A stretch of 64,000 bases of DNA, taken from IMG/VR virus record IMGVR_UViG_3300027706_000278. The stretch is one strand, 5' to 3'. The notes under the pieces are model-generated. The model saw nothing but the letters and a program-made list of their open reading frames with translations. It had not been told where the DNA came from and searched no databases. This DNA is from an uncultured virus (IMG/VR IMGVR_UViG_3300027706_000278). Its lineage: Duplodnaviria; Heunggongvirae; Uroviricota; Caudoviricetes. Both the position numbers and the translations under genes were made by a program. This document shows, in pieces, positions 1-64,000 of this stretch; position 1 is the stretch's first letter; each line of letters opens with the position of its first letter.

Positions 1-811
1 CTAATTTGACAAAAATGTCGGTCTAAGCAGGGGAAGATCCTGACCCGTTACATAGTCCGACCAAAGGGCGTTGAAGTAGTCCTGGCCTTTCGCATCGTCG
101 AACTTGAGCCAGCCCTTCTTCTGAATGAAGGCGATGAACATCAGCCGGTTGAAAAGCCGCTGCGTAAACAGGCGCTTCTGTTCTTTGTCCCGGATTCCAC
201 GGATCGAATCTTCGACGTAGGTAAACGTGGCGTGATACTGCTTGAAGAACTCTTCCGTGACCGGTTCAACATCGAAGGCGGCATCGTGCCGCTCCTGGAT
301 CGCAAGCGGGGAAAGCCCGAACAGGTCGGGGGCTGATCTTTTCGAGATCCAGTTGCGAAATCACCTGCGATGCCGTTCGCATCTTCTCGAACGGCCCAAC
401 GGTGATTCGCCGGAACAGCTTGCGCTTTTCAACGTCGTCGGCCAGCTTGACGTTCAGGAAATGCCAATGCTTTTGGGTCCGGTCGGAAAAGACGAAGAGT
501 GCGTAAGGATGATCCTTCAGCAGCCGGGTTGCGATGGCACGCTCATCCCCAAGTGAAAGCCGATCCTTCGCCAGCCGGGAATAGACGACGTGGAAATCGC
601 CGCCTTGGCCGCCAGCGGCCAGGAGCGTTGGGTCTTCATGGAGCGCCGCCGAAGCTGGTTCCGGCCAGGACCGTCTAGTGATGGGCTTGTTAACGTGTTC
701 GTAGTTGAGCTTGCTCCAAACAAGTTCTTTCAACGGCTCAAGGCCGGTGAACTTTTCGAGAACGCTAAGCACTTGCTGCTGTAGTTCGCTCTGGTGCATG
801 TACAGGGACAC
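1..811 (-). pseudogene. Type IIG (Eco57I/TaqI-like) restriction-modification enzyme, N-terminal part, frameshifted and truncated
   Basis: ORF 266..811. Removing one base from the G5 run at 328-332 continues as AFDVEPVTEEFFKQY...FTQRLFNRLMFIAFIQKKGWL, the motif typical of Type IIG N-termini. Stop at 1-3 after only ~270 aa. Confidence 0.75.
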
Positions 812-869
812 CCCTCCGACAAAATCGACTGAACGAACGGAAGCTTTATTTTAAACGCGACGGAATACG

Positions 870-1316
870 TTAGGTCAAGCCGAAATCGGGTGGAATGACG
901 GATCTCTTGGGCACCGGCGCTGTATACTTCCGGCACGCCTTCTGTAAGTATTCAAGGGACACGGTCGCGTCCTCGGCCACAAGAAATAGCGCGAGCCGTC
1001 GGGCAAATTCGGACCGGCGCTCGACAATGTTTTCGGGAAACAGCTCCTGATGCTGCCACAACAGGATGCGAGCCGGATACGATGCCGAATCATCCGCGTC
1101 ACACCGGCCCACGAACTCGGAGTACCCGAGTTTGGCGAGGATATCGGCGTACTCTTTTCGACGGCGCGCGTCTTCGTCAGGATCACCCGGATGCTTCATT
1201 GGCCTGTGCATATGCCGCCACTTATCAACTGGAATACCCCAAGTGAAGATGCGCGTTAGCGTGCTTACGCGCTGACACAAGTATTCGAGAGGGCTTCGTG
1301 GACGACCCGCGGGCAT
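870..1316 (-). CDS. Hypothetical protein
   Basis: Part of ORF 870..1418, likely start MPAGRPRS; no motif recognised. Confidence 0.5.
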   Translation of the reverse strand: MPAGRPRSPLEYLCQRVSTLTRIFTWGIPVDKWRHMHRPMKHPGDPDEDARRRKEYADILAKLGYSEFVGRCDADDSASYPARILLWQHQELFPENIVERRSEFARRLALFLVAEDATVSLEYLQKACRKYTAPVPKRSVIPPDFGLT

Positions 1317-1520
1317 GGACCCGATTTTACCGAATCGTCCGCCAGAATCCGCCCCGATCCCAACGAGTGCAGCGGATGAAATGGAAAAAACTTGAAACAG
1401 TCTCGAGACCTGCTGCACATTAAACGCTTTCTCCCAATTGCTTCATTCCGTTAGGCCCGGAGATTAAATCAGCATACCCAAATCGAGAGATGAGAATTTC
1501 GCCCCCCATAATCGCTCCAG

Positions 1521-2600
1521 ATGTTCAATGCGCCAACGGATGCGAAAGCACAGAATGGGCCAGCGGAGTGCGGTTCGATGCAAGACCGGGTAGACGGTTG
1601 CCAACTCCGTTCCGGGCGTGGCAGTAGAACCCACACCTCCAGTGAGAACCGGTCGAACGCCGGTCGCTGGCCCTCCAACGAATCAACCGGGATCAGCTCT
1701 CAAAACCCGGGGGCCGAAGGCCCCCACACTGCCACGCTAAAAGTTGGCAGGGGTCCGGGGACGGAGTCCCCGTCTTCCAATGACGCGGCGAAGCCGCGTC
1801 CATCTGGCGGGGGCCTGGGGGCGGAGCCCCCAGTTTCACTTGACTCATATACGCACAATCGCAACAGCCCCGAATCTCCCCAGCCCACAAAACTTGGCCG
1901 CCATTGTGGTAGACGCACGATGCTCGGAACAGCCGCGAGCGGGGAGCGCCGGTTCATTCGCCATCGCTGTAAATCTTACCGATGTGCTCTCTGCGGTCCC
2001 AAGAAGCGTCGTCGCTTGCGCGCTCGACTTTCCGAGCTGGCGAAACATCATGGGCTCGACAAGATGCTCACGTTGACGGTTGATCCTGCGCGGCTCCCCG
2101 CCGACGCCGACCCGATCACATATATCCGTAGCAAAGTGTGGAGGGATATGCGTGTGTACCTGGATCGGCACTTCGGCAGGACCGTATACATCGCGATCCT
2201 GGAAAGACATCAAAGCGGCGTCGGACACCTTCATGTGCTTGTCAGCCGGTTTCTGCCGCAGCAAATGATCAGCCGATTTTCCGGGGCTCTCGGTGGAGGC
2301 CGCGTTGTTCACATTCAGTACGTAGGGGTTCGGAACGTTGCGGCGTACCTCTCGAAGTACCTCGCCAAAGAACAGGAACTTCCGCCGAGGGTACGGCACG
2401 TTACGACTTCACGCGGTCTGCCGATCTGGCCGGAAGCTCACCGCAAATCGACAGGAGCCGAGTTCGTATGGCAGCTTTCGCGCCTTCCGATTGAAATCTT
2501 TTTTGCGCACGCCCTAAACGCGCGCAATGAAACCTACGAAATCGAACCGGACGGTACGCGCGTATTGAGTTTTTTTGTTGCAGAGGGACTCGCAGCGTGA
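1521..2600 (+). CDS. HUH rolling-circle replication initiator (two-tyrosine type); true start uncertain
   Basis: Cys cluster C...CKSYRCALC, motif I MLTLT, motif II HLHVLV, motif III YLSKY. Confidence 0.85.
   Translation: MFNAPTDAKAQNGPAECGSMQDRVDGCQLRSGRGSRTHTSSENRSNAGRWPSNESTGISSQNPGAEGPHTATLKVGRGPGTESPSSNDAAKPRPSGGGLGAEPPVSLDSYTHNRNSPESPQPTKLGRHCGRRTMLGTAASGERRFIRHRCKSYRCALCGPKKRRRLRARLSELAKHHGLDKMLTLTVDPARLPADADPITYIRSKVWRDMRVYLDRHFGRTVYIAILERHQSGVGHLHVLVSRFLPQQMISRFSGALGGGRVVHIQYVGVRNVAAYLSKYLAKEQELPPRVRHVTTSRGLPIWPEAHRKSTGAEFVWQLSRLPIEIFFAHALNARNETYEIEPDGTRVLSFFVAEGLAA
1709..1860 (+). other. Putative double-strand origin of rolling-circle replication
   Basis: Three GC hairpins (GGGGGCC-GAA-GGCCCCC 1709-1725; CGGGGAC-GGA-GTCCCCG 1756-1772; CTGGGGGC-GGA-GCCCCCAG 1815-1833), then TTTCACTTGACTC resembling CTTG^A nick sites. 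Confidence 0.6.
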
Positions 2601-2667
2601 GTCAGTTCTATTCATCGCGGCACACGCTAGTGTTTGCTGTTGGCGTGGTCACCCGCAAACCTTCCAG

Positions 2668-3011
2668 ATGAGTTACGAAATGCAAAACCGGCGCACTATT
2701 CTCAATCCGCAACACAATGGATTGAAAACACGAGCACTGGAAATTTTCAAAGCGTACGGCCCCTTGAATCCGCCTGCGTGGGCCGTATTGGCAAAATCTT
2801 CCCGGTTCGCGCTTCGTACAGCTATTTGCTCCGATTGCATCGCTTCGGTCTGCTGGATCGAACTCGCGACAAGTCGGGACTGATTATTTACAGTCTTTCG
2901 GATCGAGGCCAAAAGCGGCTCGAATGGCTCACGATCCCAACTGGTCCCAATCCATCCCAAGCCAGGTCAGAGGAGGCTACACGTGGCGTCAGAGTCCCAA
3001 ATGCGGTCTAA
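2668..3011 (+). pseudogene. Winged-helix DNA-binding protein split by a 1-nt frameshift near 2795
   Basis: ORF 2575..2883 (ALEIFKAYGPLNPPAWAVLAK) joins ORF 2634..3011 (FPVRASYSYLLRLHRFGLL...YSLSDRG) into one wHTH. Confidence 0.6.
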
Positions 3012-3201
3012 TGAATCTGTCGGTAAGCGGCTCCTGAACGTGAGGGAGGCGGCCCAATACATGGGTCTCCAAGCGGATACGGTCTATAAGAAGGCCCGAC
3101 TCCGCGAGCTTCCTTCCGTCAAGGTTGGTCGAGCGTTGCGGTTCGATGTGAAAGCGCTTTCGCGCTTCGTTGAGCAGCACACAATCGAAACCCTTGAATG
3201 A
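2983..3201 (+). CDS. Excisionase / HTH_17 DNA-binding protein
   Basis: LLNVREAAQYMG...TVY...LPSVKVGRALRF, directly upstream of the integrase. Confidence 0.85.
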   Translation: MASESQMRSNESVGKRLLNVREAAQYMGLQADTVYKKARLRELPSVKVGRALRFDVKALSRFVEQHTIETLE

Positions 3202-3216
3202 AAGGAGACCGTTTAG

Positions 3217-4323
3217 ATGTCGATTCACAAGGAACGCGACGGAGTCTGGAAGGTCCGTTGGCGCGAAGGTGGTCGAAACCGTAGCGTTCGAGTGCACGGC
3301 TCGTACGAACTGGCGAAGAAGGTTCTTCGGAAGAAAATGTCAGCTCGCGACGAGAACCGGCATTTGGACGTGAAGAGAGAGGTTAACTTCCGAATGTCCG
3401 CTTTGATCGATCGGTATTGGGCCGAATACGCTAGTCGAAAAAGGTCCAGCGACCGCGAAAGGAGCATCCTCGAACGTATCCGCCGTGAAATGGGAACCAA
3501 CTTCGTCCGCGAAGTGGACGGCCCGACAGTTCAGCGGTGGTATCGAGGACTGACAGAAGGCGGGCTGAGTGCTGGGACAGCCGTGCGGCATTTCAACGTT
3601 ATGCACCACATGATGAAGAGAGCCGCAACGATCTGGTCGAAGGAAACCGGAATCGACCGGAACCCGGTGGATCAGGTTGAGATCTACCGGCCGGACGACC
3701 AGCGGGAACGCTACCTCTCTGCCGAAGAAATGAAGGCTCTCAAGAACGCGCTCGATCTGAAGATGTACCGGGCGGGAACGCGAGAGATAAACCGGACGTT
3801 TTACCGGTTACGCATGATCGTCCTGATCGCGCTCACAACCGGTATGCGTATGGCCGAAATCTTCGGGTTGACCTGGAGCGACCTTCGCTATTCCGAGGGG
3901 CTGATCGCCGTTCGTGCCAAGTTGAAGGGCGGGAGGATTCGGTACGTGCCGATGATCCCTGAGTTGGCTGCCGAGCTTCGAAGGTATCCCGCCGTGATTG
4001 GGGAGGAACGGCTCTTCCCACCGAAGCGGGGTACCAAGGGCGAGCGCCAGCGCGTGGAGAGCAGTTTCGAAACGCTCCTTGAGATGGCAGGTATCCAGAA
4101 CTTCCGTTTTCACGATCTCCGGCACACGTTCGCATCGTGGTACATGATGAACGGCGGAGATCTGTACGAATTGGCGAAGATCTTAGGCCATTCGAATATT
4201 CGGATGACCGAACGATACGCCAAATTGGGCAAGACACATATCGCGAGGACCGGGGACACGGCGCGCGAAATGTGGAAGCTGATGGCAGAGGAAGAAGGGG
4301 AGCGGGTGGCATCCGTTATTTGA
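3217..4323 (+). CDS. Tyrosine recombinase / integrase
   Basis: TGMRMAE, FHDLRHTFAS, LGHS, TERY catalytic motifs; RBS AAGGAG. Confidence 0.95.
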   Translation: MSIHKERDGVWKVRWREGGRNRSVRVHGSYELAKKVLRKKMSARDENRHLDVKREVNFRMSALIDRYWAEYASRKRSSDRERSILERIRREMGTNFVREVDGPTVQRWYRGLTEGGLSAGTAVRHFNVMHHMMKRAATIWSKETGIDRNPVDQVEIYRPDDQRERYLSAEEMKALKNALDLKMYRAGTREINRTFYRLRMIVLIALTTGMRMAEIFGLTWSDLRYSEGLIAVRAKLKGGRIRYVPMIPELAAELRRYPAVIGEERLFPPKRGTKGERQRVESSFETLLEMAGIQNFRFHDLRHTFASWYMMNGGDLYELAKILGHSNIRMTERYAKLGKTHIARTGDTAREMWKLMAEEEGERVASVI

Positions 4324-4343
4324 TTGTTCCCGTATTGTTCCCG
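4323..4343. repeat. Arm-type direct repeat ATTGTTCCCG x2
   Basis: Tandem 10-mer between the integrase stop and the att core. Confidence 0.55.
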
Positions 4344-4389
4344 AGGTTAGAGACTGATGTTCTTGGCTACCGCTAGATTGTTGATTTTA

Positions 4390-4440
4390 TGGTGGCCAGG
4401 GACGGAATCGAACCGCCGACGCCAGCCTTTTCAGGGCTGC
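4390..4440 (-). tRNA. 3' fragment of tRNA-Phe(GAA), att core; not an intact tRNA
   Basis: CAGCC-CTGAAAA-GGCTG anticodon arm, GGCGG-TTCGATT-CCGTC T arm, CCTGGCCACCA end; 5' acceptor strand and D arm absent. Confidence 0.9.
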
Positions 4441-4499
4441 CAGATGAACAACTTACAGACAGGCCTCTAGTGTTTTCATAGAGTTACGGGGAATGAATT

Positions 4500-4583
4500 T
4501 GGACTCCACGTGGACCCCCGCATGGTCACCCGCGTCTTTTGGACTCCTGGTGGACTCCGGCGTCCGGCGTGGAGTCCACGTGG
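4500..4583. repeat. TGGACTCC/CCACGTGG repeats, likely integrase arm sites of the right-hand element
   Basis: TGGACTCCACGTGGACCCC, TGGACTCCTGGTGGACTCC and TGGAGTCCACGTGG next to the att core. Confidence 0.55.
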
Positions 4584-4804
4584 TCACCTCAGACGGATCG
4601 ATTTGATCTGGTCTTTCACGTGCTTAACGCGCACGCGCGCGGTCGCCGCGATCGGGATTCTTAATGTCTTCTTCTTCGTCGACGACGACGAGGAAGATTT
4701 TTTCTCCCTATATATGGAGATCCCTCCCACTGTCCCCCATGGGCTGCTGCAGGCGACGTGAAAACATCGCCGCCACTTCATCATTCTCCCTTTGCCGCCG
4801 CCCT

Positions 4805-5347
4805 TCATTGCCGCCGCCGCCCGGCAGGCGATCCAAATGCCGCGCAGAACTCAGTGCAGCCAAATAGCCCGTCCAGGAGGGTGCGAAAAACTCGACGGAG
4901 GTGTTCAGTGATCTGAGTGATCGGGAGAATCTCGCACCAGATGGTTACATATGTCGTAGCGTCTTCGAACTCGTGCTCCAGGTCATCGTGGCACGCATGC
5001 TGAACCGCACGGTCGCCCGCGCTTCGGATCTCCCGGTCCTTCAACCAGACAGCAGAGTAGACCGATAGAGGCCATGATTGATCGTCCCAACACTGGAGTG
5101 CCAGGTAGAACGAGATCCGCTCACCTTCCCGCTTTAACAACATGCCGGAGTGACTGTCGTCGCAGGTACATCTGAAAGCCGCACCCTCCGGCTCGATAAC
5201 ACCCGCTGCCGAGAGATCCTCCTCGAATTCCATCCAGACTGATCGGAGTGCGAGTTCGACCTGGGCATGGAATTCCTTCACCGCTGCCGTCGTATCCCGG
5301 TAATACCTCAGGTTCTCATCGATGAATTTCTCCACTGATTCATCCAT
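4805..5347 (-). CDS. Hypothetical acidic protein coupled to the PD-(D/E)XK gene
   Basis: 180 aa ORF overlapping the upstream gene by 8 bp. Confidence 0.7.
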   Translation of the reverse strand: MDESVEKFIDENLRYYRDTTAAVKEFHAQVELALRSVWMEFEEDLSAAGVIEPEGAAFRCTCDDSHSGMLLKREGERISFYLALQCWDDQSWPLSVYSAVWLKDREIRSAGDRAVQHACHDDLEHEFEDATTYVTIWCEILPITQITEHLRRVFRTLLDGLFGCTEFCAAFGSPAGRRRQ

Positions 5348-6152
5348 TGCTCTTCACGTCGCTCCTTTCGAGGTACTCGCGAAGGTAAGCAGCAAGCCTC
5401 GGAGCATCCCGAGGCGAATCGGGCTGGAGTTGGAGGAGGTTCTGCTCGATGGCACCTAGCACCGCTAAAAACAGAGCCGTCTCGGGAAACGGCCTGCTGC
5501 CGATCACCTCACGGGCGTTCAGACGCACGTTCAGACAAACGTCACGCCATGATATGAACCGAAAACCTCTGAGATCGATCCCTTCATCTGCCACGGCAAG
5601 AAACACAGGCTCCGCTCTGGACAAATCCGGGATCTGTATGACAGCCGCCCGATAAAGCTCGTGCTTCTCCAGGTCCTCCGCGGTGTACTCCCTGGTCTTG
5701 ACTTCCACAATCGCGCGGGCCTCTCCTTCGCAAGCGATCACCATGTCGAGCCGGCCGCGCTGGTCTCCCACCCTGACCGTCCGCTCGCAATCTATTTCCC
5801 ACGCGTTTTGATCACATCTCGCCTTCAGCCCAAGAACAGCAGCCACTGTGCGGCTTGGGAGCCGGCGCAAGAGCCATTCCAGTGCTGCCGTATAAATCTC
5901 CTCCCGCTGTAGCGCAAGCACGGCAGTGAGGAGGTCGCTGCGGATCGGATCGTTAAACGGGCTCAGCAATGAATCGGAGGCCTGAAGGAGAAGCCGCACC
6001 GCGTGCTCCCGTTGGCGCACAAATGTTTCATATTCCGAACGAAACCGGACACAGGAGCCAGCCGACAGCGCGACCTTACGCCGACGCTCTGATCGAAATC
6101 GGCGATACGAATCCACAAACCTGGATACGCTTTGGCCCGCGAGGGACGGCAT
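5340..6152 (-). CDS. PD-(D/E)XK nuclease family protein
   Basis: REEIYTAALEWLL...ERTV...RLDMVI...IVEVK signature; start uncertain. Confidence 0.75.
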   Translation of the reverse strand: MPSLAGQSVSRFVDSYRRFRSERRRKVALSAGSCVRFRSEYETFVRQREHAVRLLLQASDSLLSPFNDPIRSDLLTAVLALQREEIYTAALEWLLRRLPSRTVAAVLGLKARCDQNAWEIDCERTVRVGDQRGRLDMVIACEGEARAIVEVKTREYTAEDLEKHELYRAAVIQIPDLSRAEPVFLAVADEGIDLRGFRFISWRDVCLNVRLNAREVIGSRPFPETALFLAVLGAIEQNLLQLQPDSPRDAPRLAAYLREYLERSDVKSNG

Positions 6153-6172
6153 CTGTGGCAGTATAGCCTGCG

Positions 6173-6406
6173 TCAGTTTGGATTTCCATGCTCGGCATCC
6201 GTAATCTCCGGAAAGGCGAGGTGCCGGAACTCCCATGCTTTGATCCCGTCCAGGGCGATGTAATGGCGCTGGACGAGCCACGTGCAGCCGGCGACCGTGA
6301 CCTTGACACCTAGCTGTTTCCAAGAGCGGTTCTTTGCGTCTCGCTCCTTCTTTTGAGCTCCCTCTTGTTCATTTTGAAAAATGAAGCGGTACCACGTTTG
6401 TACCAC
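6173..6406 (-). CDS. Hypothetical protein
   Basis: 77 aa ORF, co-oriented with its neighbours. Confidence 0.4.
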   Translation of the reverse strand: MVQTWYRFIFQNEQEGAQKKERDAKNRSWKQLGVKVTVAGCTWLVQRHYIALDGIKAWEFRHLAFPEITDAEHGNPN

Positions 6407-6451
6407 TGGTCACAATATTCGTAAGCGCTTGCACGCTCCTGGCCGCAGTAG

Positions 6452-7036
6452 TCAATGTCGCGCGATGACTCGCTTGCTGCCGCAGTTACTGCAAAATGGC
6501 CCGAGATTGTATCCCTCTATGTGACCGCAGTCGGCGCATTCGGTATGCGGCAGTGTCCGGTTATAAAACTGCCCGCCGCATTTGCCGCAATACCGCTGGG
6601 TTTCTCCTGGCTTTGCCTCGTGACCATTAAGACAAAATAATCCCACCGGCTTATCGCGGTTCGGCCGACACGGATACAAGACGTCATTGTGCGGTCCGAT
6701 AACTGCTCGTTGGCCGCACGATGGGCAAAACTGGTTATCTCCTACGGAGGCCCGACACCGCAAACAGTAGTGGTCCGTTCCATGGTTCCACATTTGGCCT
6801 CCACATTTGGGACAGAACCGCTGGGGCTTACCAAAGTTTGTGTGGCGGCACCGCAAACAGACTTCCGAAAAATCGTAGTCGCGAAAAACTTCGCCGAACA
6901 CCACCAGCAAAGTACTTACCCACGCCGCAACCGAAAACGAGTGCACAGAGATTCCTCCCTCTTGTTTCGGGGACTCCCAGAATAGCAATCCTGGGAACGA
7001 AGAAGCCATCACCGCCGTCTCTTGATGCGGCAACAC
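6452..7036 (-). CDS. Multi zinc-ribbon (DZR-like) protein
   Basis: Seven CxxC motifs plus one CxxxH, e.g. FCPKCG, FCPSCG, YCGKCG, FCSNCG; true start may be downstream. Confidence 0.7.
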   Translation of the reverse strand: MLPHQETAVMASSFPGLLFWESPKQEGGISVHSFSVAAWVSTLLVVFGEVFRDYDFSEVCLRCRHTNFGKPQRFCPKCGGQMWNHGTDHYCLRCRASVGDNQFCPSCGQRAVIGPHNDVLYPCRPNRDKPVGLFCLNGHEAKPGETQRYCGKCGGQFYNRTLPHTECADCGHIEGYNLGPFCSNCGSKRVIARH

Positions 7037-7051
7037 TTCGGGCTAATCGAT

Positions 7052-7597
7052 TTACCAGTTCACCCACAGACTCAACTTCGCCGGGTAGAAAGCTTGGTAC
7101 GGTCCGCGACCCGGTGAACAGCTGGGTTCCTTGAATGTCCAGTGCGGGTTAAGTCCACGCCGTTGACACTCGGCGAAAAGAGGATGACCGAACTCCGGAA
7201 CAGTATAATTGTATTCCGAATGATCGTAGCCCCATTTCAGAGGACATAGGATGTTGCAGAAATGCCACTTATAAACTGACTTTCTTGTATAATCGAACTC
7301 AGGAGACTCCAACTCGAGCAAAACCTCGCAGACTTGCCCCCTGCTTGCAGCCGCCGCCAAAATGTTGTCCAGATTATTCAATACCGCCTCTGCTCTCTGT
7401 CTTGCGGCCGTAGCCTGTTCGGACACCTTTTGTCTGTTCTCCTGCAGGCGCCGTTCCTCCTCTTGCTGTTTAAGGATTGCGGACTCATGCCGGATTCTTC
7501 GCAGATCTTGGGCGTCCATATGATTTCCTTTCATCTGGTTCCGGACTTCCCAGAATACCAATTCTGGGAACCAAGAAAAACCGCTCCGTTTAGGCAT
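7052..7597 (-). CDS. Hypothetical protein with N-terminal coiled coil
   Basis: ORF; likely start MDAQDLRR after AAGGA. Confidence 0.6.
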   Translation of the reverse strand: MPKRSGFSWFPELVFWEVRNQMKGNHMDAQDLRRIRHESAILKQQEEERRLQENRQKVSEQATAARQRAEAVLNNLDNILAAAASRGQVCEVLLELESPEFDYTRKSVYKWHFCNILCPLKWGYDHSEYNYTVPEFGHPLFAECQRRGLNPHWTFKEPSCSPGRGPYQAFYPAKLSLWVNW

Positions 7598-7778
7598 CCT
7601 CCTCCAGCTTGCTGATCACAAACCGCGCCCGAGGATTGGGCCGCGAGCCGGAATACGAGACGGCGTGGCACAGGTCGCCGACCTGCTCGCAATCCTCGAG
7701 GGACCCTTGATGCAGCGCCTGGCACTGTGGCGGCCCATCGTCACTGAACTCGATCACATACCCGCAGATGTAGCCCTG

Positions 7779-8138
7779 TCATTCCGGTCTCCCAGGCAGT
7801 GCGCGCCTGTACTCCTTGTCCGTGGCGATGGCCTTCTCGACGACCTGCACGAGCACTTCGGCAACCGCGCCAGCATAGCCCTCCTCCGTGCCATCATCCG
7901 TGCGGCAGGCGATAGTCAGGAGGTCCCGGCCCATCTGCGAATACATCAGGCCGGCCGCCACGACGAACACCAGGATGTCGATGTCCGTCCCGAGGAGCGC
8001 CAGCGCCTTCCGCTTGGCGGCCTCGGCCAGGTCGTCGGCGAAGGACGACTTCATGCTCTCGATGTGGGCCGCCAGAAATTCCACGAGCGCGGCGCGCGCC
8101 TCCTCACTCAGTGGTCGAGAATATAATTCCCGCGCCAT
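7779..8138 (-). CDS. Hypothetical phage-like protein
   Basis: Start MARELYS overlaps the upstream stop (TGATG). Confidence 0.65.
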   Translation of the reverse strand: MARELYSRPLSEEARAALVEFLAAHIESMKSSFADDLAEAAKRKALALLGTDIDILVFVVAAGLMYSQMGRDLLTIACRTDDGTEEGYAGAVAEVLVQVVEKAIATDKEYRRALPGRPE

Positions 8139-8473
8139 CACGCCGCAGCTTTCGCCGCCGCACGCTTCTTGGCCATCTCCTTGTTCACGCGCCGCATCCG
8201 TTCTGCGGCCTTCCTGCGCATGGCAGGCGTCCAGACTGCCTTCTTGCGCGCCGGCTTCGGTGGGGCCGCTGTCGTGGTCTCTTTCACCGCCCAACGCTTT
8301 CGTTGCGCGGCCGCGATCCGTGCACGTCCGGCAGCACTTATACGGCGCTTTCGTTCTGGCCTGGTCCTCGCCAACCCCAACTGCTCGCGCAACGCCGCAG
8401 CTCGTTCTGCCAACTGGCGGCGATGAATCTCAAGGTCGATCAGTTCTTCGAGTAACTGCTCCTGCTTCGTCAT
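8138..8473 (-). CDS. Small basic coiled-coil protein, possible nucleoid/xenogeneic DNA binder
   Basis: Coiled coil followed by RRISAAGRARIAAAQRKRWA and a second similar basic helix. Confidence 0.7.
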   Translation of the reverse strand: MTKQEQLLEELIDLEIHRRQLAERAAALREQLGLARTRPERKRRISAAGRARIAAAQRKRWAVKETTTAAPPKPARKKAVWTPAMRRKAAERMRRVNKEMAKKRAAAKAAA

Positions 8474-8488
8474 GTCCTGTCCTTTCGT

Positions 8489-8866
8489 TCAGTTCTCATG
8501 CAACATTTCGATCCGTGAGACCACGTGCCAAGCGGAATCGGCGGCCAGGAATATCGGCGCCAGTTCCTCGGTGAGCTTGCGGCCCTTGGCGATGCGCGCG
8601 AGCGCTACCCGGTACGGGCGCGAGGGCGCCTTTACGCCGTGCTCCCATTTGGAAATCAGATCTATGGCCGGAGCCTCCATGGGGTGCGACCCGTCATGCC
8701 CGTGCCAGGCGATGCGCTGTGCAAGCTCCGCCTGGCTCCAGTCCATTCTACGTCGTAATTCCGTGATTGCCTTTCCAAAGTGGCGGTGCATCGCCTCCGT
8801 GGTCTTCCTCATGGCGCAAATTGGAACCACCTTTCTACTTGGATCAACCGCTTCGTTCTTCGCCAC
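8489..8866 (-). CDS. XRE-family HTH regulator
   Basis: FGKAITELRRRMDWSQAELA...ISKWEHG. Confidence 0.8.
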   Translation of the reverse strand: MAKNEAVDPSRKVVPICAMRKTTEAMHRHFGKAITELRRRMDWSQAELAQRIAWHGHDGSHPMEAPAIDLISKWEHGVKAPSRPYRVALARIAKGRKLTEELAPIFLAADSAWHVVSRIEMLHEN

Positions 8867-8867
8867 G

Positions 8868-9173
8868 TCAGTTGCCCGTCGTCAGCGGTAGCTCGTACCT
8901 CTTCAGGATCGTGAGCTTCTGGCCATGCAGGTCGCGCCAACCGTCCGGATTGTGTAGCGCGAAGAAGCAAACGTCCTGGTCGTCGTGCTTGTGGCGGATC
9001 AGCAGTAGCACATCGACGTGCTGCTCGCGCATCGCCGCCTTGGCCTCCGCAGAGCAAGATCCCGGCCCGAGGTCCGGCATCTCGGCCGGCGTCGATGCTT
9101 CGAGCACCTCGCCGAGCACCCGGCCTGGCGGTCCCTCCACGAGCACCACGTCGCCCTTCCCGAATAGCTTCAT
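8868..9173 (-). CDS. Hypothetical protein
   Basis: Part of an overlap-coupled operon. Confidence 0.65.
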   Translation of the reverse strand: MKLFGKGDVVLVEGPPGRVLGEVLEASTPAEMPDLGPGSCSAEAKAAMREQHVDVLLLIRHKHDDQDVCFFALHNPDGWRDLHGQKLTILKRYELPLTTGN

Positions 9174-9388
9174 AACTCCCTCCGGATGTGGAACTCACTC
9201 GCGCGCAGGAGGTTGCTGCGGCCGCCAGGCTGGATCAGGAACACGTTCTGCGCCGCCCACTCGCGCGGATGCCGCCGTATTGCGAACGCCAGGCGCCGGA
9301 ATCGAAGCGGCGCGCTGGCGCGGACCCGGAGTGGCCGGCCCAGGACCAGGATCGGCGCGTTGTTCGGCTGTTCGTCGATGTTCCTCAT
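9170..9388 (-). CDS. Hypothetical protein
   Basis: Start MRNIDEQP with ATGA overlaps at both ends. Confidence 0.55.
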   Translation of the reverse strand: MRNIDEQPNNAPILVLGRPLRVRASAPLRFRRLAFAIRRHPREWAAQNVFLIQPGGRSNLLRASEFHIRREL

Positions 9389-9615
9389 GCCTTCTTCAAC
9401 TCCCGTCGCGCTATCACGCGCCAAGCCGTCGCCATGGGGTTGTCGTTCTGGAAATACTGCGCCGCGAGCAGCAGCTTCTCGCTCTGGAGGTGCAAATCGC
9501 ACAGCGTCTCACACGCGATGCAGCCGCCCTTGATCGCGCCGCGCCCCTCCTTGGCCGGATCGAAGTGTGGGTGCTTTTTGCATTTGAGGTCGGCGCGAAT
9601 ACGCAGCTTCAGCAT
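9385..9615 (-). CDS. Small Cys-rich hypothetical protein
   Basis: MLKLRIRADLKCKKHP...CIAC; RBS GGAGG. Confidence 0.6.
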   Translation of the reverse strand: MLKLRIRADLKCKKHPHFDPAKEGRGAIKGGCIACETLCDLHLQSEKLLLAAQYFQNDNPMATAWRVIARRELKKA

Positions 9616-9941
9616 GCGCCCGCCTCCGGATCGCAGTGCGCCAGCCAGTATTCCCACGCCGCACGCGCCGCTTGGCGCAGCGACATGCCGGGTGGGTCGT
9701 GCTCGTTGCCTCCATAACAGGAGCACCGGCGCTCCTGGTGGGCAAGCGATCCAATCGTCAGGCGCATGTGGCACTCGAAGTGGTATGGCTTCTCGGACGC
9801 GCCGTCCGTGTCGATGTGTGGGATGATCACGCCCTTGTCACCCGCCTCAATCGGCTCCTGGCAGAAGCCGCAGGGCGCGCCGACCGGTGTGGGGGCCAAC
9901 GGCTCCTCTGGGTCGACGAACAGCACGCCGAACCACTTCAT
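9609..9941 (-). CDS. Zn-binding hypothetical protein
   Basis: CGFC...HFEC...H...CSC. Confidence 0.7.
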   Translation of the reverse strand: MKWFGVLFVDPEEPLAPTPVGAPCGFCQEPIEAGDKGVIIPHIDTDGASEKPYHFECHMRLTIGSLAHQERRCSCYGGNEHDPPGMSLRQAARAAWEYWLAHCDPEAGAC

Positions 9942-10453
9942 CGGTCCGGCTCCGGTTGTGGCTGGTGTTCAACGGCATCGCACCACGCACCCCATATCTT
10001 CGGGAAGTCGCGCCGGATGCCTTCGAGCATGCGCGTCATGCGGGCGGTTGCGTTCGATAACTCTGCGCATGAGCCAAGCAACTCTCCGAAGACCGGATTG
10101 GCGGCTATATCCGGGTCCTTAGCGGCGGCAATCAGCAGCCCGTCGTTGATCTCCGCGAGGCGCACGTAAAGCGTGTGGAAGGCGTTCACTGGAGCCTGCT
10201 TCATGTTGGCGGGGGGCAGCCAGGCGAGCTTGAGATCCTCTCCGATCTGCGCCAGGCGCGCAACCGCAGACGCGCAGGCCCAATGGCAGAGGGCACCCTC
10301 AACGGTCTGGATACGTCCGTCCTCTGGCGAGTGCTCCTTGGGGATCAACGTGGTCTCGTCGCCGGCCTCGATCTTGCGCTGGCAGATGCCGCATGGCGCA
10401 CCAATGGCTGGATGATCCTGTGGTAGGGGAGGAAACTTGCGGAGGTCAGTCAT
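9938..10453 (-). CDS. Zn-binding hypothetical protein; N-domain paralogous to the neighbour
   Basis: GAPCGICQRKIEAGD...HWAC. Confidence 0.65.
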   Translation of the reverse strand: MTDLRKFPPLPQDHPAIGAPCGICQRKIEAGDETTLIPKEHSPEDGRIQTVEGALCHWACASAVARLAQIGEDLKLAWLPPANMKQAPVNAFHTLYVRLAEINDGLLIAAAKDPDIAANPVFGELLGSCAELSNATARMTRMLEGIRRDFPKIWGAWCDAVEHQPQPEPDR

Positions 10454-10751
10454 GGGATGGTTTGCTCTGCTCGATTTCGTAATGGCCGCCACGGGCGAGC
10501 TCGATCCATGGGCCAACGGGCTGGCCATCTACCGCTTCGCGCATCAGGAGCATTTCGATTTGGGAGTATTGTGTATGCAGGAGGAATCCGTCCGCGATCC
10601 GGCACCACGACGGCTTGTCACTTAGACGAATTGCGATGGAGAGTCCGTTGCCCGAGATGAGGTCGACCGTGGCGGTCACAGCCTCATCTGGTCTGCCGTG
10701 GGGATACACCCACACGGTGCCACCGTTCTGGATGGCTGGCGCGTCTTTCAC
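10446..10751 (-). CDS. Hypothetical protein
   Basis: First ORF of the coupled operon. Confidence 0.6.
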   Translation of the reverse strand: MKDAPAIQNGGTVWVYPHGRPDEAVTATVDLISGNGLSIAIRLSDKPSWCRIADGFLLHTQYSQIEMLLMREAVDGQPVGPWIELARGGHYEIEQSKPSHD

Positions 10752-10847
10752 AGAAGTGATTCCTGAGGCTCTGTAGCGAAAAGAAATCGATAAGAAATCG
10801 GGAATGTAACAGACGTACTGGTACTTTGTCTATTCCAAAATCCTACG

Positions 10848-11387
10848 CGGTCATAACCTTGTCATCTTGACTTACTGAATACTCCCGCCCGATTTTGCGG
10901 TTTCAATCATCCGCCGACATTGGCGCTCGCGCAGGCGAACGCCCCACCGCTGAATGATCCATTTTGCGAGCGCGCGGCCGGTCCAGTTCTTGAACGGAAG
11001 GCCCACGCTCTGCGGTCCAGCGGTGGTTGCAGCCAGGACCTCGGCACGCTGAAGAGCGGTCAGTTCCGTTGGGCGGCCGGAATGCTTTTCCAGCAATCCG
11101 TCGATTCCATGGAGATTGTAGGAACGCACCCACCGTTTGATTGTCCGGGGAGACTCGCCGAACCATCTGGAAAGCTCCGGGTACGTCATTCCCAATTTGC
11201 GGAAGCGGACCGCATGCATCTTGTGGCCGAAGCGTTGTTCAGGGGACCCCTGGATCTGCTGCTGCAACTCGTCGATAGTTGACTGGTGCATGATCCGGGC
11301 GTCGCCACAAACACATGCTGCGGTCAACTACAGACGTTAACCCCGGGTTCAAAAACGACTGGCCAAAGCGTGACAGGATTATGACCG
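10848..11387. mobile_element. IS630-family relic: HTH-only gene between inverted repeats
   Basis: IRs CGGTCATAACCTTGTCA (10848-10864) and TGACAGGATTATGACCG (11371-11387), 15/17 match. Confidence 0.6.
10872..11327 (-). CDS. IS630 transposase N-terminal HTH/winged-HTH protein, no DDE domain
   Basis: TIKRWVRSYNLHGIDGL...SGRPTEL...WTGRALAKWIIQRWGV. Confidence 0.8.
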   Translation of the reverse strand: MTAACVCGDARIMHQSTIDELQQQIQGSPEQRFGHKMHAVRFRKLGMTYPELSRWFGESPRTIKRWVRSYNLHGIDGLLEKHSGRPTELTALQRAEVLAATTAGPQSVGLPFKNWTGRALAKWIIQRWGVRLRERQCRRMIETAKSGGSIQ

Positions 11388-11425
11388 AGAAAATTTGAAA
11401 AACAGGCGGGCGACGCCGATGGGCA

Positions 11426-11640
11426 TCAAAATGGTGGCCGGAGGGCGACGCCTTGGGGCCCGCGGCCGGGAGCAGGCCGCGCGGATCTTCGGCGGTCGAA
11501 GGGCTCATGGCGCCCAGCCGCCTGGCTGTAGTCAGGATTCTTGATCTTCACCCGCGTCGGCGCGTCCGGATTGTACATGCCGTCCCGGCGCTTGGCCACT
11601 ATGCCTTCGAGGTCCTGGCGCACGCTGGTCGCGGCACGCG
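11426..11640 (-). pseudogene. C-terminal fragment of an ATP-dependent DNA ligase
   Basis: DLEGIVAKRRDGMY...KIK (motifs IV/V); N-terminal KxDG region missing. Confidence 0.7.
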
Positions 11641-11647
11641 TGCCGCA

Positions 11648-11680
11648 AACCCGTTTTGGGATTAACCCATGATCGGTTTT
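11648..11680 (+). promoter_or_regulatory. Putative tandem operator (C-box-like) upstream of the controller gene
   Basis: AACCC-GTTTT-GGGAT and AACCC-ATGAT-CGGTT imperfect palindromes. Confidence 0.45.
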
Positions 11681-11702
11681 ATGATCATCCTTTCTCACTT
11701 CG

Positions 11703-11939
11703 ATGGGGCCGTGGACCGCCGCGTATAAGAGATTTCGGGACTCGCTCGCCGAAGAGCGGAAGAAGGTGGGCCTTACTCAGCACGAGCTGGCGGCACGCCT
11801 CAAACGGCCACAATCGTTCGTGTCGAAATACGAACGTGGTGAGCGCCGACTCGACGTGGTCGAGTTTGCCGCAGTCGCGCGAGCCCTCGGAATTGATCCG
11901 ATCCGGTTCCTTCGGCGGCTGTACGACGAGGAACTGTGA
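11703..11939 (+). CDS. XRE HTH controller (C-protein-like)
   Basis: LTQHELAARLKRPQSFVSKYERGERRLDVVEF; GTGA-coupled to the REase. Confidence 0.85.
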   Translation: MGPWTAAYKRFRDSLAEERKKVGLTQHELAARLKRPQSFVSKYERGERRLDVVEFAAVARALGIDPIRFLRRLYDEEL

Positions 11940-12544
11940 AGATTGTCGCCGTCCACACGCTGCACGAATGCGGGGCTTACTCCAAGTCCGAACACTGGCG
12001 GCGCACGCGTAAGCAGATTCATGACGCGGTTCGGAAATGTGAATGGCCACCAGGCAGCGGTTCGTTCACGATCTACCCGCAGAGCGGTAAGAAGTCTGGC
12101 GAAGGAAACGGGGTCAAGCCAATCCGAGATTGTTTTATCGCTGATCTGAAAAAGCGTGGGTGGACCATCGAGGGGAGAGCTAAGAACGCTCTTGATCAGG
12201 CACTCGGGGACTTCGACGCGGTACTGGCCGGCCCCGAGAAGCCGATCGTAGTGGAGTGGGAAACGGGGAACATCTCGTCATCCCATCGCTCCATGAACAA
12301 GCTGACGATGCTGGCGGCGGATGGTGTGATATCGGCTGGCGTACTGGTCGTCCCCTCGCGGAAGCTCTATGTGTACCTGACCGATCGCATCGGCAATATT
12401 CAGGAATTGGAGCCTTATTTCCCGTTGTGGAGGTCAGTGCCCTGCCGATCTGGGGTGGTAGAAATTATCGTCATCGAGCACGATGCTGAAAGCTTCGATG
12501 TCCCGCGCATTCCCAAAGGAACGGACGGTCGCGCAAAGGGTTAG
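11936..12544 (+). CDS. BamHI-family Type II restriction endonuclease (predicted GGATCC)
   Basis: WPPGSGSFTI, NGVKPI, EWETGNISSSHRSMNKL, YLTDRIGNIQELEPYF and IPKGTDG closely follow R.BamHI motifs. Confidence 0.9.
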   Translation: MKIVAVHTLHECGAYSKSEHWRRTRKQIHDAVRKCEWPPGSGSFTIYPQSGKKSGEGNGVKPIRDCFIADLKKRGWTIEGRAKNALDQALGDFDAVLAGPEKPIVVEWETGNISSSHRSMNKLTMLAADGVISAGVLVVPSRKLYVYLTDRIGNIQELEPYFPLWRSVPCRSGVVEIIVIEHDAESFDVPRIPKGTDGRAKG

Positions 12545-13476
12545 TCCTCAACGAAATCGTCATTCCGATGGGAGTGAATTTCTCCTGTCTCCAGCCGTTC
12601 GACTATGTCGGGTGCGAAGTCGATCTCGGCTCCGATCCAGCGTCGATCCTTCTTCTCGCAAACAGCGAACGTGGTTCCACTGCCGCCAAATGGATCCAGG
12701 ACCAGTTCGCCCGGCATTGTGGTCATCTCCACCACGCGATCCAGGATCTTCGTCGAAAGTGCGTTCGCTGGCCGGTCCTTCGATTTAAATTTCCAGTGGC
12801 GCACGGGCGGGATGTCGGTCCAGACGTCCTTGAGGTTGACGCCTTTAGGGTTCATGGCGTCGCGGTGCCCACCGTAATCCTTTACCTCTTTTCCGCAGTG
12901 GCGACAGGTAAGGATCGGCGTCCGGATTTTGCGAAAGGTCTTGGCCTTACCCTTGGTGTAGTACAGGAGGCTGTAATGGCTGGGGTGCAGCCGGCCAGGG
13001 ATCGGCAAGCAGGCGCTTATCTCGATGGCGATCCAGTGGCGGAATTCCATCCCGATCTCGGTGAGATAAGCCCCCAGGAGGATATTCCATTTGGGCAGGT
13101 TGTATAGAAAGAACGCGCCGCCCGGCTTCAGCGTCCGAACGCATTCCTTTACCCACAGCTTGCACCACGCGACGTATTCTTCATCGGAACGGAGGTCATT
13201 GGAGTTCTTACCGTACTCCTTGCCCAGATTGAATGGGGGATCCGCAAACACGGTGTCGACCACTCCGTCCCGGACGTGTGGCAAGAGGGCCATGCAATCG
13301 CAATCGTACAGCGCTCCAAGCGCCGATACATAATGCGGGCGTGGCGCACGGTCGGCCACCGCCAAGGAAACGTCGAATTTCCGCTCATCCCACTTCAGGG
13401 CTGACTGACGGGCACGCATAGGACCACCCATCATAACCCAAGATGGGTTTTGGAACCAAGGTCCGGCCTCCTTCAT
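12541..13476 (-). CDS. Beta-class amino-methyltransferase, M.BamHI-like (probably m4C)
   Basis: Motif IV DPPF precedes motif I DPFGGSGT; convergent with the REase. Confidence 0.9.
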   Translation of the reverse strand: MKEAGPWFQNPSWVMMGGPMRARQSALKWDERKFDVSLAVADRAPRPHYVSALGALYDCDCMALLPHVRDGVVDTVFADPPFNLGKEYGKNSNDLRSDEEYVAWCKLWVKECVRTLKPGGAFFLYNLPKWNILLGAYLTEIGMEFRHWIAIEISACLPIPGRLHPSHYSLLYYTKGKAKTFRKIRTPILTCRHCGKEVKDYGGHRDAMNPKGVNLKDVWTDIPPVRHWKFKSKDRPANALSTKILDRVVEMTTMPGELVLDPFGGSGTTFAVCEKKDRRWIGAEIDFAPDIVERLETGEIHSHRNDDFVED

Positions 13477-13744
13477 TGTAGCCTCCCGAAGAAAGATCGG
13501 CAGAAGGAATCGATCTGATTAGGAGGGGGATCTCCCGAGGCACATCACCGCCACAGGGAAAGGCGAAGATTGATCGGCGCTCGGAGCGGGGGCCTGCCCG
13601 GTCCGGCCGAGAGCGGTGTCGCTCGGTATTGGCTCTTCGAAAGCCGAGTCCAGCCCTTCGCGCCGGTACAGGTCCGGGGAGATCTCCGGTAAAGGCCGCT
13701 CGGCCCTTGCAGAGCATCCTGCGACGGTCTAGTCCTTTGCGCCT

Positions 13745-16141
13745 TCATGAGCCTGCGCCTTCCCTTACAAATGCTCGCACCATCTTTGGCTCAAGCTCGT
13801 AGCGCTTCTCCTCAACGAATGTACGCAATCCAGTTATCGGGTCTGGACCTAAGTCAAGCCCCTTCTCACCACCGGCTTGGTACTTGGTCGACGCTACAGC
13901 GTAAACAACGGCATCGCTGATGATAGTGGCTACTCGCCTCTGGGCTATCTCGTTCTTTTCGAGAGCCTGGTCGAATGTTTCTTGCGAGTCGCCAAAGAGC
14001 TGGCGATGGAGCTGCGGATTAGAGTTCACGTGTATGTTTCTGCCGGCGACTTCGCCGAGCACCTTCCGATCCAGAGAATCGTACCATATGTTCTCGTAAT
14101 AGTCCGGACCTCGCTCTTCTCGGAAACGAACCTTGCATCTCGCGATTGCATGCTGGCCGTCTGCCCTCTTCGCCTTGGCTTCAATCTCGGCTCTGGCCCC
14201 CCATGCCGTTCCCCAGTATGGAACCACTACCTTGGCTACGTTTCCGCCAGGCATCAGCCAAGTTCTTTCAACTTTGATTTCCAGCTTTTCAGTTTTCACG
14301 GTCCCGATACTGACAGCTCCCTCTCTGTTGATTATCTGAAACTTGATGTTTGGCAAGCCCGTAAAAGCGCTCAGGTTCACAAGCAACACAAGCTGATTCT
14401 CCACGTTGGGCTTGCCATTGTAACGAGCTGGACGGAACTCAAGATCGTCGGGGGGAAGGGTCTGCTGAGGCTCAATCACGTCGGTAACTTCCAACACGGC
14501 TTCCAAGACCTCCTCAGCAGTGCTCATCGCCCTGGCGGTGATAATCGCCGTTTCACCGTGGACCGCACAACTTAGGGTTACGGGAATCGTCTGGAACCTA
14601 GATCCTTTTCGGGGGATAACTTCCTCGGTTTCTGGGACAACATGCACGCGCGGATTGCTTGAGGTGATTTCGATGACATTGAGTTCTCGGTGTACGGCAT
14701 CCCGCTCTGCATATAAAATTACGCGGCGATCCTGACCTGCGACCAGCCGGACTCTCTCAAGAGCAAAGTCGAGCAGTCTCTCCGGCTCTGGCTTCGGTGG
14801 TGGGCCAATTCCTGGCTCATCAGTCTCTTCCCTGTGAAACTTGTTCAATTCCTTGAGCGCGTCCTTGAGTCGGTGATCGAGTTCTGCTGAGCGATGCCCG
14901 CCCCCCTTCCGCTCGCGCTTTATCTCTTCTGTATAGATCGGTTTGACGTGCTTCTCGACGAGCGCGAAGAGTGCGCGCGCGATCTCGTTCTTCATATCGA
15001 AGCCATCACGTGTTTCGCTGAGAACAGCCTCCGGATGGCGCTCCTCCAGGAGCTTCTCAAGTGCCGTTCGGGCACCTGTCAGCTTCACGATTCCGTAAAT
15101 GCGCCTCAGCAGCGGTTCCTTATCGTAGTCTGGCAAGAGGGTAAGATCTAGGACCGCATCGTTGTCGTCGACAAAGAGCAGCCCGCTTTCGCGGCGCTCG
15201 TAGCTGTACGAGTCCGACGTCATCGGCTCATCTGATCTAGCTACGAGAATGGCCATCGGAATGTTACCGAGGCGCTCGTGCTGAAAGACGTCGTCGAGTC
15301 GAGCTAGAACGGTGCCCAAAGGAAAGTCGTAGGTAAGCTCGTCCTCAACCCACCCCTCGGAACGGAAACGGCGGATAAGTACGTGCATGAATGGGTCTGC
15401 GGAAATAAGCCGCAGCATGTAAAAATTGCTCATCGAAGGGAGGAAGTTGCTCTCTTGGGGTATATGTGTGCCTTCCGCAAGGAGGAAGCGCACGACGGTA
15501 CCCGATCGCGTGAGACCATCTGGGAGGCCGAATTTCTTCAGCAAGGCAGCGGTCACTGGTCCGAGAGTTTCGGTGTCGATGTGGCAGTCCTCTTCTCCGC
15601 GCTCGGTGGGTCCCCAGTAAATCCGGCACCGCGATAATGTGCCGTCCTTAACGCTGAACACTTGTGCCGTTGGTTCAGAACCGTCTCCCCGCCGCTGGTT
15701 TGAGTGATACAAAAACACATCGAGGGCCCCGCGGCCGAAGAGACTCCGCGTTTGCTGGCCCTTGGCCTTGGCCTCCGCGTAGGCGCCAAAATTAAACTCA
15801 AGTTCTTTCTCAGTCATGCCAGGGCCGTAATCTATCACCTGGCAGGTCCGACTAGGGAAGAGTCGGCCGCACTGCTTCGAATATATCTCCACAATAATCT
15901 TACCGTCGCGCCGTCTATCGAGAGATTTCTTGAGGGTCGCAGTGTCGACGCGGTCACCAGACTTGAGGCCGAGCATTGCGTCCACAAGCCCTGCGGCATG
16001 GGGCAGCCCCAAATGCTTCTTTACCGCGCTGTCCGAGTTGGTCACCAATTCGGTGACGGTCTTCAAGAAGCTACCGCCAACCGCTTTGTTTGTTTGTCGC
16101 TTCTTCTCGCGACCAGCCCACGGAATAATCTTCTTGGCCAT
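13745..16141 (-). CDS. GHKL (HSP90/MORC-like) ATPase with beta-rich C-terminal region
   Basis: ELVTNSDSA, IDYGPGMT and LFGRGALD Bergerat-fold motifs; SETRDGF motif; coiled coil and Pro-rich linker. Confidence 0.8.
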   Translation of the reverse strand: MAKKIIPWAGREKKRQTNKAVGGSFLKTVTELVTNSDSAVKKHLGLPHAAGLVDAMLGLKSGDRVDTATLKKSLDRRRDGKIIVEIYSKQCGRLFPSRTCQVIDYGPGMTEKELEFNFGAYAEAKAKGQQTRSLFGRGALDVFLYHSNQRRGDGSEPTAQVFSVKDGTLSRCRIYWGPTERGEEDCHIDTETLGPVTAALLKKFGLPDGLTRSGTVVRFLLAEGTHIPQESNFLPSMSNFYMLRLISADPFMHVLIRRFRSEGWVEDELTYDFPLGTVLARLDDVFQHERLGNIPMAILVARSDEPMTSDSYSYERRESGLLFVDDNDAVLDLTLLPDYDKEPLLRRIYGIVKLTGARTALEKLLEERHPEAVLSETRDGFDMKNEIARALFALVEKHVKPIYTEEIKRERKGGGHRSAELDHRLKDALKELNKFHREETDEPGIGPPPKPEPERLLDFALERVRLVAGQDRRVILYAERDAVHRELNVIEITSSNPRVHVVPETEEVIPRKGSRFQTIPVTLSCAVHGETAIITARAMSTAEEVLEAVLEVTDVIEPQQTLPPDDLEFRPARYNGKPNVENQLVLLVNLSAFTGLPNIKFQIINREGAVSIGTVKTEKLEIKVERTWLMPGGNVAKVVVPYWGTAWGARAEIEAKAKRADGQHAIARCKVRFREERGPDYYENIWYDSLDRKVLGEVAGRNIHVNSNPQLHRQLFGDSQETFDQALEKNEIAQRRVATIISDAVVYAVASTKYQAGGEKGLDLGPDPITGLRTFVEEKRYELEPKMVRAFVREGAGS

Positions 16142-16156
16142 TGGCTTCAGTCCTTC

Positions 16157-16873
16157 CTATCGTTGTCTTCTCGCGGTTGTTTCAGTGAACAGTCCAGGAA
16201 AGGTTTCTTCGACACTCGCAAGCAACCGCTCTGCGTCCTGATCGCCGGCCTTCTGTGCTGAGTCGCGGAGATCGCGGAGTTTTTGGCGCTTCGCTGCCGG
16301 AGGGGTATGGTCAAAAACGCCGAATGCGGAATACACGTGAATGAGGTCGCGGTCCTGCAGAGGCCCTTCACTCCAGCGGGCAAAAAGTCTGCTCGCACGC
16401 AATTCTGCGATTTCGGCCTTGAAGTCGACATCTCTTGCGATTGTTTTGCGGACTCCCCTTTGTTTGCGCGGAGCCTCTGTTGCCTCACCCAGGCCGATAT
16501 TACCGACCTGAGGTGATCCGATGCGTCGAAGCAACTCCAAGACCAGGGCGTGGCCCTGCGGCGTCAGGGCAAATCCGCCCTTGTTGGTGCCCGATACCCA
16601 ACCTCGGTACTTTGGGCGGCACTGTAGCAGTGATCGAAGCGTGCGGTTCGCATCCGGGAAGTCGGGGAAAAAGTCCATTCCGAAGCGGGATGGAAATAGC
16701 CGGTGATTCAGAACGGTTATGGCTTCTACGGTCGGTCGAAGGCCCCACTCCCGCAGCCAGTGAAGCGAGTAGACCGTGAGCGCAGCAAGCTGCTCATTCT
16801 CATAGCGTTCGATCGGAAGGGCGCGAACGTTCAGCAGCTCTCTCTCGTTTTTCAAGGTCAGCGGTCTTGCCAT
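16157..16873 (-). CDS. Winged-helix hypothetical protein
   Basis: FPSRFGMDFFPDFPD...GWVSGTNKGGFALTPQG wHTH-like wing. Confidence 0.7.
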   Translation of the reverse strand: MARPLTLKNERELLNVRALPIERYENEQLAALTVYSLHWLREWGLRPTVEAITVLNHRLFPSRFGMDFFPDFPDANRTLRSLLQCRPKYRGWVSGTNKGGFALTPQGHALVLELLRRIGSPQVGNIGLGEATEAPRKQRGVRKTIARDVDFKAEIAELRASRLFARWSEGPLQDRDLIHVYSAFGVFDHTPPAAKRQKLRDLRDSAQKAGDQDAERLLASVEETFPGLFTETTARRQR

Positions 16874-16894
16874 TTGTCCACAGCCCCCGTCCGT

Positions 16895-17380
16895 TTATTT
16901 CTTCCGCTTCTGACCCTTCCGCGTTGCTCGTCGGCGACGTGAGGGCACCTCAGGTACACCCCAGGCGCGTAATGCATAAAGGCCGCGTCCGATGCGACAG
17001 ACTTCCGCCGAGCGAGCCAAATACACGATGACGTTTGCGTCATTGCCCTTTCCCGGAATAGGAATTCCCCGTCGCGACAGTTCGGCTCGTAGCTCCGAGA
17101 TGTGGACCGGTTCCCCGCGCTCCTGGAGGATACAGATTGCCCCCTGTTCGATTGGATGGACCGATGCCCGCGCCGTCGAATCCGCCGATGTTGAAGATGC
17201 AGGCGAGGCTTCCGAGGAGCGGGACCCATTGGTGGCGGCAGCCAATAGCGCTTTCAGGGCTGTCTGGCGACGGGTGTCGACCCCGATCTCCCCACGCAGG
17301 CGAGCAATCTCAGCCGTGTTTTCGCGAATGTGCTTCGTGACCTCCTCCAGCCAAGCTTCTACTGTTTTTTCATCTACCAT
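16895..17380 (-). CDS. Coiled-coil + HARE-HTH-like winged-helix protein
   Basis: ILQERGEPVHISEL...RIGRGLYALRAW. Confidence 0.7.
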   Translation of the reverse strand: MVDEKTVEAWLEEVTKHIRENTAEIARLRGEIGVDTRRQTALKALLAAATNGSRSSEASPASSTSADSTARASVHPIEQGAICILQERGEPVHISELRAELSRRGIPIPGKGNDANVIVYLARSAEVCRIGRGLYALRAWGVPEVPSRRRRATRKGQKRKK

Positions 17381-17390
17381 TATACATATA

Positions 17391-17419
17391 TAATTAGCAT
17401 CGTACGAGATTCTTGTCAA
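17391..17419 (-). promoter_or_regulatory. Sigma70-like promoter of the GHKL operon
   Basis: TTGACA-17 nt-TAATTA with a TGn extension, in an AT-rich patch. Confidence 0.6.
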
Positions 17420-17532
17420 GATTGTAGCATTCTATGACCGGGTCCGTTTGCCCTAGCTACGGATCGCTGGTGTGCGAGCGATCAGGGAGTTCTGCCTGGG
17501 CACCAGCGGTGGCGGATCCCGTCGCCAAAAAA

Positions 17533-17563
17533 TACCATGGCCCTGCGAATTACCACGGCCCTG
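17533..17563. repeat. Arm-type direct repeat TACCAYGGCCCTG x2
   Basis: Copies at 17533-17545 and 17551-17563. Confidence 0.5.
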
Positions 17564-17645
17564 TGCAGGAATAACGCCGCCCGTTCTGCTTCTCGAGCGC
17601 CGGCGCTTCACTTTTGATGTAAGGTATTGAAAACAGGCATATTGT

Positions 17646-17674
17646 TGGTAGCGCTTAACGGGAATCGAGCCCGC
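17646..17674 (-). other. Degenerate tRNA 3'-end-like att core next to the phage integrase
   Basis: GCGGG-CTCGATT-CCCGT T arm followed by TAAGCGCTACCA. Confidence 0.5.
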
Positions 17675-17707
17675 TAGGCGTCTGCTTGCCGGCGCCCTGC
17701 AACCATT

Positions 17708-19039
17708 TCACGCTGCCGCCTCCTTCTTCCTCATCTCGATCACCTTGGCCTTCGCCTTCTCCATGCGCTCCTGGATGGGCCGCGTGGTCTCCTCCTGGCG
17801 CTCGACGGGGATGAAGGTATAGTCGCCGGTCATGGTGAGCGTGGCGTGGCCGGCGATCTTGCTGGCTTCGATGGCGCTGGCCTTGCCGACGCCCTGCCGC
17901 CACGTGATGTTGGCGCGCCGGAAAGAGTGCAGGCCCATGCCGGGGAAATCGAGGCCCGGATGGTTCTTGTCGGCGTTCCTGGGCTTGCAGGCGCGCGCCG
18001 CCAGTTTCAGAACCTTCCGGACGCCCGAATCCCACATGGGTTGATTCGGGTCGCCGTTGTGCCGCCCGCCATGCTTATCGTCCTGAGCGAAAATCCAGGC
18101 ATCCGGCTTGGTGATCTCCTTCTTGGCGATCCACTCCTTGTACCGTGCCGTGAGCGCGCCCAGCGCCAAGAGGCGCTTGCTGTTCTTCGTCTTGGGCTCG
18201 TCTATGTCACCGCGGCAATGCCGTTGCGCGATCCTGATCGTGCCGGCCTCCGGATCGAAGTGCTTCAATTGCAGGCCGACCGCCTCGCTAATGCGCGTGC
18301 CGGTGTACAAGCAGGTTTCGCAGATCAGCAGGTGCGGGTCCGGCAGGTGGCTGAAGATCCAGGCGGTCTCCTCGGGCGTATAGATGCGCTTCTCCCGCAC
18401 CGTCCATTCCTTGCCGATCTTCACCCACTGCATCGGGTTGGCATACGAGCGCGGGATGACGTTCCACTCCTGTGCGCGGGTGATCATTCCGCTCATGATG
18501 TTGCGCAGGTCGAGCATCATGTACCAGGACGAGCATTCGTGGTGGAGCCAGTCGAGAACCGCCTTGCTGTCGTTCAGATCCGACAGGCGCGCGTCCTTCC
18601 AGCGCGGCAGGATATGGTTGTCCAGCCGGTCGTTGTACTTCTCGCGCGTCGGCTTCGCCAGTTTGACCTTGGGATTATCGACGTAATCCCGGCGCCACAA
18701 CTCTGCGAGCCTGATGATTTGCACGTCGCCGGGCTGCGACTCCTGCGGCTTGGCGGGCGGCGGCGCCGTTTCCGATGGCGGCTGCGGTGGTGCGGGCACG
18801 AGCAGTCCGTTCGGCCCCCTTACCAACTTCCCTACGAAGAACTCGTCCCGCTTGTCGCGCGCCTGCTGGCGCGTCATCGGATGGTCCTTGTCGCGGCTCG
18901 GGCCGATCTTGACGAAGGGCCGGGTGGTCTTGATCGACCCATCCGGCTGGACCTCATCCTTGCGATAGCGGAAGTACCAGTAATACTTCCCGCGATCCTT
19001 CCGCTCAACCACGTCGGGGCGCTGGTGTCTCTCTTTCAA
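17708..19039 (-). CDS. Phage tyrosine integrase
   Basis: TGTRISE, HSFRR, AGH, TGDY; TTG start after AGGAGG. Confidence 0.9.
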   Translation of the reverse strand: MKERHQRPDVVERKDRGKYYWYFRYRKDEVQPDGSIKTTRPFVKIGPSRDKDHPMTRQQARDKRDEFFVGKLVRGPNGLLVPAPPQPPSETAPPPAKPQESQPGDVQIIRLAELWRRDYVDNPKVKLAKPTREKYNDRLDNHILPRWKDARLSDLNDSKAVLDWLHHECSSWYMMLDLRNIMSGMITRAQEWNVIPRSYANPMQWVKIGKEWTVREKRIYTPEETAWIFSHLPDPHLLICETCLYTGTRISEAVGLQLKHFDPEAGTIRIAQRHCRGDIDEPKTKNSKRLLALGALTARYKEWIAKKEITKPDAWIFAQDDKHGGRHNGDPNQPMWDSGVRKVLKLAARACKPRNADKNHPGLDFPGMGLHSFRRANITWRQGVGKASAIEASKIAGHATLTMTGDYTFIPVERQEETTRPIQERMEKAKAKVIEMRKKEAAA

Positions 19040-19123
19040 CTGTGGGCCTCCTGTCAACCACGTCAGGAGGCTACCTTCGTGTTGGGACATACGCAAGCCT
19101 AACCATTGCAAGGATTTACGCGG

Positions 19124-20821
19124 CTACAGCGGGATCGCCATATTGCTCGCCTGGCCGCAGATGTAGAGCTTTTCGCGGGCGCGCGTTGCGCCCACGTAGA
19201 ATTGGCGCATCACCGAATCGCGCGGCGCGCCGCCACGGGCGTACTGCGCATCGCCCGCCTGGCTGAGATCCGGAAACAGGTACACCACATCGGCCTGGCC
19301 GCCCTTGACGGAGTGGATCGTGCCAACCAGGACCTGCGGCGTATCCAGCAAGGCCCCAGGCCCGCCACGGCGCGCGACGTCGGCGGGAAACTCGACGCGC
19401 CTGCGGCCGTCCTCGGTTAGGCGCGCCTGCCACCACTTGAGGAGTGCGGCCGATCCGGCGTCCCAGGCCGCCATCATCTGGTCGAGCGCTTCCGCCTCGA
19501 ATATCTGGGCCAGATGGTCCATGGTCACCGGCGTCGTCACATCACCCGCCTTGAGCTTCGCCTTAACGCCGTGACGCAGGATGCCTTTGGCCTGCATCAA
19601 CTCGGCCCACAGCGCCAGGTCGCCATGTGTCCACGCGCGGTGCCCCTCGCCGTAATCGGGATGGCCGATGAGCAGAGACAGAATGCGGTTGGGGGTTGAT
19701 GACCGCTTGCCGACCCGCAACGGGTTCCAGAAGCCATTGGAGCGCCGGTAGGGATTGTGGAAGGGAATGCCCTCTTTGCGGAGGACCTGGATCAGACCCT
19801 TCAGCATGTATGAGCACGACACCAGGAACATCACCGTCTGGCAGCCTTCGATATGCTGCGTGGCGGTCTTCAGGATCTCGTACTCAGTGCGGTAGCAGGT
19901 ATCGGCCTTGCTCAGGCGTTCGAGCGCCCCGTCTTCGGCGCGCGGCAGATATTCCTTCGGCTGGCGTAGCGTGACCTTCCGGATCAGCGCCTCGGCGAAC
20001 CGATGCACGGCGCGCGGCACGCGGTACGACTGCTTCAGGATGATCTTGTGGTCCTCGGGGATCTCTGGCTTCAGAAACGCCTCCGGCGTGGCGCCGGCAA
20101 AGGAATAGATGGTCTGGTCGTCGTCGCCCGCCACGATGAAATAGCTGGCGCGCTCGCCCCACTTGCGAACCAGCGACAACTGCATCCGGTTGAGGTCCTG
20201 CGCCTCGTCCGCGAAGATGACGGCGGGGTTGTGGGGCGCCATGGCCACGTCGCGGAGGCACTTCTCGATCAGGTCCGTGAAGTCCAGCAGGCCGTTGGCC
20301 TCCTTGTACTGTGTCCACAGCGCCTCGAACTTGAGCAGGTTAGCCGGCCAAGTGTGCTTAGGAAGCATCAGCCCGCGGAACCGGCCCAACTGTTCCAGGA
20401 AGGCATCGCCGGCCTTCTCCTGGTCGCTGTCCTCGACCGCCTCCTCGCCGTCCAGCTTCCCCGGGCGCTTCTGCGGCGTAATTGTGAGGTGCGCGTGATC
20501 CTTATTCCACTCCTCCACGTTCGCCTCCGCGATCTCCGGCCCGCCGAGGGCGTGCCAGCAGTGGGAGTGCAGCGTGCCCACGCGATCCGAGGCGACGGGC
20601 AGATTGCGCCCGGCGAGCTCCGCTGCGGCGGCGCGCGAGAAGGACGTGACAAGCACCGCATCGGGGCCGAAGCGATCCACGGCGCGCTGGATCTGGCGTG
20701 TGAGATTCGTCGTTTTTCCTGTTCCTGTTCCCTTCCGTCAAGGCGGGCCGAAGATGCGGAATTCCCGCGTCTCTTCGGCCCGCCCCTCCGCAGTCTCCTG
20801 GATTTGATCGGCGGTGATCAC
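19124..20821 (-). CDS. UvrD/Rep SF1 helicase with an in-frame UGA (20738-20740) inside Walker A
   Basis: FRIFGPP*RKGTGTGKTT, then DEAQD, GDDDQTIY, QSYR, TIHSVKGGQ, YVGATRA. Confidence 0.85.
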
Positions 20822-20854
20822 TTCTTCTTCCTTTCGCGCCCTCCGGGATTTAAT

Positions 20855-22687
20855 TCACTGGACGACGACATGGATCGCCTCTTCGGGCCGGATCTTCTTG
20901 GGGTCGAACTCGGGATACGGCAGCGCGCGCCGGATCTGGTCATATCCCTGGCCCTTGACCCGATGCTCGGTGCCGCCGACCGCCACCAGCATGGAGGCGG
21001 CCTGGCGCGGGGACACGTTCTCGCAGGTCGTCTTGATCAGGTACGCCCGGAAGTCGAGCGTGGAGACGGCGATCCTGCCGTCGTCCAGGATGATCGGCTT
21101 ACGCTGATTCTGGACTCGCTCTTCCTCGATGGAGGCGATGAATCCGGTCTCGCGGAGGTAGTTCACGATATGCATGCGCGCGCCACGCACGAGGTCCTCC
21201 TCGTCGGTCGGCTCCTCGATGTAACAGGCCTTGAGCATGCGCCGCTTCACTTCCTCCCACAGCGCGGGCTTGAAGTGCGGGATCGGCTCGTTCGTCGCGT
21301 TGCCGATCGCCTCATAGATGACTTGCTGGTTCGTGAACTTGCCGAAGCCGGCGATGTCGATCACGCTGCCATCGGCGAGGACGATCTGGTAAGTCGGCTC
21401 CTTGCCCTTGATTTTGCGGAACTTCACGATGGGCGTCCGGAGCAGTTTGGCGAGCTCGGCGCAGAGCTTATCCTTTTCTTCAGGCGACAACGCCTTGACA
21501 GTGGTGTTGGCCGCCTGCGGTTGTTCCGGCGCAACAGGGGCCGCATGTGGCGCAACGGGGCCGGTCGTGGACGGCGGGCTGGCCGGCGCGTCGCTGAAGG
21601 CGGTGTCGCCCATGGCGGCGTGCCCGTTGGCGATTTCCTGGGCGATGGCTGTTTCGGCCTCCTCAGCCGTCATGGGTGCCGGGACGCCGCCTGTCTTGCG
21701 CATGGCCGTCGCGATGGTGCGCTCGAAGTAGTCGATCTTCGTCCGATGGGTCCGCGCGTACAGGCTCCGGTGGTGGACGATCAGCGTGATGATCTCCTGC
21801 TCGGAGAGGCCGGCGTCCACGCCGAAGCAGGCGAGCGCCAGGTCGTACCCGCTCTGGCTCGTGTCCTCCATGTCATATCGCTGCTTCAGCCACGTGGCCC
21901 GGAAGCGCGGGTCTTCGTGCATCCAGCCGTCGATGCGGTCCTGCGAGATACGCTGCCGGAGATCAACGATGAGATGTTTGCCCTCGAACTGCTGCTTCCA
22001 ATCGGGCGGCAGTGCGGCCTGGTCTTTGGGCGCGCCGCCCTCAACGTCCGGGCCCAGGAACTCCTCGAAATCGGAGAAATTGTAGCGGCGGTCGGTCACG
22101 GACAGGACCGTCACGTCTTTGGGATTCTTCGGGTCCTTCAGGTTCCGCGTGCCGGGGATGCGCAGGATACGCGCCAAGTCCGCGAGCTTGTCATATGTCC
22201 AGCCGTGGGCGGCGGCGTTGAGTTCGAGCATCTTGTGCCAGCGGGTCAACAGGCGCGCGGCCGCCTGGCGCTCGGCGTCGTTCTCGAAGTTCAGCGGTTC
22301 CTTGAACAGCCACCACGGATGCAGGCCGTTGCCGGTGGACACGATAATCGACGGCGGCATGGCGGCCGGCACGATCTTGAGCGCGTCGGGAATGGTCGCC
22401 GGGAGCGCCTTCTTATGCGCCTGGGACAGCAGGTCGAGGTCGGTCCCGATCCCCGCCAAGCCGGTAATCTCGTCCGACTTGCAACGGCGCGCGGGGCCGT
22501 ACTGCTGCTTCGAGCAGCCGACGCCGACGTATACGTCCTTCTGCTGGCCAGTGCTGGCGGCGAACTCGGCGGCCTTCGCCGGGTCCAGGAACCAGCACGA
22601 GCGCTTGTCCGGCCACGTCCACAGCAGGATGTACTGATCCTCCGGCTTGTATTGCCACAGGAGGCTCAGGAAATCGTGCGGAGTCAT
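20855..22687 (-). CDS. RepB-like/AEP primase-type replication protein
   Basis: DLD, STGNGLHPWW, RILRIPGTRN, SQSGYDLALA. Confidence 0.8.
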   Translation of the reverse strand: MTPHDFLSLLWQYKPEDQYILLWTWPDKRSCWFLDPAKAAEFAASTGQQKDVYVGVGCSKQQYGPARRCKSDEITGLAGIGTDLDLLSQAHKKALPATIPDALKIVPAAMPPSIIVSTGNGLHPWWLFKEPLNFENDAERQAAARLLTRWHKMLELNAAAHGWTYDKLADLARILRIPGTRNLKDPKNPKDVTVLSVTDRRYNFSDFEEFLGPDVEGGAPKDQAALPPDWKQQFEGKHLIVDLRQRISQDRIDGWMHEDPRFRATWLKQRYDMEDTSQSGYDLALACFGVDAGLSEQEIITLIVHHRSLYARTHRTKIDYFERTIATAMRKTGGVPAPMTAEEAETAIAQEIANGHAAMGDTAFSDAPASPPSTTGPVAPHAAPVAPEQPQAANTTVKALSPEEKDKLCAELAKLLRTPIVKFRKIKGKEPTYQIVLADGSVIDIAGFGKFTNQQVIYEAIGNATNEPIPHFKPALWEEVKRRMLKACYIEEPTDEEDLVRGARMHIVNYLRETGFIASIEEERVQNQRKPIILDDGRIAVSTLDFRAYLIKTTCENVSPRQAASMLVAVGGTEHRVKGQGYDQIRRALPYPEFDPKKIRPEEAIHVVVQ

Positions 22688-23217
22688 GCGGTCAACTCCA
22701 CATAACGGTTGAGGAACAAATGGCGCGCTGCCCTCGGGGGCAAAGGCTCGATCCAGAGGTTCGGCACGGGCACGGTGCCACATTCCTCTTTGATCCACCG
22801 GATATCCGTCGCCGTGGTCACGTCGCGGAACTCGGTCGCCAGCATCGCCTTGTCGGCGATCATCACGGAGCGGGGCATTTCCGGCCGCAAGCCGAACCGC
22901 TGGCAGATCGCGACCATGAGGCGGCCTTCCGCGATCCGGTACGCGGTCATCTGTGGATCGGCCTTGATTGGCGCTGGGATATCGCAGAGATACGCCTCGC
23001 TCGCATCATGCAGTAGGCCCCAGAGCCCGTCCTCGGGCGGCACCAGGCGGCTGACGTGGACCGAATGCTGCGCCACGGAGTAGAAGGCTTTGGTATGGCC
23101 CACGAAGCGGCACAGGTGCGACAGGGACCGTGCGATGTCAAAGATGCTGATCTCGTCCGGCGAGGGATTGAGCGGATGAATCTGCCGCCCCATATAAGTG
23201 CGGAAGTAGTTGGTCAT
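22684..23217 (-). CDS. HD-domain phosphohydrolase (YfdR/YfbR-like)
   Basis: CRFVGH, YSVAQHS, LLHDASEAY. Confidence 0.9.
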   Translation of the reverse strand: MTNYFRTYMGRQIHPLNPSPDEISIFDIARSLSHLCRFVGHTKAFYSVAQHSVHVSRLVPPEDGLWGLLHDASEAYLCDIPAPIKADPQMTAYRIAEGRLMVAICQRFGLRPEMPRSVMIADKAMLATEFRDVTTATDIRWIKEECGTVPVPNLWIEPLPPRAARHLFLNRYVELTA

Positions 23218-23219
23218 GC

Positions 23220-23486
23220 TTACCAGAGCCCTCCCTGGTTCTGTCCGCGCGGGCGCGAAGCTGCACGGGCTGGGGCTTCACTCTTCTTTTCCGACTCCTC
23301 AACCACCACTGGCGCGGTCGCCAGCCACTTATCCCATGCGACCCACCGCTGGCCGTTCCAGACGGTGATGGTCGCGTCGTCCATCGGCGCGTCGGCGGGG
23401 ATTTGCTCCAGGAGCGACGCCCGGCGATGCTCGACCTGGGCCTGTTGCTCCCGGTACTGGCGCAGCGCTTCGCGGCCGTAAATCAC
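23220..23486 (-). CDS. Hypothetical protein
   Basis: GTGA-coupled start VIYGREAL. Confidence 0.6.
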   Translation of the reverse strand: MIYGREALRQYREQQAQVEHRRASLLEQIPADAPMDDATITVWNGQRWVAWDKWLATAPVVVEESEKKSEAPARAASRPRGQNQGGLW

Positions 23487-23995
23487 GCCTGCGCTCCTTT
23501 CGGTGAGGCGAGATCCAGCAGCACTTGTTCGGGGATGGGCCGCGGCTTTATGATCCGCGACAGCATGAGGATCTCGTGCAGCGTCGGCAGTTCGCACTTG
23601 CCCACCCACGGGCTGCGCCCGGTGAGCATGATGCTCCTCTTCCCGCGCACCTCATCCATAGGGAGGAGCCACATCACGCCGCTATCCGCTTCCACGGCCA
23701 GGAGCAAATCAAACTCATGGCCTTCGTACGGGATCTTCACGTCCTTGTGGGAGGCGCGATGAGCCTGCTGTTTACACGTCTTCACTTGGACGCTTCCGGC
23801 TTTCACTTTCGCCGCCTTGACCTGCACACGCTTGTAGTCTTCCCCTTCGAGCTTGACCAGCAGGTCCCATCCCTTCTGTGCAATCCCAATAGGCAACGGA
23901 ACGGCGATTTCGTAACCCTGGCGGGCAAAAGCGAGGCAGGCCAGAAGCTCCGTGTACGTTGAGAGGCCCCGCGACAACGTTCCCGTACCGTTCAC
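23483..23995 (-). CDS. PD-(D/E)XK endonuclease, homing-endonuclease-like
   Basis: ELLA...GYEIAVP...WDLLV...RVQVK...FDLL. Confidence 0.75.
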   Translation of the reverse strand: MNGTGTLSRGLSTYTELLACLAFARQGYEIAVPLPIGIAQKGWDLLVKLEGEDYKRVQVKAAKVKAGSVQVKTCKQQAHRASHKDVKIPYEGHEFDLLLAVEADSGVMWLLPMDEVRGKRSIMLTGRSPWVGKCELPTLHEILMLSRIIKPRPIPEQVLLDLASPKGAQA

Positions 23996-24159
23996 GCTGC
24001 CTCCAGTTCTGCGGCGGTAAAAGCAGCGCCACATTCGGGGCACTCGTACCATTCGTCATGCCAGCGCTCGTAAGGGCCGCAGTCCATGCCGTGCGTCTCG
24101 ACGCTGTCAGCTTCCCGAAAGCGCATCATGACGTCCTCACCGCATTCCGGGCAGATCAC
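23992..24159 (-). CDS. Small zinc-ribbon protein
   Basis: CPECG x2; RBS GAGGGAG. Confidence 0.6.
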   Translation of the reverse strand: MICPECGEDVMMRFREADSVETHGMDCGPYERWHDEWYECPECGAAFTAAELEAA

Positions 24160-24181
24160 GTGGTCTCCCTCAAGTGCGAGT

Positions 24182-24409
24182 TCACCGCTCGGCCTCCAGG
24201 AGCATCCGGTAGCCGTCGCGAATGCGCGTGCCGACCCGATGGCGCGCCATGTACTCGTGGCAATCCAGATCCACGTCCGGCTTGGCGCCCATGTTGGCGG
24301 CACAGTCGGGGCAGACCTTGCTCGCGACGGTCTTGTTGCGCGACCACAGCGCGACGTTATGGTGTGCCACGAACGGCTTCTTGCAATAGAGGCACAGAGG
24401 CTCGTTCAT
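24182..24409 (-). CDS. Small Zn-binding protein
   Basis: CLYC, CPDC; ATGA-coupled. Confidence 0.65.
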   Translation of the reverse strand: MNEPLCLYCKKPFVAHHNVALWSRNKTVASKVCPDCAANMGAKPDVDLDCHEYMARHRVGTRIRDGYRMLLEAER

Positions 24410-24828
24410 GCGGCCTCCCGATCAAAGTGGCGATGGCCGCACAAGGGGCAGCGCTCGGGCGCCTCCTCGCCGCGCCAGCAATAGTTGTGACAGCCCGTGC
24501 AGGTCCACACCGGCTCGTGCTTTACCAGGCCGAGGATGGCGAGCGCCTCGGCCGCGTTATGCGCCACGCCGACAATGGCGCCGCCCTCGATCCGCCACTC
24601 GCGCAGGCGCTCCGTCTGGAGGGGAGTCAACTGCGAGCAGGGCGCGCCCGGCCGTTTGACCTCGATCTCGAAGTGCTTGCCGCGAATGGTGCCATACAGG
24701 TCGGGGTCGCCGGCCTTGCCCATGACCGTGCCGTGGCGCTTGCGGACGACCACGCCGGGATACTTGCGCAATTCGGCCACGATCTGCGCGACGATGAATT
24801 TCTCCAGCGGGGGCTGTTTCCTGGGCAT
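24406..24828 (-). CDS. VRR-NUC nuclease with C-terminal rubredoxin-like ribbon
   Basis: GDPDL...FEIEVK...LTPLQ; CTGC/CPLC. Confidence 0.85.
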   Translation of the reverse strand: MPRKQPPLEKFIVAQIVAELRKYPGVVVRKRHGTVMGKAGDPDLYGTIRGKHFEIEVKRPGAPCSQLTPLQTERLREWRIEGGAIVGVAHNAAEALAILGLVKHEPVWTCTGCHNYCWRGEEAPERCPLCGHRHFDREAA

Positions 24829-24833
24829 CTGCC

Positions 24834-25022
24834 TCACGGGCGCACCTCCGCTGGCTGTTCCTCCGTGCGGCGGGTCGGACCGAAGATGCCGAACTGGATG
24901 GGCGAGATCCGGCGCGTGCCGCACTTGGAGCACGTCTGCACATCGACGTTGCGCTGGCCGTCGAACTCGGGCCAACGCCGGGGGAAGCCCCAACTATGGC
25001 GGCAGAGCCACTTGAAGGGCAC
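24834..25022 (-). CDS. Small prophage Zn protein
   Basis: LCRHSW...CSKCG. Confidence 0.6.
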   Translation of the reverse strand: MPFKWLCRHSWGFPRRWPEFDGQRNVDVQTCSKCGTRRISPIQFGIFGPTRRTEEQPAEVRP

Positions 25023-25024
25023 GG

Positions 25025-25516
25025 CTATTTGCCCTCCTGCTTGCGGTACACCGTGGCCTCGCGCCCGCGGCCCTGCTTCACGACCTCGATGTCGCCGGCC
25101 TTGGCCATGGACGTGAGCGCCAGGCTGATGCTGGCCTTGCGCTGCTTCTCGAACTCCGGATGCCGGATCTTGGGCGTCGAGGGCATGTGCTCGATGGACT
25201 TGGTGAACACGTCGTGGACGGTGAACTCGCGGTTCGCCGGCATCGCGGTCACGTACTCGCGGACGCGCTGCATGCCGACGTAATGTTTCTCGCCCGCATC
25301 GCCCTTATTGCCGTTGGGCACCGGCACGCCGTTCTGCACGGCCATGCCCACCACCACGTCCTTCATCAATTCCTGCGTCGCCGGGTCTTCGAGCAGGTAG
25401 TACATCTGCTCCAGCTTGGCGATCTTCTGCTCCTCGGCCTCGGCCTGGCGCAGATAGACCTCTCGCTGCTCCTGCGTTTCGGAGATGCGTTCAAGGATGT
25501 TTTCGAGCACGTCCAC
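25025..25516 (-). CDS. Coiled-coil + winged-helix protein
   Basis: LTSMAKAGDIEVVKQGRGREATVY wing. Confidence 0.7.
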   Translation of the reverse strand: MDVLENILERISETQEQREVYLRQAEAEEQKIAKLEQMYYLLEDPATQELMKDVVVGMAVQNGVPVPNGNKGDAGEKHYVGMQRVREYVTAMPANREFTVHDVFTKSIEHMPSTPKIRHPEFEKQRKASISLALTSMAKAGDIEVVKQGRGREATVYRKQEGK

Positions 25517-25527
25517 GGCTTCCCTCC

Positions 25528-25641
25528 CTACCGCCTCGCCCCGCCGTACAGGCCGAGGATGGCCCGCTTCATGCCGTGCAGTGCCGTCGCCAGCGCCGCG
25601 CTCGTCTTCGCCTTCATCGTCGTTTTGCTCTTACTTGCCAT
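25528..25641 (-). CDS. 37-aa basic peptide (not in the ORF track)
   Basis: AAGGAG RBS; MASKSKTTMKAKTSAALATALHGMKRAILGLYGGARR. Confidence 0.55.
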   Translation of the reverse strand: MASKSKTTMKAKTSAALATALHGMKRAILGLYGGARR

Positions 25642-25663
25642 CTCGTTTCTCCTTGGTGAATTT

Positions 25664-25740
25664 CGGCGGGTGCCGGGCTGGTGCCGTGTCGGACTTCGGT
25701 CGTTTAACGGGGCGGCTCCTAACTCCGCTCCCGCCCGCCG
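25664..25740. ncRNA. Putative 77-nt cloverleaf-like structured RNA
   Basis: 7-bp closing stem CGGCGGG/CCCGCCG with three internal hairpins, one with a C(UUCG)G loop. Confidence 0.45.
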
Positions 25741-25747
25741 CCGTGGG

Positions 25748-26599
25748 CTATTCCTTCTCCGTGCTGCCGACCAGCAGCGGGATCGCCGTCTCCTTCTCGA
25801 TGCGCTGCCGGATCTCGCTCAGCGCGTCCTCGACGAACTTGTGCGGCCGGACGATCTCGAACCAGAAGCAGAGCTTCGAGTCCTGAAGCCGCCAGCGCAG
25901 CCGCACCGGGATGCGGTACGCGGGACCATTCATGTGGACCGAGATGCCGAGCACGATCTGCGCCGGCAGTTCGATGGTGCCCTTCTGCGGCGTGTTGCGG
26001 ACATCCTCGTCGTACTGGAATTGGATCTGACCGTTGTCGAGCCGCATGCCCGACGAGAAGGTCACGTTCTTCTTGGCTTCGAATCGGAGCGCCGCCTCGA
26101 GCAGCTCCGCGCTCTTCGGCTCGGCGATGTCCGGAAGGTTCTCCTCCAGGAACCGCGCGAACTCGACCTGCGTGAGCTGCTTGCGGTTGACGCCCATCCA
26201 GGTCTCAAACTCCACGCTGCGGCGCGGCTTGTACGTCGCCTGGTGCTCGCACCACGAGGGCTTGTCGATCTCGTGATAGTCGAACGCCGCATTGAATTCC
26301 TCCTGCTGGGCGTCGAAGAAGATGAGCGTGCTGCCGGACATGAACTCCTTCACGTAGGAGATGAAGGAATCGGTGTCGTACAGCCAGACCTGCTGCTGGA
26401 TGCGCCGAGGCCGCGGCAGGAAGGATTCGAGGTCCTTGACCGCGTAATCCTTGGGCACCACGGTGAACACGCCGGCGCCGGGAAGCTCGGTCGGCACGGT
26501 GCGCGGTTCGCCGAGGGCCGCGCCGGCAGCAATGGCCGACTGGACGTCGCCGATCTCGACCGGGCCTTTCGTTTCGTTGTACTGGTAATCGCGGGACAC
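25748..26599 (-). CDS. DUF2303 / YfdQ-family protein
   Basis: QVEFARFLEEN, FSSGMRLDNGQIQFQY, VRLRWRL. Confidence 0.85.
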   Translation of the reverse strand: MSRDYQYNETKGPVEIGDVQSAIAAGAALGEPRTVPTELPGAGVFTVVPKDYAVKDLESFLPRPRRIQQQVWLYDTDSFISYVKEFMSGSTLIFFDAQQEEFNAAFDYHEIDKPSWCEHQATYKPRRSVEFETWMGVNRKQLTQVEFARFLEENLPDIAEPKSAELLEAALRFEAKKNVTFSSGMRLDNGQIQFQYDEDVRNTPQKGTIELPAQIVLGISVHMNGPAYRIPVRLRWRLQDSKLCFWFEIVRPHKFVEDALSEIRQRIEKETAIPLLVGSTEKE

Positions 26600-26935
26600 T
26601 TACACCACCTCCTTGAGTTGCTTCGGCTGCTGCTCGATATCGACGACGCGCAGCGGGAGCATCTCCTGCTTCGGGTCGTTCCGGACGAGGCGGTTATCGT
26701 CGGTGACATAGAAGATCGCCACCCGCCGATCCGGTTCGGGCAATTTGGTTTTCACTTGGGACTGCACGGTCACCACGTCCGTCGCGCCCTTGCTCGCGGG
26801 CGCGACCTTGATGGTGAGCGTGAGAGTCCCGCTTTTTCCGACCTCCCGCACGGCGGCGGTGAGGTTCCGGAGCGCCTCGCCCAGTTCGGCGACGGTCACT
26901 CCCTTGTCGATCTCGAAAACGGTCTGGGGGAACAT
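26600..26935 (-). CDS. YfdP-like phage protein
   Basis: AVREVGKSGTLTLTIKV...IFYVTDDNRLVRNDPKQ; typical DUF2303 partner. Confidence 0.7.
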   Translation of the reverse strand: MFPQTVFEIDKGVTVAELGEALRNLTAAVREVGKSGTLTLTIKVAPASKGATDVVTVQSQVKTKLPEPDRRVAIFYVTDDNRLVRNDPKQEMLPLRVVDIEQQPKQLKEVV

Positions 26936-26937
26936 GG

Positions 26938-27630
26938 CTATTCGTTGTCCTCCGTAACGCGATCCGCGAAGCCCTGCGCGAAGGCGCGCATCTCCTCGGC
27001 GCTGGCGATCTCTTCCGGCGACAGCTTGCGGACAAACTTCACGGCCGCCTTGCCGTATACCTTGCCCTGCGGGTTCTGCGCCTTCTCCAGTTCGAAGCGC
27101 AGGATGCAGTGGTGGTACTGGATGCCCTGCGTCACCAGCCGCACAAAGAACTGGCGCACCGCCTTGAGACTGGTGGGCGGGATCGACAGCACTTCGGGCA
27201 GCCGCGAGGAGCCGTGCGCGATGAGCAACTGGCGCGACTCCTTGCAGGCCTGGGCCTCGCCGGCGCTGCCCCATTTGGCGAGCGGGCACTTGGCGCACTC
27301 GCCGCCAGGAGTCCCCTGGCCGGTCTTGCCATCGCGCGACGAGCAGTCGGGCGGGACCTTGCCGGCGTCCTTCGACTGGTAGTACGTCCGGCTTTTCCGG
27401 TCGTACAGGACCACGCACTCGATGGCCGGTTCGGTCTTGTCGCCCTCGACGACATCCGAGATGAGCCACTGGGCCATGCCGGGGGTGACCTTGATGCGCG
27501 GCAAATCGAATTCCGTGATCGTGCCGTCGCGGCAGTTGGTGTCGAACGCCGCCATGACCTCCTTGCGCTCTTCGTCGGGCATGGTGAGCACAAGCGGCGC
27601 GCCAATGTTCTTTACAAGTTCGTGAGACAT
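26938..27630 (-). CDS. Phage ssDNA-binding-like protein
   Basis: PPDCSSRDG...CAKCPLAKWGS...ACK...LSIPPTSLK; located in the replication module. Confidence 0.6.
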   Translation of the reverse strand: MSHELVKNIGAPLVLTMPDEERKEVMAAFDTNCRDGTITEFDLPRIKVTPGMAQWLISDVVEGDKTEPAIECVVLYDRKSRTYYQSKDAGKVPPDCSSRDGKTGQGTPGGECAKCPLAKWGSAGEAQACKESRQLLIAHGSSRLPEVLSIPPTSLKAVRQFFVRLVTQGIQYHHCILRFELEKAQNPQGKVYGKAAVKFVRKLSPEEIASAEEMRAFAQGFADRVTEDNE

Positions 27631-27648
27631 GCTTCTCCTTTCGTGAAA

Positions 27649-27894
27649 TCAGTACTCTCTGCTGCGAAACTCGAACTGCGATTCGGGAGGCACCTTCTCG
27701 CGCCACGGCTCAGACCGCACGACGGGCCACTCTGGACCCCACACGCGGCGGAAAAGCTCGTGTTGCTCGGGGCTGAAGTGCGCCTCGTGGACCTCGACAA
27801 CGATCCGGCCGGCGTAATCGGTTTCCACGCGCCGGTATCCCTTAGCGCGGAGATCCCGGACCTTGCGCCTGCGAATCGCCTCTTCCTGGGACAT
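27649..27894 (-). CDS. Hypothetical protein
   Basis: AGGAG RBS; co-oriented. Confidence 0.6.
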   Translation of the reverse strand: MSQEEAIRRRKVRDLRAKGYRRVETDYAGRIVVEVHEAHFSPEQHELFRRVWGPEWPVVRSEPWREKVPPESQFEFRSREY

Positions 27895-27901
27895 GGTTCT
27901 C

Positions 27902-28360
27902 CTACGCTTTCCTGGTGCTGCTGAGCTTGTGAATGATCGAGATCTTCAGGACGGCCTGGAGCGGGGCCGGGAGCGCCGCCCGCAAGTCGTCGTCGGTCAC
28001 GATGCGCTCCGCGCGCGTGGCGACCTGCCGCAGTTCCTTCCAGATCTCGCGCACGTAAGCGGTGAGCGACTGGGTGTTGTAGTTCTCCGCGACATATTGG
28101 CCCAGCTCCGACTGCTTCAGCGCATCGACGACCTCCTCGCGGTCGTTGAGCGGGCTGGCGTACACATCCGGATAGATCGAGAGCGTGCGCTTGGCGCCGT
28201 CCACCTCGACGGTCATCGAGGGCACACCCTCCTCGATGAACATGGGGATGATGGTCCCCTCAAGTTCGTCGAGGCGCTGCTGAGTCGCCTTGAGATCCGC
28301 GTTCAAGTCGCGCTTGTGGTTTTCAAGGGACACAAATTCCCTGAGCGGTTCGAGATTCAT
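27902..28360 (-). CDS. Hypothetical coiled-coil phage protein
   Basis: 152 aa ORF in the operon. Confidence 0.7.
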   Translation of the reverse strand: MNLEPLREFVSLENHKRDLNADLKATQQRLDELEGTIIPMFIEEGVPSMTVEVDGAKRTLSIYPDVYASPLNDREEVVDALKQSELGQYVAENYNTQSLTAYVREIWKELRQVATRAERIVTDDDLRAALPAPLQAVLKISIIHKLSSTRKA

Positions 28361-28384
28361 TACCGGCTTGTCCTTTCCTGCCTG

Positions 28385-30118
28385 TTAGTTCTTGATCTCC
28401 GCGAGGATCGACTCCACGATGTCCTGGCGCTTTGCCAGCGCACGGATCACCTTCACGTCCACCGTGTTCCTCGCGACCAGGTGGATATGCGTTACCGGCC
28501 TCTCCTGGCCAGGCCGGTGGGTGCGCTTCTTGGCCTGCTCATACTTCTCCAGGCGGAAGCCGATCGAATAGAAGATCGAATAGCGCGCGCGCACAAATTC
28601 CACGCCCTCGCTGCCCGATTCGATCTGTACGGCGAGCACCTGCGCCTCGCCGTTCTGCCAGCGCCGCAGCTCGTCGCGCCGGCCGGAGAGTTCCATACTC
28701 GAATAACCGTTCTGCTCGCACGCCTTGTGAACGGCGTCGAGATCCGCGTGGAACCGGCAGAACACGACCACCGGCTCCTCCTTGCCGATGTCCTCCAGGG
28801 TGTCGGCCAGGAGCTTCAACTTGCTCGAATCGATGCGATGGACGCCGCCGTCGTCGGTGGGCACGCAGCCGCCAGTCACCTGCTGGAGGCGCAGCAGCTT
28901 CACCATCGCGTTGGCCGCCGTGACCGTGCCGTCTTTCACGCGCGCCACGAAGTCCTCGTCGAGGTCCTTGTAAATCCGGGCGGCCTCGCCGGTGAGCGCG
29001 CAGTGATAGGTGACCTCTGTAGCGGGCGGCAGGTCCAGGACCTCGGGGCCGACACGGAACGTGATCCGGCCCATGAGCCTTTCCAGTTCCTCGATGTTCT
29101 GGTAGCCGGTGATCTGCTTGCGCTGATAGCCGCCCATAACGGCGTACTTCTGACGGAACGCGGAGAACGAGGGCCCGAGGATCGAGATGTCCAGGAACCG
29201 GAACACCGCATAGATGTCCATGGGGCCATGCGGCATGGGCGTCCCGGTGAGCGCCAGGCGGTAGCTCGCGCGGGTGCGCAAGCGCTTGAACTCCATTGAC
29301 GCCTTGCCGCCCGGCGTCTTCAGCCGGTGGGCCTCGTCGGCGATGACGAGATCCCAAAACAGGCTCTCGGCCCAGGACGCGAACGGTTCGCGCCATGCGG
29401 AGTCGTAATTGACGACCGCCACAAAGGGAACATTGCGGGCGCGCGCCAGTTTCATCTTCTCCGCGGCCAACTCCCGCTTCTGTGCGACCGACCCGGCGTC
29501 CTCATCAAGCGCGACAATCACAACCGGGATACCCACGTGTCGGGCGAACTGCGCCTGCCACACCTGGATCACCCGCAGGGGGCAGGCAACAATCATGCAG
29601 AACGGGTTGTCCCGAGGCTCCTTGCGCGCCGCCAGCGTCAAGGCCAGTGCGCAGGCCACGAGGCTTTTGCCCGTGCCCATGCCCATGGCCAGGAGGAGGC
29701 CGTGCATGCCAGCCCCGAATCTGTCCATGCAGAACCGGAAGGCAGCCCTCTGGTGCCGCCATAGCGGAGTGAGGATGCCCGGAATGATGATGTCCGGCTC
29801 GGGTATCACCACCTCCGGCACGACCACGGGCGCGGAGGAGGGAGCGGTGACCAACGCGCCCGTGGCAGGAGGCGGGGGAACGATAGCCCCGGTGCCGGAA
29901 ATCAATGCGTCGAACTCGGGCGTCGTCTGGATCGCGCGCAGCTTCGCCAGCAGTTTGCGCGCGTTGCCCTCAGTCGCCGGCCAGAGCCACGCGCGGTGAA
30001 GGTTCCCCCACCGCCCGCCGAGGCGCTGCATGAGCAGCAAGTCGGCGAGCGACGGTGGCACGACCTGGATGCGGCCGTCCTTCACGCTCACGTGCGTCGG
30101 CTGGACCGGCAGTCTCAT
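28385..30118 (-). CDS. SNF2-family helicase/ATPase
   Basis: MGMGTGKS, DEAH, ALTGTP, QAKKRTHRPGQ. Confidence 0.92.
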   Translation of the reverse strand: MRLPVQPTHVSVKDGRIQVVPPSLADLLLMQRLGGRWGNLHRAWLWPATEGNARKLLAKLRAIQTTPEFDALISGTGAIVPPPPATGALVTAPSSAPVVVPEVVIPEPDIIIPGILTPLWRHQRAAFRFCMDRFGAGMHGLLLAMGMGTGKSLVACALALTLAARKEPRDNPFCMIVACPLRVIQVWQAQFARHVGIPVVIVALDEDAGSVAQKRELAAEKMKLARARNVPFVAVVNYDSAWREPFASWAESLFWDLVIADEAHRLKTPGGKASMEFKRLRTRASYRLALTGTPMPHGPMDIYAVFRFLDISILGPSFSAFRQKYAVMGGYQRKQITGYQNIEELERLMGRITFRVGPEVLDLPPATEVTYHCALTGEAARIYKDLDEDFVARVKDGTVTAANAMVKLLRLQQVTGGCVPTDDGGVHRIDSSKLKLLADTLEDIGKEEPVVVFCRFHADLDAVHKACEQNGYSSMELSGRRDELRRWQNGEAQVLAVQIESGSEGVEFVRARYSIFYSIGFRLEKYEQAKKRTHRPGQERPVTHIHLVARNTVDVKVIRALAKRQDIVESILAEIKN

Positions 30119-30360
30119 GCAGCACGTTCCTCCTGGCACATTTCGCGCAGGCGCCGGATCGCTTCGCGCTTCACGGCTTCGAGCCGTGCGGAGACGCCCT
30201 CGCCATTGCAGAACTTGGTTGCCCACCGGAGCGTGATGGGCTTGCCGCCGAACTCCGGCTCGGCGCTGACCGCGACCATCATCTGCGGCACGCCTCTGTG
30301 GTCGCGATTCTTGCGCGGCCGGCGTTTGGAGACACGTTTCCTGTATGTCGTGTACGCCAT
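30115..30360 (-). CDS. Small basic hypothetical protein
   Basis: ATGA-coupled to SNF2. Confidence 0.55.
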   Translation of the reverse strand: MAYTTYRKRVSKRRPRKNRDHRGVPQMMVAVSAEPEFGGKPITLRWATKFCNGEGVSARLEAVKREAIRRLREMCQEERAA

Positions 30361-30518
30361 GCTTATCTCGTCAGCCTTCGTGCAGGGACACTTCAGGCGT
30401 GCGACGTGGTCCTCACCGGATTAGAGCGCCGGGGAATGCCGCCAGGCGTTCTGCCTGCGGCGTCGCTCGCCTCTCGCGGGAAGCGCCCTGAAGGGCCGCA
30501 CTCTCGAACTACAATGCA

Positions 30519-30547
30519 AAAGTAATCGAAGTTCCAAATACGGTCAA
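30519..30547 (-). promoter_or_regulatory. Sigma70-like promoter for the replication-integrase operon
   Basis: TTGACC-17 nt-TACTTT in an AT-rich intergenic gap; GAACT...AGTTC dyad overlaps the -10. Confidence 0.55.
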
Positions 30548-30785
30548 TGCCTTATGAAAACCTACTTGTCCCGATTTGAGCTATCCATCTGAATCCAGAG
30601 GTCCATAGAGTTACCCTCCCGGATCGATTTGGAAGTTCAAAATCTTAAACTCTGATTAGAATTGTTGGTGTAGCAATTGGAACTAACGCAGGGCGAGGGA
30701 CTTATCGCGTCGAGCGCGACGGTGGGATTGGGTGGCGGGACAGATGAAGGGGGGCCGCCAGGATCGCTCCTGGCGGCTGATGTTG

Positions 30786-31163
30786 CTATGTAGTGGGCGG
30801 CTGTGTGAACCCAGGACCGTGCGGTACTAACGGCGGATCGCAATTTGCGGGCGGGCACCGCGCGTGGCGGATCTCGCAGCGCTCGTCCATGCGGTCGAAC
30901 CGTGTGCTGAGAGCCATGATCTCGCGCCCGAGGCCGGCGCGGATTTCGATGATGAGCTTCTCGCTGACATACTTGCCGTTGATGGCGTTCAGCACTTCGT
31001 CCTTCCAGCGGGCGAACTCCTCAATCATCGAGGCTTTGAGTGCGGCGGCGTCGGCCTCGAATCTCGCCTGGACCGTGGCGAGGCGCAGGCCGACGTAAAT
31101 GTTGATGGCGACGGAAATAATCCCGATCGCCGAGATGATGGCGGTGATCTCTTGCGGCGTCAC
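30786..31163 (-). CDS. N-terminal TM + coiled-coil protein (lysis accessory/holin-like)
   Basis: ITAIISAIGIISVAINIYVGL TM segment; Cys/Pro-rich tail; GTGA-coupled. Confidence 0.6.
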   Translation of the reverse strand: MTPQEITAIISAIGIISVAINIYVGLRLATVQARFEADAAALKASMIEEFARWKDEVLNAINGKYVSEKLIIEIRAGLGREIMALSTRFDRMDERCEIRHARCPPANCDPPLVPHGPGFTQPPTT

Positions 31164-31348
31164 TTGTTGTCCTCCGGAGCGTTCTTGCGGCCGACCATGC
31201 TTCGGCCAAGCACGCCCAGCGCGAAGGGAATCAGGTCCTCGCCCTTGGGCACCTTGAGCAGCCACAGCCCCGCGCCCATCGCGATGAGGATGAGGCAGAC
31301 CACGATGTGGCCTGCCTCACGTTCGAAATAATCGGCGCGGATCGGCAT
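31160..31348 (-). CDS. Putative holin (2 TM)
   Basis: 62 aa, two hydrophobic segments, charged C-terminus. Confidence 0.55.
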   Translation of the reverse strand: MPIRADYFEREAGHIVVCLILIAMGAGLWLLKVPKGEDLIPFALGVLGRSMVGRKNAPEDNK

Positions 31349-31351
31349 GGC

Positions 31352-31852
31352 TTATTTCGTTCCCTGGAACGTGTAGCCGATCTGCGCGTGAAACCACGGT
31401 TGCCAGCCCGGATTGACGGGCGAATAAATCTCTCGCGCCGCAAGCGTGAAACCCCAGTTCGGTGCGCGCGCAGGATGGAACGTCAGGCCGCCGCCGAGCG
31501 TGGCCGCCAGGCCAACCGCAGACCCCGTGACCGCCGCGCCGCCCTGTCCCAGGACAAACAGATCCACTTTGATCGCGGGCGAGGAAGCGGTCGCCACGAC
31601 CTGCCGCACGCCGGTGGACGTGGAGTACACGAGATTCTTCGGGTCCTTCACCGAGCCGCGCGCCTCGAATCCGGTGAGCGAGCACGTGTTGGCGCTCGCG
31701 TTGCAGATGCCGATGGCGAGGTTAGCCGCGCCGAACGGCGAGGTGGTATAAAGACTCGGCCCGGCGCCCACGTAAATCGCCGTCTGGCCGAACGCGCCGG
31801 TTGCCACAAGCAGCACCAGGAGCGCAAAAATACACGTCTTGAGTCGGAACAT
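31352..31852 (-). CDS. Signal-peptide beta-strand protein, possible outer-membrane barrel
   Basis: Signal peptide ending AFG|Q; amphipathic strands; QIGYTF near the C-terminus. Confidence 0.6.
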   Translation of the reverse strand: MFRLKTCIFALLVLLVATGAFGQTAIYVGAGPSLYTTSPFGAANLAIGICNASANTCSLTGFEARGSVKDPKNLVYSTSTGVRQVVATASSPAIKVDLFVLGQGGAAVTGSAVGLAATLGGGLTFHPARAPNWGFTLAAREIYSPVNPGWQPWFHAQIGYTFQGTK

Positions 31853-31893
31853 ACTGCCTTCTTTCTGCCCGGAGATCGCCGGGCGCGAGTTGA

Positions 31894-32163
31894 TTAGCGG
31901 GCCTGGACCTGTACGATGAACGACCTCTCGTCGATCCGGCCTGCCGCCGTGGTGATCTTGTTGGTCACCGTGTATGACTGGCCCACAGCCCCGCCCGACA
32001 ACCACGCGGTGGCTTGGGTGGCCGAATTCGTCTCATCCGAGACTGCAAGCGCGGAGTCGCTAACGGACCATGTGCTTTCCTCGATCTGGTCGCCGGCCAG
32101 CCACTTCGACCAGTCCACCGAGTAATCCAGAACGGCATTGGGGTCCTTCGTGAAGGTCATCAT
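31894..32163 (-). CDS. Tail fibre/tail adaptor-type protein
   Basis: KDPNAVLDYSVDWSKWL...WLSGG...VTNKITT. Confidence 0.7.
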   Translation of the reverse strand: MMTFTKDPNAVLDYSVDWSKWLAGDQIEESTWSVSDSALAVSDETNSATQATAWLSGGAVGQSYTVTNKITTAAGRIDERSFIVQVQAR

Positions 32164-32726
32164 GAGGCGATCCTTCGGAGTTCGGCGGGCACGATAATGG
32201 TCCTGCTCTCGCCATCCACCGGCACCCGCCGCACCTCACGCAGCACGACCGCTACACGCGACTCGGCAACCGCGATGGCCCGCGTTTCGGAGGGCACGAC
32301 CAAGACGCGGATGCCGGGCGTCTTAGCCAGTCGCCGGATCGTCTCCAGGACGGCTGCGGCGTTCGAGGAGCCGAGAACGACGCCAGCGAATGCACGAGCA
32401 TAGGCGAGATGCCCCGTCACCTGGGCGACGCCTTCGGCGGTCCCGCGAATGCTGCGCAGCCGTGCCAGGCGCGCGGAGGCCGCCGAGGACCCGGCAGCCA
32501 GCGCGCGCATGACGCGGTACGCCCGGAACGTACCAGAGGTGGTCCCCCGGCCAGTCGCCGCCCGTGCCAGAAGACTGCGGATGCGGACGAGGCGGCCGGA
32601 GACGGAGGCCGCGCCGAACGCGCCTCCGGTGACCGACCGGAGCGCCGCAAGTTGCGCGCCGATGCTGCTCCGGCCGAGGACGGCTCCGGCCAGAGCGCGC
32701 GTGTTGTTGAACAGCAAGAGGAGCAT
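32160..32726 (-). CDS. Tail-associated protein with A/G/S/R repeats
   Basis: Repeated A-G-S-S-x-A-x-L units; tail accessory context. Confidence 0.55.
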   Translation of the reverse strand: MLLLLFNNTRALAGAVLGRSSIGAQLAALRSVTGGAFGAASVSGRLVRIRSLLARAATGRGTTSGTFRAYRVMRALAAGSSAASARLARLRSIRGTAEGVAQVTGHLAYARAFAGVVLGSSNAAAVLETIRRLAKTPGIRVLVVPSETRAIAVAESRVAVVLREVRRVPVDGESRTIIVPAELRRIAS

Positions 32727-32743
32727 CGTGTCCTACGGCTTGA

Positions 32744-33520
32744 CTACCGCTCCCACCACCCCATCTCGAACTCGAACGAGAGGCCCGTCGCGGCGTTGCC
32801 GGGGAACCAGGCGTACACCGTGAGCGCGGAGTTGGGGCCAAGGATCACGGGCGGGATGCCGGTCACCTTACGGCCAGGGCAAACCGCCTGCGCCGCCGTG
32901 AGGCCGGGGTACGCGCCGGGATCGGCGGCACCGCAGACCAGCACGAATTCATCACCGACGATGGGCAGGCCGCCCATGCTGCCGTTCGCCACGACACGCG
33001 CGGAACCCGAGGACGCGGTGAGCACCGAAGCCGAGGAGTTGTTCTGCGCGTTGATCGAGCAGACGGACTGCATGGCCACGTCGGAGTTGGGCGAGGTCGG
33101 CGTGATCGCGAGCGTGTTGTTGGTCGAGAGCGTGCGGAGCTGCGGGTCCGTCTTGATGGCGAAGCGCGCTCCGGTCGCCGAGGCGGGCGCCGTGGTGCAG
33201 ATGAGCTTGATGTAGTCCAGATACATGCGCTTGCCGAAGGGGTTGGCCTTCGAGTCGTTGTTCTGGATGTACAGCAGAGGCGTCGTGTCCGAGAAGGCCG
33301 CCTGAATGTTGTACGCCTGCGCGGTGCCGGGTGTCACGTTGGTCGCGATGAAGTACGAGCCTTCATCGGCGAGCACGTGCTTGGTCACGGTCAACGGCAG
33401 GACGAACTGCTCGCCATACCGGCCTCCGCGCACGTTCGTCACCGGGGCCTTCTGATCCGCCTGCGGCGAGGGGATCGCCCTGGCGGGCGTCCAGAGTTGA
33501 TTTACATCGATTCCGGGCAT
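32744..33520 (-). CDS. Virion structural (beta-rich) protein
   Basis: Start MPGIDVNQ after AAGGAG. Confidence 0.65.
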   Translation of the reverse strand: MPGIDVNQLWTPARAIPSPQADQKAPVTNVRGGRYGEQFVLPLTVTKHVLADEGSYFIATNVTPGTAQAYNIQAAFSDTTPLLYIQNNDSKANPFGKRMYLDYIKLICTTAPASATGARFAIKTDPQLRTLSTNNTLAITPTSPNSDVAMQSVCSINAQNNSSASVLTASSGSARVVANGSMGGLPIVGDEFVLVCGAADPGAYPGLTAAQAVCPGRKVTGIPPVILGPNSALTVYAWFPGNAATGLSFEFEMGWWER

Positions 33521-33542
33521 ACTTGGTTCTCCTTTCGAGTGA

Positions 33543-34715
33543 CTACTGGATGGGCAGGTGCGCGGGCATAACGCCGCCCTTGATATCAAGGGCATCGCCG
33601 CCAGCGAGAGCCTGCAAGATCAAAAGCAACAGAGCGTTCGTTTCACGGAGTTCCTGGCGAAGCAGGGTGATTGCGGAGTCGGCGACCTGAAGGACGCCGG
33701 TCGAGTCCGTGAGGAGCTTGCGCGCCGTGCCCACCATGCTCGGGTTGGGCGCGGCATACGAGGGGCTGACCACCGGCAGGCCATCCACACCGCCGATCAG
33801 CAAGAACGTGGGCTGGTTGGTCGTCTGGCCGTTCTGCGGAGTGCCGTCGATGGCGGCGGTGGGCTGGCGCGCAAAGCCCGAGGACGTGCCATCGCCCCCG
33901 ACGACCGGGACCATCAACGTGCTCCCGAGGGCCGCCCCAATGGTCAGCGGGCCAAGGATGGTCGGACGCCCGCTCGCATCCACTCCCAGCGCGATGGGAT
34001 TACCGCCCGACATGCCGTGCGCCACGACCGAGGGGCTGGGCTCCGTGGCGTTCGTGTATCGGCTCGCCTGCAACTGCGCCAGCCCCGACGTGAACACGGT
34101 CACTCGCACTCTGAAATACGCGAAGCCCGAGAGCATGAAGTCCCACGCCAGATTGAGCGCGTTGATCGCAGGGTTGCTGTCAAGCTGGCCGTTGGTCGTC
34201 CTGCAACCAGCAACGGTCACCCACGGGCCGAGCACCGGATCGGCGACCGTCGCCTCGAAGATGACCGTGAGGTTGTACGTGCCGGAGACCTGGAGCGTCA
34301 GGCCGTTGGCACCCGCCAGAGGGATCGGACCCCAGATCGCGCCGTTGGCGCCCAGCGCGCCGCCCAGAAGCGGCAGGTTGGCCGAGGCGATGGGCACGGG
34401 GTCGTGATCGCTGGCCAGCACTACGGGGACGCAACTACCAGACTGGGAGCGCCCCTGGTGAACGATGCGGACGTGGAGCACCTCATCCGGCCCGTTGACC
34501 ACCTTTACGTTCGCGTTGCCGGTCTTCAGATCCTCGATGTCGGCCTCGGTGACATAGGTCTGGAGCGAGCCTTGCCCATCGCTCTGGATGGCGTCGCGAG
34601 ATCCCTCCGTGCCATCCATCAACTTCACGCGCTGGTAATGCGCACCGGTCTGCGGGTCCTGGTCGGTCGCGATCACCGCGCCCTGGCCGGGGCTAATCGA
34701 AACGTTATCGGGCAT
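33543..34715 (-). CDS. Tail/collar fibre-like protein
   Basis: Start MPDNVSISPG after GAGGAG; HYQRVKL motif. Confidence 0.65.
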   Translation of the reverse strand: MPDNVSISPGQGAVIATDQDPQTGAHYQRVKLMDGTEGSRDAIQSDGQGSLQTYVTEADIEDLKTGNANVKVVNGPDEVLHVRIVHQGRSQSGSCVPVVLASDHDPVPIASANLPLLGGALGANGAIWGPIPLAGANGLTLQVSGTYNLTVIFEATVADPVLGPWVTVAGCRTTNGQLDSNPAINALNLAWDFMLSGFAYFRVRVTVFTSGLAQLQASRYTNATEPSPSVVAHGMSGGNPIALGVDASGRPTILGPLTIGAALGSTLMVPVVGGDGTSSGFARQPTAAIDGTPQNGQTTNQPTFLLIGGVDGLPVVSPSYAAPNPSMVGTARKLLTDSTGVLQVADSAITLLRQELRETNALLLLILQALAGGDALDIKGGVMPAHLPIQ

Positions 34716-34719
34716 GGGG

Positions 34720-35121
34720 TTAGTCCTCCTCGACAACGAGCGAGCCCGGCGCAAACTGGCCAAAGTCGCCCTGCTGCACCACCTTGGGCGTCGCGAGCGT
34801 GTTCCAGTACAGGAGATTGCCGTTGGTCTGCGCGTCGAAGATGCCGAACGCAACCGCCTGGAGCCAGTCGGCGCCGGAGGCAGGCCCGAACTGGATATTG
34901 TTGGTGTTGGCGACCTGTTCCACGTTGCCAGAGGCCGGTCCGGGCGCACCGAACGTGATGCCTTGGCGAGCGTACCCGTGGCCGGCGAGTTCGGTTCCCG
35001 GCGACCCGTCGTCGCCGGGCGCGACCGAGAACAGGGCGACGAACGGCGTCACGCCGGACAGAGCATTACCGTTGAGCACGTTGAGCACGGCGTCGGAGTA
35101 GGCGTGCGATTTGCCGGGCAT
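34720..35121 (-). CDS. Phage tail fibre-associated protein
   Basis: FVALF...ELAGHGYARQGITFGAP...IFDAQTNGNLL. Confidence 0.75.
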   Translation of the reverse strand: MPGKSHAYSDAVLNVLNGNALSGVTPFVALFSVAPGDDGSPGTELAGHGYARQGITFGAPGPASGNVEQVANTNNIQFGPASGADWLQAVAFGIFDAQTNGNLLYWNTLATPKVVQQGDFGQFAPGSLVVEED

Positions 35122-35142
35122 GGTTGAGTGACGCTCCTTTCG

Positions 35143-35847
35143 TTACAGCGCATGCGCCGCGCCATAGGCCACGAGCCACAGCGCGGACTTGATCTTCTGC
35201 CACGTGGACTTCGGCTTGACGAAGGCGCTCGTGGCAGTGTGAACATCGGCGGTGATCCCCGCGATGTTGTCGCCGTTCCGAACAGCCGCATCCGCAAGTT
35301 TCGGGGCCGCCTTGCCGGTCGCTTCCGCAGCCTCGGCCACGCCACGCGCGGCCACAGTCGCCGATTCCACCGATGCCTTCACGTCCCAATACAGGTCGTC
35401 CCAGGAATCCCGCAGGTCCTTCACGGTGGTTTGAGTTTCCTGAAGCGCCGGTTTCAGATCCTCACGGATTCCGGCGAGCGTGCCGTTGGCGCTCGACAAT
35501 TGAGCATTGGCCGCAGCGACAGCCGTGTTGGTGGTCGTGATCGCCGCATCCACACGCGCCAGGGCGTCGCCGACGCGCCGGTCCAGGATCGACAATGCCC
35601 GATCCACCTTCGCCTGGGCATCGCCGGCTTGGGAGTTCACGGTGGCCAGCAGCTCGTGGCGCGTGACCGCGATCTCGCCCAAAAGAGCCACGCGCGTGGC
35701 CTGGCCCTCGGCAGTAATCGCCCCCGGCAACGCATGGGCGGCCCCCGTCGCGGCGTGAACGAGGAGGGTAGCCTGTACTGCCAGGCCGGCCAGGGCGGCC
35801 AAGACCGCGCACGTCAGCGCCAGCCGGAGCCTAAGCAAGGACGGCAT
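35143..35847 (-). CDS. N-terminal TM + long coiled-coil protein (spanin-like)
   Basis: Directly after the endolysin; TM segment then heptad repeats. Confidence 0.55.
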   Translation of the reverse strand: MPSLLRLRLALTCAVLAALAGLAVQATLLVHAATGAAHALPGAITAEGQATRVALLGEIAVTRHELLATVNSQAGDAQAKVDRALSILDRRVGDALARVDAAITTTNTAVAAANAQLSSANGTLAGIREDLKPALQETQTTVKDLRDSWDDLYWDVKASVESATVAARGVAEAAEATGKAAPKLADAAVRNGDNIAGITADVHTATSAFVKPKSTWQKIKSALWLVAYGAAHAL

Positions 35848-36325
35848 GGTTCGCCTCCTGGCGCGCCGCAACGATGGCGTTCGCCACGTTCGCCTGGCTT
35901 GCGATCAGGGACACCGTCGTGGCGTAATGCGGGTCCGTGGCATACGTCTTGGCGACCGCCGTAATGAGCGCGTGCAGGTCGCGCGTGGCCTGGTACGCCT
36001 GCCATGCCGCCTTATACGGTGCGCCCCGCGTGATGAGCCACGCGAAATCGCGGCAGGATTCCTCGAGCGACGAGTAATCGGCGAACGCCAGGTCCATCTT
36101 CACGCGCTCGCCGTCCAGAACCTCGGTCGTGGTCACGGTGCAGCACATCGTGTGGCGCGGGGCCATCTTGATCCCGAAGTAGTTATGCTGGCCCACGGGC
36201 TTGGCGCCCCACTGAGATTCGACCGCCCACTGCGCAATCATCAATTGCGCTGGACAGCCGGTTTCGGCTTGCAGCCGAACGGCAATGCGCGCGACTTCTT
36301 GAAGCCGCGAATCGCGGTCCTCCAT
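35831..36325 (-). CDS. Endolysin, glucosaminidase (GH73/FlgJ-like)
   Basis: AQWAVESQWG, NYFGIK, YATDPHY. Confidence 0.92.
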   Translation of the reverse strand: MEDRDSRLQEVARIAVRLQAETGCPAQLMIAQWAVESQWGAKPVGQHNYFGIKMAPRHTMCCTVTTTEVLDGERVKMDLAFADYSSLEESCRDFAWLITRGAPYKAAWQAYQATRDLHALITAVAKTYATDPHYATTVSLIASQANVANAIVAARQEANHAVLA

Positions 36326-36347
36326 AAAGCACCTCGTTGGTTGTGGA

Positions 36348-39300
36348 TTACAGAATCACCGGAGCGGGTGGTTGCTTCGGCAGAGGCAACGGCCATCCGA
36401 ACAAGCACAGGTGGTCGTAAGCCCAGAACTTGATCAGCGGGACTGCCGTTCGCTGCGCGGCCTGAAACTCGCGCGCCCACGGCCATGCGGGGTTGAACCA
36501 ACCCTCCAGATACCGGCAGTGCGCGCGGTCCCAGGAGAGCACCGTGAACGGGTACGAAGCGCACGTCTGCGCCTCATCGAGATTGAAATCGATCCCCCCG
36601 TACTGGAATCCCTCGCACAGGAACGTGTCGAACCCGGAGCCAGCACGCGCCTGCCACGCCGGAGGCAGGTTCACGTAATTCAGCAGGCGGCACCGCATCG
36701 GATCGTTCACATCCAGGGGCCAGAGGATCTCGAACAGCGTCGCCGGGACCTGCGCCAGCACCGCCGCTTGAACAGCCGCCACGTAATTGCCGAGCCGGGC
36801 GCGGAGGAAGTTCGCGTCCACGTACCCGTTGACGCTGGGGTCGTCGTTGGCGGTCAGGAACGTGTGGAGCGCCCGACCAAGGGAGCCCTGCGCGGCAGCC
36901 GTGGTGTCGGCGTCATAGAAGCCCATCCCGCTCGCGCCTACGATGTACCACCACAGCACCTCACCGAACTGGAGCCGAGGCGGGAGGCCGGCCGCCGCCA
37001 TCAGGCCCGCCATCTCCGCGTACACGGAGGCCATGTACGTCTGGACCGCCGTGCCGAACGCGCACATCGAGCTCTTCAGGTTGGCGAAGCCGGTGTCCGT
37101 GGTTGCCGGAGTCCCGTCCGGATACCGCTGAATCCACACCGCGCCGTGCGCCGGATCGTCGGGCGGGTTAACCAACTCCTGAGAGAACGACACGACCACG
37201 CCGATACCCGCCGCACGGAGCGCCGAGAAGTAATCCGTATGCCAATCGCGGAACGCCCGGTTGACGGGCTGGCTCGCGGTAGGGTCGATGACCCACGTCG
37301 GATCGGCCGCGCCGGTGTTCAGGCTTCCACTGACCGTCGCGGTCCCGTGCGCCGTGCTCGTGTCCACGGAGAGCGAGTACTGCCAGTTGACGCCGGTGCT
37401 CCGGCATGTGATCGTGAGGACCGCCCCGTTCGCCTCGGCCCACACGCCGACGAGGGTCGCGTTGATGAAATACGCGAAGTGCGCCGCGATGGTCTCCGAA
37501 GTGTCCGCAGGGAAGACGGTCTTGCCGATGGCACCGCTCCCAATATGAACCCATATCGTGTCCTGATTCTGCCAAGCCCCGCTGAACGTGATCGTCGCAC
37601 TCGGATAGTTGCCGCCCGATGCCTTGCGCTGGTTCCACCAGAACACGCCGGCATAGTGGTCGATCTCACCCACCAGCCCGAGCTTCTGGAGATTCCAGAT
37701 CAACCGTTGCGGCGAGAGCTTATATGTGTTGTCCGTGTCGAAGTCCGTCGCCAGGCCAACGTCCGTGCGCGTCTCCGGCGCGTCGGGCACGTCGGTTAGA
37801 ACCGCGCATTCGAGGAAATCGAAATAGAAGTACCACCCTCCGCTGTTCGCGTTCTTGTTGCCGGTCATCGAGATCACGATGCTGTGATGACCGGCTGCCA
37901 CGTTCTGGAACAGGCGCCGCCGCGCGAGCATGCCGGAGCCATAGCAATCGAGCGTGACCGGCGTGCCGCCGTCGAGCGTCGCCTGGATGATGCCGCAATT
38001 CGTGTCCAGCCACGTGCCCACGTAAACGTCGTGGGTGTACTGGCAATGCGTCTCGATGGTGAGCGTCCGGGTCTCGGAGGCGGTATACGCCGACCGGATC
38101 GCGCGGCCTCTGCTCCAATAGGCCGATACCTTGGGCGTCACGAGCGACGGGTCCTCCCAATAGCCGGCCTGCTTGACCCACGGGTCATCCTCCTCCAGAC
38201 GCAGGGAGCCAGGCCCGGCGACTTTGAGCGGGCGCACGCCGTTGGGATCGGTGACCGTCCAGTTGGTGACGTTGACGCTCCATTCGGTCGGCGTGTAGGC
38301 CACGCTGTTGGCTAGGGCGGGCGCGAACGTGAGCCATACCTTCGTCACGTCTGTCCAGCCCAGCGCACCGAAGTCGATGGTCACATGCCATCGCACGTTG
38401 TCGGAGGAGCCGCCAGCAAGTTGAACGGTGGACGGCGAGAAGTACAGGTTCTGGCTGGCGTGCAGCTCGTAGAACGTGACCGCGTTGCCGTCCGCGCCGG
38501 GCTCTGCGGTGATCGTGATCTGGTTCCCCGAGGCGGTCGCCGTGAGCGCAACCGGCCCGTTCTGGCTCCAATCCGTCTGGTTGATCAGGGCGGCGAGCGC
38601 CGAGGTCACGACGGAGGGATCGAATGCGGTGAGCGTGGCCGGGGCCGATCCGTCCGAACTGGAGACGCTGATGGGACCCTGGATGCCAGAGCGCAGGGTG
38701 ATCGTAATCTCGTTGCCCTGCGCGCCTCCCGCCGTGGCCGTGCAATTCGGATCGGACGTGGCGATTTGATTGGCGATGTTCGTGGCGATCTGTGCCGCGG
38801 TGAGGCTTCCCTGCGCACAGGAGTACGTCGCCGTTCCGATCTGCACCCAATGCGTGTACGTGCTCAAGGTGGCCGAGCCGGAGCCGTCCGAGCTCGACAC
38901 CGTGATTGGCCCGGCGACACCGCTCCGCAGAGAGACGGTGATCGCGTTGCTCGACGCCGTGGCGGTGCAGTTGGGATCGCTGGACGCGATCTGCCCCGCG
39001 ATGTTGCTGGCGATCTGCGCGGCGGTGAGGCTGCCCTGCGCGCAGGAGTACTTGGTCGTGGCGATCTGGACCCAATGCACGTAATCGCTGAGGGTCGCTG
39101 GCCTGGAACCATCGGAACTGGACACCGTGATCGGCCCGGTGACGCCACTTTTGAGCGCGACGATGATCTCGTTGTTGTACGTCCCGGTCACCGTGGCCGT
39201 GCAGTTCGGGTCCGAGGAGTTGATTTGCCCGGCGATGGCGGTCGCGATCTGCGCGCTGTTGAGGCCGTCCTCCGCGACTTGATACTTGTTCGATCCGATC

Positions 39301-40226
39301 TGCACCCAATGGACGTACATCGTGAGCGTCGCCGACGCGCTGCCATCGGAACTCGACACAACACAATCCGTGATCGGGAGGAGTGTCTTCAGCGTGATGG
39401 TAATCTCGTTGCCATACGCCCCGCCCACCGTGGCCGCGCAGTACGGGTCGGTCGAGTTGATCTGCGCCGCGATGTTCTGCGCGATCTGTGCGCTGTTGAG
39501 GCCGTCCTCCTGGACGCCATAGATGTGGTTCCACCCGTGCGATTGGGTCTGGATCTGAACGTAGTGGGTGTAATTCGCGTTGCCCTGCCACCACATCGCC
39601 TGAACGCAGGATTCGTGGTCACCCTGCCACCACATGGCCTGATCGGTGGACGTGCTAACGCTCTGCCACCACATATCCTGCTCGCAGGACGTCGCGACGG
39701 ACTGCCAGTAGATATCCTGCACGCAGGAGCTGGTTGCACCGTTGGAGCCAACGGTGTAATCGAAGGCCCGGTTCTGATACCACAGCGTCACGCGATCCGT
39801 GGCGGTCGGCGTGCCCACGTTGAGCGTGAACGTGCCCGACGCGCCGGTGCGGCCGGAGGGTCCGGTCGCCAGAGCCGAGAGAGAGTGCTGGAGCAGGTTC
39901 CCGCTCTCGTCATAGGCGTTGATGTACGCCCAATCGATCCACGGCCAGCGCTTCGACTCGAACGTTTGGACGCCCTGGAACTGGATATCGAAGTCCAACT
40001 TCAGGCCGGTGATATTCCCATCCGGCAGGTAAGAGAATCGCGGGTGGCCGAAAGGATCGTCCTTCTGGAACAGCACCAGGACGGCGAAGTCGGCCTGATC
40101 CCGGAACACGCCGGAGAGGTTGAAGCCGGTATCCGAGGCGCCCCAGAGCGCTGCGGCGGCACCAAAGCCGTCGAAGCCCTGGAGGTGCATGGTCCGGTGA
40201 GGCTGGAACTTAAAAATGGGGTCCAT
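36348..40226 (-). CDS. Large tail tip/fibre protein with tandem repeats and a C-terminal TIM-barrel-like domain
   Basis: 1292 aa; four ~75-aa repeats; C-terminal LQFGEVLWW region. Confidence 0.75.
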   Translation of the reverse strand: MDPIFKFQPHRTMHLQGFDGFGAAAALWGASDTGFNLSGVFRDQADFAVLVLFQKDDPFGHPRFSYLPDGNITGLKLDFDIQFQGVQTFESKRWPWIDWAYINAYDESGNLLQHSLSALATGPSGRTGASGTFTLNVGTPTATDRVTLWYQNRAFDYTVGSNGATSSCVQDIYWQSVATSCEQDMWWQSVSTSTDQAMWWQGDHESCVQAMWWQGNANYTHYVQIQTQSHGWNHIYGVQEDGLNSAQIAQNIAAQINSTDPYCAATVGGAYGNEITITLKTLLPITDCVVSSSDGSASATLTMYVHWVQIGSNKYQVAEDGLNSAQIATAIAGQINSSDPNCTATVTGTYNNEIIVALKSGVTGPITVSSSDGSRPATLSDYVHWVQIATTKYSCAQGSLTAAQIASNIAGQIASSDPNCTATASSNAITVSLRSGVAGPITVSSSDGSGSATLSTYTHWVQIGTATYSCAQGSLTAAQIATNIANQIATSDPNCTATAGGAQGNEITITLRSGIQGPISVSSSDGSAPATLTAFDPSVVTSALAALINQTDWSQNGPVALTATASGNQITITAEPGADGNAVTFYELHASQNLYFSPSTVQLAGGSSDNVRWHVTIDFGALGWTDVTKVWLTFAPALANSVAYTPTEWSVNVTNWTVTDPNGVRPLKVAGPGSLRLEEDDPWVKQAGYWEDPSLVTPKVSAYWSRGRAIRSAYTASETRTLTIETHCQYTHDVYVGTWLDTNCGIIQATLDGGTPVTLDCYGSGMLARRRLFQNVAAGHHSIVISMTGNKNANSGGWYFYFDFLECAVLTDVPDAPETRTDVGLATDFDTDNTYKLSPQRLIWNLQKLGLVGEIDHYAGVFWWNQRKASGGNYPSATITFSGAWQNQDTIWVHIGSGAIGKTVFPADTSETIAAHFAYFINATLVGVWAEANGAVLTITCRSTGVNWQYSLSVDTSTAHGTATVSGSLNTGAADPTWVIDPTASQPVNRAFRDWHTDYFSALRAAGIGVVVSFSQELVNPPDDPAHGAVWIQRYPDGTPATTDTGFANLKSSMCAFGTAVQTYMASVYAEMAGLMAAAGLPPRLQFGEVLWWYIVGASGMGFYDADTTAAAQGSLGRALHTFLTANDDPSVNGYVDANFLRARLGNYVAAVQAAVLAQVPATLFEILWPLDVNDPMRCRLLNYVNLPPAWQARAGSGFDTFLCEGFQYGGIDFNLDEAQTCASYPFTVLSWDRAHCRYLEGWFNPAWPWAREFQAAQRTAVPLIKFWAYDHLCLFGWPLPLPKQPPAPVIL
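38630..39735 (-). repeat. Intragenic repeats: four ~75-aa and four ~13-aa units
   Basis: HWVQI...AQIAxxIAxQI...DPNCTAT...VSSSDGS; SCxQxMWWQ. Confidence 0.85.
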
Positions 40227-43200
40227 CAGGCGTAAACAAAGACCGTGAGGTCGGTGCCGGGATACGTGGTCCCAACCGAGGTGATCGCGAGGCGCACGTT
40301 CGTGCTGGCCGGGATCGGCGCGAGCGCGTCAATCACGTCGGACGTGGCCACGACCGACTTCTGGCCTGCCGGGATCGTCAAAGTGATCCACGGGTCGCTC
40401 GCGGTGCCAACGTAAAGCGAGAACGTCAGATCCGCGCCCACCGGCGCGGACTTCACGTAAGCCTTGATCGCGCCAGGCGTGAAGTCGTTGTTGAGATAGA
40501 ATGCGGGCGCGGCATCGGACTGGATGCCCAGAACCCCGGCGACCGGCAGAATGAAGCCTGCTTGGGCCTCTCCCTCGGCACCATAAATCCAGTCCTCGCG
40601 GATCGGGTTGTCGCCGTCCGGAGACTCATTGCCGTTGGAATCCACGGTGAAGCCCGCGATCACAAGAGGCTGATCGACGAAGTTGTCGGTCGGCACGTTC
40701 AGCGTAACCGCGTGCGACGGATCGGCATTGCTGATGGCCGTGGAGTCGGCCACGTAATCCCACGCCGGAGCCTCTACGATCCAAACCGACGTGGTATCGA
40801 GCGTCAACGGCAGATCCCAGGACAACTGCGTCTGGGTGTTGCCCGTGATCTTGCGGAGCTGGCCGCGCCCGGTCCCGGCGATCACGCGCAGGATGTTGCC
40901 GACCTCGGCGCCCGGCGTCATGCCGTCCGCATAGACCATGTTCTGGCAGCCGGAGTCGGTGATCTGCGTCGGGTTGCTGGTATTAGCGGCATCGGCCTTG
41001 AAACGGATGACGATGGTGTCGTTCTTCTGGACCGACAATTCGGGATGGCCCGTGGTCGTCGGCGAGGGTGTCACCGTAAGCGTCCCGGTCGTCTTGTCGT
41101 ACCCGGTAATCGTAAAGCTCACAAATGGCGTGCTGCTCTCGGGCCGTCCGATGACCGATACGATCCGTCCCACCGGGCTGAAGGTCGTGTTCGGGTTGAT
41201 CAGCTCGTTGCAAACGATGGTGCTGGCGGTCACGTTGTCCACGTTCACGCCGACGATCCCACCATGGATGAGGTGCTTCGCCTTGATCCGGATCTTCGAG
41301 ACATAAGGCGAGGGCAACGCCCATGTGGATCGCGCCAGAGGCCCGTTGATCGTGATCGAGGTGGGCGTATAGGTGTTGCCCGTGCCGGCAGTGAGCACAT
41401 CACCCTGCTGCCAGCAGATCAGGTCGTCCTGTGTCGCGATAAAGACGGCGTACCGCGCCAGGCCAGCCACGGAAGGCCACGTGATGTTCGAGAGCGTGAT
41501 CTGGTTCGTATTGGCGCCGGCCGGCGTCTGGACAATGGCAATCCGCGAGGGCGTGGACGGAAGGCCGTTCGAGTCGATGGCGCACAGGGCAATCCGGAAC
41601 GTCGCGCCACCAGGGAGGGACCCGCCCGTGGTGCTCTGCGAGATGGTGCCGATCACAGGCCCACCGGCACCGGTCGGGCTGAACTCGTTCACCGGGAGAT
41701 TGCCAGTGATCGCCAGCGACGCGAGCGCGCTGCCATCCGCGAGGGTCGTGTACGTCTGGTCGCAGTCGAACGTCCATTCGCCAGGGAATAGCGCATCGTT
41801 GGCTGGCGCTTGGATCTGGTACGGCGCCCACATCGGCCCGAGGGGAATGGCATAGACCATGCCCGGCAGAGGATCGGGCGTCACGTCCTGGGGCTTCGGC
41901 CCGGTCGTGAGGTCGTACATCGAGGGCGTGACCGTCTTGGCGGTAATGTCGATGGACCAGTCCTTCTTCAGTCGCCAGGAGAGGATGCGGAAATCGCCGG
42001 CGCCGCCAGGCACGTCCGGATGCGTCATCGAGACGACCTGGCCCACCTCCGTGTTGAGGGCCAGGATTGTCGTCTGCCAATAGGCGTTCCGCGCGTTGCG
42101 CCACTCAGTCGCGTTGATGCCGCCGATCTCCTCGCGCGTCCGGACGGCGGCCAGGCGCAAGGCCTGCGAGAGCGTGCCGCAGCCCACGAGGTGCTGGGGC
42201 GCGCTCAAGGGTGCGCCGGCGCGGCCGTAGTAGGCTGCATGGGTCTTATCGCAGTATTCGGCGGTGTTGGCCTGATACTGATACGCCTGGTCGGCGAACG
42301 AGACCACCAGCTTCTCGAAGCCCGCCTCGATCGGCTCCAACCGGAGGGACTGGAACAGGATATTCCCAAGCGTAAACGCCTCGACAGCCGAAGCGTTGAT
42401 CCGGCAGCCGAGCTTCAGTTTGCCGAATTCAAACGTGAAGTAACCGAGGCCGCAAGCGAGGACTTCGACGAGCCAGTCGCGGAACGGCTTCTGCGAGGCC
42501 AGGACGCCCTGAAACCGGAATTGCTTCTCCAGCCCCGTCCCAACAATGGGCGTCACGTAATTGTCCGCGATCTCGGCGGTGCCGCTCCCGTCCCCCGCGT
42601 AGAGGGAGGGAAGGACAATGTTTGCCAGTTGGCTCGCCGACCCCGCGCCAAACAGGCCAAGCGTGCGGAGGAAGCAATTCACCGCGATCCAGAACGGGTT
42701 CGTCAGGCCATTCGCGAGCGTGCGGTTGCCGTTCTGGTCCCAGGTCCACCCCGCGAGGCCCTGCGAGATCGGCACCTTCATCTCGTGCTGGTCCGTGGTC
42801 GTCGGCTGGACGCCGGACGCCTTGGTGCGCCGGACCTCTACGAACGCGGTGCCGGCCGCCATCTCCGGCCCCCACTTCTGCGGCGTGCCGTCGCCGAGCG
42901 AGAACGAATCGTGTGTCAGGTCGCAGGGGTCGTTGCCGGTGACCTCGCGCAATCCCATCGTCGGCTGGTCCTTCACGACGTTGAGGCTGCCGTCAACCTG
43001 GAATCCCTGCGGCGTCTGGCCGTCCAGCATCGGCGCGATGATATAGCGGTAGCCGTCCGCGTTCGTGTACACGAGCATCCCCGTGTACGATCCGATGGGT
43101 CCGGCGCCCACGATACCGAGGGCGTCATAGTAATCAGACTCATCCCGGCCCGCGGCGATCATGCAGTTGACCCAGAAGGCCTTGCCCGGATCGCCGTCGT

Positions 43201-44521
43201 CGTTGCACCAGATTTCCTGGAGCGCATTGCCCCAGATGGTGTCGGAGATGATCGACGTGGCGGTCACCGTGCTGCGCCCGATTCCCCACAGCCCGGTCGA
43301 GTTGTCCTTGATGACGACGCCCTGCGGTTCCGCGGGATGGCCGCCGAAGTACTTGGTCATGCCGTGCGCTTGGCAGCCGCCCGGACACTTATACGTGCCG
43401 TCCGGGTTCGTGCCCTGCGACGGATCGAAGACGGAATCGAAATAATAGTCGCAGGAATTCGGATCGCCGCCGCTACCCTGCGTGGCATAGGGACAATTCA
43501 CGCCGTCCCTGAACATCTTCCAGCACTGGCGCGAGATCGCGCGCACCGGGTACATTTGCGTGATCTGGTAGAGGCCATCGGAGCACCGGACGGTGAACTG
43601 CGGGCTGCCGTCCGACGTGTAGCTCACGATGAACCCCTTCCAGAGCTGGATCACGGTGTTGGAGTTCACGTGCAGGAGGCACAGGTCGATAGACGCGAAC
43701 TTCAAATCCGTGTCGTTGGCCAGCGCAGTCATCACGCGGTCGGCATTGCCGAACGTGAACTGCACATTGTCGGCGGTGCCCTTGATGTCTTGCGAAATGA
43801 TCGTGTCGGAACCAGGCTCGCCAAGGCCCAGCACGCGCGGCAGGTACGTTTGGCTCATGGCCGGCCAGCCCATCGCCGACTTGACCGCTCCGCTCGCCTG
43901 GTCGGACAGCGTGCAACGCCGGTCCGAGAGCCAGATATCCGGCACCGCCGCCTCGCGGACGCGGATGTGGATCAACGGGATGATCTGCTGGACCTGCGAT
44001 AGCAGCGCGGTCTGGAGCGTTGAGGACGGGAAACGCAGGCACGTGCTGTTGACCTGATAGGTCGGCCCGCTGGTGGGCACTTCGATGAAGTTGAAGCCGG
44101 TCTGGCAGGCGTTGGCGAGGTACTGGATCGAGAGCGGTGCGTACTCCCACGTCACGAGCGTCGGTGTGGTCGTCTCGGCCGAGGCACGCGGGCTGCTGAC
44201 CTGCACGGGACTCGGCACGTTGTACGTGAACGCCTGCCACGCGCCTTGCAGGCCTTCCCAGAAGGACACCAGCGAGTTCCGGTCGCGCTTCGAGAGGTGC
44301 TGGCGCCGGAAAGCGAACTTCCGCGGGCCCAGGCCCACGGCGAAACGCTGCTCGGCCTTGGCATCCAGCTCGCCGAAGCGATGCACGACGACTGGGCGGT
44401 CCTGGGTGAAGCCGTAGCCGAAGTCGCTGGCGAGCGGGAATACGAGCGTGTTTTGCAGGCCGATACCGCCCGTGGATAGGGCAAGGCTCGGCACTGTAAT
44501 TCTGCCAATGGTGTCGGACAT
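40226..44521 (-). CDS. Fused tail hub / central fibre (host-specificity-like) protein
   Basis: 1431 aa after the tape measure; distal-tail-like N-terminus, Cys cluster (CWK, CPY, CDY, C...H...FGG). Confidence 0.75.
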   Translation of the reverse strand: MSDTIGRITVPSLALSTGGIGLQNTLVFPLASDFGYGFTQDRPVVVHRFGELDAKAEQRFAVGLGPRKFAFRRQHLSKRDRNSLVSFWEGLQGAWQAFTYNVPSPVQVSSPRASAETTTPTLVTWEYAPLSIQYLANACQTGFNFIEVPTSGPTYQVNSTCLRFPSSTLQTALLSQVQQIIPLIHIRVREAAVPDIWLSDRRCTLSDQASGAVKSAMGWPAMSQTYLPRVLGLGEPGSDTIISQDIKGTADNVQFTFGNADRVMTALANDTDLKFASIDLCLLHVNSNTVIQLWKGFIVSYTSDGSPQFTVRCSDGLYQITQMYPVRAISRQCWKMFRDGVNCPYATQGSGGDPNSCDYYFDSVFDPSQGTNPDGTYKCPGGCQAHGMTKYFGGHPAEPQGVVIKDNSTGLWGIGRSTVTATSIISDTIWGNALQEIWCNDDGDPGKAFWVNCMIAAGRDESDYYDALGIVGAGPIGSYTGMLVYTNADGYRYIIAPMLDGQTPQGFQVDGSLNVVKDQPTMGLREVTGNDPCDLTHDSFSLGDGTPQKWGPEMAAGTAFVEVRRTKASGVQPTTTDQHEMKVPISQGLAGWTWDQNGNRTLANGLTNPFWIAVNCFLRTLGLFGAGSASQLANIVLPSLYAGDGSGTAEIADNYVTPIVGTGLEKQFRFQGVLASQKPFRDWLVEVLACGLGYFTFEFGKLKLGCRINASAVEAFTLGNILFQSLRLEPIEAGFEKLVVSFADQAYQYQANTAEYCDKTHAAYYGRAGAPLSAPQHLVGCGTLSQALRLAAVRTREEIGGINATEWRNARNAYWQTTILALNTEVGQVVSMTHPDVPGGAGDFRILSWRLKKDWSIDITAKTVTPSMYDLTTGPKPQDVTPDPLPGMVYAIPLGPMWAPYQIQAPANDALFPGEWTFDCDQTYTTLADGSALASLAITGNLPVNEFSPTGAGGPVIGTISQSTTGGSLPGGATFRIALCAIDSNGLPSTPSRIAIVQTPAGANTNQITLSNITWPSVAGLARYAVFIATQDDLICWQQGDVLTAGTGNTYTPTSITINGPLARSTWALPSPYVSKIRIKAKHLIHGGIVGVNVDNVTASTIVCNELINPNTTFSPVGRIVSVIGRPESSTPFVSFTITGYDKTTGTLTVTPSPTTTGHPELSVQKNDTIVIRFKADAANTSNPTQITDSGCQNMVYADGMTPGAEVGNILRVIAGTGRGQLRKITGNTQTQLSWDLPLTLDTTSVWIVEAPAWDYVADSTAISNADPSHAVTLNVPTDNFVDQPLVIAGFTVDSNGNESPDGDNPIREDWIYGAEGEAQAGFILPVAGVLGIQSDAAPAFYLNNDFTPGAIKAYVKSAPVGADLTFSLYVGTASDPWITLTIPAGQKSVVATSDVIDALAPIPASTNVRLAITSVGTTYPGTDLTVFVYA

Positions 44522-44525
44522 GGGA

Positions 44526-44918
44526 TCAAGCGACTTCGATCAATTCGAGGTTCTGTACGTCCGTGCGCGCGAGGCCGGTGGTCTGCTGCCAGTTGTTCCG
44601 GAACACTACGGTGTACCGGCCCGTGGTGGAGTTACCGGTGGGATCGTATGCGCCTTCGATCAGGTTGTAGAAAAGGAACGGGACAACGCCGCCCTGCTGG
44701 CCATCCCAAAAGCTCTTGAGCGCCGAGGCCTTGGTCGCATCCAACCGCTGCGAAACCTTGAACGTGCGGCGCGAGCTGCTGGCCAACTGCGAGCGCTGGA
44801 CCGTTCCGTCGTGATACTGCGCTTGCAATTGGACGAATTCCCGCGACTCGGAGAACGCGGTGCAGAGCGCATAGGGCATGACCCCACTCGGAGCCGCCGC
44901 TTGCAGGTTGCCAGGCAC
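44526..44918 (-). CDS. Distal tail protein
   Basis: YHDGTVQRS...FWDGQQGGVVPFLF; position after the tape measure. Confidence 0.7.
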   Translation of the reverse strand: MPGNLQAAAPSGVMPYALCTAFSESREFVQLQAQYHDGTVQRSQLASSSRRTFKVSQRLDATKASALKSFWDGQQGGVVPFLFYNLIEGAYDPTGNSTTGRYTVVFRNNWQQTTGLARTDVQNLELIEVA

Positions 44919-44984
44919 GCCTGTTTTTTCTCCTTGTGTTCTAGCGCCCACCCAAGGGTTGTATGGGTCGAAAGGACCACGACG

Positions 44985-45281
44985 ATGCCGAGTTACAAAG
45001 ATCAGGTGCTCAACGAGTGCTGGCGAATCGCTACCATCGCGAGGGCGATGGCCGAAGCCGCCGAGCGTCAATTCATGGCGCCCATCGACGACCCAGAATT
45101 CGAGACCGGCGACGGAGCCGATTACGCTGGCGGTATGCGCGTCCTGCGCATTCAGATCGAGCGCGTGGCGGCGCGCACCGAGGGCGTCGATCCGATGTTG
45201 GACGAGTCCCTGCATGAGTACCAGATGCGGGTGCTGCGGACCGGCTTGCAGAAGGACCGGCCCGCCTTGTTCATCAACTGA
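44985..45281 (+). CDS. Opposite-strand moron, hypothetical 98 aa
   Basis: AAAGGA RBS; fills the gap between tape measure and distal tail genes. Confidence 0.65.
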   Translation: MPSYKDQVLNECWRIATIARAMAEAAERQFMAPIDDPEFETGDGADYAGGMRVLRIQIERVAARTEGVDPMLDESLHEYQMRVLRTGLQKDRPALFIN

Positions 45282-48200
45282 TTACCAACCCCGGTTGCTG
45301 AATCATCGCGGAGTTCTGGAGGCGCCCGTTGCTGGAGGCGCCCGCGCTCGACCACTGGGCCTGCACGAACTCCGGCGTCACGACCTGGCCGGCGACGAAC
45401 TGCGCCGCACCCTGGCCCGAGATATTCACTTGGAGAGACATCGGGGAGGGGTTCGGATAAAGGCCGGTCGGATAGCCACCAAGGACCGGCAGATTGCTCT
45501 GGAACGTGTACGGCATGCCGTTCACGTAACTGGCCTGCTGGTACAACCGCCCGTTCATTTCGGCGAGGCTCCCCGATTGCGGCGTCGTCGCCGACAACGG
45601 CATGTGCTGGCTCGTCCCCTCGGAGTACAGCATCAACATCTTCCGCACGTCCGGGTCGCGGACGGCGATGCTCACATGGCCGGCGTACTTCTGCTGCGCG
45701 ATCTGCACGATTTGCTTGGCCATCTGGTTGTCGATGCTGACCGAGTAAATCTGCTTCACGAGGCGCTTGGCCTCGTTGATGGGGGACTCGACGCCGAACA
45801 GCTTTTCGAACATGGCAACTTCGAAGCCAAACGACGCGCCAGCCGCCGCGCCCAAGGGACCGGCGATCTGGTCGCCAATCAACGCGCCTCCGGCCGCCGC
45901 CTCCGCAGCGCCGCCCCAGGTTCCGCGCCGGTCGCCGGTCAGGCCGCCCAGGGCGAGCGATACACCAGCCATGCCCGCCATGGGCGAGGTCGCCGCGCCC
46001 TGAATGCCACCCGCGATCACGCCGCCCGTGGTCCAGGGGTAAGCGTTCCAAGCGTCCTCATTCCAGACCGACCCCTTTAGATTCGACAAAGCGTCCTTGA
46101 GGGCCTTCTGGTTGAACACGCCTTTGGACACGAACTTGCCGCCCTGCCCACCCGTCACCATCTGGTCGATACGCTCAACCTCGCTCTGGGGGACGCCGGT
46201 TTTCGCCCAAGCCCAAGGCGCGGGTGTATAGCCGCCCTCCGGCGCGAGCGCCGGCCCGCCACTGGCCACAGGACTATAGCCGCCGCCAGCCATGATGTTG
46301 ATCATGCTGCTGGCACCGCCCCCGCCGCCCATCGGAATCTGGATCGTGCCGACGCCGGGAATCGAAAGCGGGTACGCCATCCGGCCGCCACTGAACATCG
46401 ACGACAGCAGCCACCGGAACATCGTGGCGTTGCCGTTGAGCGCGCCGGTCAGGTTGTCGATGCTGTGCTTCAGCGTGTCGGCTTGCGGGATGACCGCCTC
46501 GCCCCTGTGGACGACCGCCAGGCCGGTGCTAGCGATGGTGCCGCCCTCGTCATGCTGCGGCAGTTTGGACACATCGACCCGCGACCAGTTGGTGCGAGGA
46601 TACTGCTCCTTGAGCCACGCGATGATATCCCCGCTGGTAACCTTGAGCTTCCTGGCGGCATCGGCCACACGCATGGCTTGGCCGCGATAGAGAACCTTTT
46701 CGTTCCAATCGAAGTTGGTCTTGAGCCACGGGTACAGCTTGTCCAGCTTGATGAACGCCTGGTGGGTGGTCTCAGGCACGTCCACCGGAGGACCGATGTA
46801 CCGGCCCAGGTCGTCCAGTTCCGGATCGCGGGCGGCGCGGATCTTCGCCCACGTCTCCGCGCTCTTGAGGCCGCCCTTGTGGCCCGACGCGACGTGCATC
46901 TCGTGCGTCATGCCCCAGTCGTCGCGCCCACCCTCCTTGTAATACCAATCGGTTTGTGGATCGCGAACGCCACGCGGACCCCTTCTGGCCATGTACTCCA
47001 GGTCGCGCGGGCCGCGTACTGAAGCCTCCAGGGCACCGGGATTGAGGCGCTGCACAATGGCACGGTGGACCTTGCGGTAAACGTCATCCGTGAGGCCGCC
47101 GCCCCAAGTCTCATCGACGAGGTTGATCTGGCCGTCACCGGTGATGTAGGCCCGGCCACGGATCACACGATCAAACGCCCTGCCAACAGACGGCAGGCCG
47201 ATCCTCTCGAACCAGACCGCGTGCGGCTCCGCATGCCCACTGGACGAGAAGCTGGAAAGACGGATATTGCCCGTCTTGGGATTCACCGCCCACAGCCCGC
47301 TCTTTACGATGTCCTCCTCATGCACGAAGATGCCCTCGGGCCACATGAGCGCATCGCGTTCCGCCAAACCGCGGCTAAGCCCCATTCCGGGCGGTCCAAT
47401 CGGTATCACGCCCTGAAGAATACCTTCACGTGGCGGCGGCGTTGCTGCGGCGGCGCCGCCCACCAACAACGACATGATCGTATTGCCGACGCTCAAACCC
47501 TCCGGCCCGCCCAGCGCCGCCAGGCCAGCGGGCAGGGCGATGTTGAATAGGCCCATGGTGGCCTTCAGCAATGCCGCATCCGTCTCCGGCCCGTAGTGCC
47601 CCACCAGGCGCGCATTGGGGCCGAGGCCCATGTTGCGCAGATTGGTAAGCGGGATGACCAGCTCCGGCCCCGCCTCTCCGACAATCGTGGGGCCACTCGT
47701 GATGCCGCCCTCGGCGAATTTCGGCAGGGCCGACCTGCCCATTGACGCGGGCGCTGAGAACGCGGGCAGGGGGAGGCCGGCGATACCGGGGATGCTCGGC
47801 GCGGCAAACATCGGCATGCCGATGCCCATGAACCCGGCCAGCACTGCGGTCAACATCGCCACGGCCGCCGAGTTCTGCGCCGTGGCGGCAGTATTGAGGT
47901 CCGTCGCAGCCTTGACCGGGTCCTTGCCGCCGAACATGCCCTTGAACATGCCGCCAATGCCGCCGACCAGCGGTTGAATGGCGTTGGCGACAATCCCGCC
48001 GAAGCCTTCCGTGATCGGTGCGAGGATCGCCTCGCGAAGCGTGTTGCCCAGTTGCTTCGCGAAGTCCTGAGGCTTGGTGAGCAGCGTATGGAAGAGGCTG
48101 GAGGCCTCCTTCTGGATCTGGTCCACCTGCCGCTGGGTCTCTTCGGCAGCACGCTCGGCCGCCTGCGCGCGCTTCTCCTCCAACTCGTCCTGGGCCGCCG

Positions 48201-50472
48201 CGATGTCCGTATAGAGTTGCTTCTGCGCCTCGGCGGCCAGCACCATGCGCTTCGCGGTGTCGTCCTCGCGCCGGATGCGGTCCACCTCGATCTGCGCCAG
48301 CTTGAGCGCAAGGTCCACGCGGATCTGGTACGCCTCCTCGGGCGTCCCGGCCTGCTTGACCTGCATGTTCGCGTGGCGCCGCAGGGCCTCCTTCTGCGCC
48401 TGCACATCGATATCCTGGATGCGCTCCTGCGCTTTGAAAACGTCCTCCCACTCCTTCAACTGCTCCTTGGTGGGCAGGAACAACTCCAGGAACTTCCTCT
48501 GCTGATCAACGCGACGCTTCTGGTCGTACTCCTCGAACTTCTCCCAGGAGTCCTTGAGGATCTTGCCCGCCTGCTCGTCGGCAGACTTGCGGATGGCCGC
48601 GATCTGCTCCTCGGTCGCCTTTAGCTGGACCGCCTGCTTCAACAGCAGATCGCGCTCGTAGTAAATCTTGCCGATGGCGTCGAGTTCGGCCTCATCGCCC
48701 TTCTTGATGAACGCCTGGGCTTCCGTCAGGAACTTCTTGCGCTCCGTCTCGGCGTCGAGCGACGCCTTGGCGCGTGCCTCGCGGCCCTGCGCCTCGACCA
48801 GCCTCTTGTTGAGGTCGGAGGCCTCCGTCTTGGTGAGGGGGTGCTCGGGTTGGAACAATTGCTTCCGGTAGTTATCAACGTCCTTCTTGGCCTGCTGGTA
48901 CGCCTCCTCGATCCCGTCGTGCGTGCCGAAGTACCGGGCGCGCAGGCCGTCCACGTAAGACTTGCCCTGCTTGAGATCAGTGCGGCGCGTCGCCTGCTCG
49001 GCGGCATCGAGTTTGCGCTGAAGGTCGTCGATCTGCTTCTGGAGCGCGTCGGCCTTCTTCATGCGATCCAGTTCTTCCCGGGTCGGGGCGAGCATCTGCA
49101 CCCAGCCGAAATTGCCGGTGAGATTCTCCTTCTGCTGCCGCAGGTCCGCGATCTGGCGCTCGATCAGTTCGCGGTCGCGCATAATGCCGGGCGCGAGCTT
49201 CTCCATCTGCGCTTGCAGGCTGCGGTGCGCGCTCCTCGACATGCGGAGGCCCAAATCGCCGGACTCGGCCAGCACGCCAGGCTCGCCACGCATTCTGCCA
49301 ATCGCCGCGGCGTCCTGTCGCGCCTGTTCCTCCTCGCGCCGTTCACGCGCTTCGTCCCCGGCCGGGGTGATGTTATTCAGGAACCATTCGGCGGCATTGC
49401 CGATGAAGTTGATGGGGATGACGATCCCTTCCTTGAGCTTCCGGATCAGCGCATCCCACTTCGTTTCAAGCTGCGCCACTTCGCGCTGGTACTCCATGAA
49501 GCGCCGGATGTCGTCCTCGTCGGGGCCGAATCCCTGCTCCTTGGCGATTCGCAGGTTCTCGTTCAACTCCGTCATGAACGGAATGGCCTCGATGCCCACG
49601 CGCTTGAACAGATCCATGGCGGCGGCATCGCGCTGGAGGCCTTCGGGCAGCTTATCGAGGCCCTCGGAGATCTCGACCAGGATCTCGGCGGTCGGCTTCA
49701 TGTCGCCACTGGCGGTGCGCAGCTCGATGCCCATGCGCTGCAGCGTGGCGCGCGCCTTCTCGCCCTCGCGCGACGTGTCGTCGGCGGCCTGCGACAGACC
49801 ACGCATCAGGCGCTCGACGATGGAGATGTCCTGGCCGACCGCCTTGGCCGCGAAACTGAACTGGCCGACCTCCTTGGCGGTCAGGCCAGTGCGCAACTCC
49901 GCATCCTTGACCTGCACACCATAAGCGCCGAGGCTCTTGGCCGCCTCCCAACCCGCCGCTGCCAGCGCAGTGAGGACCCCGACGCCGACCCCGAGCGTCG
50001 CGCCCATGCCGCCTACTTTTTCCATCAAGCCGGCCGCAGCTTCCTTGGCGCCGTTGAGCGGATCGCGGATCATCTGCTCGATCCGCTTGCCGAAGCCTTC
50101 GAGACCACCGCCCTCTTTCTTCTGCTCGACGGCGATCATCTTCTCGTAGGCGGCGCGGACGCGATTGACCATGCTCTCTTCCACGCCGAGCTTCTGGATC
50201 AGGCGGTCCCGTTCGGCGACGAGGCGGTCCACGCCGGTCTTGCCGTACGCGGCGGCCTGCTTCTCAACGGCCTGCGTCAGGCGCTCCAGGGAGTTGCGCT
50301 GTTTATCGTTGACCTTGACCAGCAGGTCAGCCATCCGCTCCAGCGACTTCTGCATCCGGTCGCCGGCGCCGACGACACCCTTCTCCCACGACTCCACGTC
50401 CTTGTTGGCCTGGACAATGGCTTGGTGGATGCTGCGCGGATCGACTTCGAGGACGACCGATTCCTGATCCAT
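45274..50472 (-). CDS. Tape measure protein
   Basis: 1732 aa; long helical region, Gly-rich hydrophobic segments, FAEGG and HDEGG...VHRGE motifs. Confidence 0.9.
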   Translation of the reverse strand: MDQESVVLEVDPRSIHQAIVQANKDVESWEKGVVGAGDRMQKSLERMADLLVKVNDKQRNSLERLTQAVEKQAAAYGKTGVDRLVAERDRLIQKLGVEESMVNRVRAAYEKMIAVEQKKEGGGLEGFGKRIEQMIRDPLNGAKEAAAGLMEKVGGMGATLGVGVGVLTALAAAGWEAAKSLGAYGVQVKDAELRTGLTAKEVGQFSFAAKAVGQDISIVERLMRGLSQAADDTSREGEKARATLQRMGIELRTASGDMKPTAEILVEISEGLDKLPEGLQRDAAAMDLFKRVGIEAIPFMTELNENLRIAKEQGFGPDEDDIRRFMEYQREVAQLETKWDALIRKLKEGIVIPINFIGNAAEWFLNNITPAGDEARERREEEQARQDAAAIGRMRGEPGVLAESGDLGLRMSRSAHRSLQAQMEKLAPGIMRDRELIERQIADLRQQKENLTGNFGWVQMLAPTREELDRMKKADALQKQIDDLQRKLDAAEQATRRTDLKQGKSYVDGLRARYFGTHDGIEEAYQQAKKDVDNYRKQLFQPEHPLTKTEASDLNKRLVEAQGREARAKASLDAETERKKFLTEAQAFIKKGDEAELDAIGKIYYERDLLLKQAVQLKATEEQIAAIRKSADEQAGKILKDSWEKFEEYDQKRRVDQQRKFLELFLPTKEQLKEWEDVFKAQERIQDIDVQAQKEALRRHANMQVKQAGTPEEAYQIRVDLALKLAQIEVDRIRREDDTAKRMVLAAEAQKQLYTDIAAAQDELEEKRAQAAERAAEETQRQVDQIQKEASSLFHTLLTKPQDFAKQLGNTLREAILAPITEGFGGIVANAIQPLVGGIGGMFKGMFGGKDPVKAATDLNTAATAQNSAAVAMLTAVLAGFMGIGMPMFAAPSIPGIAGLPLPAFSAPASMGRSALPKFAEGGITSGPTIVGEAGPELVIPLTNLRNMGLGPNARLVGHYGPETDAALLKATMGLFNIALPAGLAALGGPEGLSVGNTIMSLLVGGAAAATPPPREGILQGVIPIGPPGMGLSRGLAERDALMWPEGIFVHEEDIVKSGLWAVNPKTGNIRLSSFSSSGHAEPHAVWFERIGLPSVGRAFDRVIRGRAYITGDGQINLVDETWGGGLTDDVYRKVHRAIVQRLNPGALEASVRGPRDLEYMARRGPRGVRDPQTDWYYKEGGRDDWGMTHEMHVASGHKGGLKSAETWAKIRAARDPELDDLGRYIGPPVDVPETTHQAFIKLDKLYPWLKTNFDWNEKVLYRGQAMRVADAARKLKVTSGDIIAWLKEQYPRTNWSRVDVSKLPQHDEGGTIASTGLAVVHRGEAVIPQADTLKHSIDNLTGALNGNATMFRWLLSSMFSGGRMAYPLSIPGVGTIQIPMGGGGGASSMINIMAGGGYSPVASGGPALAPEGGYTPAPWAWAKTGVPQSEVERIDQMVTGGQGGKFVSKGVFNQKALKDALSNLKGSVWNEDAWNAYPWTTGGVIAGGIQGAATSPMAGMAGVSLALGGLTGDRRGTWGGAAEAAAGGALIGDQIAGPLGAAAGASFGFEVAMFEKLFGVESPINEAKRLVKQIYSVSIDNQMAKQIVQIAQQKYAGHVSIAVRDPDVRKMLMLYSEGTSQHMPLSATTPQSGSLAEMNGRLYQQASYVNGMPYTFQSNLPVLGGYPTGLYPNPSPMSLQVNISGQGAAQFVAGQVVTPEFVQAQWSSAGASSNGRLQNSAMIQQPGLVIS

Positions 50473-50537
50473 TTATTTAAGCGGCTGTCCGACGCCGAGT
50501 CGGTCGATGTGGAGTAATCCTGCTACTATGCGGAGAA

Positions 50538-50876
50538 ATGCCCGATAACGAAGAGGAACCCCAAGAGGAGTTCGAAGAAGAACCGGAGGGTGAACCACCT
50601 TCGGGTTTCGACGAGCTGCTATTCGCTCTTGCTGAGGCGCTTCGGAGCAAACGCTCAAAAGAGGCGATAGCGAACCTCATTGAGCAATACGCTCGCGAGA
50701 TGCCCATTGCAGCCAAGCGCAAGCACCGTGCGATGCTGTGGTCATACGGATTCACCGTGGTCGTTGTCGCTGCTGTCGGCGCGCTTGGCTATCTAAAAGT
50801 CATCACGAATGAGACTACGGGCACTTTGCTTGGAGCAATTGTTGGTGCTCTCTTTTACGGGCGACGCTCAAACTGA
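50538..50876 (+). CDS. Opposite-strand 2-TM membrane moron
   Basis: Acidic N-terminus, two TM helices, lower GC. Confidence 0.75.
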   Translation: MPDNEEEPQEEFEEEPEGEPPSGFDELLFALAEALRSKRSKEAIANLIEQYAREMPIAAKRKHRAMLWSYGFTVVVVAAVGALGYLKVITNETTGTLLGAIVGALFYGRRSN

Positions 50877-50877
50877 A

Positions 50878-51327
50878 TTACGCCGCCTTTCTCACGGAGA
50901 TTACTCGCGCGGTGCGCAAGACCGTCTTGATGGCCGCGACCATGACCTGACGGTCCTTCGGAGAGATGCCGAACGCGCGCTCGCGCAGGTTGTTCACGTG
51001 CGCGATCAGGTCTGCGTTCGGATCGATGAAACCGATTACGCAACGGTTCTCGCTCGCCTGCTTCACCTTCAGTGCGCGCAATGTGTGGCCCGTCCAAAAC
51101 CAATCGCGGAACGGCTGGAGACCGCGCGCGGATTTGTAATCCGGATACCCACGATGGCCGTTGCGCCCCGGCTTCAACGGCTTTGCCTGCTGATCGTTGA
51201 CGTTCAGACCCTTATGGAGACGGTCCTTGATCGAATCCACCACCACGTTGCCGATGGCCAGCATGTCCTCGGACGTGAACGGCCCAAGGACAAAACGGGC
51301 GCGCGTGATCTTGGCCTGGAACGGCAT
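50878..51327 (-). CDS. Tail completion / virion morphogenesis protein
   Basis: TGHTLRAL...IGF...AHVNN...RAFGIS. Confidence 0.65.
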   Translation of the reverse strand: MPFQAKITRARFVLGPFTSEDMLAIGNVVVDSIKDRLHKGLNVNDQQAKPLKPGRNGHRGYPDYKSARGLQPFRDWFWTGHTLRALKVKQASENRCVIGFIDPNADLIAHVNNLRERAFGISPKDRQVMVAAIKTVLRTARVISVRKAA

Positions 51328-51331
51328 GGCT

Positions 51332-51586
51332 TCAACCGACGCGGACGCGGCTGATCGGCACCACCAACTGGCGCTTCTGCGGGGGCACCACGGCAGTCTT
51401 CATCTGGATGTTCTGGATGCCGACGATGGCCAGATGCAGGAGGCTGCCGCAGGCGGGGCAGGCGACCTGCTTCGGGTGCTCGATGACGATGGCGGTGCTG
51501 CCGACGCCGGACGAGAAGCGGATCTGGGGGTCGATTTCCATCTCGACGGGCGTGCCGCACATGGCGCAAGGCGGGGTGGGGTTCAT
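51332..51586 (-). CDS. Small zinc-ribbon protein
   Basis: CAMC, CPAC. Confidence 0.6.
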   Translation of the reverse strand: MNPTPPCAMCGTPVEMEIDPQIRFSSGVGSTAIVIEHPKQVACPACGSLLHLAIVGIQNIQMKTAVVPPQKRQLVVPISRVRVG

Positions 51587-52047
51587 TCAGTTGGCCTCGG
51601 TAGTTGGATTTGGTTGTTGTGAGCCTGCTCCCGCTGGTAGCGGTCGCGTTCTTCCTTGAGGATCTGGAGGCCGCGGACCTCTTCTGCGGTCACGTCGCTC
51701 CACGGGATCGAGAAGTGGGCTGCGTCGAACTCCAGCTCGAGGACCCGCTCAAAGAGGCGGCCGGACGCCGAGTGCGAGCGCACGTAATCCAGGTCGTCCA
51801 GCCGGCAATGCGAGCAGCGATTGATTGTGTACTGCACGGAGCCGCAGTGCGGGCAGGCGCCAGGCGCGTTGGTATCGCCAACGGTGCGCTGGTGCCCGCA
51901 CTTATCGCAGGTCACATCGTTGGCATCCGGGCACCCGCGCGGGCCGTGCGCGCCTCCATCGCAAAGGTCCTCCTGGCGGATCGAGCGATGGACGAGGAGC
52001 CGGAGAGGGACCGGATGCGGCCACTCGTCCGGCCCTAGGAGTTTGGG
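51583..52047 (-). CDS. Tail assembly chaperone gpT-like extension, expressed by -1 frameshift
   Basis: Slippery C CCA AAC at 52041-52047; the -1 frame is open into ORF 51583..51915. Confidence 0.75.
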   Translation of the reverse strand, partial: PKLLGPDEWPHPVPLRLLVHRSIRQEDLCDGGAHGPRGCPDANDVTCDKCGHQRTVGDTNAPGACPHCGSVQYTINRCSHCRLDDLDYVRSHSASGRLFERVLELEFDAAHFSIPWSDVTAEEVRGLQILKEERDRYQREQAHNNQIQLPRPTE

Positions 52048-52649
52048 TCGAGCGAGGGGTCCATGTCCTCGATGGCCTGGACCAGTTCGACCACGACCGC
52101 CGATTTGTGGTGCGGCGGCACGTCGGCGGCCTTGTAGCCATCGGCATAACCCTCGATCTTGCTCACCGTCGAATCGTACAGATCCATGGCAGGCTCGATG
52201 CGGTAACGCAACTCCTCCTGGCCATGAGGCAGATCGGTAGAGGAGACGACCGTGCGGCGGTACACGGTGATATCCCGCTGCGTCGGGATTTTCATCGTGT
52301 GAACGGTGTCGCCGAACGGCGTCTTGAGCGTGATCTGGTACTCGTCGCCCACGCGCTCGCAGCCGGTCACGTCGCAGAACGTGAGCTTCGAGATCGCATT
52401 GCCGGCCTCGAACTCGTCGAACTCCGGGCCGTCCTTGTCCAACCGGATCTGGTTGAACAAGGCGAGATCGGCCTTGGGATTCGAGACGTACTCCGTCTGC
52501 GACTTGCGCCGGCCGATGGTGCGCCGGATCGACTTCTGCTGCGCCAGACGGCCCAGCATCTCCTCGGTGGTCGGGAGGCGAACGCGGGCCGTCTTGGGCG
52601 GGTTGGGCACGCGAATGGCGATGCCCTCGTTGGGAATGCTGCCGTACAT
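52035..52649 (-). CDS. Tail assembly chaperone, gpG-like
   Basis: Between major tail and tape measure genes; AGGAG RBS. Confidence 0.75.
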   Translation of the reverse strand: MYGSIPNEGIAIRVPNPPKTARVRLPTTEEMLGRLAQQKSIRRTIGRRKSQTEYVSNPKADLALFNQIRLDKDGPEFDEFEAGNAISKLTFCDVTGCERVGDEYQITLKTPFGDTVHTMKIPTQRDITVYRRTVVSSTDLPHGQEELRYRIEPAMDLYDSTVSKIEGYADGYKAADVPPHHKSAVVVELVQAIEDMDPSLDPNS

Positions 52650-52669
52650 AGATACTCCTGGGAGTGGAT

Positions 52670-53683
52670 TTACTGCGCGATACCGGAAATGCCGCACTTC
52701 GTCGTGACCGACAGCACCGTGTTCTGGGTGGTGTTGTACTGGGGCGCGCCGGTCACGGTCACCGCCACGATGCCATCGGCTTCGGCGTTCTCGACGATCT
52801 GGAACGCCATCTGCGGGAAGCTGAAAGACACCGAATTGCCCGCGTCGTGCTGGACGCTGAGCGTCGCCGTGCCGGTGGTCTGGTTGACGAGCGTGTTGTA
52901 CTCGGTCGATCCCGAAAGCAACCGCGCGGTGAACTGGAACGACGGCACGCGGGCGCCGATTTCCAGGCGGCCGCGGACCTGGAGGCCATTCTGCAAGCCG
53001 GAGCCGGGGAAGAATCCCGCGTTCAGGAGGAGGTTGTTCTTCCAGCCGATGCTGCCCGACAGAATGCGCTTCGTCGCCACGTAATCGACGCCGTTGACCG
53101 ACAGCGACATCGAAGCCGCAAGCATGTTGTTCTCGGTCGTGAGCGCCGGCACCGTGATGCCCGAAGGCGTGGTCAGCAGGCCAGAGCCGACCCAGTTGAC
53201 CGTCATCTTCGAGGAGGCGCGGCCAGGCCCGTAGTTGAACTGATACGTGAAGTCTTCGATGGCGCAGCCGACATAAAGATTATCGACCGCGCTGCCACCG
53301 CCCTCGGCAACCTGCTCGACCACCGAGAAGTACGGCAGCTCGATGGTGGTGCCGGGATCGATCGGCACGATGGTATAGGTGTAGGGCGCGGACGAGCCGG
53401 TCATCGTCACGTTGCCAAGAGCATAAGCGGTTGCCCAGGTCACGAATTCCGCGCTGGCGTACTTCTCGATGCGGTTCGCGACGTCGTAGTGCGACGGGAA
53501 CGTCTGGAAGATGAACTCGTTCTGCTTGCCGATTTCGGCAGCGTCGTTCTCGAACACCGGCTTCGGCGTCGTGACCGTGGTGTCGATCTTCTTCAGGCGC
53601 AGGAACGTGGACCCGGCAGTCGAGATGTTGGTCTGCTTGTTCTTGCCGAGGCCCAGGATGAGTTGCTGAATTCTCGCGGCCAT
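52670..53683 (-). CDS. Major tail tube protein
   Basis: 337 aa, Thr/Ser/Gly-rich beta protein at the canonical position. Confidence 0.75.
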   Translation of the reverse strand: MAARIQQLILGLGKNKQTNISTAGSTFLRLKKIDTTVTTPKPVFENDAAEIGKQNEFIFQTFPSHYDVANRIEKYASAEFVTWATAYALGNVTMTGSSAPYTYTIVPIDPGTTIELPYFSVVEQVAEGGGSAVDNLYVGCAIEDFTYQFNYGPGRASSKMTVNWVGSGLLTTPSGITVPALTTENNMLAASMSLSVNGVDYVATKRILSGSIGWKNNLLLNAGFFPGSGLQNGLQVRGRLEIGARVPSFQFTARLLSGSTEYNTLVNQTTGTATLSVQHDAGNSVSFSFPQMAFQIVENAEADGIVAVTVTGAPQYNTTQNTVLSVTTKCGISGIAQ

Positions 53684-53687
53684 GGAT

Positions 53688-53891
53688 TTACTCCTTCACC
53701 TGCTGGTAGCCGAGGCCCATGATCGGAATGAGCTTCTCGGGGACGGCATCGACCTCCTTGATGTCGCCAGTGTGGGGGTGGCGCAGCCGGACCTTGCCGG
53801 GCGCGGGCGGGGCGGCGGGCGCTGCGGCCTGCGCCTCCAACTTCTCGATGGCCGCCGCCACGTCGGCCATCTCTTGCTTCAGATCAGGCAT
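53688..53891 (-). CDS. Small hypothetical protein
   Basis: Start MPDLKQEM, TGATG-coupled. Confidence 0.6.
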   Translation of the reverse strand: MPDLKQEMADVAAAIEKLEAQAAAPAAPPAPGKVRLRHPHTGDIKEVDAVPEKLIPIMGLGYQQVKE

Positions 53892-54379
53892 CAGTTGTCT
53901 CCAATCTCTGGTATGACCAGCGTGCCCACGAAGCGGTCCTGCAAGTCCTCGTCGAGCGCGTGGGCGACGCTCGGCGTGTCCATGATGTCGAGGCCGGGAT
54001 AAAGGTGCATGTACCGGATACCAACCGGGCTGCCAGCGGGAGGCTGGTTGCAAAGGATCGACCACAGGTCCTCGTACCCGACTGGCTCGCTCAGGCCGGC
54101 CGCGTTTCCCATGCGGAAATACACGTTGAAGCGGTGCTTCCAAATGGTCTGGCCGTCGAAATTCCCGCCCTGCGTGCCATCCCACGCCACGAGCATCGAG
54201 GGCGCGGGCATTTTATAAATCCGCTGCGCCAGGCGGTAATCCATGCCCAAGCGGTAATGGAAAGCCTCGATCCGGCAAACCGGGCTCTGACCCTCCAGCA
54301 CGGTCATCGCGGCGGCCAGATCCGGAATCGTCTGGAGCACGCCGGCGATGGCATCCACAATAGGCGATGCGTTCAGCAT
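53891..54379 (-). CDS. Tail terminator-like protein
   Basis: Position and size; start MLNASPIV. Confidence 0.55.
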   Translation of the reverse strand: MLNASPIVDAIAGVLQTIPDLAAAMTVLEGQSPVCRIEAFHYRLGMDYRLAQRIYKMPAPSMLVAWDGTQGGNFDGQTIWKHRFNVYFRMGNAAGLSEPVGYEDLWSILCNQPPAGSPVGIRYMHLYPGLDIMDTPSVAHALDEDLQDRFVGTLVIPEIGDN

Positions 54380-54696
54380 TACGTGGTCCTGAGCTTCAAA
54401 ACGGCGCCGCCCTGCACGTCCACCGCGACCTCCAGCACGTCGTACACGACGCCGTTGATCGTAATGGTGTCTCCATGCTGCGGCGGCGGGCTGATGTTGG
54501 CGAACCGGACGAATAACCGAACCACCGAGGTGCCCTGAACGCTGCCGGGGACGTAATCTTCGGCTATCGCCGGAGTCTGAATGATGCCGGTGATCTGCTG
54601 CGGCCCGGAACCATCCTGCGGGGTGAACGTGACCGGCGTGCCGAAGGCTGCGATGCAAGCCGTGTCCATCGCGTTGACAAGATCGGCGAACGCCAT
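54379..54696 (-). CDS. Head-tail joining protein (gpFII-like)
   Basis: FGTPVTF...GDTITINGVVYDV. Confidence 0.75.
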   Translation of the reverse strand: MAFADLVNAMDTACIAAFGTPVTFTPQDGSGPQQITGIIQTPAIAEDYVPGSVQGTSVVRLFVRFANISPPPQHGDTITINGVVYDVLEVAVDVQGGAVLKLRTT

Positions 54697-54697
54697 G

Positions 54698-54994
54698 CTA
54701 TTGCGCCGGGGTGATGAACAGCGTGCCGCCCGAGGCGACCTGGAGTACCGCGATCTTGTCCGTCTGGGCGATCACGAAGTTCTCGGGCATCTTCGCCGGC
54801 AGGAACATGTTGGTGGCGGTCGCCGTAGGGTTCGAGCCGATGGCGATATAGCAATCCGCGGTCGCCACCAGGCGCACCACGTCCGCGCCAATCGGCGCAG
54901 CCGTGGCGACCGAGGAGGACCCGATGGCAAGGGTCTGGGTGGTGCCGGGATTGAGCGCCGGGAAAGACGCCCGGTTGAGGCCAATGGTCCTCAT
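54698..54994 (-). CDS. Small beta-sandwich virion protein
   Basis: VVRLVATADCYIAIGSNPTAT. Confidence 0.65.
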   Translation of the reverse strand: MRTIGLNRASFPALNPGTTQTLAIGSSSVATAAPIGADVVRLVATADCYIAIGSNPTATATNMFLPAKMPENFVIAQTDKIAVLQVASGGTLFITPAQ

Positions 54995-54998
54995 GGCG

Positions 54999-55499
54999 CT
55001 ACCCCAGCGTCAGCACCGAGTACCAGACTGTCACGATGGCCGTGCCATTGCCCGACGCGAACGCAGCGGTCGCGTTGGTGATGTCCAGGCCCAAGTTGAT
55101 CGCGGTCTGGAGGTCGATAGCGGCGCTGGTGTTCGGGCCGAGGTACTGCACGTCATCGGAGGCGGCGTTGATCACGCTGGCGGCCACGCTGCCCGTGTGC
55201 GGCGTGATCGAGGTCCCGTGATACTGGAACGTGACGGCGCCGCCGCCCGAGAACTGGCTGCTCCCGTGCTTGAACTGGAACGCGATGGCGTCGATGATGA
55301 GCACCTTGCCAGCGCCCGGCGCCGGCAGAATGCTGACCGGCGTGGTCTTCATCGCCTGAATGTTCGCCGCCGTCAGCGTAACCGTGGCGACCTGCTGCAC
55401 CAGCGGGTTCAGGGCGGCGCTGCCAATGTTCTTGAGCGTGCTGCCGTCGCCCTGAAACTGCGGCGCGTTAATTGCGGTTTTGTGGATTTCGAGAGCCAT
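54999..55499 (-). CDS. Virion decoration-like protein
   Basis: ILPAPGAGKVLII motif; head-neck context. Confidence 0.6.
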   Translation of the reverse strand: MALEIHKTAINAPQFQGDGSTLKNIGSAALNPLVQQVATVTLTAANIQAMKTTPVSILPAPGAGKVLIIDAIAFQFKHGSSQFSGGGAVTFQYHGTSITPHTGSVAASVINAASDDVQYLGPNTSAAIDLQTAINLGLDITNATAAFASGNGTAIVTVWYSVLTLG

Positions 55500-55791
55500 C
55501 CTTCTTCTCCTTTCCCGCTCTGTGCGGGGCGGCGGGCTTCGCATGCTGCGGAGGCTGCTGCCGCCCCGATTTGAGCAGCGCGATTTCCAGATCCGGCCAC
55601 GGGCCCACACGACGCTGCTCGTACATCTGGCGGGCGCGCATCATCTGGAACTTGTTGGCCGGGTCAGGGGCCGGGTACTCGTCGCCTACGTTCGGCGGTG
55701 TCCACCCGCCCGAGAGCGGGCGCAGCACGTAAAGCGGCGGCACGCCGTCCTTGGTCAACTGCGCCCAGTTGGGTCTGCGGTAAAACGCCAT
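55468..55791 (-). CDS. Hypothetical head-associated protein
   Basis: Directly after the capsid gene. Confidence 0.6.
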   Translation of the reverse strand: MAFYRRPNWAQLTKDGVPPLYVLRPLSGGWTPPNVGDEYPAPDPANKFQMMRARQMYEQRRVGPWPDLEIALLKSGRQQPPQHAKPAAPHRAGKEKKDGSRNPQNRN

Positions 55792-55793
55792 GG

Positions 55794-56798
55794 CTACACC
55801 GCCGAGATGACGTTGTTGAAGAAGAAGCCGCAGTCCTTCGAGACGATCCGCATATCGAACGCGGAATCGATCTCCACGCGGTCGCTGGCGAGGTGCTCCA
55901 TGCGGAACGTCTTAATCCGCAGGCCGGCGCCGCCCGTGCTGCCGATCAGGCCGGTCCAGTTGAACGTGTACCCGGCGCTCGGGGTCATCAGACCGGCGTT
56001 GCGCGGCCGGTAGAACAGCGCGGCCGACAGCCCGCCGATGAAGGAGTTGGACTCGGTCCCGCCCTCGGCGGCCGTGTTGTACACCGAATCCATCACGAGG
56101 ACCTCTTCCAGTTCCAGGATCTCGGCGATGATCCGGCGCGTCGCCATGGCCGGATTGGGCGCCGTCTGGCCGTACTTGGTACGGTCGATGAAGTCGGGGT
56201 GATCGACCAGCTTGTCGAACACGGCGCGCGAGAACACGCCGATGTTGGCCGTGAACCCGCCCGAGTTCAGGCGCATCTGGGTCTTCGCGTGGCGGATGTC
56301 CGTGATAGGAGCCGACGTGGCGTAATCCCAATACATCACGTGCGTGCTGTCGGCGGTCGCCTGTCCAGCGACTTCGCCGGTCCACACACCGGACTTGAAG
56401 AACGTGCCAGCCCAGACGTTCTCACGGCGGATAAGGGCCTTGTTCGTCAGAAAGATAGTGGCATCGCGATCCGGCGACAGCGGGGTGTCGCTGTTGGCGC
56501 GGATCTGGTCGTCCACGTCCTTGTGGAGCGCCCAGACGTTGCAGCTATACGTGCCCGTCGAATCGAGCCCGTAGCCGGAGCCGGCAGACTCGGTCGCGAT
56601 GGCGCGCAACTGCATTTCGTCGCGGTTGAAGTCGGCGCGCTTATACGTGTAGTACAAGTCGCTCTTCATCTCGACGGGGATGCCGGGGAACGCGCGGTCG
56701 GCAACAAACTCAACGCCAGCCGCCTCCTGGCTGTAAGCCACCGAGATGTTCGTCAGCGGGCGGTTCACGTGAACGTCGCCCAAAGTCGGTTGAGGCAT
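55794..56798 (-). CDS. Major capsid protein
   Basis: VHVNRPLTNISVAY...PSAGYTFNW...GFFFNNVI; position. Confidence 0.88.
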   Translation of the reverse strand: MPQPTLGDVHVNRPLTNISVAYSQEAAGVEFVADRAFPGIPVEMKSDLYYTYKRADFNRDEMQLRAIATESAGSGYGLDSTGTYSCNVWALHKDVDDQIRANSDTPLSPDRDATIFLTNKALIRRENVWAGTFFKSGVWTGEVAGQATADSTHVMYWDYATSAPITDIRHAKTQMRLNSGGFTANIGVFSRAVFDKLVDHPDFIDRTKYGQTAPNPAMATRRIIAEILELEEVLVMDSVYNTAAEGGTESNSFIGGLSAALFYRPRNAGLMTPSAGYTFNWTGLIGSTGGAGLRIKTFRMEHLASDRVEIDSAFDMRIVSKDCGFFFNNVISAV

Positions 56799-56817
56799 TT
56801 ACTTGTTTCTCCTTCCC

Positions 56818-56848
56818 AAAAACAAAAGCCGCCCGTTGCCGGACGGCT
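56818..56848 (-). terminator. Intrinsic terminator-like hairpin upstream of the capsid gene
   Basis: GCCGTCCG-GCAA-CGGGCGGC followed by TTTTGTTTTT. Confidence 0.65.
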
Positions 56849-56881
56849 GGGTGCTGCTTACTGCTGGGGGACTGCTGGCGG

Positions 56882-57250
56882 CTACATCTTGTAAGCGCCG
56901 ATGAGCAGCGCGGGAATGATGATGCCCGCACCGCTGGACGAGGCCAGGGCGCGCGCCCGCACAAAGTTGCCCGCCGAGGCGGTAACGCCGCGGCCGCTCG
57001 CATCCGGCGTCAACGGGTCGCCCGCCGTGACTGCGGCGCCGGTAACGAGCTTGGTAACGCCCAGGATCGCCAGTTCTCCCTGGACGCCCTGCCCGTTCGG
57101 CTTGTCCTGAAGTACGCCATCGGCAACCGCCTGGGCCGAAGGCACCGCGAGCTGACCATTGGAGTTCACCACCATGAAGCAGAACTGAGACGCGCTCAGG
57201 TCCGCGCTGGCGGGAACCCCAACGGTACGAAGAGTCTGTTCATACGCCAT
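56882..57250 (-). CDS. Capsid cement/decoration protein (DUF2190-like)
   Basis: ASADLS...GVLQDKP...GAAVTAGD...DASGRGV. Confidence 0.75.
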   Translation of the reverse strand: MAYEQTLRTVGVPASADLSASQFCFMVVNSNGQLAVPSAQAVADGVLQDKPNGQGVQGELAILGVTKLVTGAAVTAGDPLTPDASGRGVTASAGNFVRARALASSSGAGIIIPALLIGAYKM

Positions 57251-57275
57251 ATCGTTGTTTCCTTTCCGCGCGGGG

Positions 57276-58937
57276 CTACCGCGCCAGGCGGATTCCCGCC
57301 GCTTCGAGCGTGGCGATCAGGCCCTTCGCGTTGTGCTGCGCGCGGAAGGCCGCATACGCTTCGGGGTGCTCTTCGAGCATCGCCGAATACGCCCGCTCCT
57401 TCGTGACCTTGGTGGTCACGCCGTTGACGTACATCGCCTGGGTCACCTGTCCGCGGTTCTGGCGGGCATAGGACGTGGCCTGCGCCTCCAGCTCCGCGAT
57501 ACCACCAGAACCCGCATTCGGGTTCACACGCGAATCGATCATGTGGCTCTCGCTTTCCGCGACGCGAGAGTTCGTCAACTCCGCGCTGACCTCCGCGACG
57601 CTCATGTATTCGCCCTTCGAGTTCTTCCGCATCAGGAACTCGGCGGCCATCTCGGGCTTCCCGGCCATCTTGCAGAGCGCGGCGATGGCCTGGATGTCGG
57701 ACTCGGAGCGCATGGCTTGGAGGGGCTGGCCGACCCCGGCGACGCGGGCGGCCTTCTTGCCCTCGGTCATCTCGTCCTCCTTCTCGCTCTTCTTGCCTTT
57801 GCCTTTCTTGCCCTCGGCTCCGTCTTCCTCGTCGCCGTCCTTCCCGTCGCCATCCTTGCCTTTGGAGTCACACTCCTTGGCATCGGACTTCTCCGGCTCC
57901 TTTTTGGACTTCTTCTCTTCGGGTTCGCCGTCCTTCTTCGCGACGACGGCCCCGGCTTCCAGTTCCGCCATATCGGCATCTCCTGCGGCGGGTTGCGCCG
58001 CGATTGGGATTACAGGCTCGGCAGCCAAGACCTGCGACATCGCCTTACCAGGCCGGGTGACCAACGCCGAGCCGTTGGCCACCTCACGCAGGGCATTCAT
58101 GGCATCGTCAAACGTGCCAAGCTCGTCGGCCAGCAGCGGGATAGCATTGTCGGCCCAGAACACCGAGGCCTCCGTGGCAACGATGGCCTTCCTGCTAGCC
58201 TTGCGATTCCGCGCTACGGTCTCCGTGAAGAGACCGTACTCGCGGTCAACTTCGTCCTGGATGTCCGACTGCGCGCGATCCGAAAGCGGCTCGTGCGGGT
58301 TGGCATCCACCTTGCGCGCGCCGGCAAACACATAGGTGTACTTGACGCCCAAGTCCTTATCGAAGCCCGACTGGTCCACGTGCAGCGCGTACACGCCGAT
58401 GGAACCAACCGCTCCGGTGCGGTTCAGGTAAATCTTGCTCGCCGAACTGGCGATGGCATACGCTGCCGACAGAGCAATGTCGTTCGCCACGGCCCAGACG
58501 GGCTTCTCTTTCCGCGCGGAGAAGATGTAATCGGCCAGATCGAAGCACCCGGCAGTCTCACCACCCGGCGAGTCGATATCGAGCAGTATCGCGGAGACGC
58601 CCGCGTCCGCAACCGCGTCGGCCATCTGGCGCTGAATGTGCTCATACGAGGAGGAGCCGCTCCACGCGGACATGAACGACTCCTTCTTGAGCAGCGTGCC
58701 CTGCACCGGGATGACGGCGATACCGTCGATGACCGAATAGTCACGCTCCTCAGCCTCGGCGGTGTAACGCTGCATTAGCGTGACCGTCGCGTCCATCGGG
58801 ACCCGCTGCGCCAGCACCGCGTCGGCGAGAATGCCCAAGCGCGGCCCGATGGCCTTGATGATCACCTCCAACTTGGGCGGGTGGATCATCAGAGGCGTGT
58901 TGATGAACCGCGACGCGACATGCGTGAGGTGCTTCAT
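57276..58937 (-). CDS. S49 head maturation protease fused to a scaffold-like region
   Basis: DIDSPGGE, ALSAAYAIAS, VGSIGV; charged linker. Confidence 0.9.
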   Translation of the reverse strand: MKHLTHVASRFINTPLMIHPPKLEVIIKAIGPRLGILADAVLAQRVPMDATVTLMQRYTAEAEERDYSVIDGIAVIPVQGTLLKKESFMSAWSGSSSYEHIQRQMADAVADAGVSAILLDIDSPGGETAGCFDLADYIFSARKEKPVWAVANDIALSAAYAIASSASKIYLNRTGAVGSIGVYALHVDQSGFDKDLGVKYTYVFAGARKVDANPHEPLSDRAQSDIQDEVDREYGLFTETVARNRKASRKAIVATEASVFWADNAIPLLADELGTFDDAMNALREVANGSALVTRPGKAMSQVLAAEPVIPIAAQPAAGDADMAELEAGAVVAKKDGEPEEKKSKKEPEKSDAKECDSKGKDGDGKDGDEEDGAEGKKGKGKKSEKEDEMTEGKKAARVAGVGQPLQAMRSESDIQAIAALCKMAGKPEMAAEFLMRKNSKGEYMSVAEVSAELTNSRVAESESHMIDSRVNPNAGSGGIAELEAQATSYARQNRGQVTQAMYVNGVTTKVTKERAYSAMLEEHPEAYAAFRAQHNAKGLIATLEAAGIRLAR

Positions 58938-60505
58938 TGCGCCTCCACCTTTCCCGTCGCCGCCGCCTCCGCGACCTCCTCCTCCGTGAGGCCGGCGTTG
59001 CGGCCGGTCAGGATCTTCCGGCCATCCGAATCGTAGGAAAGGCCGAGCCTGTCGGCGCGGTCATTGTCGGCCTTCTGCTGCGCGTCGATGACAGAGGCGT
59101 CGTAACCCTGAGCCGCACACTCAATCGAGCGCGTGGACAGGCCGTCGCGGATCGCGCGCTCGGCGGCCTTCATGTCCTTCTCCGGGTCGACCCACGGCCA
59201 GCCCGGCGTGACCCACTGCGCCGCCTCGAACGGTTCCGGGTCCCGGTCATAGGCGTTCAGAAGCTCGATGCTGAACACCATCGCAAGCATGGCCGCACGG
59301 AGCCAGACCCGGTAAACCGGATGGCAAAACTGGAAGACGAACACCGCGTGCTGGAACTGCTCGCACTTGCGCCGAAACTCCAGCAGGCCGGCACGGATCG
59401 AAGAGTAGTTGATCCCCGACAGGTCGCCCGAGATCTGGTACTCCGCGAGGCCCGCGCCAGCCGCGAACGCCTGGAGGCACGCGCGGATGAAGCTCTTATA
59501 GTCCTGCGTCTCCGGGACCTGTGCGAACTGGACCTCCTCCCCGAATCCCAGGTTGATGAACGTGTTCGGTTCGAGCTTGGTGATCTGCGTGCCAGGCTCG
59601 GGCTGCCCCTGGGCGCCGATGGTCTGATCCGGCACCATGACCGGATTGTCCGGACTCACCTGCTTGATGAATCCGGTGATCATCGCCGCCGCCTTCTTGC
59701 GCGCGATCTCGGAGTCGGTGTACTGCTCGAGCTCGTAGAGCTTCGCGAGCACCGAGGTCAGCCACGGCATGCCGCGGAACTGTCCGGCGCGGATCGGCTT
59801 GTATACGTGCAGGACCTCGCTGGCGGGCACGCGCTCCACATGCAGCGCCTCCATCGGGAAGAACATCGTCTCGCCCGGATGTGCCTGCCAGAAGTGGTAC
59901 GCGGCACGCCGGCCATCGGGCCGGAATTCCACGCCGCACCGGACGCGATTCTGCTCGGGCACATCCGGCGTTGGCTGGTTGCGCCACAGAGGCAACTGCT
60001 CGGCCTCGATCAACTGCAACTGAAGCGGGACCGACAATCCCTCTTTCAACGGGCGCGGCCGGAACCGGACGAATACCTCGCCGGCCTCCATGCACTCCCG
60101 CGCGACGAGCATCTGCTGGCCGTAGAAGTCAGTCTGCCCGGAGGCCGGGTTTTTCGGGTCGTACTCCACGTCGGACTCGCGAATCCATCGCTCCCACTTA
60201 TGGCGGATCAGGTCGCGGACCTTCTCATCCGGGTGCTGGGGAATCAGCCGGATGCCACGTCCGATGGCGTTCGCCACATACGACTCGATGGCGCCCACGG
60301 CCCAGGCGCTATTGCGCACCGCGTCGCGGTTCCGCGTGAGCAGCTCAAGGCCATGCGAGAACAGCAGCGTGTTGAGGCCGAGGTAGCTCGGGTTCCAGCC
60401 GTAGCCGCGCCGGCCTTTCCCCGCCGCATCAAACGGGAATGTCCCCATCGCCTGGCGCTGGGGAGGCGCGATGGTCATTTGTGCCGCGCGCCGAACGAGG
60501 TTCAT
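58934..60505 (-). CDS. Lambda-family portal protein
   Basis: GQFRGMPWL, GDLSGINYSSIRAG, WVDPEKD. Confidence 0.95.
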   Translation of the reverse strand: MNLVRRAAQMTIAPPQRQAMGTFPFDAAGKGRRGYGWNPSYLGLNTLLFSHGLELLTRNRDAVRNSAWAVGAIESYVANAIGRGIRLIPQHPDEKVRDLIRHKWERWIRESDVEYDPKNPASGQTDFYGQQMLVARECMEAGEVFVRFRPRPLKEGLSVPLQLQLIEAEQLPLWRNQPTPDVPEQNRVRCGVEFRPDGRRAAYHFWQAHPGETMFFPMEALHVERVPASEVLHVYKPIRAGQFRGMPWLTSVLAKLYELEQYTDSEIARKKAAAMITGFIKQVSPDNPVMVPDQTIGAQGQPEPGTQITKLEPNTFINLGFGEEVQFAQVPETQDYKSFIRACLQAFAAGAGLAEYQISGDLSGINYSSIRAGLLEFRRKCEQFQHAVFVFQFCHPVYRVWLRAAMLAMVFSIELLNAYDRDPEPFEAAQWVTPGWPWVDPEKDMKAAERAIRDGLSTRSIECAAQGYDASVIDAQQKADNDRADRLGLSYDSDGRKILTGRNAGLTEEEVAEAAATGKVEAQ

Positions 60506-60798
60506 TTGGATTCACGCTCCAGCGAGGTGAGCATCGAAACCCACACCGCCAGGCCACCGCCGACTAGCGGGCCCAACGGGTGCCACACGGTCCAGCATCC
60601 GTACACGACGGAGGCCAGGCCCCCGAAGAACAAAACGTTCTCCATCACCGCAGGCATCCGCTTGCGGCAGGCCTTATGGAAGGCCGCGATACCGCGCTGG
60701 AGCCTGCTCGCCGGGTGCATCTGGCGCACGCGCTGGCGATTCGGCGATGCCATGCGCGCGGAGTCATCGAGCATCGAAAACGGATTCGGCTCCTGCAT
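60502..60798 (-). CDS. Small 2-TM protein
   Basis: Hydrophobic C-terminal half; overlap-coupled at both ends. Confidence 0.6.
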   Translation of the reverse strand: MQEPNPFSMLDDSARMASPNRQRVRQMHPASRLQRGIAAFHKACRKRMPAVMENVLFFGGLASVVYGCWTVWHPLGPLVGGGLAVWVSMLTSLERESK

Positions 60799-61010
60799 CA
60801 GTACCCCCACCCGCTGGTCGTGTAAATCCGGACCTGTCTCACCGGCTGCTGGCCGGACGATTTGGCGGCCTCGGCGACCAGCCAGTTCCGGAATTTGAGC
60901 GCATCCTCGGCAGAGTGCAGCTCCTCTTCACGATCCTGGAAGCGGAATCGCCGCACGCCCTGCTTATAGAGCGCGTCGAAGTTGTCGATGTCAGCCTGCG
61001 TGATCGCCAT
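60798..61010 (-). CDS. gpW-like head-tail connector
   Basis: TQADID...GVRRFRFQDR; between terminase and portal. Confidence 0.8.
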   Translation of the reverse strand: MAITQADIDNFDALYKQGVRRFRFQDREEELHSAEDALKFRNWLVAEAAKSSGQQPVRQVRIYTTSGWGY

Positions 61011-61011
61011 A

Positions 61012-62928
61012 TCAGACCTCGATCCGGAAGCGCACCTGGTTGCGCGGCCGCGCGGGCATCACGCGCTGGGGCAACGGTTGCTGCGGCTGGGCTTGGGGCG
61101 TGACCTTGGATTCCCAGTCGGCCCAGTGCTTCTCCTGGAAGCGATCAATGCCCACGCGCGCCGCCGCCGCACGTGCGTACACCCGACAATCGAGCGCCTC
61201 GTTGCGCTCGCGCATCTTCTGCCACTCCAGCCGCTTGTAGCCCTTGACGAGCTTGGCGACGAGCTGCTCGGCAGTGATCTGCTTGAAGTACTCCTCGCTG
61301 TACCGGGGGAAGTGGCAATAGCCTGGAGGAAACGGGATGCCCTGCTCCAATTCTTCGTCCGTGGGGCGGTCCAACCGGAGCCAGCGGTACAGCTCCTCCT
61401 TCGCCATGCCGGAGTTCACCGGCCACACGCGGACGCCCCGCTTCACCCTCTCACCCAGCGGTCCAACCTCGATCGGCGACGGCGCGCCGAGGATCGCGCC
61501 GGAACGCTGGTCGCCTTTGATCACCACGACCCGACCGCCCTGCCGTCGCGCCCACTCGTACACCTCGGTGGTTGCGTACCCGGAGTCAACCGCGAGCTGG
61601 AGGATCGGCATTTGCACGCCGGAGACGTGCGGGTACGTTTCGTTCAGCAGATCCGTGAGTCGGTCCCACACCGCCTGGCGCGAGGTATCGCCCTCAAAGA
61701 CGCGGTAATCGATGGACCATGACTGCTTGCCACGACCCCACGCCACGATCTCGACCTCGATGCGGTCCCTCTGAACGTCTGCGCCGGCCGTGAGGAACAC
61801 GCCGCCACGAGGCACCGAGCCGACCTTGTACTGCTCCCGGCGCTCGTACAAGCGCTTCCAATCCGGGGCCTCGCCTAGCAGCGTCCACGTCTCTCCGAGG
61901 ACCGTGTTCACGAACACCTGAAGCAATTCGGGCTTCTGCTTGTTTTGCGCTTGCTCGAACTGCTTGGCGGCGTCCGCCCAGGAGAACCACCCGACCGGCG
62001 AGTAGAGGCTGGACAGATGGAAGCCCGCCGTCCTGCGATCCCAGTTGGCGGCCGGATTCGGACGCCACTGGCCGCGTGCAAGCATCCACTGCTTCTGGTG
62101 ATTGTGGATCTCCTGGCCGCAATGCTGGCAGACATACACCGCCTTATCCGGCTCACCCTTCGGCCAGCGCAACTGCGCGAATTGCAGGATCTGGAATTCC
62201 CGGCACAGCGGGCATGGCACGTAATACTGCCGTCTGTCGCTCTCATCGTAAGCCGCTTCGATGCGGCTCATGCCTGTGATCTTGGGCGTCGAGACGAGGA
62301 ACACCTTGCGGCGCGCGAACGTCCGCGTGCGCGCCATGGCGAGATTCACCGGGTCGCCTTCGCCCTCCACATCGCCGGGATACCCGTCCACCTCGTCAAG
62401 GAACAGATACCGCGCAGCCATCGAGCGGAGGCCGACCGCGCTGTTGGCGCCGGTCATCACCAGCACGCCGCCAGGGAACTCCTTCGAGAGAACTGTGTTG
62501 CCGGAGTCGCGCGAGCGCGGATCGCTGACGAGCTTCCGCAACGCCTCGGATTCCTCGATCAGCGGGTCGACGCGCTGTTTCGAGTTCCGCTTGGCCATCT
62601 CGACGGTCGGCTGCACCGCCATCATGGGACCCGGCGCCTGGTGGATCACGTATCCGATCCAGTTGTTGCCGCACTCGGTCCCGCCGATCTGCGCGCCCTT
62701 CATGAAGATCACGCGCTCCATGGGCGAGGACGGCGACAGGCAATCCATGATCTCGCGCAAGTACGGCGTCCGGTCCGTGCGCCACGGGCCAGGCTCCGAC
62801 GAGGCGCGCTGCGAAAGCGTGCGGTACTTGTCGGCCCACTTCGAGATGGTGAGAAACGGGTCCGGCCGCGCGCCAGCCGCGGCAGCAGCACCGACCACTT
62901 CCTCAGCCGTTAGCGTCTGCAAATTCAT
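61012..62928 (-). CDS. Terminase large subunit (GpA family)
   Basis: TPYLREIMD, KGAQIGGT, LDEVD, VSTP, GADVQ, NEALDCRVYA. Confidence 0.96.
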   Translation of the reverse strand: MNLQTLTAEEVVGAAAAAGARPDPFLTISKWADKYRTLSQRASSEPGPWRTDRTPYLREIMDCLSPSSPMERVIFMKGAQIGGTECGNNWIGYVIHQAPGPMMAVQPTVEMAKRNSKQRVDPLIEESEALRKLVSDPRSRDSGNTVLSKEFPGGVLVMTGANSAVGLRSMAARYLFLDEVDGYPGDVEGEGDPVNLAMARTRTFARRKVFLVSTPKITGMSRIEAAYDESDRRQYYVPCPLCREFQILQFAQLRWPKGEPDKAVYVCQHCGQEIHNHQKQWMLARGQWRPNPAANWDRRTAGFHLSSLYSPVGWFSWADAAKQFEQAQNKQKPELLQVFVNTVLGETWTLLGEAPDWKRLYERREQYKVGSVPRGGVFLTAGADVQRDRIEVEIVAWGRGKQSWSIDYRVFEGDTSRQAVWDRLTDLLNETYPHVSGVQMPILQLAVDSGYATTEVYEWARRQGGRVVVIKGDQRSGAILGAPSPIEVGPLGERVKRGVRVWPVNSGMAKEELYRWLRLDRPTDEELEQGIPFPPGYCHFPRYSEEYFKQITAEQLVAKLVKGYKRLEWQKMRERNEALDCRVYARAAAARVGIDRFQEKHWADWESKVTPQAQPQQPLPQRVMPARPRNQVRFRIEV

Positions 62929-63385
62929 TCAGCGCCTTGCGGATCTCCGTCGCCAGGATCTCGTAGCACTTCGCCGCATCGGTTTCGGCCGCCAGCATTG
63001 CCGCCACGCGGTCGGGAATGTTCAACATGCCGTCGCGGTACTGGCGGAACTTGTTGAACGTGGCAATCTGGACCTCGTCTTTCGAGATCAGGCTGCCAAC
63101 TTTCTCCTCGTACTCCAGCTTCGCCAGGCGCGCCTGGTAATGCTCACGCACGGCCCGCGCCTTCGTGTACTGGCTCGCGCCGAACGCATCGTCGTCGTCG
63201 TGCTGCCTCTTGCTCGCGCCAGCCGGCCGCGCCTCGGTGTTCTCCCGCCACTCGCGATCGGCTGTATCGGAATCGATCCGGCCATCTGAGAGGGTGGAGA
63301 TGCGGCCAGAGTTGATCGCCTTCTGGACGGCAGCGCGGCTCAGCCCGACGTGCTTCGCGTACTGCCGTTGGCTCATTATCGCCAT
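62903..63385 (-). CDS. Terminase small subunit
   Basis: N-terminal HTH (SQRQYAKHVGLSRAAVQKAI), Nu1-like C-terminus; precedes GpA. Confidence 0.85.
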   Translation of the reverse strand: MAIMSQRQYAKHVGLSRAAVQKAINSGRISTLSDGRIDSDTADREWRENTEARPAGASKRQHDDDDAFGASQYTKARAVREHYQARLAKLEYEEKVGSLISKDEVQIATFNKFRQYRDGMLNIPDRVAAMLAAETDAAKCYEILATEIRKALNEFADANG

Positions 63386-63486
63386 GCGCTTCTTCCTGAA
63401 CTTTCCGCTTGCCTTCTGGTTGAAGGGAAGGTATCCATCGTCATGCGCGGACCATCAGCCGCCAGAAAGGATAACGAGATCGGATT

Positions 63487-63927
63487 ATGACGAACGAAAC
63501 CAGCACCACCACAGAAACCGCCGCCGTTGCGGAACAGGGCGCGAACGTTGCGCCGGAGAAAGCTGCCTCGACCAAGAAGGCCAGCAGCAAGAAGAGCGCG
63601 CCCAAGGGCCAGAAAGCCGCGAAGAAAGCCGCCGCCAAAAAGGAAGCCAAACCCGCCACTAAGAAGGCCGCCAAGAAGGAGACCAAGCCCGCCGCCAGGG
63701 AGAAGGCTACCGCCAAGGCCAGCGCGCCGCGCGAGGGCAGCAAAAAGCAGATCGTCATCGAGATGATGCGTCGCAAGGAGGGCGCGACGATGGCCGAGAT
63801 TGCCAAAGCGACTGCCTGGCAAAATCACACTATCCGGGGCTTCGTGGCCGGCACGCTCAAGAAGATGGGCATCACCGCCGAATCCACCAAGAACGCCTCC
63901 GGCGAGCGCTGCTACTCGATCAAGTAG
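63487..63927 (+). CDS. DUF3489 wHTH protein with histone-like Ala/Lys N-terminus
   Basis: REGSKKQIVIEM...GATMAEI...WQNHTIRG. Confidence 0.85.
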   Translation: MTNETSTTTETAAVAEQGANVAPEKAASTKKASSKKSAPKGQKAAKKAAAKKEAKPATKKAAKKETKPAAREKATAKASAPREGSKKQIVIEMMRRKEGATMAEIAKATAWQNHTIRGFVAGTLKKMGITAESTKNASGERCYSIK

Positions 63928-64000
63928 ACAGCCTCCCGCCAACGACCCGCGCCCGCCCGGTACTGGCGGGCTTAGGGTCGTGAAGGGCTAGGATTCGCCG

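Follow-up and report, generated by a model that had tools for sequence, protein, structure and literature searches.

A prophage helicase with its Walker A motif split by a stop-led gap behind a conserved hairpin: a probable case of programmed translational bypassing

Proven programmed bypassing rests on very few systems. In phage T4 gene 60, as presented in the accounts cited here, refolding of the mRNA behind the ribosome promotes forward sliding (PMC11194080; bioRxiv 2024.12.09.627546), and the gap is described as protecting against MobA and as outliving the loss of this nuclease (Manning & Atkins, bioRxiv 2022.08.31.505936). The stop hops of 1987, as described by Atkins et al. (2016, PMC5009743), were synthetic, engineered and low-level, and that review is quoted as knowing of no natural in-frame stop hop at its date. 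Short inserts are also described in Streptomyces phage Hau3, whose terminase gene carries inserts of 10 nt that follow a rare UUA codon (Antonov et al. 2023, PMC10732093), and in the mitochondria of Magnusiomyces capitatus, where take-off and landing sites of the short bypassed inserts are often matched at two out of three positions (PMC5009743).

The window analysed here, a stretch of 64,000 nucleotides from an uncultured virus (IMG/VR record IMGVR_UViG_3300027706_000278), encodes on its minus strand an SF1 helicase that is split exactly between the GPP and the GTGKT of its Walker A motif by a stop-led gap. The family to which this gene belongs shares with the T4 gene 60/mobA pair, as far as the cited accounts describe it, a conserved replication enzyme split by a presumably untranslated gap, a stop after the take-off codon, mRNA folding behind the ribosome as the proposed forward driver, an HNH-type endonuclease gene beside the gap, persistence of the gap after nuclease loss, and alleles spread by recombination. 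No sequence relationship was seen between gene 60 and the helicase family, and, on the same accounts, the two differ in their target (the P-loop of a helicase here, a topoisomerase in gene 60), in gap length (5-24 nt versus 50) and in their take-off site (Pro-Pro versus Gly); the main hairpin of the helicases, unlike that of gene 60, lies wholly 5' of the stop and includes the take-off codon, and many of their alleles have no matched landing codon. Moreover, the hosts are here Acidobacteriota prophages, and bypassing, proven for gene 60, is in our case proposed from sequence comparison.

The commonest relatives of the window gene, CCG-TAG-CCG or CCG-TAG-CTG, resemble the synthetic stop hops of the review in offering a matched or wobble-matched short hop over a stop; unlike those constructs they are natural, hairpin-aided and, if real, required for function, and the 15-nt gap of the window is longer and unmatched. 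Hau3 is likewise a short gap in an essential phage gene, and its proposed 5' stem-loop and Shine-Dalgarno sequence resemble the hairpin and GGAGG described below; in the published account, however, the A site holds a hungry sense codon, no endonuclease link is reported and the alleles are few. The CCT and ACA of the window are matched at two out of three positions only, as in the M. capitatus elements, which differ, according to the review, in involving mitochondrial ribosomes and many genes and in being largely independent of mRNA context (PMC5009743).

Segment 1 of the window helicase (VITADQIQETAEGRAEETREFRIFGPP, 20741..20821, minus strand) comprises a GTG start (20821-20819) and 26 codons, the last of which read TTC GGC CCG CCT. 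The final CCT (20741..20743) encodes the second Pro of GPP and is the proposed take-off codon. It is followed by the coding gap TGACGGAAGGGAACA (20726..20740, minus strand), which opens with an in-frame TGA (20738..20740) whose next base is C, continues as CGG AAG GGA ACA and gives way to GGA ACA GGA AAA ACG. Segment 2 (19124..20725, minus strand) would start at the resume codon GGA (20723-20725) and extends for 533 codons to its stop codon; it matches the Pfam profile UvrD-helicase (PF00580, E 1.7e-21) as well as PF13538 and PF13361. Segment 1 thus ends in RIFGPP and segment 2 begins with GTGKT, a junction found uninterrupted as GPPGTGKT in 44 homologues. Removal of the 15 nt at 20726-20740 gives GPPGTGKT in frame with the 533-codon frame ending at 19124, as an earlier note on this DNA had claimed, and the Walker A motif is complete only when these 15 nt are skipped. 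GGAACA is repeated in the window, so that a 9-nt hop is also conceivable, but GPPGTGKT results from the 15-nt hop only. Purines make up 12 of the 15 gap bases, which include the Shine-Dalgarno-like run GGAAGGG (20730-20736), both in agreement with the earlier note. Its last triplet ACA (20726..20728, minus strand), the proposed landing site, is no Pro codon and matches the take-off CCT at 2 of 3 positions at best, so the caveat that the window allele lacks a cognate landing codon holds; ACA pairs at 2 of 3 positions with tRNA-Pro(UGG), the gene for which is present in the genome.

The helicase lies between a DNA polymerase/primase gene upstream (20855..22798, minus strand; phrog_2478, E 8.2e-25) and a prophage integrase gene downstream (17708..19111, minus strand; PF00589, E 9.6e-11). 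A search for the prophage ends found no convincing direct repeats around 16800-36500 and no tRNA in the window. The 17-codon mini-ORF that had been proposed as coupled to the helicase start does exist (ATG 20871 to TGA 20818), sitting in a different frame on the 3' end of the primase gene and overlapping the GTG as GTGA. Its role is unsupported: nothing comparable stands out among the 7 relatives inspected, and the overlap arises because the second helicase codon is ATC or ATT.

Several simple explanations of the in-frame stop were discarded. An altered genetic code is ruled out because the primase gene and the helicase segment both terminate at ordinary stops, and a +1 frameshift of the release-factor-2 type because a +1 shift at CCT-TGA leads into an unrelated 97-codon frame and not into the helicase. 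Selenocysteine insertion at the UGA is ruled out by the fold, in which no hairpin lies 3' of the TGA, though the genome has a tRNA-SeC, and also by the relatives, in which the stop is TAG in 29 of 49 cases and 6 gap types are out of frame. No suppressor tRNA was found in the window, and the genome scan returned three tRNA-Pro, one tRNA-Trp and one tRNA-SeC but no suppressor. Contigs of three public runs from three studies carry the window stretch, insert included, with 0 differences, some of these contigs being possibly the source of the window assembly itself.

Directly 5' of the stop lies an inverted repeat of 13 nt with 100% complementarity, formed by the 5' arm GGCGGGCCGAAGA (20772..20784, minus strand) and the 3' arm TCTTCGGCCCGCC (20742..20754, minus strand); the latter codes for IFGPP, its end falling on the second base of the take-off codon. 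An inner stem of 4 bp with a 5-nt loop (20756..20768, minus strand), in which GCGG at 20765-20768 faces CCGC at 20756-20759, is present in the predicted minimum-energy fold, and both helices had been recognized in the earlier note. The fold of 20700-20830 reaches -50.6 kcal/mol (z -3.88) and was equalled by 1 of 200 shuffles. The hairpin is ruled out as a terminator because no U-run follows it. A GGAGG directly 5' of the hairpin (20785..20789, minus strand) can be taken as Shine-Dalgarno-like or as an extension of the stem base; it occupies columns 8-12 of our alignment A1, where it is nearly invariant, and in 27 of 29 sequences its last two columns (11-12) are paired by RNAalifold with the CC that opens the take-off codon. 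It may be mere coding sequence or stem.

The interruption recurs in relatives. A pattern anchored upstream, 5' of the stop, retrieved 76 places including the window, of which 55 were helicases, and 49 of these 55 loci are interrupted by a stop-led gap directly after GPP, a proportion that is no prevalence figure since the pattern fixed most of the 3' arm. A second pattern anchored downstream, blind to the N-terminus and hence giving an unbiased sample, retrieved 51 helicase loci, 7 interrupted and 44 not. Among 401 genomes of the same order, a search with 141 nt identified one real relative, G117 (E 1.2e-13), the other 33 genome matches being short and with E > 1e-4. The literature searched yielded no description of this helicase/HNH family; supplements of bioRxiv preprints, which lay outside its scope, could hold related cases. 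The gaps fall into 16 types with lengths of 5, 6, 11, 12, 13, 15 and 24 nt, covering all three frames (length modulo three of 0 in 10 types, 2 in 4 and 1 in 2). The first gap triplet is TAG (29) or TGA (20) in 49 of 49 loci, and the base after the stop is C in 46 of 49. The take-off codon is CCT in all 12 loci with a gap of at least 11 nt, and CCG or CCA in all 37 with gaps of 5-6 nt. ACA is the last gap triplet in 6 of the 12 longer-gap loci. A matched landing codon is absent from all 12, whose gaps measure 11-24 nt. The 6-nt types end in CCG, CTG, CCA, TTG or GCG; in 5 of the 7 types this last triplet is among the four with which a CGG anticodon can pair, G-U included. In most 6-nt relatives (CCG, CTG, CCA) the landing triplet is matched or wobble-matched. 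The 5-nt types are preceded by a run of six C.

The hairpin accompanies the gap. In the unbiased set it is strong in 7 of 7 interrupted and 0 of 41 uninterrupted alleles. The interrupted alleles (37 distinct sequences) form 11-13 of the 13 pairs, their last 60 nt folding at -28.8 to -38.6 kcal/mol, as compared with 7-11 pairs in uninterrupted alleles of the same N-terminal type (n = 6) and 2-8 pairs and -7 to -21 kcal/mol in alleles of the other N-terminal type (n = 25). The N-terminus, where a nascent-peptide signal might be sought, is conserved as DRIxEIAE...TREFRIFGPP, but these codons double as the hairpin and the search pattern fixed part of them. Across 29 distinct sequences 93.3% of the cells are paired; with the partner slid, the figure falls to 44-56%. 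Pair 15-53 of A1 is GC in 21 sequences and CG in 7, and pair 29-41, which joins third positions of Thr and Arg codons, is GC in 19, AU in 6, GU in 3 and otherwise in 1. When the two stem-base pairs are left out, the remaining 15 pairs hold 5 unpaired cells, and all 15 one-sided changes give G-U, which fits the sense strand only. On this comparative evidence, the hairpin on the 5' side of the stop is linked to the gap and is under selection as RNA. The earlier note had proposed that recurrent stop-led inserts of variable sequence behind a covarying hairpin would favour recoding, and this is what the relatives display; the insert is likewise not private to the window genome. Gap variants behind one conserved hairpin in dozens of relatives suggest that ribosomes most likely jump the gap.

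Recoding could instead depend on the allele, gaps of 6, 12, 15 and 24 nt being read through, those of 5 and 11 nt crossed by a -1 shift and that of 13 nt by a +1 shift. In the products, GPP and GTGKT would be separated by 2-8 additional residues, the window product reading GPP-x-RKGT-GTGKT. Stops with C as the next base are leaky, 10 of the 16 gap types are divisible by three, and the six-C run ahead of the 5-nt types could slip. We nevertheless regard this explanation as highly unlikely, for it needs three mechanisms for one cassette with one conserved hairpin and places this hairpin 5' of the stop, known stimulators of readthrough and -1 shifting being 3'. The insert, different in each product, would also fall within the GxxxxGK[ST] loop, which wraps the phosphates, in line with the earlier caveat that simple readthrough would give a mis-spaced P-loop, and readthrough does not predict that the last triplet of 6-nt gaps is restricted to those pairable with a Pro anticodon.

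The gap might also be removed before translation, either by cutting and rejoining the RNA beside the hairpin or by excision of the DNA in an active form of the element. That a conserved hairpin abuts the gap would suit such a process. However, removal would not need the leading in-frame stop present in 49 of 49 gaps, no conserved sequence marks the 3' edge of the gap, and the DNA contigs from three studies carry the gap, with no joined form. We know of no bacterial system that removes 5-24 nt from an mRNA, and consider this a most improbable route.

It is scarcely credible that the gene makes two polypeptides, the 27-residue peptide and a helicase restarted at or after the gap, which would associate or of which the large piece would act alone. 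The GGAGG 5' of the hairpin and the GGAAGGG within the gap look like ribosome-binding sequences, and some 6-nt gaps end in CTG or TTG; yet no in-frame ATG, GTG or TTG occurs from the TGA to 20680, beyond the P-loop, and most gap-end triplets (CCG, CCA, ACA, AAC, GCG) are no start codons. With a restart, the protein would lack the first strand and half the P-loop, and the constant position of the stop exactly after GPP would stay unexplained.

Programmed bypassing is the reading that we develop here. The ribosome would translate the 27 codons, opening the hairpin, and would pause when CCU occupies the P site and UGA-C the A site, where release, coming after Pro-Pro and before C, is expected to be slow. 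The 5' arm, by then outside the ribosome, could zip with the 3' arm, whose 13 nt run into the take-off codon; this zipping would strip the codon from the peptidyl-tRNA-Pro and pull the mRNA through, moving the ribosome forward. The tRNA would then land on ACA, 15 nt downstream, and Gly-tRNA would read GGA, so that GPPGTGKT is made. A failed hop would release the 27-residue peptide, and since non-hopping ribosomes would end in this way, the helicase level is proposed to be capped by the efficiency of the hop. The suggestion of the earlier note that the hop gates phage replication as a switch is neither supported nor contradicted by the comparison. A single hairpin whose position is fixed is not sufficient to account for hops of 5 to 24 nt.

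The frames downstream of the gap have been maintained. Twenty-one distinct interrupted alleles retain frames of 531-538 codons, the median dN/dS of interrupted alleles is 0.21, and the close interrupted pairs L089/L130, L115/L132 and L085/L097, the last with gaps that differ between the two, give values of 0.04-0.10. Judged by these ratios, the downstream frame of interrupted alleles is under purifying selection. Other relatives are broken elsewhere: in L063, L090 and L112 the TGG of a conserved Trp has become TAG, L110 carries an additional stop, the sequence of L093 departs after about 370 codons and L126 is without P-loop. The window helicase itself could be dead or dying, its gap the scar of a recombined cassette patch and its function taken over by uninterrupted paralogues. 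Two intact paralogues are indeed present on contig C2 of the same genome, some relatives are clearly decaying, no HNH gene was found here, the landing triplet is unmatched, and there is no close interrupted relative by which to gauge selection in the window lineage; its nearest helicase relative, L032, with which segment 2 shares 76% identity, is uninterrupted, so that selection since the arrival of the gap is not demonstrable in this lineage. Against it stand the intact 533-codon frame, the remainder of the P-loop and the C-terminal domains, the perfect hairpin of the window (13 of 13 pairs), to be compared with the decayed stems of alleles losing the gap, and the purifying selection seen on interrupted alleles at the level of the family. 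On balance, a dead helicase seems unlikely.

The surroundings of the interrupted alleles give support to the earlier idea of homing-site immunity. An HNH_3 gene lies directly upstream in 20 of the 44 interrupted loci with enough flank and in 0 of 27 uninterrupted ones (Fisher p 8e-6, on non-independent loci), ending 61-93 nt ahead of the pattern, or 192 nt in one locus. In the window, primase and helicase have no HNH gene between them, and none was found there with six queries or in the genome with one HNH query, an outcome that does not prove absence. In the tree of the helicase body, interrupted and uninterrupted alleles are intermingled, with 14 label changes against a minimum of 3, and the uninterrupted L032 is the sister of the window helicase (98 SH-aLRT). 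The identity comparison delimits a foreign patch of roughly 170 bp at about 20740..20910 (minus strand): here the window shares 23-61% identity with L032, otherwise its closest element, and 86-88% with L081 over about 20749-20837. The same N-terminus of 27 codons is found in L064, L081, L120 and L136. The tree conflict and the foreign patch point to transfer of flanking sequence together with the cassette.

If T4 mobA/gene 60 is taken as the model, the N-terminal segment, the hairpin and the gap would constitute the immunity part of a free-standing HNH homing-endonuclease cassette, in which the gap breaks the nuclease target in the conserved DNA of the P-loop; the window prophage would have kept the gap and either lost the nuclease gene or never received it. 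Taken together, the window gene is probably expressed by programmed translational bypassing inherited from a homing-endonuclease cassette of the T4 mobA/gene 60 kind. It is tempting to go further, more tentatively and at slightly less than even chances, and to see in these helicases a widespread natural family of short hops over a stop codon, driven mechanically by a hairpin that includes the take-off codon. In alleles like that of the window, landing would be set by the mRNA, with its purine-rich gap ending in ACA, and not by a matched codon, and the whole device of 60-80 nt would be the portable immunity module of an HNH homing cassette, outliving its nuclease. If true, such a module would allow the nuclease to aim at the best-conserved motif of an essential gene.

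The 16 natural gap variants behind one covarying hairpin constitute a ready mutational series on the take-off driver, the slide distance and unmatched landing. Standard annotation pipelines will label such genes as pseudogenes or split genes, and the gap occurs in 7 of 51 unbiased family members. A device about 60 nt long in which hop efficiency determines protein output could also be used as a compact expression control. For the biology of these prophages, our findings suggest a second, independent endonuclease case, in which a homing nuclease would invade the most conserved motif of its target gene by means of an untranslated gap and a bypass device.

The helicase gene of the window lies on the minus strand in two segments. 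The first extends over 27 codons from a GTG at 20821 (VITADQIQETAEGRAEETREFRIFGPP) and is directly followed by an in-frame TGA (20738-20740), and the second, in the same frame, begins 12 nt past the TGA (GTGKTTNLTRQI) and is free of stops over 533 codons, up to 19124, matching the Pfam UvrD-helicase (PF00580, E 1.7e-21) and UvrD C-terminal families. Without 20726-20740 the gene would read GPPGTGKT. On the minus strand, 20772-20784 and 20742-20754 are the arms of a perfect inverted repeat of 13 bp, the second of which runs into the last Pro codon and covers its first two bases. This hairpin is the dominant feature of the RNA fold predicted for 20700-20830 (-50.6 kcal/mol, z -3.88). The stop-led gap splitting the UvrD Walker A and the 13-bp hairpin 5' of the stop, described in the earlier note, are thus confirmed in the sequence. 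The stretch including the gap was without differences in contigs of three runs from three studies, some of them perhaps the source of this assembly. In runs with this stretch, other contigs match only the hairpin (window 20733-20791) and continue into the TAGCTG 6-nt gap or the 13-nt type of the gapped relative L081, some of these contigs being deeper than the window's own, so that one habitat harbours several variants of the cassette.

The interrupted gene lies between a DNA polymerase/primase gene (phrog_2478, 20855-22798) and an integrase (17708-19111), both on the minus strand, and tail genes are found further along the window (PF23845, E 2e-23), which identifies the element as a prophage; judged from related records, its host belongs to the Bryobacterales/Solibacter group of Acidobacteriota. 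The primase gene and the first helicase segment share one frame, being separated only by the primase TGA (20855-20857) and 33 nt without a further stop (within 20819-20854). The prophage or its neighbourhood also encodes a PD-(D/E)XK nuclease (PF11645, 23483-24052), a SNF2-family helicase (PF00176, 28385-30226), an N6/N4 DNA methylase (PF01555, 12541-13476) and, at 36348-50472, three exceptionally long reading frames (1292, 1431 and 1732 codons), of which two have tail-protein matches. Elsewhere, the genome holds two uninterrupted helicase paralogues and a tRNA-SeC gene (contig C178:37184-37277, anticodon TCA); the organism can thus decode some UGA codons as selenocysteine, which has no relevance to the gap.

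Other genomes carry such gaps as well. A protein-guided search retrieved 28 related loci, 24 with a readable N-terminus, one of which (L016) carries TGA at the same spot and a 24-nt gap, and one further locus, reading CCG-TAG-CCG, came from 401 genomes of the order searched at the DNA level. A pattern anchored in the coding sequence 5' of the stop hit 18 places in species-representative genomes, 1 in viral contigs and 56 in metagenome contigs. Out of 76 places, the window counted, 55 are this UvrD-like helicase, the other 21 being 20 unrelated sequences and L126, which keeps the hairpin and a TAG after GPP and has lost the entire GTGKTTNLTR stretch. Directly after GPP, 49 of the 55 helicase loci are interrupted (37 distinct sequences, 16 gap types) and six are not. 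Because much of the hairpin's 3' arm is dictated by this pattern, a second, downstream-anchored search was run, in which 7 of 51 loci were interrupted and 44 uninterrupted. An uninterrupted allele (L008/L183) carries an in-frame TAG 5' of the P-loop where relatives have Gln (PMSNPNE*ACGTL), reflecting either a true start further downstream or a nonsense change.

The gap types comprise seven of 6 nt (TAGCTG, TAGCCG, TAGCCA, TAGGCG, TGACTG, TGACCG and TGATTG), two of 5 nt (TGACG and TAGCG), two of 11 nt (TGACGGAGACA and TGACGGAAACT), one of 12 nt (TGAATGGAAACC), two of 13 nt (TGACGGAAAGACA and TGACGGTGAGACA), the 15-nt gap of the window and one of 24 nt. These lengths cover all three frames, so that they cannot all be accommodated by readthrough, nor by any one frameshift; each would leave a differing insert of 2-8 residues within the GxxxxGK[ST] loop. 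Excision at the DNA or RNA level would have no use for an in-frame stop at the start of the gap, yet all 49 interrupted loci have one (TAG in 29, TGA in 20), followed by C in 46. The triplet preceding the resume codon is CCG, CTG, CCA, TTG or GCG in the 6-nt types, five of the seven types using one of the four triplets that a CGG anticodon can read when G-U pairs are permitted; it is ACG or GCG in the 5-nt types and ACA, ACT, ACC or AAC in longer ones. The genome of the window encodes tRNA-Pro with UGG, GGG and CGG anticodons. In most short gaps re-pairing would therefore be perfect or by wobble; long gaps, that of the window included, would allow it at two of three positions at most. All long gaps end in purine-rich runs (GGAG, GGAA, GGTGAG, GGAAGGG).

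The hairpin is tied to the gap. Interrupted alleles form 11-13 of the 13 pairs, their last 60 nt folding at -28.8 to -38.6 kcal/mol (n=37), as against 7-11 pairs in uninterrupted alleles of the same N-terminal type (n=6) and 2-8 pairs, at -7 to -21 kcal/mol, in those of the other type (SEYRIFGPP, n=25). Among the six, only L122, which has the 27-codon N-terminus, still folds strongly (one mismatch, -31.7 kcal/mol); it may have lost its gap recently and precisely. In the downstream-anchored set the separation is complete, a strong hairpin being present in 7/7 interrupted and 0/41 uninterrupted loci. Among the 29 distinct interrupted sequences aligned, 93.3% of cells are paired versus 44-56% with partners slid. 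Pair 15-53 covaries (G-C in 21, C-G in 7), as does the inner pair 29-41 (G-C in 19, A-U in 6, G-U in 3), whose columns are both third positions, of Thr and Arg codons, and whose one unpaired cell (L075) has G opposite A, not A opposite C. With the two stem-base pairs set aside (columns 13-55 and 14-54, which fail to pair in 23 and 5 of the 29), all 15 one-sided changes in the remaining 15 pairs yield G-U and only five cells are unpaired; as G-U pairs form on the sense strand only, the structure is selected in the mRNA. RNAalifold independently recovers the hairpin and further predicts pairing between the CC of the take-off codon and the final two G residues of an almost invariant GGAGG, which may be either a Shine-Dalgarno-like element or just the stem base.

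The comparison proposed in the earlier note thus supports its bypass or recoding reading through recurrent stop-led gaps of variable sequence and a covarying hairpin. The gap lengths in all frames, the invariable stop and the mostly Pro-pairable 6-nt end triplets point to a translational hop, and we regard programmed bypassing as the reasonably probable mechanism. Its steps are all inferred from sequence and literature. The ribosome would pause with CCU in the P site and UGA-C in the A site, the 13-nt 3' arm of the hairpin lying inside it on the exit side and the 5' arm being already free; zipping of the stem would compete with codon-anticodon pairing and draw the mRNA through, and peptidyl-tRNA-Pro would land on ACA (20726-20728), GGA being read next. 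With a single hairpin serving hops of 5-24 nt, purine-rich gap-end runs are the obvious candidates for guiding the landing. Among known systems, T4 gene 60 with mobA comes closest and would work alike; refolding of the exiting mRNA is assigned the pulling role in two gene 60 reports (PMC11194080; bioRxiv 2024.12.09.627546). Unlike gene 60, the window allele has no matched landing, and its joined helicase is a predicted product. A 2016 review states that no natural case of the synthetic stop-hops was known (PMC5009743); the commonest helicase relatives would be natural versions of them. The proposal for the Hau3 terminase similarly features a 5' stem-loop and a flanking Shine-Dalgarno sequence (PMC10732093). 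No account of the gapped helicase family was found in the literature searched.

Coding constraint argues that the interrupted helicase genes are in use. Frames of 531-538 codons are kept in 21 distinct interrupted alleles, with a median pairwise dN/dS of 0.21 (209 usable of 210 pairs) and low values in close pairs (L089/L130 0.04, L115/L132 0.10 and L085/L097 0.10; the two alleles of this last pair have different gaps). Counter to use, some copies are decaying: L063, L090 and L112 have in common a single TGG-to-TAG substitution in a conserved Trp codon, L110 carries an additional stop and, just behind GDDDQ, a long insert resembling an intein, L093 diverges past ~370 codons and L126 is without P-loop. 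The shared TAG, ~72 codons past GTGKT (EANVDD*N) in an otherwise intact helicase, is TGG in the close relatives L076 and L083 and is probably a recent nonsense mutation of one lineage. The frame of L067 has 822 codons versus ~533 in others, and L134 shows a weak Intein_splicing match below Pfam's cut-off; together with L110, this UvrD-like helicase may also host inteins.

A gene for an HNH_3 endonuclease (PF13392, with E-values of 1.8e-13 to 2.2e-8 in six examples) adjoins the helicase start, ending 61-93 nt before the upstream pattern (192 nt in one locus). Among interrupted loci whose upstream flank spans 600 nt or more, 20 of 44 have this gene (15/32 with short and 5/12 with long gaps), as against 0/27 uninterrupted ones (Fisher p 8e-6, overstated as the loci are related); with the HNH queries used it was not found in the window or its genome. 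The helicase-body tree mixes interrupted with uninterrupted alleles (14 label changes versus a minimum of 3), the window being sister to the uninterrupted L032 (98 SH-aLRT, 76% identity). Its DNA tracks L032 through primase and helicase, save for a patch at ~20740-20910, within which ~20749-20837 shares 86-88% identity with the gapped L081. Tree conflict and foreign patch form the pattern expected of a homing cassette converting its flanks. Its history would parallel that of T4 mobA/gene 60, in which, according to bioRxiv 2022.08.31.505936, the gap blocks self-cleavage and is kept in genomes that have lost the nuclease.
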